Positions 1 through 38,073 of a DNA stretch of 38,073 bases are shown here, in pieces. How positions within the stretch are numbered: position 1 is the stretch's first letter; each line of letters begins with the position of its first letter. The notes below the pieces were generated by a model that was not told the DNA's origin, did no database searches, and was given only the letters and a program-made list of their open reading frames with translations. This stretch comes from Cyanobacteriota bacterium. Its GTDB lineage: Bacteria > Cyanobacteriota > Cyanobacteriia > PCC-6307 > Cyanobiaceae. Both the position numbers and the translations under genes were made by a program. Where the stretch lies: assembly GCA_046052125.1 (NCBI GenBank), contig JBJOMY010000010.1, forward strand, positions 1 through 38,073. Reading direction: 5' to 3'.

Positions 1-175
1 CAGTTCCTAAACGTTTCAGTTGTCCAGGTGCTCCTTAAACTCCGCCCTCTCAGGCTCGGCTCTCGGATCTGCGGCCTCGCGACCGCCTCTTGAACCTACA
101 TCACCGGTCTCCCGGCTCTTTCGGTTCCCGCTCTTGGCCTTGCGGCTTGCGAGCGGATTCAAAACCTACCAGAGC
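1..175 (-). promoter_or_regulatory. Probable rRNA operon promoter/leader (tandem -10 elements, GNRA hairpins, boxA-like motif); 16S gene expected beyond left edge
   Basis: Minus strand has two TAGGTT -10-like hexamers (168-163, 98-93), GNRA-capped hairpins (156-128, 116-103, 86-71), and GCACCTGGACAACTGAA (31-15), which resembles cyanobacterial rrn boxA, followed by TTTAGGAACTG at the edge. Confidence 0.7.
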
Positions 176-195
176 GACTGACCCTCTGAGCCGGA

Positions 196-504
196 TCAGT
201 CAGCAGAGGGGTCCTCGGCTGGGCCAAGCGCCATCTCCAGGCTCGAGAGGAGCAGCGAGAGCGCCGCAGCGCGGCTCAGATCCGGGCCGCACACCTGCGA
301 CAACCACTGCTCCGCCAACACCTCCAGATCGGTGAAGAGCGCCTGACCGGCCAGGAGCCGCTGCATCACCTGATCCACCTGGGCGGCATCGAGCTCCGGC
401 AACGGGCCGACCACATAGCGGCGACCGTCATCACCGATGTAGGTGAGATTGCCCTCGGCATCGAAGACCGGAACGGCATGGGGGGTGATGGGCTGCTCCT
501 CCAT
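196..504 (-). CDS. Hypothetical protein (~102 aa)
   Basis: ATG at 504 (MEEQPITPHAVPVFDAEGNLTYIGDDGRRYVVG...); protein-like composition; the longer upstream extension overlaps the AEC gene. Confidence 0.6.
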   Translation of the reverse strand: MEEQPITPHAVPVFDAEGNLTYIGDDGRRYVVGPLPELDAAQVDQVMQRLLAGQALFTDLEVLAEQWLSQVCGPDLSRAAALSLLLSSLEMALGPAEDPSAD

Positions 505-568
505 GGCTTCCGCTCGCATTGCTTCAGCGTTAGCGCTGCCAGCTCCAGGCGGCAACCGCTGCCAGGGT

Positions 569-2362
<1,794 letters not shown>

Positions 2363-2381
2363 TCACCATACGGGCAAGACC

Positions 2382-2741
2382 TCAGACGGGCAGAGCCCCA
2401 TCGCGGTCGGAGCGGAAGCGCAACTCCAGATCAGGCAAGCGGGCTGCCGCCAGATCCAGCAATTGATGGAACACCGCCAGGGTCTTGGGGGCACCCTGCC
2501 CCATCGGCTCACGGCTCATCAGCACCAGCTCCAGCAACGGCCCCTCCGCCTTGGCCTGCACATCAGCGAACAACTGCATCCGCAACTGTTCATGGCCGCC
2601 CCGCAAGAGCGCACTGAAATGCGCCGGTGTGCGGTGATCCACTTCAGCGTGCATCGCATCGAGCACCGGCTGCAGGCCATCGATCAAGGCCGCGGGCGCT
2701 GCTGCTCCCCTGGGCTTGAACACGGTGAGAAAACGGGCCAT
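2382..2741 (-). CDS. Hypothetical protein (119 aa)
   Basis: ATG-started ORF filling the gap between co-oriented neighbours; 5 bp from the upstream stop. Confidence 0.65.
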   Translation of the reverse strand: MARFLTVFKPRGAAAPAALIDGLQPVLDAMHAEVDHRTPAHFSALLRGGHEQLRMQLFADVQAKAEGPLLELVLMSREPMGQGAPKTLAVFHQLLDLAAARLPDLELRFRSDRDGALPV

Positions 2742-2746
2742 GGCGC

Positions 2747-3307
2747 TCAGCCCTCCTTCTGGCCAGCTTCGAACTGATCGCTGAGCAGCCGCCGCTGGTA
2801 TTCCGCCGCCAGGGCATTGAGATGCGCTTCAGCCGCCTCCACCATCTCCTCATCGATCTGGTCAAAGGCGCGCCCCTCCGGCACCGCCATGCCCAGCACC
2901 AACGCCAGGGCATCAAACAACCGCACCTGATCGTTCTGCCAGGCCTGGTAGTCGCCGGCCAGGTCAGCGAGGTCCTGCTCCTCCAGCTCCCCGCGCTCCA
3001 CATCGGTGCGCAGGTTCTGGATCTGCCCCAGCCGCGCCGACGTCACCAGGGCATGGGCCGCCGCCAGCGCCGCCAGCGCATCACAGGCCTCACGCTTGAG
3101 CACGGTGAGATCGCGGCTGCGCACAGCCTTCTCGATCGAGAGGGGCGGACGCACTCCGGGCAGCTGGGTCATCGCCGCAGGCTGCCGCGGCTCAGGCGGC
3201 AGGGTGATGCGGGCTGGCGCTGGGGGTAAGGGCTGAGGCGGTTTCAGCGCAGCGCCCCAGCGCATGAGGGTGTCAGCCAGCCGCGTGCGCCATCCCCGCC
3301 TGGACAT
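2747..3307 (-). CDS. Hypothetical protein, helical C-terminal region
   Basis: ATG at 3307 (MSRRGWRT...); Pro-rich linker then acidic amphipathic helices. Confidence 0.65.
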   Translation of the reverse strand: MSRRGWRTRLADTLMRWGAALKPPQPLPPAPARITLPPEPRQPAAMTQLPGVRPPLSIEKAVRSRDLTVLKREACDALAALAAAHALVTSARLGQIQNLRTDVERGELEEQDLADLAGDYQAWQNDQVRLFDALALVLGMAVPEGRAFDQIDEEMVEAAEAHLNALAAEYQRRLLSDQFEAGQKEG

Positions 3308-3376
3308 CACCTGCTCACGCCACTGCACTCAATCTGACTCCAAACGGCCCCCGCAGACGGAGGGAAAGCCGAAGAA

Positions 3377-4051
3377 TCAGCTGCTGGCCGCTGAGCCCAG
3401 AGCCTGCAGCAACGACACCAAGCCAAAGACCAAGAACAGCCCGCCACTGAGGCGATACAGGAGCCGTTCATCCACGCGGCCTCCGATCCATTGACCGGCG
3501 CCCACCGCCAGCCACGTGACCAGCGCATGGCCAGCGAGGCTGCCCGCGAGCAAGCCAACGAAGCTGAACACCGCGGCAGGAGCGGTGGCGAGCACGATCG
3601 TGGCGAACTGGGTGCGATCCCCCAGCTCCGCCACGAACACCAGCGCAAACGATTCCCAGATCACAGCCCAGGTGCCGGCTGCAGCCTGCCTGCGTTCGGC
3701 GGCCTTCACCGCCTCCTCGGCCTCATCCGCTTCCTCTTGAGCGGCAGCCGCCCCCAAACCTTGCGCGTCGATCAGCAGCTTGATGCCGAATCCCAGGAAC
3801 AGCAGCGCCGCCAACCAGGGCACCAGGCTCTGAGGCAGCAGCTCCCGCAGGCCGTAACCCACCCCCAGCGAGAGCAGGGTGACCACCGCCAGGGCTGCAA
3901 AAGCGCCGACAAACACCAGCCTGGCGCTGTGGCGCACCGCCAGGATCAGGGCCATAAAGAAGGTCTTGTCGCCCAGTTCAGCCAGGGTGATGGCTGTGAG
4001 GCTCGAGCCAAAGGCCGCCAGGCCCGGATCCGAGGGAAGAGAAGGGGGCAT
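3377..4051 (-). CDS. TMEM165/GDT1 (UPF0016) family Mn2+/Ca2+ transporter (Mnx-like)
   Basis: Two signature motifs AELGDKTFF and AELGDRTQF; about 6 TM helices with an acidic central loop. Confidence 0.92.
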   Translation of the reverse strand: MPPSLPSDPGLAAFGSSLTAITLAELGDKTFFMALILAVRHSARLVFVGAFAALAVVTLLSLGVGYGLRELLPQSLVPWLAALLFLGFGIKLLIDAQGLGAAAAQEEADEAEEAVKAAERRQAAAGTWAVIWESFALVFVAELGDRTQFATIVLATAPAAVFSFVGLLAGSLAGHALVTWLAVGAGQWIGGRVDERLLYRLSGGLFLVFGLVSLLQALGSAASS

Positions 4052-4123
4052 GCCTGATCGCGAGGACAGCCGAGCTGGGTCGGCCGTCACTTCTAGAGTG
4101 GACCCTCGGCAGATCGGCTGAGC

Positions 4124-5245
4124 GTGGCCACCTCCATTCAGCAACACGCAATTGCTCCCGGCGTTGTGCTGCGCGGGGATGGGGCCTGGCAGGAGGCCCT
4201 GCCCGCCATCGCCCAAATCAGCCAACAACCGTTTCTGTTGGGGCGCAGTGCCGCCACCCTCGCCCTGCGCGAGCAGCTGGCAGCCGATCTGAGCGCCCGC
4301 GGGCTTGCGGTGCAGGGCGGTGCGTTAGCCCACGATTGCTGCGAGCTGGATCTGGAGCGGCTGAGCCGGCAGATCACAGCCGCTGGCTGCGACGCCGTTT
4401 TGGCGGCTGGTGGCGGCAAGGTGCTTGACGCCGGCAAGCTGCTCGCCCATCGCCTCCAGCTTCCCTGCATCACGGTGCCCACCAGTGCGGCCACCTGTGC
4501 CGGTTGGACCGCTCTGGCCAACATCTATTCAGAGGAGGGAGCCTTTCGGGGCGATGTCGCCCTCGATCGCTGCCCCGAGCTGCTGGTGTTCGACCACCAA
4601 CTGGTGCGTCAAGCCCCAGCTCACACCCTCGCCAGCGGCATCGCTGATGCCATGGCGAAGTGGTACGAGGCTTCCGTGAGCAGTGGGGCCAGCAGCGATG
4701 GGCTGGTGCAGCAGGCAGTGCAGATGGCGCGGGTGCTGCGGGACCAACTGCTGCTCGATTCCCGCGAAGCCACCAAGAATCCTGGCAGTGAGGCCTGGGT
4801 GCGGGTGGCGGAAGCCTGCGGCCTCACCGCCGGCCTGATCGGGGGCATCGGCGGTGCCCGCTGCCGCACGGTGGCCGCCCATGCCGTGCACAACGGCCTC
4901 ACCCAGTTGGAGGCCAGCCATGGCCGCCTGCATGGCGAGAAGGTGGGCTTTGGGATCCTGGTGCAGCTGCGGCTCGAAGAGGTGATCGGCGGCAATCGCC
5001 TCGCCGGTCAGGCCCGGAGGCAATTGCTCCCCTTCTTCCTAGAGCTCGGACTGCCCGTGAGCCTGGAGGATCTGGGCCTGGCTCAAGCCAGCCTCAGCGA
5101 CCTGCAGCAGGTGGCCTCTTTCGCCTGTCGCCCCGGCTCCGATCTGCACCATCTGCCCTTCCCGGTGGGCCCCAGCGATCTCCTGGCGGCCCTGGTGAGC
5201 AGCACCACCACGAGCGAAGCGCTGCTGCCCGCTCCCCAGGGCTGA
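4124..5245 (+). CDS. Glycerol dehydrogenase-like iron-containing alcohol dehydrogenase family protein
   Basis: AAGGGKVLDAGK, VPTSAATCA, GIADAMAKWYE, AHAVHNGLT, LHGEKVGFG. Confidence 0.88.
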   Translation: MATSIQQHAIAPGVVLRGDGAWQEALPAIAQISQQPFLLGRSAATLALREQLAADLSARGLAVQGGALAHDCCELDLERLSRQITAAGCDAVLAAGGGKVLDAGKLLAHRLQLPCITVPTSAATCAGWTALANIYSEEGAFRGDVALDRCPELLVFDHQLVRQAPAHTLASGIADAMAKWYEASVSSGASSDGLVQQAVQMARVLRDQLLLDSREATKNPGSEAWVRVAEACGLTAGLIGGIGGARCRTVAAHAVHNGLTQLEASHGRLHGEKVGFGILVQLRLEEVIGGNRLAGQARRQLLPFFLELGLPVSLEDLGLAQASLSDLQQVASFACRPGSDLHHLPFPVGPSDLLAALVSSTTTSEALLPAPQG

Positions 5246-5251
5246 GCAGGC

Positions 5252-6133
5252 ATGGCGAACACAACCGATCTAGAGCCGCAGCAGCTGTTGGCGCACGCCG
5301 CCGATCACCTGCTCGATCCAGATGGCCGTGCCTTGGCCGCTGCGGTGCAGTGGTGGTCGCTCCCCGGCCTAGACGCAGGCCCCTGGCCGGTGGCGGTGAT
5401 CGGAGCCGGCCCGCCCGTGCTGGCACTGCATGGCTTCGACAGCTCCCATCTGGAATACCGGCGGCTCGCACCGCTGTTAGCCGGCAGTCATCAGCTGTTC
5501 ATCCCCGATCTGTTCGGCTTCGGCTTTTGCCCGCGGCCGCTGGAGGCCAGCTACGGCCCTGAAGCCGTGCTCGATCACCTCGAGCGTGTGCTGGCAGAGG
5601 TGTTGCAGCGCAGCGGCGCGGCCCAGGTGGGCTTGATCGGTGCCTCCATGGGCGGATCGGTGGCCGTGGAACTGGCCCGGCGCTGCCCGGAGCAGATCGA
5701 GCGCTTGCTGTTGCTGGCGCCGGCGGGGCTCACCGGCAAACCGATGCCCGTACCCGCTCCGCTCAATCAAATGGGCGCCCGCTTCCTGGGGCTACCGGCG
5801 ATCCGCCGCGGCCTGTGCCGCTCGGCCTTTGCCATGCCGGATCGGGACGTGGGGCCCGCTGAACTGGAAATCGCCTCGCTGCATCTGCGCTGCCCCAACT
5901 GGGCCGGTGCCCTGGCGGCCTTTGCCGGCAGCGGTGGCTTTGCCGGCTGCGGCGATCCTTTGCCTCCTCAGCCGCTGGAGGTGCTTTGGGGCGTGAACGA
6001 TCGCATCCTGCGACCACCGCAGAAGCGCGCCGCCCAAAGTCTGTTAGGAGAACGCATCACCGAGCTGGAATGCTGCGGGCATCTGCCCCACATCGACCAG
6101 CCCACCACCGTGGCTCGCATTTGGCATGGCTGA
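5252..6133 (+). CDS. Alpha/beta fold hydrolase
   Basis: LHGFDSS, PDLFGFGF, nucleophile GASMGG, WGVNDRIL, CGHLPH. Confidence 0.9.
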   Translation: MANTTDLEPQQLLAHAADHLLDPDGRALAAAVQWWSLPGLDAGPWPVAVIGAGPPVLALHGFDSSHLEYRRLAPLLAGSHQLFIPDLFGFGFCPRPLEASYGPEAVLDHLERVLAEVLQRSGAAQVGLIGASMGGSVAVELARRCPEQIERLLLLAPAGLTGKPMPVPAPLNQMGARFLGLPAIRRGLCRSAFAMPDRDVGPAELEIASLHLRCPNWAGALAAFAGSGGFAGCGDPLPPQPLEVLWGVNDRILRPPQKRAAQSLLGERITELECCGHLPHIDQPTTVARIWHG

Positions 6134-6749
6134 CGACGCTGATTCGCAACGCTCCAGCCCCGTGCTTCAACTGCTGGCCAGCGGCCTGCAGTTCTGGATC
6201 CGCCAGCAATGCGAAGCGGTGGAGAGCTTGGAGCTGCAACTGCATGGCTCCGGGCTCGGGCTGCTGCGCGGCCGCTTGGAGGGTGTGAGCCTGGTGGCGC
6301 GGCGGGTGGTGTTCAGCTCCCTGGAAATCGAAATGGTGGAGCTGCGCAGCGATGCGATTCAGGTGCAGGTGGGCAACCTGCTGCGCGGAAAGGCGGTGCA
6401 ACTGGATCATCCCTTTCAAATCGAGGGGTATGCAGCCTTCTCGGGCCCCGGCTTGAGCCGCTCCTTCTGCACCCCCCACTGGAGACCCCTCGGCGATCAG
6501 ATCGTGGATGCCCTGCTAGGCCTCACCCCCCTGCAGAAACTGACCATCGAACGGGATCGCCTCGTGCTTCAGGCCCAGGAGCGGCGCTGCGAAACCACCC
6601 CCAGCGCGGTGGATGGCGGCCTGCAGCTCTGCACCAACAACGAAGGGCCTTGTTTCGCCCTGCCCGCTGATCCGAACATCAGCATCCGCGAGGCCAACCT
6701 CGAGGGCGGGCTGCTGCAGCTGCACGGCACGGCCCGCGTTTCGCCCTAG
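6126..6749 (+). CDS. DUF2993/LmeA-like protein
   Basis: LQFWIRQQCEAVESLELQLHGS..LLRGRLEGVSL pattern typical of this cyanobacterial family; overlaps the upstream stop. Confidence 0.65.
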   Translation: MADDADSQRSSPVLQLLASGLQFWIRQQCEAVESLELQLHGSGLGLLRGRLEGVSLVARRVVFSSLEIEMVELRSDAIQVQVGNLLRGKAVQLDHPFQIEGYAAFSGPGLSRSFCTPHWRPLGDQIVDALLGLTPLQKLTIERDRLVLQAQERRCETTPSAVDGGLQLCTNNEGPCFALPADPNISIREANLEGGLLQLHGTARVSP

Positions 6750-7654
6750 CGGATTAGCGGCAGGAGCAGGGTCACCACGGTGAAAAACACCGCCGGGGTG
6801 AAGAGATAGCTATCGATGCGATCGAGGATCCCGCCGTGGCCCGGCAAGAGATCACCGGAATCCTTCACGCCGGCATCGCGCTTCATCATCGATTCGGTGA
6901 GATCGCCCACCAGGGCAAACAGCGCCACCACCACACCCAAGAGCGCCCCCACGGCCCAACCCCAGTTCCAGCCGAGCAGCTCGGCGAACACGGCCCCGAG
7001 CAGCCCGGCGCAGCCCACACCACCCAGGGCCCCTTCCACGGTTTTGCCTGGGGAGATCGGCGAGAGGGGGCGGCGGCCATAGCGCCGGCCGATCACGTAG
7101 GAACCAATGTCGGTGGCCACGATCAGGAAGCAGGCCATCAGCATCAGCACCATCCCCGAATTGAGATGGGGCCAATGGCCGCTCCAGGCGCTCAACCGCG
7201 GTGCCAGGGCCGGGTCGGTGAGATCGCGCAAGCGGATCCAGTAGCTCGGCAGAAAGCCCAGATAAAAGAGGGCAAAAATCGAGGCTGCAATGTCGGCGAT
7301 GCTGCCGGTGAGCGGCTGCAGCAGCAGCCATCCGCAGATCGCCGCTCCGGAGAGGGGCAACACGGCGGCCGCAAGATCCGTGGCAAAACCCACGGCCTGG
7401 GCATCACTGCCATGGGCCCACTGGGTGGTGATCAACAGCAGTTGGACCAACACCAGCGTGGTTTTGCTGGCGGGGCGGATGCCCTTGAAGCGAGCCAGCC
7501 GGAAGTACTCCAGGAGGCCCAGGTGCACCATCACCCCCAGAGCGAGGGTGAACCACCAGCCGCCGAGCACCACCACCACAAACCCGAACGCGCCCACGGC
7601 GTAGCCGCTCAGCAGGCGCTGCGGCGAGGTGCGGGTGCGCGGGGTCGGGATCAA
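6746..7654 (-). CDS. cdsA: Phosphatidate cytidylyltransferase
   Basis: TDIGSY, SPISPGKTVEG, GDLTESMMKRDAGVKDSG..LPGHGGILDRIDS. Confidence 0.95.
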   Translation of the reverse strand: MIPTPRTRTSPQRLLSGYAVGAFGFVVVVLGGWWFTLALGVMVHLGLLEYFRLARFKGIRPASKTTLVLVQLLLITTQWAHGSDAQAVGFATDLAAAVLPLSGAAICGWLLLQPLTGSIADIAASIFALFYLGFLPSYWIRLRDLTDPALAPRLSAWSGHWPHLNSGMVLMLMACFLIVATDIGSYVIGRRYGRRPLSPISPGKTVEGALGGVGCAGLLGAVFAELLGWNWGWAVGALLGVVVALFALVGDLTESMMKRDAGVKDSGDLLPGHGGILDRIDSYLFTPAVFFTVVTLLLPLIR

Positions 7655-8265
7655 GGGCGTTCGGCAGCGATCAGGAACAACGGCTCTGCGGCCGCCAGCC
7701 TGGCCTGGCTGCCGCGGCGCTGCATGCGGTGCACCGTGGCCTGCACCACCTGCAGATCCCGCGCTTCAAGGCGACTGAGGGTGTCGGTGGCATCCACCAA
7801 TCCCTCCAGGCTGGCGGTGCTGATCACCAAACGGCCCGCAGGAACCAGGGCCTCCCACACCAGATCAAGCACCTCCCGGAGGGGCCGGCCCACCTCCAGC
7901 AGCACGCGATCCGGTTGCGGCGGCAATTGCGCCAGCCCCTCCGGAGCATCGCCGGCATGAATGTGCAGGTTGTCGATGCCGAAGCGCTGGCGGTTACGCC
8001 GCAGCAACTCCACCGCCTCGGGATCACGCTCGAGGGTATGCACCTGGCCGGCAGGCATCAGCCGGGCGATCTCCAAGGCCAAGGCACCGGTGCCGCCGCC
8101 CACATCCCACACGAGCGAATCGTGGCGCGGTCGCAGATGGGAGAGCAGCATGACCCGCTGCTCCATCGGGGTGGGGCTGAAGCCAGGGGCATCGGCAAAG
8201 GCCGCATCGGGCAGCCCGGGCGTTACGAAGTCCCACTGGAAGGGGCCATCGCCTGGCGAGCCCAT
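7651..8265 (-). CDS. cbiT: Precorrin-6B/cobalt-precorrin-6B C15-methyltransferase (decarboxylating)
   Basis: WDFVTPGLPDAAF N-terminus; SAM-binding VWDVGGGTGALALE; GRLVISTASLE. Confidence 0.85.
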   Translation of the reverse strand: MGSPGDGPFQWDFVTPGLPDAAFADAPGFSPTPMEQRVMLLSHLRPRHDSLVWDVGGGTGALALEIARLMPAGQVHTLERDPEAVELLRRNRQRFGIDNLHIHAGDAPEGLAQLPPQPDRVLLEVGRPLREVLDLVWEALVPAGRLVISTASLEGLVDATDTLSRLEARDLQVVQATVHRMQRRGSQARLAAAEPLFLIAAERP

Positions 8266-8272
8266 CCGCTTC

Positions 8273-9682
8273 TCAACCGGCCACAACGCTCACCGTATCA
8301 GCGATCTGACCAGGCCAAAGCCTGTGTTGCTGCTGCAGCCATTCAGCGCGCTGCGCATCGATGCGCTCCCCTGGAATCAGCAGCGGGATCCCTGGGGGGT
8401 AGGGGCAGAGCGGTTCGGCGGCCAGTCGACCGGCCGCTGCGGCCAGGGACACCCGCTCGTGCGGCGCTCGCCAGGCCTGCGTAAGCGGCATTTCTGGTTC
8501 AGCGAGCGGCGGGATCGGTGCTGGCGAGAAGGGAGCCAAGGCCGCGCCGCCCAGGGCTCGCTGCAACTGCTGCAGGCGGCGGGGCAACAGCCGCAGCAGG
8601 CCCCGCGGTGGCGCCAGCCCCAGGCAAAAGCTGAGGCAACCGGGCTCCGGCAGCTCCGCAATCACGCCTCGCTCCATCAACCAGGCATCGGCATCGAGAC
8701 CATTGATCCCCAGGGCGGCGGTGTGAAGGCAGAGGCGCAGGGGATCCTGGTTGGCCAGCAGCGGGAATCCCAGCTGCTCCAGCCGCCGCTGCAGCGCCAC
8801 GCCGGTATCGATGGCCGCTCCTAAACGGCGGCGGCCAGCGGCGCTGTGCAAATCGCTGAGGGCCGCCGCCGCCGAGGCCAGCAACAGGGCGCTGGGACTA
8901 GAGGTTTGCAACCAGAGCAAAGCCCGCTCGATCGCGGCGCTACGAGCCTCAACCACGGCCGGCTCTGGGCCCCGCGCCTGCACCAGCACCGCGCTCTGGG
9001 CCAAGCCACCAGCCGCCTTCTGGAGAGACTGCACCACCAGATCAGCACCACAGGCCAAACCAGCCTTCGGCAAGCGCGGATCCAAGCCCAGATGGGCACC
9101 GTGAGCCTCATCCAGCAACACGGGCAGCCCGCGGCGATGCACCGCAGCGATCAGGCCAGGCAGATCTGCCGCCAGGCCCTGATAGCTGGGGGAGACCAGC
9201 ACCACCGCCGCCAAGGGCCCTCCAGCCAGGGCGGCATCCAGATGCCGGGCCAGCGTCTCGGCTGTGGGTGGCATCCACTGCCCGGTAGCAGGATCAAACG
9301 GAAGATCGAAGAGCACCGGCCGCAGCTGTCCGAGCACGCAGCCATGCAGCAGGGAGCGATGCAGGTTGCGGGGCAGCAACACCCGATCACCCGGCTGGGC
9401 CAAAGCCAACAGCGCCACCTGCAGCAACCCGCTGGCCCCATTGACGCCGAACCAGCAGCGATCGGCGCCAAGCAACGCGGCGGCAGCGGATTGGGCCTCA
9501 GCCACGGCCCCCTCCATCTCCAGAGGGCCACCGATCTCCGGCAACTCAGGTAGATCCCAGCGACCCGGTGGCTGGCGCAGCAGGCGCCGCAGCTCCGGGG
9601 CCAACGCACGGCCCCGGCCGTGGGCCGGAAGATGCAGGGGCAGTGGGGGCGGCCCCGCCAGCAGGCGCTCCAGCAGAGCCAT
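8273..9682 (-). CDS. Orn/Lys/Arg decarboxylase family PLP-dependent enzyme
   Basis: LHLPAHGRG, DLPELPEIG, FGVNGASG, PRNLHRS, LDEAHGAH, QSLQK, LQTSSPS, CPYPPGIPLLIPGE. Confidence 0.88.
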   Translation of the reverse strand: MALLERLLAGPPPLPLHLPAHGRGRALAPELRRLLRQPPGRWDLPELPEIGGPLEMEGAVAEAQSAAAALLGADRCWFGVNGASGLLQVALLALAQPGDRVLLPRNLHRSLLHGCVLGQLRPVLFDLPFDPATGQWMPPTAETLARHLDAALAGGPLAAVVLVSPSYQGLAADLPGLIAAVHRRGLPVLLDEAHGAHLGLDPRLPKAGLACGADLVVQSLQKAAGGLAQSAVLVQARGPEPAVVEARSAAIERALLWLQTSSPSALLLASAAAALSDLHSAAGRRRLGAAIDTGVALQRRLEQLGFPLLANQDPLRLCLHTAALGINGLDADAWLMERGVIAELPEPGCLSFCLGLAPPRGLLRLLPRRLQQLQRALGGAALAPFSPAPIPPLAEPEMPLTQAWRAPHERVSLAAAAGRLAAEPLCPYPPGIPLLIPGERIDAQRAEWLQQQHRLWPGQIADTVSVVAG

Positions 9683-9734
9683 GGCCCCTCGGGCGTTCTC
9701 CCTAGAGTTTGATCCTCTCCTGCCGCGGCCGATT

Positions 9735-11408
9735 TTGAGCAGCCCCGCCCATCGATACGACCCAGGGGCTGATCTGCGCTGGCTACTGCTGCGTCCCTGG
9801 CAGTTGATCGGTCGGCTCACGGTGCTGCTCAGCCAGCTGCTCTCCTTGGCGTTGGTGCTCGTCATCCAGGGCGGCAGTAACGATCCAAAGGTTCAACAGC
9901 GCCTGGGCAAGCGCATCTTCACCACCCTCACCAACCTGGGGCCCTGTTTCATCAAGCTCGGCCAGGCCCTCTCCACCCGCCCTGATCTGGTGCGGCGTGA
10001 CTGGCTCGATGAGCTCACCAAGCTCCAGGACAACCTGCCGGCCTTCCCCCACGCCATCGCGCTCCGCACGATCGAGGACGAGCTCGGGGCACCGGTGGAG
10101 CAGCTCTTTGAGGAGTTCCCTGATCACCCCGTCGCGGCCGCGAGCCTGGGACAGGTGTACCGGGCCAAGCCGGTGGGCGGCTCCTGGGTGGCGGTGAAAG
10201 TGCAGCGCCCCAAGCTCACCGAACAATTGCGCCGCGACATGGTGCTGATTCGCCTGTTGGGGGTGATCACAGCGCCGCTGCTCCCCCTCAACCTGGGCTT
10301 CGGGCTCGGCGACATCATTGATGAGTTCGGCCGATCCCTGTTCGAAGAGATCGACTACCGCCGCGAGGCCGATAACGCCGAACGCTTCGCGCGGCTGTTC
10401 GCCAACAACCCGGCCGTGATCGTGCCGCGGGTGGACCGCAGCCTCTCCGCCCAACGGGTGATCACCACCACCTGGATCAACGGCACCAAGCTGCAGCAAC
10501 GCCAGGAACTGGAGGCCCAACGCCTGGATCCGGCCTCGCTGATTCGCACCGGTGTGATCTCCGGCCTGCAGCAGCTGCTGGAATTCGGCTACTTCCACGC
10601 CGATCCCCACCCCGGCAACCTCTTTGCCCTGCCTGGCAAGACCGGTGCCATGGGCCATCTGGCCTATGTGGATTTCGGAATGATGGATTCGATCAGCGAC
10701 AGCGATCGCCTCACCCTCACAGGCGCCGTCGTTCACCTGATCAACCGCGACTTCGCTGCCCTGGCGCAGGACTTTGTTGCTCTGGGTTTTCTGAATCCCA
10801 GTACAGACCTGTCCCCGATCGTGCCGGCCCTGGAAGAGGTGCTCGGTGGTGCCCTGGGCGACAACGTGGGCTCCTTCAACTTCAAGGCGATCACCGATCG
10901 CTTCTCGGAGTTGATGTATGCCTACCCCTTCCGGGTGCCGGCGCGTTTTGCGCTGATCATCCGGGCGGTGGTGAGCCAGGAGGGTCTGGCGCTGCGGCTG
11001 GATCCGAGCTTCCGGATCATTCGCGTGGCCTACCCCTACGTGGCCCGCCGCTTGCTGGCGGGCGACACCGCTGAGATGCGCGAAAAATTGCTCGAGGTTC
11101 TGTTTGATCGCGAGGGGCGGCTGCAGCTCGAGCGCCTGGAAAACCTCCTGGCGGTGGTGGAGAACGACGAAGGTTCAGTTGGGCCAGAACTGCTGCCCGT
11201 TGCGGGTGCGGGTCTGAAGCTGCTGCTGGGCCAGGAGGGCCGCAGCCTGCGCCAGCGCCTGCTGCTCACCCTGGTGCGCGACGACCGTCTGAACACCGAA
11301 GACATTCGCGGCCTGTTTGAGCTATTGGGGCGCACTTTTGCTCCGCAGCGACTGGCGCGGCGCATGCGCGATCAATTGCTGACCCGGCTGAACCCCCTGG
11401 CCGCTTAG
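9735..11408 (+). CDS. ABC1/AarF/UbiB family atypical kinase
   Basis: LGPCFIKLGQALSTRPD, AAASLGQVY, VAVKVQRP, FHADPHPGN, DFGMM; start codon uncertain (TTG 9735 chosen). Confidence 0.92.
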   Translation: MSSPAHRYDPGADLRWLLLRPWQLIGRLTVLLSQLLSLALVLVIQGGSNDPKVQQRLGKRIFTTLTNLGPCFIKLGQALSTRPDLVRRDWLDELTKLQDNLPAFPHAIALRTIEDELGAPVEQLFEEFPDHPVAAASLGQVYRAKPVGGSWVAVKVQRPKLTEQLRRDMVLIRLLGVITAPLLPLNLGFGLGDIIDEFGRSLFEEIDYRREADNAERFARLFANNPAVIVPRVDRSLSAQRVITTTWINGTKLQQRQELEAQRLDPASLIRTGVISGLQQLLEFGYFHADPHPGNLFALPGKTGAMGHLAYVDFGMMDSISDSDRLTLTGAVVHLINRDFAALAQDFVALGFLNPSTDLSPIVPALEEVLGGALGDNVGSFNFKAITDRFSELMYAYPFRVPARFALIIRAVVSQEGLALRLDPSFRIIRVAYPYVARRLLAGDTAEMREKLLEVLFDREGRLQLERLENLLAVVENDEGSVGPELLPVAGAGLKLLLGQEGRSLRQRLLLTLVRDDRLNTEDIRGLFELLGRTFAPQRLARRMRDQLLTRLNPLAA

Positions 11409-11434
11409 GGTCGGCGCCACCTGAGCGCAGAGCG

Positions 11435-11902
11435 ATGTCACTGGCCCCGATCAACCTGAGCGAAGCCGCCCAGGACATGGCCAGCGGCGATTACGGCGAT
11501 CTGGATGCCCAGGAGATCTTCCTGGAATTCGCGCCCTATCTGCAGCCGCCCTACGTGCTGGCGGGCATCGGCCTGGCGATGGGCGTGCTCTGCGGGCTCA
11601 CCTTCGCCCGCCTGGTGCAGGAGAAGCTCAACGGCTGGAAGAAAGACCGCCTGGCCCTGCTGCCCCTCGGCTGCTTTGAAACCAACCTGAGCTACAGCGG
11701 CATCATCATCGGCATCACGCTGTTCATCGGCGGCAGCCTGCAGATCTTCGGTTTCGCGGCCGGTGCCGCGCTACTGGTGGCGCTGCTGCTGTCACTGGCC
11801 ACGGCCGGCGCCCTCTGGGTGCAGCTCGAGCGGCTGATGACCCAGGTGGAGAACGGCACGTTCAGCGCTGTCGACTTCGACAACTTCGACCAGTTCTTCT
11901 AA
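11435..11902 (+). CDS. Hypothetical membrane protein (3 TM)
   Basis: Three hydrophobic segments, acidic/aromatic C-terminus (VDFDNFDQFF); start may be 11477. Confidence 0.75.
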   Translation: MSLAPINLSEAAQDMASGDYGDLDAQEIFLEFAPYLQPPYVLAGIGLAMGVLCGLTFARLVQEKLNGWKKDRLALLPLGCFETNLSYSGIIIGITLFIGGSLQIFGFAAGAALLVALLLSLATAGALWVQLERLMTQVENGTFSAVDFDNFDQFF

Positions 11903-11905
11903 GGC

Positions 11906-12901
11906 TCAGGCCGCCAGATAGGCGCCCATCTCCCGGGAGAGACGGCGCATCTCTTCGTGGGCGCGGCGCTCGAGGCTGCGGGCCCGGTCGCGGCTCATCT
12001 CCAGCTCGCGGGCAATCGAACTGAGGCTCATCGGCTCCTCGATGCCAATGCCATAGCGCATCTTGAGCACGCGGCACTGCAGGTCCGGCAGCTGCTCGAG
12101 CAAGCACTGCATGTCGCTGCGCAGGCACTCCCCATCCACCAGCTCCTCGGGTTGAGTGCCTTCCGCTGCCAGCAGATCGAGCAGTTCGGTGTCGTCGCCA
12201 TCGCCCACCTTGGTTTCCAGGCTCACCGGCTGGCGGGCGCGGCAGAGCAGGTCTTTCACCTCCTCCTCCGGCAGTTCCACAAACTCCGCAAGCTCCGTGA
12301 CGGTGGGGGTGCGGCCCAGTTCCTGGCTCAGTTCCCGCTGGCCCTTCTTGAGCTTGTTCAGCGTTTCGGTGATGTGGATCGGCAGCCGGATCGTGCGGCT
12401 CTTTTCGGCAATCGCCCGGGTGATGCCCTGGCGGATCCACCAATAGGCGTAGGTGGAGAACTTGTAACCGCGGGTGGGATCGAACTTCTCAACACCCCGC
12501 ACCAGGCCGATCGTGCCTTCCTGGATCAGGTCCAGGAGTTCCATATTCCGCTTGGTGTATTTCTTCGCCACGCTCACCACCAAGCGAAGGTTGGCCGCCA
12601 CCATCCGCTCCTTGGCGCGCTGGCCGCTGCGCAACCGCTTCTTGAGCTGTTGGGGGGTGATGCCTGCCGCCTCGGCGAGCTCTTCATCGGTGGGATCGGT
12701 CCCACTGGCGCGGATCCTCAGCTCTTCGCGCTGCTCCTCGATCAGCATCAACTCCTGCACCTGGCGACCCAGGGTGATCTCCTGCTCATGGGAGAGCAGA
12801 GGCACCCGGCCAATGTCCCGCAGATAGGAGCGCACCAGATCGGTGCCGCCAACGAAGGCGGCTGCATCGCGATCGGAACGAAGCACCGGAAGCGAAGGCA
12901 T
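11906..12901 (-). CDS. RNA polymerase sigma-70 factor, cyanobacterial group 2 (RpoD/SigA family)
   Basis: [67 protein letters not shown]; no long region 1.1. Confidence 0.95.
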
Positions 12902-12911
12902 GCGGCGAAGG

Positions 12912-12943
12912 GGTTTACGAAACTCAGGTGTTTCGTAAACCTA
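12912..12943. promoter_or_regulatory. Perfect 12-bp inverted repeat overlapping an extended -10-like element upstream of the sigma factor gene
   Basis: GGTTTACGAAAC-tcaggt-GTTTCGTAAACC at 12912-12941; minus strand TGaTAGGTT with the hexamer at 12943-12938. Confidence 0.55.
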
Positions 12944-12987
12944 TCACCTTTCCACGGGGTCAGAATGCGGTCAGCAAGGCCCGCTCC

Positions 12988-13713
12988 ATGCCGGAGGAAC
13001 GGCTTCAGAAGCTCATCGCGGCCGCGGGGCTCGGGTCTCGCCGTCAGGCCGAAACGCTGCTGAGGGCGGGCCGAATCAGCGTGAATGGACGCGTGGCTCT
13101 GCTCGGTGAGCGGGCCGATCCTGAGCGCGATGCCATCAGCCTCGATGGCAAGCCCCTACGACCCGCGGCCCCGCCGCTGGTGCTGCTGCTCAACAAACCA
13201 CCGGGCGTGATGAGCAGCTGCAGCGATCCGGAGGGCAGGCCGATCGTGCTCGACCTCCTGCCACCGGAGCTGGCCCACGGCCAGGGACTGCACCCGGTGG
13301 GACGCCTGGATTTCCATAGTCGTGGCGCCCTACTGCTGAGCAACAACGGTGCGCTCACCCTGCAGCTCACCCACCCACGCTTCCAACACAGCAAGACCTA
13401 CCGGATCTGGGTGCGCGGCCAGCCCAGCCGCGAGGTGCTCGATCGCTGGGCGCGCGGCGTTCCCCTCGACGGCAGCCCAAGCCAGCCCGTCACGCTCCAC
13501 CGATTGGAGCAACAGGGGGATGCCACCCAGCTGCAGCTGGTGATGCATGAGGGGCGCAACCGCCAGATCCGCCGCACGGCTGAGCTGCTCGGGCATCCGG
13601 TGCTCGATCTGCAACGGGTAGCAATCGGCTCGATTGAACTGGGATCCCTGCCAGAAGGTCGCTGGCGGCGCCTGGATCGCCAAGAATGGCCCGAGCAGAA
13701 CTCCAGGCCTTAA
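12988..13713 (+). CDS. rRNA pseudouridine synthase, RsuA/RluB family
   Basis: S4 domain ERLQKLIAAAGLGSRR; LNKPPG; catalytic VGRLD; EGRNRQIRR. Confidence 0.93.
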   Translation: MPEERLQKLIAAAGLGSRRQAETLLRAGRISVNGRVALLGERADPERDAISLDGKPLRPAAPPLVLLLNKPPGVMSSCSDPEGRPIVLDLLPPELAHGQGLHPVGRLDFHSRGALLLSNNGALTLQLTHPRFQHSKTYRIWVRGQPSREVLDRWARGVPLDGSPSQPVTLHRLEQQGDATQLQLVMHEGRNRQIRRTAELLGHPVLDLQRVAIGSIELGSLPEGRWRRLDRQEWPEQNSRP

Positions 13714-14669
13714 TGCCCAGGCTTGCCTCAAGCATCTCCAGCCTCGGCCGCCTGTTCCGTCGCGGGGCTCTGCAGCAGAACGGCAGCGCCGGCGATGGCA
13801 GCCCGCAGGAGGATCCACTGCTCTCGATGGGCCGGCGGCTGCGACAGGAACGGGAAGCCCGTGGCCTGAATCTGCGCCAGATGGCCCTGGAAACCCGGAT
13901 CAGCACCCCGGTGCTCGAAGCGCTGGAGCGGGGCTGGCGCGATCGCTTGCCGGAGGCGGCCTATCTACGCACGATGCTGCCCCTGATCGAGCAGCGCCTG
14001 GAGCTTCCTGCCGGGAGCCTCGATCTAGCCCTTCCCCCGCAGAGCCAGCAACCGGGGCAGCGGGGAGCCGGTGGTGGCTTCCTGAAACGGTTCACCCCGG
14101 GCTCCATCGATGTGTTCAGCACCTGGCAGGGCGGCCTGCTCTACGGCGGCATCTGCCTGGGGCTGATCTACGCCCTGAACCTCCAACAGCGCCAACTCGC
14201 CGCAGCCAACCTGCTGAGCCTCAAGCCGGTTGCCCCCCTGCCGGCGGCGGAACAGGCCAAACCCGCCAACCCGGGCACCACCCTGCTCAGCGCCTACCCC
14301 GAGCTGCGTCCGCTACAGCAGGCGAGCCGCGGCCTGGGCCGCAGCGCCTTGAGCAAGCTCAACACCACAGCCGCTGAGGCGCCGCAGAACGGCGTGCTCG
14401 AGCTCAACTTGAGCCAGGCCAGCAGCATCGAGCTCCAGAGCGAGAGCGGTCAGCGCTCCCAACTCAACGGTGCCAAGGGGCAGCTGGTGTGGCAGCTCAA
14501 CACCCCTCTGCAGCTGAGCATCAGCCCAGCCCCCAAAGCTGGCGAGGTGCTCTGGAATGGCACCCCTCTGCCTAGCACCAACCAACAACCCGGCCGCTTC
14601 CGGCTCCCACTGGCCAAAGCCCAGCCGCTCAACGCTGGTAACGCTGCGCCATCTCCCCAAACCCCTTGA
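13713..14669 (+). CDS. RodZ-like helix-turn-helix membrane protein
   Basis: TAATG overlap with the upstream gene; GRRLRQEREARGLNL..ETRIS..LEALERG..LPEAAY HTH, one TM segment, beta-rich C-terminus. Confidence 0.8.
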   Translation: MPRLASSISSLGRLFRRGALQQNGSAGDGSPQEDPLLSMGRRLRQEREARGLNLRQMALETRISTPVLEALERGWRDRLPEAAYLRTMLPLIEQRLELPAGSLDLALPPQSQQPGQRGAGGGFLKRFTPGSIDVFSTWQGGLLYGGICLGLIYALNLQQRQLAAANLLSLKPVAPLPAAEQAKPANPGTTLLSAYPELRPLQQASRGLGRSALSKLNTTAAEAPQNGVLELNLSQASSIELQSESGQRSQLNGAKGQLVWQLNTPLQLSISPAPKAGEVLWNGTPLPSTNQQPGRFRLPLAKAQPLNAGNAAPSPQTP

Positions 14670-16116
14670 TCGGCCCCGCGAGCTGAGCGAGCTCGCCGCT
14701 GACACGCCAGCTCCAGTTGCCCTCGCTGGTGCCCGGAGTGTTGAAGCGCGCTTCATCGCCGAGTTGGAGCAGATCCTGCAAGGGCACCACGGCCCAGTCA
14801 GCACAGCTAGCTAAGGCCAGCTCCAGGAGCTGCCAACCGGGGGCATGCACCGGTCCGAGCAGCTCCTGCACCTGATGCCGCTCCCCATCGCTGAGCTGCT
14901 GCCACCAGCCAATGCAGGTGGCGTTGTCGTGGGTGCCGGTGTACACACACCAGTTACTGCCTTGGTAGTTCGCGGGCAGGTAGGCATTCTTGGGATCGCT
15001 GTCGAAGGCGAACTGCAGGATCTTCATGCCCGGTAGGCCATAGCGATCCCGCAGGGCCTCCACAGCGGGGGTGATCACCCCAAGGTCTTCCGCGATCAAG
15101 GGAAGGGGCTGCCCTGGGTAGCAGCGGCTCAGCTTGCGCAGCAGGCTCCCCCCCGGAGAGGGGCGCCAGCGGCCGTGCTCAGCGGTGCGATCCACGCCAG
15201 GAACGCACCAGGCCGCCTCCAGGGCACGAAAATGATCAAGCCGGAGCAGATCCACCAGGCTCAGCTGGCGCTGCAGGCGCCGAATCCACCAGCGGAAGCG
15301 GGTGAGCCGGTGCAGCGGCCAGCGGTACACCGGCGTCCCCCAGAGCTGGCCGGTGGCGGAGAAGTAGTCGGGCGGGACCCCGCTCTGCTGGCTGAGGCTG
15401 CCATCGGCCTGCACGGAGAACAGGTGGCGGTGGCTCCAGACATCGGCGCTGTCATGGGCCACATAGAAGGGCACATCTCCAATCACCTGAATGCCCCGGC
15501 GGCGGGCGTGATCGAGCAGCTGCTGCCACTGCTCCTGCAGCTGCCACTGCACCAGAGCCTCCTGAAGCAAGGCGTCATGGGCCTCGCGATCAAGGGCCTG
15601 CAACGCCGAGTGCTGCCGGCGGGCCAGGGGAGCGGGCCACTGCCACCAGGGCTGGGCGCCATGGCGCTGGCGCAACACCCAGTAGCGGCAGTGATCCACG
15701 AGCCAGCGGCTCTGCTCTTGGCGCCAAAGGGCAAAACGCTCGCGCTGCTCTGGGCTCCACTCGGGGTAACGCCGCAGCAGCGCTTCAGCGAGAGCCTGGG
15801 CACGCCGATCCGCGAGAGCCGGATCCAGCCGACTCGGATCAGCGCCGGCGGGAAGAGCGTCGCGATCCAGCGGCTGCAGCAAGCCCTCACCCACCAATTG
15901 GTCGGCATCAAGCAGCCAGGCATTCAGCGCGAAGCTGCTCGGGGAGCTGTAGGGCGAGCCGAGCGAATCGGGTGGCGCCAAAGGCAGCAGTTGCCAGGCC
16001 TTGATGCCGTGATCAGCCAGGAGATCCAGCCAGCTGTGGGCCACGGCACCAAAGCTGCCGCAGGCCGCGCTGCCGGGCAGAGCCGTGGGATGAAGCAGGA
16101 CGCCGGCCCTTCGCAT
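14629..16116 (-). CDS. malQ: 4-alpha-glucanotransferase (amylomaltase, GH77)
   Basis: AGVLLHPTALP, GDVPFYV..DSADVW, SGVPPDYFSATGQLWG, RLDHFR, IAEDLG, YTGTHDN, NTPGT..GNWSWR. Confidence 0.95.
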   Translation of the reverse strand: MRRAGVLLHPTALPGSAACGSFGAVAHSWLDLLADHGIKAWQLLPLAPPDSLGSPYSSPSSFALNAWLLDADQLVGEGLLQPLDRDALPAGADPSRLDPALADRRAQALAEALLRRYPEWSPEQRERFALWRQEQSRWLVDHCRYWVLRQRHGAQPWWQWPAPLARRQHSALQALDREAHDALLQEALVQWQLQEQWQQLLDHARRRGIQVIGDVPFYVAHDSADVWSHRHLFSVQADGSLSQQSGVPPDYFSATGQLWGTPVYRWPLHRLTRFRWWIRRLQRQLSLVDLLRLDHFRALEAAWCVPGVDRTAEHGRWRPSPGGSLLRKLSRCYPGQPLPLIAEDLGVITPAVEALRDRYGLPGMKILQFAFDSDPKNAYLPANYQGSNWCVYTGTHDNATCIGWWQQLSDGERHQVQELLGPVHAPGWQLLELALASCADWAVVPLQDLLQLGDEARFNTPGTSEGNWSWRVSGELAQLAGPIKGFGEMAQRYQR

Positions 16117-17330
16117 CAATCCGGGAGCCGATAACGGCTAATGATCCGGCGTGCAAAGGCCGGGATGTGCTCTTCCACCTTGTCAGGATGATTCCGGCGC
16201 AGCCACACCGCATTGCGGGTGAAGTGGGAATCGATCGAGAAGCGGCCGTATTCCAGGCCCTTCGGGCCAAAACGCTCCACGAAGAAGCCGATCAGATTCG
16301 CCACCCAGATCGGCAGCTTCACCGCCTTGTCGTAGGCCTCGATGCCCTGCTGGACCGCAGCCTGGCGCTGGCCGCTGCTGCTCACGGGCGCCACATCCAG
16401 TTCCGCCTCCACCAGATCAAGCAGCTGCTGACCTTTGGGGTTGCGCACCGTGAGCCATTGGCGCCCGAATGTCGCCCCCATGTAGCCCACCACCAGATCG
16501 GCACCGGCGTTGGTGTAGTCGAAGCAGCTCAGGCAGCTGGGGGCAAACACATCCTTGAGCTTCGGGGTGTCGAGCCCGAAGAAGGGCACCGTTTCCTCGC
16601 GGCCATCGCTGTGGCGGAAGTGGATGCGGAAGTCCTGCATGAACTCGTAGTGCACCACCGTGTCCGGTGAGCTCACCGTGCTCTCAAGGAACGTCTGCAG
16701 GCCTTGGCGCGACACGTTGTCCACGCAGGGGAGGCCCAGCACGAACAGCTCATCGAGCGGCAGGGTGGGCTGCACGGCGCGCAGCGCCTGGATCTGGCAG
16801 CCCACGCCGATCGCCAACAGCTTCTTGATGCCGCTGCCGGGCAGCTGCTCAAGCACCTCCAGATTTGGCGAGAGAGTGGGCTTATTCACCCGGGCGCTGA
16901 GCACCTCTTCGGGGGTGCGGGCCAGCCGCGGCACAGGCGTAAAGCGATCCTCCTCGCTCTGGCCCACGCACAGCACTGCATCCACCAGACCGGTTTCCAG
17001 CGCCCGCACACCGATCCGGCTCACGATGCCGGTCCACTGGGCTCCATCGATCGGCTGTTGCAGGCGGGCGGTGAGCATCCGCTGCTGCACACCGAAGTAG
17101 AGCTCGTCGTCGTTGTCGAGATCGCGGCTGCGGCCATGGGCGGCCGCTTCCATAGCGTCGAAACGCTGGTGGAGGAAGGCGCAGCTGTCCTTCACGTAGG
17201 CCACCCAGCGGCTGTCGCAGAGGCCGCACTGGCTGCAGAGATCCTTGGCGGGATAGGTGCTGCCCTTGGCCAGCGGCCTGGCGCGCTCATGGGGCGCAAC
17301 GGCGCCGGAGGAGGAAGCGGCGGAAGTCAA
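16116..17330 (-). CDS. bciB: Ferredoxin-dependent 3,8-divinyl chlorophyllide 8-vinyl reductase (FrhB-like)
   Basis: PAKDLCSQCGLC..CAF, GAQWTGIVS, GVGCQIQALR, LGLPCVDN, YEFMQDFRIHFRH, CLSCFDYTN..ADLVVGYMG, as in Slr1923; start uncertain (TTG 17330). Confidence 0.82.
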   Translation of the reverse strand: MTSAASSSGAVAPHERARPLAKGSTYPAKDLCSQCGLCDSRWVAYVKDSCAFLHQRFDAMEAAAHGRSRDLDNDDELYFGVQQRMLTARLQQPIDGAQWTGIVSRIGVRALETGLVDAVLCVGQSEEDRFTPVPRLARTPEEVLSARVNKPTLSPNLEVLEQLPGSGIKKLLAIGVGCQIQALRAVQPTLPLDELFVLGLPCVDNVSRQGLQTFLESTVSSPDTVVHYEFMQDFRIHFRHSDGREETVPFFGLDTPKLKDVFAPSCLSCFDYTNAGADLVVGYMGATFGRQWLTVRNPKGQQLLDLVEAELDVAPVSSSGQRQAAVQQGIEAYDKAVKLPIWVANLIGFFVERFGPKGLEYGRFSIDSHFTRNAVWLRRNHPDKVEEHIPAFARRIISRYRLPD

Positions 17331-17445
17331 CGGAGCCGAACCGGCATGGGGTCTGGCGTCACAACCTATCGAGCGTGATCCGCGGCAGGGCGGCAAACGC
17401 GCACAGCTCGGTCAAAGTGGAGCGATTGTTGATGGCTCTCCCGCC

Positions 17446-18354
17446 TTGGCTCCCGCCCAGCCACGCCCGCAGCGCCGCACCCGCGAACGGGCCGCCCTTC
17501 GCCTGCTGGCCGCCGGCTTGGGCCTGGCCACGAGCCTGGCCTTGCTGGGAGTGATCTGGCCGGAAAGCGATCGGGCCGTGCGCGAGCAGGGGCCACCGAC
17601 GGCCTCCGACCTGGCGGAACAGCCCAATCGGCCGATCAGCGTGCTGCTGATCGGCTCCGATGCGGATCGACCTGGCCCAGCCAACAGCGATGCCCTGCTC
17701 TTGGTGCAGGTGAATCCCGAAGGGCCGCTGCAGCTACTGAGCCTGCCGGTGGAAACGGCCGTGAAGCTGCCGGGCGACAAGCAACCCGTCGCCCTAGGCA
17801 GCCTCTACAAGCGCGGCGGCCCAGCTCTGGTGGCCGGCGCTACTGCCCAGCTGGTGGGTCTGCCCCAGGGCCAGCCCGATCGCTATGTGGTGATGCCCCG
17901 GGCCGCCCTACGCGATCTGGTGGATGGGCTCGGCCGGATCGAGCTCTCCCCCGACCGCAGCATGCGCTATTTGGACAAAACCCAGAACTACCGAATCCAG
18001 CTCGAGGGCGGTCTGCAAGTGCTGGATGGTCAACAGGTGGAGCAGCTGTTGCGCTTCCGCGATGAAGCCAACGGCGAAGAACGGCGCCGCGACCGCCAGC
18101 AGATGGCGGTGGAGAGCGTGCTCAAACAGATGGGACAGCGCCAACAGCTGCAGCAACTGCCGGCCCTGCTCAATCAGCTCCAACAACAGGTGGAGACCAA
18201 CCTCACCCAGAACGAAGCGCTGAGCCTGTTGGCCGCAGCGCTACGGCCGGGCGAGCGGCTGGAGTTCCGCACGCTGCCGCTGCGTCCGCCCCTGAAGCCA
18301 GGCAGCCCGCTCAGGCAACTGGATGCTCAGGCGCAGCGGTCCTGGCCGAACTGA
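17446..18354 (+). CDS. LCP (LytR-CpsA-Psr) family protein
   Basis: N-terminal TM, SVLLIGSD, NSDALLLV, LVDGLG, GLQVLDGQQVEQLLRFR, RRDRQQ; start uncertain. Confidence 0.85.
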   Translation: MAPAQPRPQRRTRERAALRLLAAGLGLATSLALLGVIWPESDRAVREQGPPTASDLAEQPNRPISVLLIGSDADRPGPANSDALLLVQVNPEGPLQLLSLPVETAVKLPGDKQPVALGSLYKRGGPALVAGATAQLVGLPQGQPDRYVVMPRAALRDLVDGLGRIELSPDRSMRYLDKTQNYRIQLEGGLQVLDGQQVEQLLRFRDEANGEERRRDRQQMAVESVLKQMGQRQQLQQLPALLNQLQQQVETNLTQNEALSLLAAALRPGERLEFRTLPLRPPLKPGSPLRQLDAQAQRSWPN

Positions 18355-18892
18355 GCTGCCAGCGCGCCAACAGATTCAGGCGCAACGCCGCCCGGGCCTG
18401 AGCGGGATCCATTGAGACAGGTGCCTCCTCCACGGGCAGGCACCCCAACCAGGGAAGACCATCGAGCCGCCGCTGCTCGGGTTGCCAGGGCTCTCCGAGC
18501 TGCAGCAGCCCCACCAGCGGCACGGCATCGGCGTTAAGCAGCGAGGCGTAGGCGCGGGCAGGGCCCGCTGCTGCCAGGGCCGCAGGCAGCTGCACCACAA
18601 CGGGCTGACGCCAGGCCCCAAGCGCTTCGCTCCAGCAACCCGGCCGCTCCAGGGCAGCACCGGGATCCACAGCCAGGGAGAGCAACCAACCGCCCGGCTC
18701 CTGCGCCAGGCCAGCCAACGCGGCGTTGGGATCGGCCTGCAGCTCTGCGCTGCAGGCCAGCAAACGCAGCCCAAGCAGATCAGCCAGGCGCTGACCTTCA
18801 GCCGCACTCACCCCCCCTGGCGCCACAAGCACCAGCCCCGCGGAAGGCCAGGCAGGCCGGGTGCTCGGACCGGAACAAGGGGAGGAGGTCAT
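18311..18892 (-). CDS. Hypothetical protein
   Basis: Protein-like ORF (WSEALGAWRQPVV..PLVGLLQLG..RRLDGLPWLG) occupying the space between LCP and prs. Confidence 0.65.
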   Translation of the reverse strand: MTSSPCSGPSTRPAWPSAGLVLVAPGGVSAAEGQRLADLLGLRLLACSAELQADPNAALAGLAQEPGGWLLSLAVDPGAALERPGCWSEALGAWRQPVVVQLPAALAAAGPARAYASLLNADAVPLVGLLQLGEPWQPEQRRLDGLPWLGCLPVEEAPVSMDPAQARAALRLNLLARWQLSSARTAAPEHPVA

Positions 18893-18962
18893 CAGCAATG
18901 TGAAGCCAGGGAACCGGGTGGCTTCTACGATCGGGGTTCAACCGTTCGCGCCAGCGGCCGCC

Positions 18963-19958
18963 GTGACCAGTTTCCTGACCGCAGAACGGGTCGATCAGGC
19001 GCAGGCGGCCCATGACACCCGCAGGCTGCGGCTGTTCAGCGGCACGGCCAACCAAGCCCTGGCCAGGGAAATTGGCGCCTACCTCGGCGTCCCCGATGGC
19101 CCGCGGGTGATCAAACGCTTTGCCGACGGCGAGCTCTACATCCAGATCCAGGAATCCATCCGCGGCTGCGATGTGTTCCTGATCCAGCCCACCTGCGCTC
19201 CGGTGAACGATCACCTGATGGAGCTGCTGGTGATGGTGGATGCCTGCAAACGGGCCTCGGCCCGGCAGATCACCGCGGTGATCCCCTACTACGGCTACGC
19301 CCGCGCCGATCGCAAAACGGCGGGCCGTGAATCAATCACGGCGAAGTTGGTGGCCAACCTGCTGGCGGTGTCAGGGGTGGATCGGGTGCTGGCGATGGAC
19401 CTGCACTCCGCCCAGATCCAGGGCTATTTCGACATCCCCTGTGACCACATCTACGGTTCACCGGTGCTGGTCGACTATCTAGCCGGGCGTGACTTCGGCG
19501 ATGTGGTGGTGGTGTCGCCCGATGTGGGCGGTGTGGCCCGCGCCCGCGCCTTCGCCAAACGCCTCAATGACGCCCCCCTGGCGATCATCGATAAGCGCCG
19601 CTCCGGCCACAACGTGGCTGAGAGCCTCACCGTGATCGGCGATGTAGCCGGCAAGACGGCCATCCTGATCGACGACATGATCGATACCGGGGGCACGATC
19701 TGCGCCGGTGCACGGCTGCTGCGGGAGAACGGCGCCACCCGCGTGCTGGCCTGCGCCACCCATCCAGTGTTCTCGGGGCCCGCGATCGAGCGCCTCTCCG
19801 CGCCCGGGCTGTTTGAGGAGGTGATCGTGACCAATTCGATCCCCATGGCAGAGGAGCGCCGCTTCCCGCAACTGCAGGTGCTGTCGGTGGCCAACATGCT
19901 CGGCGAAGCCATCTGGCGCATCCATGAAGAAAGCTCCGTGAGCTCGATGTTCCGGTGA
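18963..19958 (+). CDS. prs: Ribose-phosphate pyrophosphokinase
   Basis: FADGELYIQIQESIRGCDVF, PYYGYARADRK, DLHSAQIQGYF, VSPDVGGVARA, IDDMIDTGGT. Confidence 0.97.
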   Translation: MTSFLTAERVDQAQAAHDTRRLRLFSGTANQALAREIGAYLGVPDGPRVIKRFADGELYIQIQESIRGCDVFLIQPTCAPVNDHLMELLVMVDACKRASARQITAVIPYYGYARADRKTAGRESITAKLVANLLAVSGVDRVLAMDLHSAQIQGYFDIPCDHIYGSPVLVDYLAGRDFGDVVVVSPDVGGVARARAFAKRLNDAPLAIIDKRRSGHNVAESLTVIGDVAGKTAILIDDMIDTGGTICAGARLLRENGATRVLACATHPVFSGPAIERLSAPGLFEEVIVTNSIPMAEERRFPQLQVLSVANMLGEAIWRIHEESSVSSMFR

Positions 19959-21109
19959 GCAACGGCCAAACGCGGCGTTGGATCGCCGCAGCGCTGCTCA
20001 CCCTTTCAGCCCTGCTGCCTGCTGCCACCAGGGCTGAACAGCGCCGCATCGGGGTGTGGCTCACCAACAGTCCGAGCCCGCTCTATTACGAGCCGGGGCG
20101 CCTCGATCGGGCCGTCGCCGAACTGGCGAGCGCCGGCTTCAACACGCTCTACCCCAATGTGTGGAGCCGGGGCACCACCTTTCACCGCAGCCGCTGGGCG
20201 CCGATCGAGCCGGCCCTACTGCAGGCCAACAGCCGCCACGACCCCATCTGCCACATGACCAGCGCCGCCCACAGGCGCGGGCTGCGGGTGATCCCCTGGT
20301 TTGAGTACGGCCTGATGGAGCCCGCCGATGCCGCGGTGGTGCGGCAAAACCCGGAGTGGGTGCTGCAGAAACGCGATGGCAGCAGTGCTGTGCTGATGCA
20401 CGGCAAGGAGATGGTGTGGCTGAATCCCGCACACCCCGGCGTGCGTGAACGCTTTCTCGGGCTGATCGGGGAGATCGTGCAGCGCTGCAAGGTGGACGGC
20501 ATCCAGCTCGACGATCACTTCGCCTGGCCGGTGGAACTCGGTTACGACCCCTTCACCCGCGCTCTCTACGAACGGGAACAGGGAGCTCAACCGCCCGATA
20601 ACCACACCGATCGCACCTGGATGAGTTGGCGACGCCGGCAGCTCAGCGGCCTACTGCGTGAGCTGCGCGCCACCTTGAAGCGCAGCAGCCAGGGCAGCCC
20701 CTACGTGAGCCTGTCACCCGGCCCCTTTCGCTTTGCTTACAACCAGTGGCTGCAGGACTGGGAGCTCTGGGCCCTCGGCGGGCTAATCGATGAGCTGGTG
20801 GTGCAGAACTACGCCTATTCGCTCCAGGGGTTCGAGCGCGATCTGCAGCAGCCGGCGCTCGTGAAGGCCAGCGGCTGGGGCATCCCCGTGGAGATCGGCA
20901 TCCTCTCGGGCTTCGGCGGACGCACCACCCCCATGGCCAGCCTGAGCGAGAAGGTGCGGCTGGCGGCCGCGCGCGGCCACGGCGTGATTTATTTCTACTG
21001 GGAAGGACTCTGGGGAGCCCATGCCGGAGCTGAGGGGGGCGCCGTGCGCCGGGCCAGCCTGAAAGAACTACACAAAGGACTGAAATCCACACTTGATAGC
21101 GATCATTAG
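19955..21109 (+). CDS. Glycoside hydrolase family 10-like (DUF187/GHL10) exported protein
   Basis: Signal peptide; GVWLTN, GFNTLYPNVW, VIPWFEYG, WLNPAHPGV, DGIQLDDHF, QDWELW, VVQNY. Confidence 0.87.
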   Translation: MSNGQTRRWIAAALLTLSALLPAATRAEQRRIGVWLTNSPSPLYYEPGRLDRAVAELASAGFNTLYPNVWSRGTTFHRSRWAPIEPALLQANSRHDPICHMTSAAHRRGLRVIPWFEYGLMEPADAAVVRQNPEWVLQKRDGSSAVLMHGKEMVWLNPAHPGVRERFLGLIGEIVQRCKVDGIQLDDHFAWPVELGYDPFTRALYEREQGAQPPDNHTDRTWMSWRRRQLSGLLRELRATLKRSSQGSPYVSLSPGPFRFAYNQWLQDWELWALGGLIDELVVQNYAYSLQGFERDLQQPALVKASGWGIPVEIGILSGFGGRTTPMASLSEKVRLAAARGHGVIYFYWEGLWGAHAGAEGGAVRRASLKELHKGLKSTLDSDH

Positions 21110-21231
21110 ATTTCAAATCCCAGCGAGGAAGAGCGAGGGCGAGAAGCGCTTCTATCATTATCCGCTTATTGGATTTACGGATTAGCGAGAGATAGTAGAC
21201 AGCATTTGGTTAGAATAATCCAATTACGTTT

Positions 21232-22323
21232 ATGGTTATGACCAGGCTTCGCAGAATTGCTTCACTTAGTGCCGGAGCGAGCTTGCACATCGGCCTTTGG
21301 TGCGTTGCAACGCCTGCAGACGCCGCTACATGCATTGGAGGCTATACAGATCCACCCAACCCAGGCGATCCCTATGCAGTTAACTACCTTTCCGGAAATG
21401 ACAACAGCATACAAGCAGATCCATCTCCAGGAACAAACAATACAGCTTGTGGTTCAGGAGCAATAGCCGCAGGCGTCATACCTGGAAACGAAAACACAGC
21501 GATTGGCACGAATGCAAAAGCTGGGAACTCCAATCCAAGCGCAACTGTAACTGGTTCCGCAAACACAGCACTAGGAGCCAACTCGAAAGCTGGCCTCAAC
21601 TCAACAACAAACAACAACATCGCGATTGGCACCGGCAGCAACGCTGATGGCGGCAACGCCATCGCGATTGGCACCAATGCAAGCGCCACCTTCGCGAATT
21701 CCATGGCCCTTGGCTCTGGTGCGACGGTGACCCGTGCCAATCAGATCGTGGTGGGCACGGCCAGCAACTCCTACACCTTGCCTGGCCTGGCTAGCGGTGG
21801 CAGTTTCGTAGGCACCACCAACCAAAGCGGTGAAATCCAGTTTGTCACGGTTGATTCCACCGGCAACCTCGGCACGAACAACTTCTCGCCAACAGCGATC
21901 AATAACAGCATTAGCAGCATCAACGACAACATCAGCACGCTGAATTCATCGTTGACAGCAACCAACAGTCGCCTCAGCAGCGCTGAAAAACGGATCACCA
22001 ACGTGGAGAACCGTCTCGACACAGCCGAGAGTTCTCTCAAAACGATGAATAGCCAAATTGAGAATGTAGGCGCTCTGGCAGCAGCCCTCTCCTCGATCCC
22101 CAACCTCACATCCGACAACAAAACCTATGGCTGCGGGATCGGCACCGGCGGCTACGGCAGCGGTTGGGCCGGTGCCGCCGGTTGCACGGGCAAGGTGGGC
22201 TCCAATGTCTGGCTGAACGGCGCAATTGCCTTCACCGGTGCTAACTCAACGCCATGGGGCTCCACCAGTTCGGTGGCTGGGCGTGTAGGTGTGTTTCTGC
22301 AATGGGGCGGACCCAAACAGTAG
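21232..22323 (+). CDS. YadA-like trimeric autotransporter adhesin (type Vc)
   Basis: Signal peptide (..TPADA); head repeats NTAIG/NTALG/NIAIG/AIAIG/SMALG; neck-like NQIVVG; heptad coiled coil; GALAAALSSIP followed by four Gly/aromatic beta-strands ending GVFLQW. Confidence 0.8.
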   Translation: MVMTRLRRIASLSAGASLHIGLWCVATPADAATCIGGYTDPPNPGDPYAVNYLSGNDNSIQADPSPGTNNTACGSGAIAAGVIPGNENTAIGTNAKAGNSNPSATVTGSANTALGANSKAGLNSTTNNNIAIGTGSNADGGNAIAIGTNASATFANSMALGSGATVTRANQIVVGTASNSYTLPGLASGGSFVGTTNQSGEIQFVTVDSTGNLGTNNFSPTAINNSISSINDNISTLNSSLTATNSRLSSAEKRITNVENRLDTAESSLKTMNSQIENVGALAAALSSIPNLTSDNKTYGCGIGTGGYGSGWAGAAGCTGKVGSNVWLNGAIAFTGANSTPWGSTSSVAGRVGVFLQWGGPKQ

Positions 22324-22344
22324 AGACACCCCAGCAGCTCACCG

Positions 22345-22668
22345 ATGTCGATCGCCACGCAACGTCTGATCCTGGCTCTGCCTGCCCTCCTCTGGCCTTG
22401 GCTCACCATCAGTGCAATCGCCCAGACGGGAGCCACCATCAACGAACAGACCCTGCGTTTGCGCTTCGTGTCTGAATGCATGGGGGCATCCAGCGATACA
22501 GCCACACTCAGCTTTTGCAATTGCTCCTTTAGCAAATTGATCGCTCGCTACGGTTTCAAAAGCGTGCTGCAGCAGGATGCGATTGTGAGAGCCAGTAATG
22601 CCAAAGATCTTGTTCAGCTTGCCCGTCTTGCCTGGGAGCCTGAATTCCGTAGCTGCCGCACCCCGTAG
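22345..22668 (+). CDS. Small exported 4-Cys hypothetical protein
   Basis: Signal peptide (..SAIA), C-x12-CxC-...-C pattern; 21 bp after the adhesin stop. Confidence 0.7.
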   Translation: MSIATQRLILALPALLWPWLTISAIAQTGATINEQTLRLRFVSECMGASSDTATLSFCNCSFSKLIARYGFKSVLQQDAIVRASNAKDLVQLARLAWEPEFRSCRTP

Positions 22669-22696
22669 GATCGCTTCGAGCAAGCCACGCAGCCGG

Positions 22697-23554
22697 ATGG
22701 GGCGATCCATCCTGGCGGCGTGTATCGCGCTCTTGCTCTGCTGCGTGGGTAGCAAGGCGATCAGCGCACCTGAGGATCCGGATCTCACCAAGGCGCGAAC
22801 ACAGTTTGAAGCTGGGGATATCGTTGGCGCCATTGAACTCTGGAGTGGAAGGCTCATCCGCCAACCCGACCATCAATCAGCACGCTTTAATCGTGCCCAG
22901 GCTTACTTGGTGCTGGAGCAACATCAACTCGCCCTGGATGATCTCCAACAACTGCTATCGATTCAGCAAGGTCGGCCGATCGCAGAGGCCTACATCATGC
23001 GTGGCGTAGCGCTCACAGGGCTAGGCCGCCATCAGCAAGCCCTCGAGGATTTTGATACGGCCTGGCGGCTGGGCAAGAGCCCGACAGCACTCGCAAACAA
23101 AGCGATGACGCTCAACAGCCTGGGGCGACGATCTGAGGCTTATGCCCTGATGGAGCAGTTGGTGCAGATCGAAGCGAGCACGGCGAATTTCTTGAATCTC
23201 GCCAGCCTGCAAAAAAGCCAAGGCAACCCCGCAGCCTGCATTCAAACCACCAGCAGCATCATCCGCAGCACACCAACCCATGCACAGGCCTATGCCTTGC
23301 GTGGCCTCTGCAAAGAACAGCAGGGCCAATCGGAATCAGCCTTGGCTGATCTTTTGCGCAGCCAGTCGCTAGCCCCCCATCAACCGGACACACTGCTGGC
23401 GATCGGAACCATCCTACGAAAACGCGGCAAGCAGGAAGAAGGCACGCAGTGGATCCTCAAGGCCGCCAGCCTGTATTTGATCGACCGCAAACCCATTGAG
23501 CACAAGAATGCCCTGCAGGCCGCGCAGGCCACCAACCAAAACCCGAAGCACTAA
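22697..23554 (+). CDS. Exported tetratricopeptide-repeat protein
   Basis: Hydrophobic N-terminus; TPR units ARFNRAQAYLVL..ALDDL, AYIMRGVALTGLG..ALEDF, AYALRGLCKEQQG..ALADL. Confidence 0.85.
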   Translation: MGRSILAACIALLLCCVGSKAISAPEDPDLTKARTQFEAGDIVGAIELWSGRLIRQPDHQSARFNRAQAYLVLEQHQLALDDLQQLLSIQQGRPIAEAYIMRGVALTGLGRHQQALEDFDTAWRLGKSPTALANKAMTLNSLGRRSEAYALMEQLVQIEASTANFLNLASLQKSQGNPAACIQTTSSIIRSTPTHAQAYALRGLCKEQQGQSESALADLLRSQSLAPHQPDTLLAIGTILRKRGKQEEGTQWILKAASLYLIDRKPIEHKNALQAAQATNQNPKH

Positions 23555-24900
23555 AGCTTCTGCAAGCTATCCCAGAACGGAAGGATCTGCTGCGTGAAGA
23601 TGGCAATCACAGGCCGCTGGCGCAACACAACATTGGCATTAATCGACATCCCCGAGCGAAGAATCAAATCGCGCCCCTTATAGCGGAGAGCGCTGCGATT
23701 GAGATCAACAGTAACGGGGAAACGAAAGAAGTTGTAGGTTTGATCAGGGGCCAGCACATCCGAACCGATCGACTGAACACGCCCCTTGAGTTCACCGAAC
23801 TCGTTGTAAGGAAAAGCATCAACCCGCACATTCACCAGCTGTCCATTGCGTACAAAACCAATATCACGATTGGACACAAAGATGCGAGCCACCAGATGAT
23901 CGGTTGGCACGATCTTGAGGATCGGCACCTCGCTCTCCACCACAAAGCCAGGGGCTGTGGGCTTCAGGTCGAACACCAAACCGTTCACCGGCGACTTGAT
24001 CTCCTGATATTTCAACGTGAGCTCAGCCTCACTGATCTGGCTGGATAGCTCTGCCAATTGCTTTTCGCTCTCCTCCACCTTGGAGGAGAAGTCGATGCGG
24101 GTCATGGCCTCTGTGTTGGCGAGCTTCGACCTCGCCTCATCCAAGGCTTCACGGCTGCGATTGAGGTTGGAGCTCAGGCTGCGCACTTCGCCACGCAGCA
24201 GGATCACTTCCTGCTTTTCTTTCATGAACTGCGAGCGAGCCATGGCGCCCTGGGCCGTGAGGGGGGCAATATCCCGGAGAATCTGCTCGCGGATGGCAAG
24301 GGCCTCGCGCTTGGAGCTGAGTTGATAGCGCGCCGCATCCAGGTTGGATTGGGCCTGCATCACGCCGCTGCGGGCGGCTGACACACGCGAGGCATATTCC
24401 GAACGCAGCGCCGCCAACTTGCCGGCCTGGTTGGCGGAAAGCTGGGTTCGATCCACCACGGCACCAAGCTGACCACGGCTGAGCTGCAGATCCGCTTCCA
24501 CCCGCTCCCGCACAGCCTTAAGCGCTTTGAGCTTGGATTTCACGGCGGTGGTGTCCATTTCCAGGAGCACCTGGCCAGCGCGCACCGATTGGCCATCCTT
24601 CACCAAAATATCGAGCACAACGCCACCCATGGGCGCCTTCACATCCTTCGTGGTGCCCTTCGGCTCCAGCTTGCCTGTGGCTTGCACCGTTTCATCAATG
24701 CGTGCAAACGACGACCAAACAATCCCGAAGCCCGCCACACCCACAAGGGTCCAGATGATCCAGGAACTCCAGCGACGGCTCGGCTGCAGAGCCGTCCAGT
24801 GCCGTTGGCCCTTCTCCTCAGTGATCCGATGAACAACTTTGTCGCCGGCCCGCTGGAGAGCCGGAAGGGCCCGATGCTCGATCCAACGCTTTAGATCCAT
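23551..24900 (-). CDS. HlyD family type I secretion membrane fusion protein
   Basis: TM then IDETVQATGKLEP, VKAPMGGVV..ILVKDGQSV, long coiled coil, IKSPVNGLV, DIGFV..GQ.V.VRVDAFPYNEFGEL.G.V..IGSD, LRSGM. Confidence 0.93.
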   Translation of the reverse strand: MDLKRWIEHRALPALQRAGDKVVHRITEEKGQRHWTALQPSRRWSSWIIWTLVGVAGFGIVWSSFARIDETVQATGKLEPKGTTKDVKAPMGGVVLDILVKDGQSVRAGQVLLEMDTTAVKSKLKALKAVRERVEADLQLSRGQLGAVVDRTQLSANQAGKLAALRSEYASRVSAARSGVMQAQSNLDAARYQLSSKREALAIREQILRDIAPLTAQGAMARSQFMKEKQEVILLRGEVRSLSSNLNRSREALDEARSKLANTEAMTRIDFSSKVEESEKQLAELSSQISEAELTLKYQEIKSPVNGLVFDLKPTAPGFVVESEVPILKIVPTDHLVARIFVSNRDIGFVRNGQLVNVRVDAFPYNEFGELKGRVQSIGSDVLAPDQTYNFFRFPVTVDLNRSALRYKGRDLILRSGMSINANVVLRQRPVIAIFTQQILPFWDSLQKL

Positions 24901-27542
24901 TGAAACGCGTTCTGGTACTGCGTTTGGCTGATCAAACCACTGCCAACGCCGGCTGCGAAGCCCCACTGCATCAGCGAGATCCCCTCAAAATGCGCGATTG
25001 CGTCTTCACCGCGATACAGCCAACTCTCCGATGTTGGTGCCGGTGAGAGTGATGACGCCAATGCAGCCGGTGCATCCCCCAGCCAATAACTGGTGCCGGG
25101 ATCCAGGCTAGACAAAGGCTGCAGCTCCACCGAATCCTTCGTCAAATCAAAGCTCTGTATCCAGGCATAGCTTAAAGAGTTCGAATAGCACAAGCCACCC
25201 TCTTGGCCACTCAGCACGAAGCGATCTGCACCGTCACCACCCACCAAACGATCCACTTCGCCAACGCTGTTCCCATCGGAGCCCACCAATCTGGAGCCGC
25301 CGGAGCCGGCCATCAACACGTCCGATCCGCCCCGACCGATCAACTGATCCATGCCGGTTCCTCCGGCCAACCAGTCGTTCTGAAGACCGCCGATCAACAG
25401 ATCGTTGCCGGCCTGGCCCCAGAGGCGATTGCCTTGATCCTGGCAACCGATAATTCGGTCATCACCGGCGCCACCCTGCACCGACCGCGCCACAGCCCCT
25501 GAGGTGCCGTATTGATAGGTCGCCCCACCGGCGGGCAACCACACTTGCTCCATCAGAGCCTGGTCGAGCGTGAAGCGACCGATGGCCTGCCCCATCGCCA
25601 GACCGGTGATGTTGTCGAAGGAGAAGTGAATCCCTCCATAGATGCGGCTCAGGCCCGACTCCTCAGCGGCCTGCATCAACGAGGTGTAGGAACGCGTGAT
25701 CTCCCGCTGGTTACCGCCAACAATGGTGAAGGTCTGGGCATCGCCCAGCAGTTGACCAGCCACGGCCGCTGCGGCTGCCGAGAAGGTGCTGTGGCCCGAG
25801 GGGAAGGAGGGGAAGGGAGGCGTGCTGATCAGAGGTAACCAGCCCGGATCAGCCACGGTTTCTGGATTGCCGTCGCGATCGGCTTGCTGAATCGCCGTAA
25901 CAGGACGCCAGAAGGCCGGGTCATACTTCACATCCCAGGCTGCAATCCCGGCGTCCGCCAACGCCATGCCAACCGCCGCATAGAGGCGCACGCTGGCCAG
26001 CAGATTGAGTTGCTGCTGTTCGGCAATGGTGGAAACGATGCTTTGCCAATGGCCGGGCGGTGTTTCCGTGCCAGCTCCGTTCGCCCAGAACTGGGCAATC
26101 TCTCCCTGTTCCGCTGAGCGCAAGCTGCTGGTGCTCGAACCCAGCTGCTTCACCTGCGCAAAGGCCTCGGCATAGGCCGCGGAATTGAGCGCGGGCAGGC
26201 CAGGAATCAGCGGATTGAGCCCAGGGGTGGCCTGGGTAATCGAACCCCTGATCCAGGGATCAGCATCTCCCCAATCCGGCAACGAAGCCGGCATGGGGAA
26301 GGCGGCACTGGTGGGCAGATAGGCACCGGCAACAGCCTTGAGAGGGTCAGGGGGGGCATAACTGGTGCTGCCCAGCAAGTTGCGATCACTCGCACGCAGG
26401 GTGAGCAGCGCTGTAGCGGCCTCACGGCCCAGTACGTCGCCGCGGAGGGTGTCGGGAATGGGGAGAGCCCGAGCGAGGAACTGCTCGGCTGTGGTGACCG
26501 CCGTGGTGGCGTAGCTGCGGCCTTGAAACACCTCCGCCAACACCAAACCAGCTGCCCGTGCCATCGCCACGGAGAGATCCGAACCGCTCCAACGCTGGGG
26601 ATCAGCCTGGATGGCATACCCCGCGTAGGGAGAACCCTGGGCGGCGTTCACCACGTCGTAGAGGGCTGTGTTGAGCAGGGCCAAAGCACGCGCCACGAGG
26701 GGAGGCGGAAGCTTTTCGGCCGCCACACCATCCAGGAGCAGGCGATTCCAAAAGGTGAGGTCCTGCAGATGCGGGTCGATCTGGGAGCGACCATCCACCA
26801 CGATCGTGGTTTGCGCTCCCAGCCCCGCGGCAACCGATGCGGGAACAGCAGAGTTGCCCGCATACAACTGGCGCGATGCCAACCCCAACACACTGCCGCC
26901 ATTGAGCTGCAGGGGGCGCTCCGCCAACAAAGCCAGATCCTGAGCCCGATCACCGGGGCGCACCACGTAGGAGAACCGAAGCTCGCGGCTACCGCTGCCG
27001 CCGATCAAACGGGCCTGCGCCACGCCGCCCTGAAGCGCCAGGGCCAGGGTTGGCGCCCCGCGCACCAACACCGCTTCCGAAAACTGAAGCCGCAGGTCGA
27101 TCACATCACCCACGCGGTAGGTGCGGTTGCGGCTGCCGCAGCGCACACTCAGCAGCTGGGGAGGCTGACTGAGCGATGGGAGGGGAGCGGTTGTTTGCGC
27201 TAATGAACCTGGCTGGGAGCCGGTGGGGAGAGCCAGTGGGCTGAGCTGGCCTTGCAACTGGAGCGTGCAGCCCGGCACTAGATCCAGCTGAGCGATCGCA
27301 TCACCCGAGCGCATGGTGTAGGTGAACAGCACCTGCCGAGAGCCATCTCCGCTCAGATAGCGAGCCATGGCCGGGGAACCACCCAGGTTGAGCGGCAACG
27401 CCTGCCGGGACGCCAGGCGCACGGGCTCGTCAAAGTCGAGCGCCAGCACCAGCACGGAGCCAACCCGGAGCGGCGCGGCCAATGGATCGGGCCAAAGCCG
27501 CCGCACTGCCTGGATCCGTGTGGTTAGCGCAGAGGTCACCAC
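24891..27542 (-). CDS. Vanadium-dependent haloperoxidase (PAP2 superfamily) with two N-terminal Ig-like repeats and C-terminal RTX Ca2+-binding repeats
   Basis: Vanadate-site motifs KYDPAFWRP, TPPFPSFPSGHS, SRIYGGIHF; GGxGxD-like nonapeptides (GGAGDDRII, GQAGNDLLI, GGTGMDQLI, GGDGADRFV); two adhesin-type repeats (FSEAV..G.PTL.L....A....GSGS..L.F.Y.V..GD). Confidence 0.85.
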   Translation of the reverse strand: MVTSALTTRIQAVRRLWPDPLAAPLRVGSVLVLALDFDEPVRLASRQALPLNLGGSPAMARYLSGDGSRQVLFTYTMRSGDAIAQLDLVPGCTLQLQGQLSPLALPTGSQPGSLAQTTAPLPSLSQPPQLLSVRCGSRNRTYRVGDVIDLRLQFSEAVLVRGAPTLALALQGGVAQARLIGGSGSRELRFSYVVRPGDRAQDLALLAERPLQLNGGSVLGLASRQLYAGNSAVPASVAAGLGAQTTIVVDGRSQIDPHLQDLTFWNRLLLDGVAAEKLPPPLVARALALLNTALYDVVNAAQGSPYAGYAIQADPQRWSGSDLSVAMARAAGLVLAEVFQGRSYATTAVTTAEQFLARALPIPDTLRGDVLGREAATALLTLRASDRNLLGSTSYAPPDPLKAVAGAYLPTSAAFPMPASLPDWGDADPWIRGSITQATPGLNPLIPGLPALNSAAYAEAFAQVKQLGSSTSSLRSAEQGEIAQFWANGAGTETPPGHWQSIVSTIAEQQQLNLLASVRLYAAVGMALADAGIAAWDVKYDPAFWRPVTAIQQADRDGNPETVADPGWLPLISTPPFPSFPSGHSTFSAAAAAVAGQLLGDAQTFTIVGGNQREITRSYTSLMQAAEESGLSRIYGGIHFSFDNITGLAMGQAIGRFTLDQALMEQVWLPAGGATYQYGTSGAVARSVQGGAGDDRIIGCQDQGNRLWGQAGNDLLIGGLQNDWLAGGTGMDQLIGRGGSDVLMAGSGGSRLVGSDGNSVGEVDRLVGGDGADRFVLSGQEGGLCYSNSLSYAWIQSFDLTKDSVELQPLSSLDPGTSYWLGDAPAALASSLSPAPTSESWLYRGEDAIAHFEGISLMQWGFAAGVGSGLISQTQYQNAFQWI

Positions 27543-27642
27543 GGCGCAGGCCTAATCAGGGGCCTTGGACATTAAGGATCTTGCGAAGACGCTGCCACGA
27601 AGGAAGCATCCTTCGCATCAATCCAGATAACGGCTATCAGGC

Positions 27643-28761
27643 TCAGACCAAGGGCATCTTCATCACCAACACGCGAAGCAGACCCTCCAGCAGCACCAAA
27701 CCCAGCACAATCCCTGCACTCCAACGCACGAAACGCAGACGCCGCCGCTGCTGACGGGGCAAACGCAACGGGAGGCCCGCCTGACTCTGGAGCCTGCGCA
27801 ATGCCGCCAATTTCAGCTCAACACTCACCAGGTTCACAATCGACACCACCAAGGCTGTGCCGCTCAACAGCAGGCGAGGCCAGAGGCCCATGCCGATCAC
27901 TTTGTAAAAGGGCAGCACGGCCGCCAGGATCGAACCCAAGCCCAATGCCAAGGCCAGAGGCGACACCAACACCATGGCCACGCAGGGGATCGCCAGCAGT
28001 GCGGCCAACAAACCAACGATCTGCGTGAGCCAAGACGAGAACCGCGAAGCGTTCAGGCGCAACTCACGCACACCACTGATGGCCGAGCTCGGGGCCCTCA
28101 CAATGCGCGGTTCCAGCGAAGCGGGGTCGGAGCCGGCGGGCCAACGCACCAGGGCCTGCGTGGGCGGATCCAGCACCATGGCCCCCTCCGGAGCCTCGGC
28201 CAGGAGCCCGGGCAACGCATCCAGGGATGTGGAGTAGGGATAACTGCCGCAGGGATCGTCGGTTTCGAGCAGCTCCCCATATCCACTCACAATCGCGGCC
28301 GCCACAGGCAGCTGCAGCGCCAGGGTGGCCTGCTCATCACGCACGCTGCGCAGCAAGGCTTGGCCAACATCCAAGGCGCGCTGGGCAGGGTTGTCGACGG
28401 CAACGGGAAGGTTGAAGAAGGCTCTGAATTCCAACCAGGCAGCGTCGGAACTGCGATGGGGCGGCACGAAGCCGCCCAGCAGCTGAGCTTCTTGGCGCAG
28501 ACGCTGCAGCAGGGCCGTGGCCTCCGGCTCAGTGGCCGGCACCGGGTGATCGTTTAACCAGAAGCTGCGCCGCAGGCGCAACTGCAGGGTGCTCACCTGG
28601 CTGATCTGGCCGGCCAGCAGATGAGCCTGGCAACGGTTGCAGAGGTTGGGCTGGGTGCGGGAGCGGGCAATCCCCAACAGCTTCGAGACGCCAGCCAACG
28701 GACCCGCCAGGGGCACGGAGCAGGCCAGGCAGCGGTCGGATAGGGGCAGAGAACGCGTCAT
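27643..28761 (-). CDS. Degenerate class III nucleotide cyclase-like membrane protein with N-terminal Cys4 motif
   Basis: CLAC..PNLCNRC; cyclase-fold remnants (RAFFNLPV..DNPAQRAL, LPVAAAIVSG, AEAPEGAMVLD); 3-4 C-terminal TM helices. Confidence 0.65.
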   Translation of the reverse strand: MTRSLPLSDRCLACSVPLAGPLAGVSKLLGIARSRTQPNLCNRCQAHLLAGQISQVSTLQLRLRRSFWLNDHPVPATEPEATALLQRLRQEAQLLGGFVPPHRSSDAAWLEFRAFFNLPVAVDNPAQRALDVGQALLRSVRDEQATLALQLPVAAAIVSGYGELLETDDPCGSYPYSTSLDALPGLLAEAPEGAMVLDPPTQALVRWPAGSDPASLEPRIVRAPSSAISGVRELRLNASRFSSWLTQIVGLLAALLAIPCVAMVLVSPLALALGLGSILAAVLPFYKVIGMGLWPRLLLSGTALVVSIVNLVSVELKLAALRRLQSQAGLPLRLPRQQRRRLRFVRWSAGIVLGLVLLEGLLRVLVMKMPLV

Positions 28762-28775
28762 CGGAACCAGCGAGA

Positions 28776-29690
28776 TCAGGAGGAGAGCTTGGTGTTGGTT
28801 TGATAAGCGGCATGCACGACACGGATCAACTCCTGCAACCGCGGTTCACGGGCAAGCGCCAGGGGAAAGATGAGCAGGTCTTGGTCGATCAGGCCGGTGC
28901 TGAGGTTGAGGGGAGAGATCTGCAGATCAGGATGAATCGTCTGAGCGAACGCCACCGCACGGGCTGTGGATGGCACAACCGTGGCTTGATCCTCCACCAA
29001 CGATTCCCAGGCCCCCGGCTGCAAAAACTTATCCGTCACAGGCTGATTCCATAGATTCAACCGTGTGCATTCCTGAGCGTAAACGCTATCGGCATCCACG
29101 GCCAAGGCAGGGGATGGATACGCCTTCAGATCGTGCCAATCAACGTTGGCCTGACGCTGCAGCGGATGATTGGGATCGCTATAGAGCAGAACGGGATCTT
29201 CACTGAGGGCCAAGATCCCGTAGGGATCACAGGCCTGAGGGCGTGACAACGGCAAGGTGGTTGTTACCCCCAGTGCTGCTGCCAGATCCAAACGCGAGCC
29301 GAGCAGAGCATCGAGCAGCCCCTGCTCCAACAGAGCTAGGGAATGACGGGCGGAGAGCCAGCGCTTGGGGAGCGGCTGCACGAGCTCGGATGGCAACCGC
29401 AGCTGGCCGGCCTCAGCCCACGGCTCCGCGACCAGACGCAGACGCCCGCCCTCCCGGGCACGGAGACGCTGAGCCACGGCGCGCAGGTCGCGCTGCACAT
29501 CAAGATTGCGCGCGGCCTGATAAACCCCGTCGCGTTTTTCCAAGTCGAGGTTGAGAATCTTGGCGCAGGCCCTGGCGCCCCGATAGGCGTTGCTCTGGGC
29601 GATCCCACACACCTCCCCCACCACGTGGGAACTGCCATAAACCTCGAGCAGATCGAGGTAGAGCAAGCCCTCGGAAAAGAGATCCCGCAT
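28776..29690 (-). CDS. LysR-like transcriptional regulator (picocyanobacterial type)
   Basis: N-terminal HTH LDLLEVYGSSHVVGEVCGIAQSNAYR; LALLEQGLLDALL and HPL....V...DL..YPSPAL resemble a LysR substrate-binding domain; ~304 aa. Confidence 0.72.
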   Translation of the reverse strand: MRDLFSEGLLYLDLLEVYGSSHVVGEVCGIAQSNAYRGARACAKILNLDLEKRDGVYQAARNLDVQRDLRAVAQRLRAREGGRLRLVAEPWAEAGQLRLPSELVQPLPKRWLSARHSLALLEQGLLDALLGSRLDLAAALGVTTTLPLSRPQACDPYGILALSEDPVLLYSDPNHPLQRQANVDWHDLKAYPSPALAVDADSVYAQECTRLNLWNQPVTDKFLQPGAWESLVEDQATVVPSTARAVAFAQTIHPDLQISPLNLSTGLIDQDLLIFPLALAREPRLQELIRVVHAAYQTNTKLSS

Positions 29691-29778
29691 AGGCACCACC
29701 TTATGCGAGAAGCGACTCAGACCCTTGCCAAAAGCGGACGATCACCTTGCAGAATCTGCATTCCACGAAGCCTTGACA

Positions 29779-30371
29779 ATGGCCGCTCGAGCATGGCGGA
29801 GAGCACTGCAATCCATGCTCCCCAGAAATCGAAATAACCGAGTTTCGGATAACAGCCTCTGTCTGAGAGTTGATCAGCTGGCTGCTGTCTGGCCGTTTCA
29901 CATCGTGATCCGGGATGGTGATGTCAACCGAATCGGTCCTGCTTTAAAGAAATGCCTGGGTCACCGCGACGCGGTGGGGGCAACGCTGCCCAGCCTGCTG
30001 GCGATCACCGCACCGGATGATCTGGCTGCGCTGAACTGGAAGCAGCCGGAACCGCTGCTGGATCGGCCTCTGGAACTCTCCACGCCATCAGGGCTGTGCT
30101 TCAGCGGCGAGCTGCAACCGTTGCAGGGCGATGGGTGGCTGCTGATTTTGCAACCGATCGCCCAATCGATCCGCGACCTGCACCGCTACGGACTGACGCT
30201 GCAAGACCTCAGCCTCAGCGATCCCCTGCGCCACCATGTGTTGCCCTCACTGCTGAACGAGGGACTGCAAGACATGCTGCTGCAGGAAGCAAGCCTGGCG
30301 AAGGAGGAGCTGGGTGAGGCCGCGATTGAACGGGCCTGGCTTGATCTGGGGCTGGAAGCAGGCCCGCAGCC

Positions 30372-30375
<4 letters not shown>
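29779..30375 (+). CDS. Stand-alone HNOBA/H-NOXA (soluble guanylate cyclase PAS-like) domain protein
   Basis: WPFHIVI...VNRIGPALKK, ITAP, LCFSGEL, LLILQP...IRDLHRYGLTLQDLSLSDPL parallels the HNOBA consensus FPFH..F.....I.Q.G..L...L.L.GQM....FL.SP....L.DL...GL.L.D...HD; start uncertain (29779 or 29815). Confidence 0.72.
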
Positions 30376-33330
<2,955 letters not shown>

Positions 33331-33338
<8 letters not shown>

Positions 33339-34173
33339 GGCCAAACAAGGAGCGCAGCAATCCCGGCTTGGCCCCAGCCTCGAGGGCGTCGCCGGGCGGC
33401 AATTCGGTAATGGATTGGGGTGCCGAGCCACTGTCAGAGGGAGCCAGCTGCAGCTGAGCCAGCGCGGCGGACACCTGCTCGCGCATCCAGAGCTCATACA
33501 TCTCATCGCGCAAGCGCTGACGCATGGGCTCGTCGAGCTGGGCTGGCCAGTGGCGCTCATGGCGCAGGATCACCCACCAACCCTCCGCCTCAAAGGGGGG
33601 CCACAGCTGCCCGGGGGTGGAGATGCGCAAACGTTCGGCCAGCACGGGATTGATGCGGCCGAGCTCCATGGGGCCAATCAAGCCATTGAGCTGCTGCTCC
33701 ACCCCTTCTGAATAAATCGAGGCGAGGTCGGCAAAGGTGTCTTCCTCTTCCTCGAGGCGCAGGTGGAGCTCTGCAGCTTTGCCACGCTCACGGGTGCGAA
33801 GCAGCGAATAGCTCACGCGGTCGAGATTGGATTTGCGTTCGAGGAAAAGGGGTTCCACCCGCGGACCGAAGGTGGCGTCCTTGAACATCTCGAGCTGCAA
33901 CGCCTGGAAAAGACGCAAACTCATCTGGGGCTCGCTGATCCCCTGGTGCTCCAGCCAAGCCGTGAGACTGACCTGGTCGGTGATGTGCTCACGGGCCAAG
34001 AAGGCCTGCTGAAAAGCCACCTGCTGCTCATGGGTTGGGGCATGAGCCACTGCATGGCTGCGCTCGAGATGACGCCGAAGCAATAACGGCATCAGGTCGA
34101 GTTCGTGCAACAGAGCCGGAAGCTGCTCCAGGGGGATGGAATCCCCAGCGAGCAACAGGGTTGGCAGAACCAT
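33331..34173 (-). CDS. PpiC/parvulin-type peptidylprolyl isomerase associated with cyanobacterial T1SS
   Basis: FLERKSNLDRVSYSLLR, ELHLRLEE.E.TFADLA..YSEG.E...NGLIGP, PGQLWPP..WWVILR.E...PAQLD. Confidence 0.85.
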
Positions 34174-34228
34174 CGAAACTCAGAGCGTCAGCAGGACCGT
34201 GGCCCTGCTGACGTTGTAGCAAGAATGA

Positions 34229-37200
34229 TCAGCCCAAGCCAAGGGCTGCCTTATTGGCATTGGTCACAAGACCAGCACTGGCAGCTGTATTGAGGTCTCC
34301 CAAGGAAACCCCAACGATTTCAGCCAGAGAGGCGACATTCATCTTGGTGTTCTCAACGGAAGCGTTCTTAGCCAAGGAGCCACTGTTGTAGTAACCGGAG
34401 TAGAGATAAGCAGACGTCACTGTTGGGTCTGTGGATGACTGGCCGTAGAGCACATAGGTGAAGTCAATGGCGGCGTCCTTACCGACACCAGCAGTTGCAG
34501 AACTGGAACCAGCGCCAGCACCAAACTCAATCAGACTCGCAATCTGTCCACGGACGAAAGAGACATCCTTGGCCTGAGCGGCAGTGACACTGCCAGCCAG
34601 AACATCCTCATACAGCTTGCCATCAGTCAATCGCAGAGCGAGGGAAGTTGTACTTTCGGTGACTTCGATAGCGGTACTAACAACACTGGTGGCCCCATAG
34701 AACAGGCCAAGCTTGTCCTGTACAGCCCCACCGGCAATCATATTGAATCCGGTGATCGTATTGAAAGCAAACGCCGTTTCACCTGTAGCACGGCCTCCAT
34801 CTGCGTTGAAGGTGGTGTAGGTGGTGGAAGCCCCAACATTAAAGATCAGCGAGTCGCCAGTGTTATCAGCCCCACCGAAAGTAGCCGTGACATTCTTGGA
34901 GTTGGTAAGCGCTGTGGACAGCTGAACCACATTGGCGCCTGCATCCCCATTCAGAGTGACCGCCGTGATGCTGCCGATGGCATCAACTTTGGCGTTACCG
35001 AAGTCAACGGTGCTGCCGGTAATGGTTGCATCATCCACACCAGTGATCGTGGTTGCTGCTTTGAGAATGGAGGACGATGCAGCCGTGAGATTGGCGGCTG
35101 TATCACTCAGGGAGTAAGTGAGTGCCCCAGTGCCATTATTGGCATCAATCGTGGCTACTTGAGCAACCGTTGCCGAGCCAGTGTTCACGTTGACATCCAC
35201 ATCGGTCTTGGTGTCGATCGTGGTGGCCGAAATGGCGGTGGCGATGGCCGCCGCCGTACCGGTCAGGGCTCCAACCTGGGTGGCGTTGACGCTGACGGTT
35301 GTCTTGGCATCCAGCTGGTTGAGCTTGGCGGCATCCAAGGTCGCGTCGTTCACCGTCAGGGTGTAGGCATTGCCGTTGCCCGTGAGGCCAAGCAGGGTGT
35401 CTGCCGCTCCGGTGGCGATCGTGGCGGTGACCACACCGGTTGTATCGGCATCCACCGTGTTGGCATCAGCAACGGACACCGTTGCATCCGTCAGGGTCGC
35501 GGCGTAGTCGGTCCTAGTGGTGATGCCATCGGCAGCGATCACTGTCTTCACATCAGCCACAAGGCCCTGGATCGTCGTCGCCGAGGTCGCATCCACCGCC
35601 ACAGTTGTCTTGCCATCCAGCGTGTTCAGCGCTGTGGCATCGACTGTCGTGTCGTTGATCGTCAAGGTGTAAGCATTGACGCCGTCAGTGAGCGCACTCA
35701 GGGCAGCCGCTGTTCCGGTCGTGATTGTGGCTGTGACCACACCATTGGTGCGGCCATCGACGGTGTTGGCATCCGCCACCGACACCGAGGTGTCGGTCAG
35801 GGTGACCTTGTGGTCGGCGGCCCTAGTGATCGACGCCGAGCCTGTGGCTGTCAGCACAGCAGCGGCCAGGCCGGTGATGGTGGTCACCGCCGCAGCATCG
35901 ACGGTTGCTGTGGTGTTGGCGTCGATCGTGTTGAGATCGGTCGCCGCTGCCGTCCCGGCATCCACCGTCACGCCCACATCGGCCTTGGTGTCGATCGTGT
36001 TGGCCGAGATGGCGGTGGCGATCGCCGCCGCTGTACCTGTGAGGGTGCCGACCTGGTTCGCGTCGACCTTGACGGCGGTCTTGCCATCCAGCGTGTTGAG
36101 CTTGGCGGCATCCACCGTGACGTCGGTCACCGTGAGGGTGAGCGCCGCATTGGCTGCACCGGTGAGTGCCAACAAGGCATCAGCCGTCGCCGCTGGAATC
36201 GTGGCGGTGACCACACCCGTGGTGTTGGCCACCATCGTGTTGGCCTGAGTCACGCTGGCTGTTCCAACCGTGACGGTGGCGGCCACGTTGGCAGCGGTGT
36301 CAATCGTGGTAGCCGTCAACACCTCAGCGATGTCAGCCGCATTGCCGGTGATGGTGGTCACAGCTGCGGCATTGACCGGCGCCGTCGTGTTGGCGTCGAT
36401 CGTGTTGAGGTCAGTCGCCGCTGCCGAACCGGCATTCACGGTCACACCCACATCGGCCTTGGTGTCGATCGTGGTGGCCGAAATGGCGGTGGCGATGGCC
36501 GCCGCCGTACCGGTCAGGGCTCCAACCTGGGTGGCGTTGACGCTGACGGTTGTCTTGGCATCCAGCTGGTTGAGCTTGGCGGCATCCAAGGTCGCGTCGT
36601 TCACCGTCAGGGTGTAGGCATTGCCGTTGCCCGTGAGGCCAAGCAGGGTGTCTGCCGCTCCGGTGGCGATCGTGGCGGTGACCACACCGGTTGTATCGGC
36701 ATCCACCGTGTTGGCATCAGCAACGGACACCGTTGCATCCGTCAGGGTCGCGGCGTAGTCGGTCCTAGTGGTGATGCCATCGGCAGCGATCACTGTCTTC
36801 ACATCAGCCACAAGGCCCTGGATCGTCGTCGCCGAGGTCGCATCCACCGCCACAGTTGTCTTGCCATCCAGCGTGTTCAGCGCTGTGGCATCGACTGTCG
36901 TGTCGTTGATCGTCAAGGTGTAAGCATTGACGCCGTCAGTGAGCGCACTCAGGGCAGCCGCTGTTCCGGTCGTGATTGTGGCTGTGACCACACCATTGGT
37001 GCGGCCATCGACGGTGTTGGCATCCGCCACCGACACCGAGGTGTCGGTCAGGGTGACCTTGTGGTCGGCGGCCCTAGTGATCGACGCCGAGCCTGTGGCT
37101 GTCAGCACAGCAGCGGCCAGGCCGGTGATGGTGGTCACCGCCGCAGCATCGACGGTTGCTGTGGTGTTGGCGTCGATCGTGTTGAGATCGGTCGCCGCTG

Positions 37201-38071
37201 CCGTCCCGGCATCCACCGTCACGCCCACATCGGCCTTGGTGTCGATCGTGTTGGCCGAGATGGCGGTGGCGATCGCCGCCGCTGTACCTGTGAGGGTGCC
37301 GACCTGGTTCGCGTCGACCTTGACGGCGGTCTTGCCATCCAGCGTGTTGAGCTTGGCGGCATCCACCGTGACGTCGGTCACCGTGAGGGTGAGCGCCGCA
37401 TTGGCTGCACCGGTGAGTGCCAACAAGGCATCAGCCGTCGCCGCTGGAATCGTGGCGGTGACCACACCCGTGGTGTTGGCCACCATCGTGTTGGCCTGAG
37501 TCACGCTGGCTGTTCCAACCGTGACGGTGGCGGCCACGTTGGCAGCGGTGTCAATCGTGGTAGCCGTCAACACCTCAGCGATGTCAGCCGCATTGCCGGT
37601 GATGGTGGTGATGCTGGTGGCATCCACGTTGGCCTCGGTGGCCGCATCCATGGCCTTGAGATCGCTGGCCAGAGCCGTCGGTCCGACCACCACAACCAAC
37701 GTGTTGGCGGTGGTGGTGCTGTTGCCGGCCACATCAGTCACCGTGGCACGGAAGCGGTAGGTGCCATCGGCACGGGCGGCAGCCGCAGGGTCTGCCACAA
37801 CAGTCCAGGCCCCACCATTGAGGCTCTGCTCGTAAACGACCGTGGCACCAGCCTCCTGGGGAGGGAGGGTGAGCGGGAAGGCCGTGGCGTTGTTCGTGAT
37901 CTTGTAGGTGGTGCCGTCGATGGTGAGGGTGCCGGTGGTGGGGGCTGTCTGATCAACCGTGATCGCATCGGCATTGCCGTCGCCAACGATCTTGTTGCCT
38001 GCCTTATCGGTCTGCTCAATCTTGATCTTGCCGGCGGCATAGGTGCCTTCCGCCAGATCAAAGCTGGTGCC
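34229..38071 (-). CDS. Giant repetitive Ala/Thr/Val/Asp-rich surface protein with bacterial Ig-like domains, probable T1SS substrate (5' end outside window)
   Basis: The frame of the 1189-aa ORF stays open from 37798 to the edge (GTSFDLAEGTYAAGKIKIEQTDKAGN..ITVDQTAP..DGTYRFRATVTDVAGN, Big-type); ~50-55 aa solenoid-like modules; C-terminal FNTITGF...DKLGL resembles T1SS cargo tails; no Cys in the visible part. Confidence 0.85.
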   Translation of the reverse strand, partial: GTSFDLAEGTYAAGKIKIEQTDKAGNKIVGDGNADAITVDQTAPTTGTLTIDGTTYKITNNATAFPLTLPPQEAGATVVYEQSLNGGAWTVVADPAAAARADGTYRFRATVTDVAGNSTTTANTLVVVVGPTALASDLKAMDAATEANVDATSITTITGNAADIAEVLTATTIDTAANVAATVTVGTASVTQANTMVANTTGVVTATIPAATADALLALTGAANAALTLTVTDVTVDAAKLNTLDGKTAVKVDANQVGTLTGTAAAIATAISANTIDTKADVGVTVDAGTAAATDLNTIDANTTATVDAAAVTTITGLAAAVLTATGSASITRAADHKVTLTDTSVSVADANTVDGRTNGVVTATITTGTAAALSALTDGVNAYTLTINDTTVDATALNTLDGKTTVAVDATSATTIQGLVADVKTVIAADGITTRTDYAATLTDATVSVADANTVDADTTGVVTATIATGAADTLLGLTGNGNAYTLTVNDATLDAAKLNQLDAKTTVSVNATQVGALTGTAAAIATAISATTIDTKADVGVTVNAGSAAATDLNTIDANTTAPVNAAAVTTITGNAADIAEVLTATTIDTAANVAATVTVGTASVTQANTMVANTTGVVTATIPAATADALLALTGAANAALTLTVTDVTVDAAKLNTLDGKTAVKVDANQVGTLTGTAAAIATAISANTIDTKADVGVTVDAGTAAATDLNTIDANTTATVDAAAVTTITGLAAAVLTATGSASITRAADHKVTLTDTSVSVADANTVDGRTNGVVTATITTGTAAALSALTDGVNAYTLTINDTTVDATALNTLDGKTTVAVDATSATTIQGLVADVKTVIAADGITTRTDYAATLTDATVSVADANTVDADTTGVVTATIATGAADTLLGLTGNGNAYTLTVNDATLDAAKLNQLDAKTTVSVNATQVGALTGTAAAIATAISATTIDTKTDVDVNVNTGSATVAQVATIDANNGTGALTYSLSDTAANLTAASSSILKAATTITGVDDATITGSTVDFGNAKVDAIGSITAVTLNGDAGANVVQLSTALTNSKNVTATFGGADNTGDSLIFNVGASTTYTTFNADGGRATGETAFAFNTITGFNMIAGGAVQDKLGLFYGATSVVSTAIEVTESTTSLALRLTDGKLYEDVLAGSVTAAQAKDVSFVRGQIASLIEFGAGAGSSSATAGVGKDAAIDFTYVLYGQSSTDPTVTSAYLYSGYYNSGSLAKNASVENTKMNVASLAEIVGVSLGDLNTAASAGLVTNANKAALGLG
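35207..37609. repeat. Two apparently identical ~1152-bp direct repeats (35207-36358 and 36458-37609), period 1251 bp
   Basis: Shadow ORFs 35676-36248 and 36927-37499 translate identically; DNA spot checks match at offset 1251; matching breaks at 35206/36457 and 36359/37610. Confidence 0.92.
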
Positions 38072-38073
38072 AA

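Follow-up and report, generated by a model that had tools for sequence, protein, structure and literature searches.

An RTX-tailed vanadium haloperoxidase-family protein and a LysR-type/pseudo-cyclase/HNOBA gene cassette in a probably mobile type I secretion locus of picocyanobacteria

The window analysed here is the whole 38,073-nt stretch of a Cyanobiaceae contig (JBJOMY010000010.1). Eight genes lie from hlyD through to the contig end, and all eight show the codon-position GC signature of coding DNA (Table 1). The gene calls of a preliminary description of this DNA, including those of a pseudo-cyclase, a LysR-like regulator and an HNOBA protein, were all borne out by Pfam/TIGR models, profile searches and folds. 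The genes for the LysR-type regulator, the pseudo-cyclase, the enzyme and HlyD follow one another in a putative operon. The pseudo-cyclase gene starts 14 nt past the LysR-type stop, and the enzyme stop proposed to overlap the hlyD start does so, the in-frame ATG at 24900 and the TAA at 24891-24893 giving a 10-nt overlap; this spacing is operon-like.

Table 1. Features of the type I secretion locus and its edge in the window.
Feature	Positions	Strand	Basis
YadA-like trimeric-autotransporter-type protein	21232-22323	+	YadA_head, 31 bits
TPR protein	22598-23554	+	TPR families
hlyD	23551-24966 (longest ORF); 23551-24900 from ATG 24900	-	TIGR01843
RTX-tailed VHPO-family enzyme, 883 aa	24891-27542	-	PAP2 and HemolysinCabind
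Membrane-anchored pseudo-cyclase, 372 aa	27643-28761	-	profile search, alignment, fold
LysR-type regulator	28776-29699 (307 aa) or 28776-29690 (304 aa, ATG 29690)	-	fold
Divergent intergenic region	29691-29778		sequence; candidate operator/promoter
Stand-alone HNOBA protein	29725-30375 (longest ORF, 216 aa); 29779-30375 likelier	+	PF07701
hlyB	30372-33560	-	ABC_membrane and ABC_tran
PpiC-type PPIase	33331-34173	-	PF00639 Rotamase
Giant repetitive protein	34229-38073 (ORF 34229-38071)	-	ORF, coding GC; open at contig end

HlyD matches TIGR01843 with 239.5 bits (cut-off 208.65) and HlyD_3 with 85.1 bits, its relatives aligning from residue 28 of the longest ORF. HlyB contains ABC_membrane (181.7 bits), ABC_tran (113.1 bits) and C39-like (Peptidase_C39, 17.1 bits) domains and scores 716.7 bits with TIGR01846, slightly below the cut-off of 725.55; its relatives align only from residue 97-189 onward, and the true start probably lies well inside the longest ORF. 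The PPIase exceeds the Rotamase cut-off (28.4 vs. 21.7 bits), matches TIGR04500 weakly, and is syntenic in the sister species G014 (70% identity) and in locus L022 (41%). For the giant protein the C-terminal 1280 AA are present, the 5′ end of the gene being lost at the contig end. It is rich in Ala (21%), Thr (20%), Val and Asp, has long internal repeats and one RTX-like motif, and matched no Pfam family. Its counterpart in G014 is 41% identical and occupies the same place; the window protein is presumably secreted or located at the surface. At the opposite, low-GC edge of the island the YadA-like and TPR genes are convergent with hlyD (GC 0.53-0.58 vs. 0.63-0.70 in 1-21 kb) and have syntenic counterparts in G014 (57% and 47% identity).

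That the enzyme, LysR-type, pseudo-cyclase and HNOBA genes co-occur with hlyB/hlyD in other genomes proved correct for every related locus with a contig reaching far enough, in both freshwater and marine picocyanobacteria. Scanning 185,579 species genomes with the LysR-type profile yielded nine loci, all picocyanobacterial; present in 7 of the family's 401 genomes, the cassette is rare. Linkage was counted by tblastn on eight loci plus that of G014, nine in all. The HNOBA gene lies divergently upstream in 8/8 loci with upstream DNA, and the pseudo-cyclase gene follows the LysR-type gene in 9/9, one copy having an internal deletion and one being truncated where its contig ends. The VHPO (vanadium haloperoxidase) gene comes next in all seven loci that extend more than ~550 nt past the pseudo-cyclase gene; the contigs of L017 and L020 end within that distance and hold no VHPO gene there. 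The exporter genes hlyB and/or hlyD adjoin in 8/8 loci with upstream DNA. In G014 the whole locus is collinear at 56-82% identity. In distant loci the cassette proteins are 24-46% identical, vs. 60-78% for HlyB and HlyD, and hlyD is positioned elsewhere, so the linkage has outlived long divergence and a rearrangement. The three large distant loci that were measured have a GC of 0.41-0.59, and the window reaches 0.66. The enzyme gene and the three signalling genes are inherited as one unit, and the region is probably a mobile, patchily distributed type I secretion island of picocyanobacteria. Near-identical short contigs covering all cassette genes were present in metatranscriptomes (four runs of four studies); these are assembled contigs of low depth and no strand that bridge no gene junction, from RNA libraries that may hold DNA, and they lend weak support to expression of the cassette.

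Sequence analysis of the 883-AA enzyme revealed two ~110-AA N-terminal repeats, a VHPO catalytic domain (residues ~250-680), an RTX region (~680-790) and a C-terminal tail. Both PAP2 (47.1 bits) and HemolysinCabind (32 bits) exceed the Pfam cut-offs, and three canonical GGxGxD nonapeptides lie at residues 690, 727 and 768. Among solved structures the best match is the Zobellia galactanivorans vanadium iodoperoxidase (4CIT; E 1.6e-25, residues 406-661), and the vanadium chloroperoxidase (VCPO) of Curvularia inaequalis (1VNC/1IDQ) matches with E 2.4e-13. The sole solved bromoperoxidase among the listed matches (1QI9) has E 0.0039, and the sole solved PAP2 phosphatase among them E 0.093. Residues W536, K539, R546, F577, S582, G583, H584, R633 and H639 align with VCPO W350, K353, R360, F397, S402, G403, H404, R490 and H496, for which we use the roles given in the available text of PMC9144378. 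All nine vanadate- and halide-site residues are retained in 8/8 cassette-linked enzymes, the equivalents of the proposed halide-site Trp350 and Phe397 included. The window enzyme thus has the vanadate ligands, catalytic His and proposed halide-site Trp/Phe in common with 4CIT and VCPO, and an Atlas structure search points to the same two-bundle fold, with TM 0.85-0.88 to VCPO_2nd clusters and both VCPO_2nd and VCPO_N among the structural neighbours. The three distant cassette-linked enzymes scanned exceed the VCPO_2nd cut-off themselves (43-70 bits vs. 27). Unlike 4CIT and VCPO, this putative haloperoxidase bears the N-terminal repeats and an RTX tail, and its gene is part of an operon for type I secretion that has regulators of its own.

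Another picocyanobacterial member of the family, the vanadium bromoperoxidase of marine Synechococcus sp. CC9311, has measured activity (Johnson et al. 2011, as listed in PMC10427571). In comparison, the window enzyme belongs to the VIPO/VCPO-like branch. For the CC9311 enzyme, neither an RTX tail nor a secretion operon or a regulator cassette is known to us. The GGxGxD repeats match those at the C-termini of serralysin proteases and family I.3 lipases, and as with RTX enzymes exported by HlyB/HlyD, the genes for an ABC exporter and its adaptor adjoin, with a start/stop overlap. The window system differs from the serralysin and lipase systems in its VHPO-fold cargo, the long N-terminal extension of its ABC protein and the three-gene signalling cassette in the operon. 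An RTX-tailed VHPO-like protein is not unusual by itself, because an ESM Atlas cluster holds 134 such proteins, mostly cyanobacterial (HemolysinCabind in 100%, VCPO_2nd in 97%); VHPO-like paralogues occur apart from the cassette in two genomes of the same genus. Of the combination put forward earlier as new, the enzyme part is thus already common in cyanobacteria and the regulatory trio is the novel part; we found no paper on the gene cluster.

VHPOs and bacterial PAP2 acid phosphatases have identical catalytic residues, and the vCPO site lends itself to modelling as a PAP2 phosphatase, according to the available text of PMC9144378; activity is therefore not readable from the residues. The enzyme might accordingly be a secreted phosphatase or another vanadate-independent enzyme of the PAP2/VHPO fold, in an island for phosphorus scavenging whose LysR-type cassette responds to nutrients and not to oxidants. 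The automatic names of several Atlas neighbour clusters read 'phosphatase PAP2 family', and the next genes in distant cassette loci encode giant proteins with Phytase-like (103-106 bits), 5′-nucleotidase C-terminal and choice-of-anchor I domains, which hints at phosphorus scavenging. We nevertheless consider this reading unlikely, as the nearest solved structures are the iodoperoxidase and the chloroperoxidase, far ahead of the listed phosphatase, the predicted architecture is the two-bundle one of VCPO, and the Trp350/Phe397 equivalents are kept throughout. Fold and residues together suggest haloperoxidase activity, and the dedicated RTX cargo would most likely make hypohalous acid outside the cell from H2O2 and halide.

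The protein encoded upstream of the pseudo-cyclase falls below the cut-offs of both Pfam LysR models (HTH_1 and LysR_substrate; E 0.011 for the latter). Its AlphaFold2 model (pLDDT 90.3, pTM 0.88) has a winged helix-turn-helix, a linker helix and a two-lobed effector domain, and Foldseek placed full-length OxyR and other LysR-type regulators on top (E 2e-11, probability 1.00). The best PDB match of its family profile (A2) was the cyanobacterial NtcB (8H3V; E 0.021, collinear), the nearest relative by sequence profile. The predicted fold thus points to a very divergent LysR-type regulator with a weak sequence signal. OxyR (6G4R, 4X6G) is structurally nearest and shares the full-length fold, only marginally above other LysR-type regulators, and we claim no specific kinship. 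OxyR senses H2O2, the substrate of haloperoxidases. Its redox Cys pair is in the effector domain, whereas the window protein has no conserved Cys there; instead, Cys31 and Cys45 of its DNA-binding domain are invariant in 28/28 sequences. Together with the HNOBA gene it forms a divergent pair, an arrangement typical of LysR-type regulators. The intergenic region of 88-124 bp, according to the HNOBA start chosen, is a candidate operator/promoter region, with a block near the LysR-type start conserved with L013, L017 and partly L019. Within it, positions 29748-29760 form a perfect palindrome (6-1-6, T-N11-A type); since G014 does not conserve this palindrome, it is no more than a lead.

The HNOBA ORF exceeds the PF07701 cut-off (30.6 vs. 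23.4 bits) and comprises an H-NOXA/PAS domain and the start of a signalling helix; alignment A3 and the Atlas record favour a start at ATG 29779 or 29815. Searching with its family profile (A3) recovered the H-NOXA part (205-354) of human soluble guanylate cyclase (sGC) beta-1 with E 0.0021, and the closest ESM Atlas clusters are stand-alone HNOBA proteins (score 0.92). Its structural neighbours also include the sGC of animals and one bacterial cluster (Guanylate_cyc in 100%, HNOBA in 73% of members), and by analogy these fusions suggest a partnership of HNOBA and cyclase-like proteins. In the window the two modules are encoded by separate genes on opposite strands.

The 372-AA pseudo-cyclase has no Pfam match of its own, and profile search, alignment and fold identify it as a class III cyclase homologue. 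The search gave 106 matches, with PF00211 in 28 of the 34 scanned. Foldseek returned only nucleotidyl cyclases as top matches (best E 4.2e-7) for a model of moderate confidence (pLDDT 67.3) whose membrane part is poor. A Cys4(+His) zinc-ribbon-like N-terminus is followed by a degenerate cyclase domain and C-terminal hydrophobic helices; C11, C14, C41, C44, H47 and the membrane residue C260 are invariant in 22/22 sequences. The catalytic positions read R62, P101, S105, D181 and G185, vs. D, K, D, N and R in active relatives. Proteins of the same zinc-ribbon, class III cyclase and transmembrane layout, named 'class 3 adenylate cyclase' in metagenomes and in MAGs of Verrucomicrobiota, keep D-K-D-N-R in 11/12, and the Cys4, His and membrane Cys are invariant across both groups. 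We detected no cassette neighbours around these intact relatives from other phyla, either by tblastn on eight metagenome loci or by Pfam on 16 ORFs of four such loci, so the linkage is specific to the degenerate clade.

Alternatively, the three small genes could be passengers of the island or relics in decay, sharing only descent within one mobile block and having no joint function with the enzyme. The island is rare, its GC and GC3 are below those of adjoining housekeeping genes, the related loci are not independent of each other, and in one MAG the pseudo-cyclase gene has lost the cyclase-like domain, which may thus be dispensable. Against this, full-length frames and many invariant residues persist at 24-46% identity and GC 0.41-0.66 despite the moved hlyD, and the degenerate clade retains its Cys4 ribbon and membrane Cys and gains clade-specific invariant positions, the pattern of a working pseudo-enzyme and not of a pseudogene. 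We regard the passenger view as distinctly improbable.

Two of the modules of sGC are HNOBA and a class III cyclase domain, and the preliminary description had considered NO among the possible signals. HNOBA is, however, a PAS-like dimerisation module that binds no haem, all five catalytic residues are missing from the cyclase homologue, and unlike sGC the window has no H-NOX and combines its dead cyclase domain with membrane helices and a Cys4 ribbon. The genome is 99.96% complete, and no match in it was obtained for H-NOX (PF07700), for which a control genome was positive, or for PF00211, although the sensitivity of these searches is limited, since the whole-genome PF07701 search missed the window's own HNOBA gene. 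NO sensing and cyclic nucleotide output are therefore unlikely, and a split NO-sensing, sGC-like system is close to refuted.

It is also conceivable that the pseudo-cyclase and HNOBA act on secretion instead of transcription, gating or chaperoning export in a membrane complex with a cNMP-binding-like domain of HlyB. The cNMP-binding family normally reads the product of cyclases. The pseudo-cyclase is membrane-anchored, as is HlyB, the cassette always adjoins hlyB/hlyD, and the HlyB N-terminal extension matches cNMP_binding with 26.5 bits. This score is below the Pfam cut-off (27.5), however, the HlyB N-termini from the three distant cassette loci scanned gave no match to the domain, and the first gene of the operon encodes a DNA-binding LysR-type protein. 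We consider such gating unlikely too, and the case for the control of export proposed earlier is no stronger than that for the LysR-type protein acting by ordinary transcriptional control.

The earlier interpretation is partly supported, its surface tethering of the enzyme being unsupported. The best reading, to which we assign a probability of about 0.55, is a mobile type I secretion island with a VHPO-family RTX cargo and a LysR/pseudo-cyclase/HNOBA module acting via protein contacts. We infer the partners, the signal and the direction of regulation as follows. The LysR-type protein would bind the ~90-120 bp divergent intergenic region and set transcription of both arms. The pseudo-cyclase would make no cyclic nucleotide; with HNOBA it would serve at the membrane as an input or adaptor, modulating the regulator by protein contacts. 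The thiol-rich elements (Cys4 ribbon, invariant membrane Cys, and both invariant Cys of the regulator's DNA-binding domain) would be the likeliest points of oxidant sensing, and the oxidant sensed may be H2O2 or the enzyme's own hypohalous product. Such thiol sensing would provide feedback on a dangerous extracellular oxidant generator. That the cassette always occurs with the enzyme and its exporter suggests that picocyanobacteria have a control circuit, not described before, for an oxidising enzyme outside the cell.

The right-hand part of the window holds a type I secretion operon whose cargo gene encodes an RTX-tailed protein of the vanadium haloperoxidase (VHPO) fold, and we show that a LysR-type regulator (LTTR), a pseudo-cyclase and an HNOBA protein are co-inherited with it. 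All eight ORFs named in the preliminary description of the locus are present and display the codon-position GC pattern of real genes. A promoter and terminator scan of 23000-34500 returned a number of sites not above that in shuffled sequences.

Assigned features of the secretion locus, with the evidence for each
Feature	Position	Strand	Basis
hlyD	23551-24966	-	TIGR01843, 239.5 bits (cut-off 208.65)
RTX-tailed VHPO-family enzyme, 883 aa	24891-27542	-	PAP2, 47.1 bits (cut-off 27.2); HemolysinCabind, 32 bits (cut-off 23)
Pseudo-cyclase, 372 aa	27643-28761	-	Class III cyclase homology by profile and Foldseek
LysR-type protein	28776-29690	-	LTTR by AlphaFold2 model and Foldseek
HNOBA protein	start 29779 or 29815	+	PF07701, 30.6 bits (cut-off 23.4)
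hlyB	30372-33560	-	ABC_membrane and ABC_tran; TIGR01846, 716.7 bits, just below cut-off 725.55

The host genome is 2.64 Mb in size and 99.96% complete, and the window is one whole contig of 38,073 bases. Housekeeping genes (GAPDH, a group-2-type sigma factor, PRPP synthetase, 4-alpha-glucanotransferase and others) fill positions 1-21,100, with a GC content of 0.63-0.70 and GC3 of 0.73-0.90. From approximately 21.2 kb to the contig end both values are lower (GC 0.53-0.66, GC3 of the genes 0.60-0.80), a composition that fits a laterally acquired island including the cassette locus. The fall itself, from about 0.67 to about 0.53, is found at 21100-21250, just past the GHL10 gene (19955-21109), and is likely the left edge of such an island, whose right edge would lie beyond the contig end. 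The boundary was also looked for in G014, the sister-species genome of a culturable isolate, where the contig ends before the housekeeping genes.

In G014 the whole locus, with the giant gene at one end and the YadA-like gene at the other, is kept in the same order at 41-82% identity. The LysR-type family profile, scanned against 185,579 species with one genome each, gave nine loci, eight of them named as picocyanobacteria and the ninth labelled Planctomycetes. The cassette on this last contig (NHEC01000070.1, from a metagenome-assembled genome, MAG) is nearly identical to those of two picocyanobacterial MAGs, and its label is probably a binning error. Linkage was counted by tblastn on the eight loci other than that of G014, taken together with G014's own locus. 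The HNOBA gene is divergent from and upstream of the regulator in 8/8 loci that hold upstream DNA, and hlyB and/or hlyD is adjacent in the same proportion of these (8/8). The pseudo-cyclase gene lies downstream in all nine, with its cyclase-like part deleted in L017 and the gene itself cut by a contig end in L020, and the VHPO gene comes next in each of the seven loci that extend more than about 550 nt past it; L017 and L020 show none. The preliminary description had grouped the four genes with hlyB and hlyD as one system, and their co-occurrence is borne out in every related locus that reaches far enough. Because the nine loci include near-duplicates (L019 with L020; L022 with L023, and L024, the Planctomycetes-labelled contig, close to both), they represent about six distinct lineages, which are kin and not independent samples.

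The distant lineages have the order hlyB, a gene of 260 aa, hlyD, HNOBA (reverse), regulator, pseudo-cyclase and enzyme, so that hlyD differs in position: in the window and in G014 it follows the enzyme gene. An unlikely alternative to a functional unit is that the cassette genes are passengers. In the distant loci identity is 24-46% for the cassette vs. 60-78% for hlyB and hlyD; the measured GC of three large distant loci is 0.41-0.59. The cassette is also rare. Pseudo-cyclase profile matches were found in 7 of 401 sampled genomes of the family, in 3 of 272 high-quality ones and in 2 of 64 genera, and the enzyme query gave a full-length match in one (G014) of 36 other genomes of the genus. 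VHPO-like paralogues, approximately 28% identical over the catalytic domain, occur in two genomes of the genus (L014, G005:C192, 9814-11514; L015, G002:C136, 9113-9766) and stand without the regulator cassette.

The enzyme is placed in the VHPO family by profile, residues and fold, and is predicted to oxidize halides with H2O2 in a vanadate-dependent reaction. Its score for VCPO_2nd is only 17.8 bits, and the three distant cassette-linked enzymes scanned pass this profile with 43-70 bits (cut-off 27). The nearest solved structures are the Zobellia vanadium iodoperoxidase 4CIT (E 1.6e-25) and the Curvularia vanadium chloroperoxidase (VCPO; E 2.4e-13), and the sole solved PAP2 phosphatase among the structures listed has an E-value of 0.093. 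From the HMMER alignments to VCPO and 4CIT, residues W536, K539, R546, F577, S582, G583, H584, R633 and H639 of the enzyme correspond to VCPO W350, K353, R360, F397, S402, G403, H404, R490 and H496, and all nine are retained in 8/8 cassette-linked enzymes. A description of the VCPO active site assigns Lys353, Arg360, Ser402, Gly403, His404, Arg490 and His496 to vanadate binding or catalysis and proposes Trp350 and Phe397 as the halide site, and notes that vanadate-site residues are present also in acid phosphatases (PMC9144378). The seven vanadate-site residues, being common to PAP2 phosphatases, therefore do not discriminate between a VHPO and the rival assignment of a phosphatase role. As to fold, residues ~250-680 of the ESM Atlas model give the two-helical-bundle VCPO architecture, with TM scores of 0.85-0.88 against clusters in which VCPO_2nd is assigned to 100% of members, and VCPO_N is named for the aligned part in two of the Atlas structure matches.

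Three canonical RTX nonapeptides (GGxGxD) are found at residues 690, 727 and 768 of the enzyme. With Ca-binding nonapeptide repeats at its C-terminus and HlyB and HlyD genes nearby, it has the features of an RTX substrate, and is the predicted cargo of the neighbouring ABC/MFP pair. The hlyD ATG at 24900 overlaps the TAA of the enzyme gene (24891-24893), and hlyB lies 2.8 kb upstream of the enzyme gene. The translation contains also two repeats of ~110 residues N-terminal to the catalytic domain, one of which is similar to giant-protein repeats in another genome of the same genus. In the window, the giant protein has no Pfam family and consists of long repeats with a high content of Ala, Thr, Val and Asp; the product of the PPIase gene scores above the PF00639 cut-off. 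In the distant loci the gene after the enzyme (L019:15706-20883, L022:14667-19235, L021:15802-19620) encodes a product of 1270-1730 aa with phytase-like, 5'-nucleotidase C-terminal, choice-of-anchor I or FKBP domains. These proteins are probable additional cargo, and their domains hint at phosphorus scavenging. The ORF of ~260 aa conserved between hlyB and hlyD there (L022:5887-6660, L021:7148-7963, L019:6950-7717) is without a Pfam family and has no counterpart in the window. The low-GC marine locus L021 has in addition a small DUF6447 gene (3673-3960) directly upstream of hlyB.

Over its initial ~95 codons (33270-33560) the longest hlyB ORF is rich in Cys, Pro, Ser and Arg and overlaps the end of the PPIase gene. 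Relatives align from residue 97-189 onward, with no counterpart to this stretch, and the true start probably lies further downstream. The N-terminal extension of HlyB comprises a C39-like domain and a cNMP-binding-like domain, the latter scoring 26.5 bits, one bit below its cut-off. This domain is a point in favour of another, less likely reading, by which the pseudo-cyclase and the HNOBA protein would act on the exporter and not on transcription; it was undetected in the HlyB of 3/3 distant orthologues scanned.

The pseudo-cyclase of the window has no Pfam match of its own. Its AlphaFold2 model (pLDDT 67.3) is of good quality over the cyclase-like domain and of low quality across the membrane part, and the top Foldseek matches are all nucleotidyl cyclases (best E 4.2e-7, probability 1.00); by sequence, its profile found in the PDB only a ferredoxin at chance level (E 0.19). 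A word-indexed search returned only 10 relatives, and a profile of nine of these detected 106 proteins among 1.84 billion representatives. PF00211 (Guanylate_cyc) was present in 28 of the 34 proteins scanned, which had been selected from the 106 as the longer ones; the remaining six comprise its five nearest relatives and a fragment. Among 22 sequences aligned jointly (10 from the clade of the window and 12 active relatives) the catalytic set D-K-D-N-R, made up of both metal-binding Asp, the Lys for the substrate and the Asn and Arg of the transition state, is complete in 11/12 active relatives. The window's protein has R62, P101, S105, D181 and G185 at these positions, and the Lys or Asn is kept by none of the 10 clade members, so the protein is a pseudo-cyclase and not a cyclase. 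At the same time, C11, C14, C41, C44 and H47, as well as C260 in the first hydrophobic helix, are invariant in 22/22. The L017 orthologue, from a MAG (G033:C106, 2808-3527), has the Cys4 N-terminus (1-74) and the membrane part (205-372) without the cyclase-like domain, which may reflect a true deletion or an error of assembly.

When metagenomes were scanned with the active relatives, 80 loci were returned, of which only about the first 8 are full-length and the rest generic cyclase domains. These relatives are labelled adenylate cyclases in their sources, and some come from Verrucomicrobiota MAGs. No relative of the HNOBA, LysR-type, VHPO, hlyB or hlyD genes was found near them, by tblastn in 8 loci or by Pfam in 16 ORFs of 4 loci; linkage to the enzyme thus characterizes the degenerate clade. 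After the active-site-intact zinc-ribbon-cyclase-TM gene stand an AAA_22 ATPase and an sCache_3_2 protein in L034 (1492-3842) and L035 (6334-8619), and DUF5996 and GST genes neighbour it in L033 and L035, possibly another conserved neighbourhood.

For the HNOBA protein, the family alignment and the Atlas record favour a start at 29779 or 29815 over 29725, and the L021 orthologue scores 25.1 bits with PF07701. The family profile aligns with residues 205-354 of human soluble guanylate cyclase (sGC) beta-1, the H-NOXA segment (E 0.0021), and also with alpha-1. Its Atlas neighbours are stand-alone HNOBA proteins (score 0.92), and the structural neighbours include HNOBA-kinase, HNOBA-GGDEF and HNOBA-cyclase fusions, among them animal sGC and a bacterial cluster. 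The preliminary description had listed NO among the possible signals, and sensing of NO by the cassette is a rival to oxidant sensing. The haem-binding H-NOX domain that it calls for was found neither in the protein nor, with a search of limited sensitivity, in the 99.96%-complete genome (PF07700, 0 matches; control positive in Caulobacter), and PF00211 likewise had no match genome-wide (control positive). A similar genome-wide search with PF07701 failed to recover the HNOBA gene of the window, and its controls were silent too, so these two negatives carry limited weight. In combination with the missing catalytic residues they argue against a cNMP output and an NO input, both of which appear unlikely.

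The AlphaFold2 model of the LysR-type protein (pLDDT 90.3, pTM 0.88) has a winged helix-turn-helix, a linker helix and a two-lobed effector domain resembling periplasmic binding proteins. Foldseek gave at least 500 matches at E <= 0.001, the top listed being full-length LTTRs or LTTR effector domains. Full-length OxyR ranked first (E 2e-11), with many other LTTRs close behind. The profile of the 28-member family detects NtcB (E 0.021) with both domains collinear. HTH_1 had no match in the protein, and LysR_substrate stays below its cut-off of 28 both in the window (15.6 bits, E 0.011) and in the L021 orthologue (24.7 bits); the predicted fold, and not Pfam membership, places the regulator among divergent LTTRs. 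Cys31 and Cys45 of the helix-turn-helix are invariant in 28/28 family members, and none of the effector-domain Cys is conserved among the 28, for which reason a redox mechanism of the OxyR type was rejected. In the divergent intergenic region we observed a T-N11-A palindrome, a perfect 6-1-6 repeat (29748-29760). A similar but imperfect one is present in L019/L020 and none in G014, and for this reason no operator is claimed. A block close to the regulator start is common to L013 and L017 and in part to L019.

Since the regulator and pseudo-cyclase genes are separated by 14 nt, the enzyme and hlyD genes overlap by 10 nt and the HNOBA gene is divergent, we infer that the LTTR could control both arms from the short intergenic region. 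Domain fusions elsewhere suggest that the HNOBA protein would contact the cyclase-like domain. Zinc-thiolate and Cys-based oxidant sensors are known chemistry, and on chemical grounds H2O2 or hypohalous acid may be detected at several candidate sites, namely the Cys4 ribbon, the Cys in the membrane helix and the pair of Cys in the DNA-binding domain; the enzyme would then be subject to feedback. A less likely possibility, with a probability of roughly 0.15, is that the three proteins (the LysR-type regulator, the zinc-ribbon pseudo-cyclase and the stand-alone HNOBA protein) make up an undescribed sensor, in which a catalytically dead, membrane-anchored relic of an HNOBA-cyclase signalling enzyme would have been repurposed as a thiol detector of hypohalous acid or peroxide, holding or releasing the Cys-bearing regulator.

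Freshwater metagenomes from several studies contain near-identical DNA. In four metatranscriptome runs from four studies, short contigs, mostly at least 99% alike, map to the enzyme gene, hlyD, the pseudo-cyclase, regulator and HNOBA genes, hlyB, the PPIase gene and the giant gene. As these are assembled, strandless contigs of depth 2-11, none of those listed spanning two genes, and as RNA libraries can hold DNA, they give a weak hint of transcription and do not bear on operon structure. Some stretches of the locus had no such contig, to which no meaning is attached.

Neither this cluster nor RTX-tailed haloperoxidases nor an HNOBA/LysR/pseudo-cyclase module is the subject of any paper found by full-text literature searches. 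Databases nevertheless contain many RTX-tailed VCPO_2nd proteins (an Atlas cluster of 134, for example, is mostly cyanobacterial) and stand-alone HNOBA proteins are already catalogued in the Atlas. An LTTR-headed secretion operon for an RTX enzyme is of a familiar kind; what is new is the conserved trio of regulator, pseudo-cyclase and HNOBA protein and its fixed link to the enzyme and secretion genes. The trio may, with modest probability, represent a sensor of a new type.

The conservation of the pseudo-cyclase with the HNOBA protein and the regulator predicts specific, directly testable protein contacts, and with the whole locus in one culturable isolate genetics is possible. The cassette offers a tractable example of the fate of a dead class III cyclase and a bacterial, H-NOX-free setting for studying the HNOBA module of sGC. 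Picocyanobacteria are among the most abundant phototrophs of lakes and oceans, and vanadium haloperoxidases convert H2O2 and halides to reactive halogen species and volatile halocarbons. An enzyme of this family that is secreted and under private regulation would be a candidate agent of chemical defence, directed at grazers, competitors or signalling molecules, and also a candidate for removal of extracellular H2O2. If the proposed sensor is correct, picocyanobacteria would control a secreted halogenating weapon through a closed feedback loop, and the pseudo-cyclase would be the first in bacteria to serve as the partner of a transcription factor.

Follow-up and report, generated by a model that had tools for sequence, protein, structure and literature searches.

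A probable dead cyclase of picocyanobacteria, its conserved architecture and its HNOBA neighbour

The window, by which we mean the whole analysed stretch of 38,073 nucleotides, carries a gene whose 372-residue product, P0001, very probably descends from an unnamed family of membrane adenylate cyclases and has lost catalysis. On balance, it now seems to act as a membrane-anchored, non-enzymatic signalling or scaffold subunit, perhaps with a stand-alone HNOBA protein as its partner. An earlier note had read the gene, from its letters, as a Cys4 metal-binding module joined to a dead class III cyclase fold and a membrane domain, and this architecture was upheld by fold matches, profile homology, a residue table and dN/dS.

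Architecture and fold of P0001

The gene and the parts of its product were assigned as follows.

27643..28761, minus strand: pseudo-cyclase gene encoding P0001, 372 aa plus stop (ORF list and translation)
28603..28761, minus strand: Cys4 (+His47) zinc-ribbon-like module, residues 1-53 (Cys/His conservation; pLDDT 76-85)
28147..28602, minus strand: class III cyclase homology domain, very probably catalytically dead, residues 54-205 (fold, profile and residue table)
28042..28146, minus strand: variable linker, residues 206-240 (pLDDT <50; identity 15/34 against locus L005)
27646..28041, minus strand: membrane domain, residues 241-372, with 3-4 hydrophobic helices (hydropathy and AF2)

The 372-aa ORF is intact from its ATG start, and P0001 has nine relatives at 37-84% identity, in addition to the window's own shorter gene call. 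Both cysteine pairs of the N-terminal module are retained where the earlier note had placed them, in an otherwise intact ORF: CLAC at residues 11-14 (C11/C14; 28731-28720) and CNRC at residues 41-44 (C41/C44; 28641-28630), followed by H47 (28623-28621). The spacing in this zinc-ribbon - cyclase - membrane-domain family is CxxC-x26-CxxC-xx-H. Judged by these residues the module probably binds zinc; no zinc-ribbon family of Pfam matched it. Searches of Pfam and NCBIfam with P0001 gave nothing significant, and we set aside as noise the best match in each, Thioredoxin_13 (E 0.063) and an LEPR-8K fragment (E 0.049), respectively. Ferredoxins found in a profile search of PDB sequences (E 0.17 and 3.1) were likewise rejected, the similarity being one of Cys spacing.

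Modelled alone with AF2, the membrane domain reached a pLDDT of 73.3, with helices at residues 229-257, 259-273, 276-288, 293-328 and 336-367. Hydropathy and this model give 3 or 4 membrane spans and minimal periplasmic exposure. I258-P259-C260 lies at 27990-27982, and its invariant P259-C260 (27987-27982) sits at a helix break; an Arg-rich loop (residues 318-350, LRLPxxQRRR), E359 (27687-27685), R363 (27675-27673) and the C-terminus MKMPL follow. Foldseek of the membrane model against the PDB found nothing at E<=0.001, the single row being TMEM16A at E 5.4. The intramembrane IPC that the earlier note had likened to Mer-type metal transport helices is present in P0001, but it is not Mer-specific, since the Cys is common to the whole family, active members included. 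A resemblance to MerT (PF02411) was not supported: P0001 had no match at E<=1, and P0019 alone among 41 relatives scored, at 17 bits against a cut-off of 32.9. P0001 also has a single Cys (A-x-P-C) rather than a Cys pair, and no mer context.

Class III nucleotidyl cyclases ranked first in two independent fold searches with the AF2 model of residues ~50-231, a fold modelled confidently (pLDDT 85-94 over residues 40-160). All top Foldseek matches in the PDB, a comparison that the earlier note had proposed as a check, were class III cyclases (E 4e-7 to 1e-4, 8-16% identity), and single-domain cyclase chains gave TM values by target of 0.54-0.63. In VIA-align, run over 48,161 chains, cyclase-fold entries took ranks 1-24 (Z 16.0-10.5, 132-165 residues, rmsd 3.0-4.1), with GGDEF chains appearing only from Z 9.9.

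Among sequence searches, homology to class III cyclases is seen only through the family profile, Pfam being silent: Guanylate_cyc (PF00211) had no match in P0001 at E<=1, nor in the close relatives P0012-P0017 (E<=0.1) and P0020. An exhaustive profile search from P0001 gave 103 matches, and 34 of the 41 that were scanned with Pfam reached the Guanylate_cyc gathering score (21.9 bits), with P0066, P0086 and P0112 matching below it only. Aligned by hhalign, A1 and the canonical profile A3 gave a probability of 100% (E 4.4e-40, 355 columns), and tblastn of P0001 matched 13 of 14 canonical loci (E 2e-8 to 2e-20). P0001 has the features of the unnamed family, namely the Cys4-His module, the cyclase-fold domain, a C-terminal membrane domain with Pro-Cys and Glu, and alignment over the full length.

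Loss of catalytic residues in one branch

We mapped the residues of P0001 onto the family in two alignments, one by MAFFT and one by hhalign. The FADL strand corresponds to QVSTLQLRLRRS (residues 55-66), in which R62 (28578-28576) occupies the first metal-Asp column. 'PPHRSSD' stands for the 'DKyiGD' motif, and the second metal-Asp column falls on S105 by MAFFT and on D106 by hhalign, an Asp that occurs in only 4 of 9 close relatives. SLDALPGL (residues 179-186) takes the place of 'VNlAaRL', and in it the Asn and Arg columns are occupied by D181 (28221-28219) and G185 (28209-28207), respectively. Both alignments therefore agree with what the earlier note had mapped by eye, that is, the metal-Asp strand, the loss of the 'KfiGD' motif, and the 'vNlAaRL' segment with its Asn and Arg lost. 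Of the specificity positions, the base-specifying Lys column holds P101 and the Thr column Y174. E163 stands at a family-invariant Arg column, and the membrane His four residues after the invariant Glu is absent from P0001, which has R363 there.

The residue table comprises 27 aligned family members, 15 canonical and 12 of the window's clade. Every canonical member (15/15) has the two metal Asp, the Asn, the Arg, R157 and the membrane His, H365; at the specificity positions Lys is found in 13/15 of them and Thr or Ser in 15/15. Of the 12 members of the window's clade, 1 retains the first metal Asp, 4 the second, 3 the Arg and none the Asn; P0012 is the member with Asp at both metal columns, and Glu163 and Arg363 are found in all 12. 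C11, C14, C41, C44, His47, Cys260 and Glu359 are invariant across all 27, far beyond chance. The dead clade (15 rows) forms one side of a single branch with support of 100/100. As read from these alignments, one picocyanobacterial branch has lost the two Asp that bind metal, the Asn and Arg of the transition state, and the Lys and Thr that specify the base, and the same branch has exchanged the family-invariant Arg for Glu163 and the membrane His for Arg363. P0001 would thus no longer make cAMP.

The earlier note had offered, as one possibility, a regulatory partner of an active cyclase encoded elsewhere, and this is now disfavoured. PF00211 had 0 matches at E<=0.01 in the window's genome (G000, 99.96% complete) and none in five other carrier genomes (0/5). 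No class I cyclase was found in G000, and the canonical profile A3 matched only the pseudo-cyclase gene in that genome. Its one CYTH domain is not informative, since CYTH also occurs in 11 of 14 control genomes. A whole-genome search of G000 for an HNOB domain found none; with Pfam, the search of the whole genome failed to recover the HNOBA gene of the window itself, so this mode misses weak domains, but a canonical cyclase at 45-100 bits should still be seen by it.

The HNOBA protein and the surrounding locus

Five neighbouring genes bear on the role of P0001.

29725..30375, plus strand: stand-alone HNOBA (sGC PAS-like) protein, 216 aa, divergent from the operon
28776..29699, minus strand: LysR-like gene, 307 aa, 14 nt upstream of the pseudo-cyclase gene on the same strand
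24891..27542, minus strand: RTX exoprotein with a vanadium-haloperoxidase-like PAP2 domain, 883 aa, 100 nt downstream of the pseudo-cyclase gene
23551..24966, minus strand: HlyD-type type I secretion adaptor (TIGR01843 E 6.4e-71, above cut-off; Pfam HlyD_3)
30372..33560, minus strand: HlyB-type T1SS ABC permease/ATPase with an N-terminal cNMP-binding-like domain (TIGR01846 E 2.8e-215)

The HNOBA protein matches Pfam PF07701 (E 3e-7, 30.6 bits, above the cut-off of 23.4), and its motifs align to sGC beta-1. It adjoins the pseudo-cyclase gene in 7/7 informative loci (the window, L005, L006, L008, L009, L010 and L092); in metagenome loci of canonical and other cyclases HNOBA was found in 0/80. 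Complex prediction with P0001 residues 1-225 gave a median of 0.32 (runs 0.53, 0.00 and 0.32), against 0.00 for the best of 3 controls. Of 157 solved complexes, 116 passed this mark, as did 2 of 215 mismatched pairs; with scores of 0.60 or less, only 18 of the 157 passed, together with both of the passing mismatches. The P0001-HNOBA runs agree in at least 1% of contacts, and partner pLDDT is at least 64. We take the predicted complex as weak support for the pairing. Together with the conserved adjacency, it speaks for the link to HNOBA that the earlier note had raised, and the HNOBA protein is a credible partner of the pseudo-cyclase, at somewhat below an even chance.

The remaining neighbours are conserved in a narrower set of loci. 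The LysR-like gene has a weak Pfam LysR_substrate match (E 0.011), and in the ESM Atlas a feature score of 0.98 and structure TM of 0.64-0.87 to LysR-type clusters; it lies upstream of the pseudo-cyclase in L005, L006, L007, L008 and L009, and not in L010. The RTX exoprotein combines Pfam PAP2 (2.5e-12) with RTX repeats, and among PDB sequences it matches vanadium haloperoxidases best (4cit, E 1.6e-25; 1vne, E 2.4e-13). A haloperoxidase-RTX match is found downstream in L005-L008, where the LysR-like, pseudo-cyclase and haloperoxidase-RTX genes are syntenic; L009 keeps the first two and then ends, too soon for the third to be scored. HlyD and ABC matches are present in L005, L006 and L008, and an ABC match in L009. 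The distant clade member L010 has HNOBA but no T1SS, HlyD or haloperoxidase nearby, so the T1SS link is lineage-specific while the HNOBA link is constant. Near canonical relatives, we found no HNOBA, T1SS or haloperoxidase in 14 loci, and tblastn of the window's neighbours on L011-L024 returned only one generic ABC ATPase match. No recurrent neighbours emerged among 14 ORFs scanned in 7 canonical loci; an AI-2E transporter and a metallo-beta-lactamase were each seen twice.

A scan of 27300-30500 returned 0 promoter-like and 0 terminator-like sites. RNA-library contigs cover parts of the pseudo-cyclase gene at >=95% identity in 3 of 4 runs (X16, X17 and X19, from three studies), a hint of expression that DNA carry-over could also produce; stretches that no such contig covers, 28107-28308 for example, carry no weight either way.

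We propose that P0001 would serve as a membrane-anchored, non-enzymatic signalling or scaffold subunit, whose most likely direct partner would be the stand-alone HNOBA (sGC-type PAS) protein, the two forming a split, enzyme-less counterpart of the HNOBA-cyclase arrangement in soluble guanylate cyclases. In the window's lineage the pair would be joined, in the operon, by the LysR-like regulator and the type-I-secreted vanadium-haloperoxidase-like RTX protein. The likely output would be control of the expression or export of this haloperoxidase-like enzyme, and the trigger might be oxidant or thiol chemistry at the conserved cysteines of P0001. That P0001 controls the haloperoxidase/T1SS locus is doubtful, and its cysteines were not acquired for haloperoxidase-related sensing, since those of the Cys4 module and the membrane domain are common to active relatives. 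The redox, HOX or metal sensing through Cys that the earlier note had suggested would suit this setting, but the cysteines are older than the loss of catalysis. Less likely still is the complete chain of events, in which a membrane-anchored dimer of the dead cyclase binds the PAS-like sensor, the Cys4 module and membrane Cys read oxidant (hypohalous acid or H2O2) or thiol/zinc chemistry, the signal passes to the LysR-like regulator and/or the cNMP-domain exporter by protein contacts instead of cAMP, and haloperoxidase production and export are tuned. If true, this would be a second-messenger pathway without its messenger, the wiring retained.

Selection, alternative explanations and known systems

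By the Nei-Gojobori method, dN/dS between the window and L005 is 0.144 overall, 0.084 in the Cys4 module, 0.116 in the cyclase-like domain, 0.090 in the membrane domain and about 1.07 in the linker; between L006 and L007 it is 0.140 overall. Since dS is saturated (pS 0.66-0.72), all these values are rough. The pseudo-cyclase gene is rare (5/301 family genomes), and full-length intact ORFs persist down to 31% identity. Invariant residues comprise the PC motif, Glu359, Arg363, LRLPxxQRRR and the MKMPL terminus, and in the cyclase-like domain G160 and E163 are invariant within the clade. As judged from these comparisons, the gene is under purifying selection that has kept the fold, the Cys4+His module, Cys260 and Glu359. 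The dN/dS test among orthologues that the earlier note had named speaks against neutral decay.

The membrane domain is the best conserved part, at 82% identity to L005, and it may be the functional core of the protein, a small transporter, or a sensor in the membrane, that would rely on Cys260, Glu359 and Arg363 and could move a metal, oxyanion or oxidant relevant to the secreted haloperoxidase, with the cyclase domain as a structural or regulatory remnant. Its low dN/dS and the invariant motifs listed above would suit such a role. So would locus L009, in which an in-frame deletion has removed most of the cyclase-like domain and left the Cys4 and membrane parts, from which it follows that the dead domain may be dispensable. 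The canonical relative P0019 adds a weak MerT match over its whole membrane part (E 0.0063). However, the cyclase-like domain is itself under purifying selection (0.116-0.145 across comparisons) and has its own invariant G160 and E163; the MerT match is sub-threshold and confined to 1/41 relatives, with a single Cys in P0001; and the membrane model found no PDB match. L009, moreover, comes from one fragmented MAG (86% complete), whereas P0010, the near-identical full-length counterpart of its protein, has 12 member sequences. We regard this explanation as improbable.

Slightly less probable again is an accessory subunit of the T1SS that would dock on the cNMP-binding-like domain of the ABC exporter, or on HlyD, and gate export of the RTX haloperoxidase. 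Its role would resemble that of LapD, a degenerate GGDEF-EAL protein that controls an RTX adhesin, and a LapD GGDEF-EAL structure (3pjx) is among the fold neighbours of P0001 at Z 9.2. The gene lies within a conserved T1SS locus, between regulator and substrate. When the exporter domain (Pfam cNMP_binding, 25.3 bits, below the cut-off of 27.5) is aligned to CRP-family chains, the phosphate-binding cassette shows no conservation of its Glu and Arg, and the related cyanobacterial exporter domain of HetC showed no binding of cAMP in vitro but did bind ppGpp (PMC10986499). Against such a subunit stand L010, which has the HNOBA gene with none of the secretion genes nearby, and the minimal periplasmic exposure of P0001.

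We hold it to be very improbable that P0001 retains nucleotidyl cyclase activity, or works as some other nucleotide-using enzyme, by means of non-canonical residues. The fold is intact, at the high pLDDT given above, and acidic residues remain near the former site (D106, the invariant E163, and D or E at position 181 in 7/12 clade members). Yet four of the six catalytic or specificity positions are replaced in all or all but one of the clade members, the other two survive in only 3/12 and 4/12, and the replacements vary between members; P0001 has Arg for the first metal Asp and no Pfam cyclase match at E<=1. One of the fold matches, 6yii (Z 11.4), is by its title an 'ATP-binding protein' rather than a cyclase. 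Finally, a decaying relic without function is scarcely credible: lost catalytic residues, patchy distribution and one MAG with an internal deletion would fit neutral decay, but it is contradicted by intact full-length ORFs in diverged members, dN/dS of 0.08-0.15 in three domains against about 1 in the linker, clade-invariant residues, conserved synteny and RNA-library contig cover.

Dead signalling enzymes are well known, among them GGDEF/EAL domains and one half of eukaryotic cyclases, but to our knowledge class III bacterial pseudo-cyclases with a defined, conserved partner set have scarcely been described, and our literature search found no paper on this zinc-ribbon - cyclase - membrane-domain family. 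Active and dead sister groups of one architecture offer a clean natural experiment, and a stand-alone HNOBA protein as constant partner would make the HNOBA-cyclase interface testable outside animal sGC. In freshwater picocyanobacteria the gene may also help to control a secreted haloperoxidase, a matter of interest for halogen chemistry and for competition by means of oxidants. The uncharacterised parent family, in which zinc-ribbon cyclases carry a membrane domain with Cys, Glu and His, may itself provide cAMP signalling with a new input domain.

The closest known proteins are members of that parent family, of ~375 aa and annotated 'adenylate cyclase' or 'class 3 adenylate cyclase' (P0026, P0021 and P0034), which match P0001 in architecture and length and have in common with it the Cys4+His47 module, the membrane Pro-Cys, Glu359 and an FFN-P motif. 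They differ in that the canonical relatives match PF00211 and keep the catalytic residues and membrane His (15/15), which the window's clade has lost; one canonical relative comes from Verrucomicrobiota, not cyanobacteria. Among solved class III cyclases, P. aeruginosa CyaB (3r5g), Synechocystis Cya2 (2w01), Spirulina CyaC (1wc1) and M. tuberculosis Rv1625c (4p2f/7yzi) have the same catalytic-domain fold (Z 15-16, 156-165 residues, rmsd 3.0-3.8, identity 6-15%), whereas P0001 lacks the metal Asp pair, the Asn, the Arg and the specificity residues. Its membrane anchor is C-terminal, unlike the N-terminal anchor of six helices in Rv1625c.

Other systems are similar in part. In MerT as in P0001, the membrane domain is small, its first hydrophobic helix contains a Cys and its cytoplasmic loop is basic. 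The depositors' title of 6yii, 'Class III adenylyl cyclase-like ATP-binding protein from Pseudomonas aeruginosa', speaks of an ATP-binding protein and not of a cyclase; it has a class III fold like that of P0001 over 157 residues in a two-domain soluble protein of 473 residues and, unlike P0001, neither a zinc ribbon nor a membrane domain. Soluble guanylate cyclase (HNOB - HNOBA - coiled coil - cyclase), whose chains are among the fold matches (3uvj, Z 14.3; 6pas, Z 10.5), combines an HNOBA/PAS module with a class III cyclase-fold module, as does this locus. Unlike in sGC, the two modules here are separate polypeptides encoded on opposite strands, no HNOB was found in G000, and the cyclase module is membrane-anchored and very probably dead.

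Fold and ancestry of the pseudo-cyclase

The gene under study is a single intact reading frame (ORF list and translation).

27643..28761, minus strand: pseudo-cyclase (P0001), 372 residues, intact

Direct reading of the sequence placed every motif quoted in an earlier note where that note had put it: CLAC (residues 11-14), CNRC (41-44), QVSTLQLRLRRS (55-66), SLDALPGL (179-186), and IPC (I258-P259-C260, within the first hydrophobic stretch). P0001 has no significant family in Pfam (best E 0.063) or NCBIfam (best E 0.049), both best values being noise; the note's "cyclase" call was therefore not derivable from standard annotation.

To examine the claimed dead class III cyclase fold, we built an AlphaFold2 model from an alignment of ten close relatives (A1). 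Mean pLDDT was 69.6, with residues 40-160 at 85-94 and the linker and membrane part poor. When we compared this model with the PDB in Foldseek, all matches listed were class III nucleotidyl cyclases, including rhodopsin-guanylyl cyclase (5oyh), Cya2 (2w01), CyaC (1wc0-1wc5), CyaB (3r5g), soluble guanylyl cyclase, and mammalian adenylyl cyclase (E 4.3e-7 to 8e-5; identity 8-16%; TM by target 0.54-0.63 for single-domain chains). An independent method, VIA-align, run against 48,161 representative chains, ranked cyclase-fold entries 1-24 (Z 16.0 to 10.5; 132-165 residues aligned, about 51-231 of the model), with GGDEF domains below them, from Z 9.9 down. The predicted structure of P0001 thus has the cyclase fold.

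An exhaustive profile search with A1 retrieved 103 proteins at E<=0.001, of which 41 were scanned with Pfam. Guanylate_cyc (PF00211) scored at or above gathering in 34 of these and below it in P0066, P0086, and P0112; the match was absent from P0012-P0017, which belong to the window's clade, and from the fragment P0020. Many of the full matchers are about 375 aa and alignable with P0001 end to end. Profile-profile comparison of A1 with A3, an alignment of 15 canonical relatives, gave a probability of 100% (E 4.4e-40, 355 columns). The canonical proteins, one from Verrucomicrobiota, carry the source names "adenylate cyclase" or "class 3 adenylate cyclase".

We aligned these 15 with 12 sequences from the window's clade. 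Every one of the 15 canonical members retains the two metal aspartates, the VNxAxR Asn and Arg, the family-invariant Arg of G-x-A-R-x-G, and a membrane His. In the window's clade, the Asn is retained in 0/12, the Arg in 3/12, the first metal Asp in 1/12, and the second in 4/12, while Glu (E163) replaces the family Arg and Arg (R363) the membrane His in every member. P0001 itself has R62, P101, S105 (D106 in the hhalign register), E163, Y174, D181, and G185 at the catalytic and family columns, with the metal-Asp and Asn/Arg motifs mapped exactly as had been done by eye. C11, C14, C41, C44, H47, C260, and E359 are kept in all 27 sequences. In a maximum-likelihood tree of 34 proteins (midpoint root only), a branch supported at 100/100 separates the 15 dead-clade rows from the others, so that catalytic loss fits a single event. 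Hence, P0001 descends from active cyclases and lacks their catalytic set.

Hydropathy places hydrophobic stretches at residues 241-288 (48 residues), 297-318, and 347-368, with nine Arg/Lys in the loop between the second and third (318-350). In a model of the membrane domain alone (34 sequences, pLDDT 73.3), the first helix is broken at I258/P259, the site of an invariant Pro-Cys; this model had no Foldseek match in the PDB. We did not adopt the proposed Mer-type resemblance, for which the scan gave one sub-threshold MerT match among 41 relatives. In the active relatives, the Cys, Glu, and His could together form a membrane metal or ligand site.

Selection and expression

We calculated dN/dS (Nei-Gojobori) on codon alignments of orthologues taken from genome contigs; with synonymous positions almost saturated (pS 0.66-0.72), the ratios are rough. 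Between the window and contig L005 (72% identity), dN/dS was 0.144 for the whole gene; by part it was 0.084 (Cys4 module), 0.116 (cyclase-like domain), and 0.090 (membrane domain), whereas the 35-residue linker, which serves as an internal control, reached 1.07. Contigs L006 and L007 gave 0.140 for the whole gene and 0.145 for the cyclase-like domain. The pseudo-cyclase is therefore under selection, and neutral decay is contradicted by the low ratios outside the linker. In three of four runs compared, metatranscriptome contigs match parts of the gene at >=95% identity, which only hints at expression because such libraries can contain DNA.

A conserved neighborhood with a stand-alone HNOBA protein

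The pseudo-cyclase lies among the following genes.

24891-27542, minus strand: RTX protein, 883 aa, with a PAP2 domain; 100-nt gap after the pseudo-cyclase
28776-29699, minus strand: LysR-like gene, 14 nt from the pseudo-cyclase (ESM Atlas features and structure)
29725-30375, plus strand: HNOBA-domain protein, 216 aa, between the exporter and the LysR-like gene (PF07701, 30.6 bits; cut-off 23.4)
30372-33560, minus strand: HlyB-type ABC exporter with an N-terminal cNMP-binding-like domain (Pfam/NCBIfam)
beyond the RTX gene in minus-strand order, minus strand: HlyD adaptor (family match)

The motifs KxxxxxxRP, PSGH, and SRxxxxxHxxxD are readable in the RTX protein, and vanadium haloperoxidases are the best matches of its PAP2 domain among solved structures (4cit, E 1.6e-25; 1vne, E 2.4e-13). 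It is probably a substrate of the neighboring HlyB/HlyD system. Its N-terminus (residues 1-260) appears internally repeated. Two further reading frames lie upstream of the exporter: a PpiC-type rotamase-like gene (33331-34173, minus strand), with a weak match to the peptide-maturation family TIGR04500 (33 bits, cut-off 180), and a 1189-aa ORF (34229-37798, minus strand) without a Pfam or NCBIfam match, whose product may be a second secretion substrate; both are matched in L005. The spacer between pseudo-cyclase and haloperoxidase genes (27543-27642, minus strand) is predicted to form a long, imperfect hairpin (-43.3 kcal/mol, z -2.3; as good in 3 of 200 shuffles). A terminator scan found no terminator-like T-run in it, and it may act in processing or attenuation.

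The pseudo-cyclase is rare, occurring in 3 of 37 genomes of the genus, the window's own included, and in 5 of 301 genomes and 2 of 64 genera of the family. The trio of LysR-like, pseudo-cyclase, and haloperoxidase-RTX genes recurs in L005-L008, at pseudo-cyclase identities down to 37%. L006, from a record titled Planctomycetes bacterium TMED75, has picocyanobacterial gene order, with HlyD and ABC proteins 64-77% identical to the window's; the taxonomic label of the bin may be wrong for this contig. The LysR-like gene and pseudo-cyclase are also present on L009, where the deletion variant matches at ~50% and the contig ends after these two genes.

The HNOBA protein stands alone: it carries neither an HNOB nor a cyclase domain. 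Its gene adjoins the pseudo-cyclase in all seven loci with flanking DNA on that side (the window, L005, L006, L008, L009, L010, and L092); L007 and L094, which extend only about 200 nt past the LysR-like gene there, were left out of this count. Of 80 metagenome loci with canonical or other cyclases, none matched an HMM of the HNOBA proteins.

Possible roles and relation to known systems

We suggest that P0001 is a membrane-anchored signaling or scaffold subunit that would act through protein contacts, with the HNOBA protein as its most likely partner. Complex prediction weakly supports this pairing: residues 1-225 with HNOBA gave a median score of 0.32 (runs 0.53, 0.00, and 0.32), against 0.00 for the best of three controls. 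The runs share at least 1% of contacts, and HNOBA pLDDT is at least 64. Of 157 solved complexes, 116 passed this score mark, as did 2 of 215 mismatched pairs; only 18 of those 157 passed with a score of 0.60 or under, whereas both passing mismatches fell in that range.

Alternatively, the functional core may be the membrane domain. This reading is backed by L009 (2799-3530, plus strand), where a 243-aa in-frame variant on a MAG contig keeps the Cys4 and membrane parts and misses most of the cyclase-like domain. The variant, otherwise nearly identical to full-length P0010 (12 member sequences), reflects a natural deletion or an artefact of MAG assembly. P0001 might instead be a T1SS accessory; against this as a general role speaks L010, a Cyanobium locus with a distant member (33%), where the secretion genes are absent and a divergent HNOBA gene (PF07701, E 1.8e-11) lies upstream. 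A GGDEF-EAL gene lies downstream there (10627-12633, plus strand; EAL E 4e-61), giving a c-di-GMP context instead of a secretion context. Residual catalysis by P0001 is a further, unlikely alternative and would have to be non-canonical.

The earlier proposal of a regulatory partner for an active cyclase encoded elsewhere is disfavored: PF00211 at E<=0.01 had no match in the window's genome (99.96% complete) or in five further carrier genomes (62-99% complete), and the same search was positive in 4 of 14 control genomes. In the window's genome, the canonical-family profile retrieved the pseudo-cyclase gene alone, and whole-genome searches found neither a class I cyclase nor HNOB. The exporter's cNMP-like domain, within an N-terminal extension of ~350 aa, scores 25.3 bits (Pfam cut-off 27.5) and, in alignments to CRP-family chains, is without the phosphate-binding cassette Glu and Arg. 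The exporter's true start is probably later than in the listed ORF because its first ~95 residues, which are Cys-rich, are unmatched in the L005 orthologue (tblastn from residue 97). For HetC, a related cyanobacterial exporter, the authors of PMC10986499 describe no thermal protection by cAMP and binding of ppGpp (Kd 59 uM). The locus therefore holds three modules of cyclic-nucleotide-signaling type, for which our searches found no nucleotide source.

Judged from context, it is plausible that P0001 controls the haloperoxidase operon and that its cysteines sense oxidant; these cysteines, kept in active relatives too, are older than the catalytic loss. Responses to hypochlorite are known for the LysR-type HypT and for Hsp33, a zinc-Cys4 protein.

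There are precedents for pseudo-enzymes built on the class III cyclase fold, such as the degenerate site of heterodimeric cyclases. By its entry title, "cyclase-like ATP-binding protein", PDB 6yii is another. Literature listings and abstracts contained no description of the zinc-ribbon/cyclase/membrane family, its dead picocyanobacterial branch, or the association of that branch with a stand-alone HNOBA protein. The cyclase-like family covered by PMC4886424 (DUF2652) is cytosolic and separate from that of P0001.
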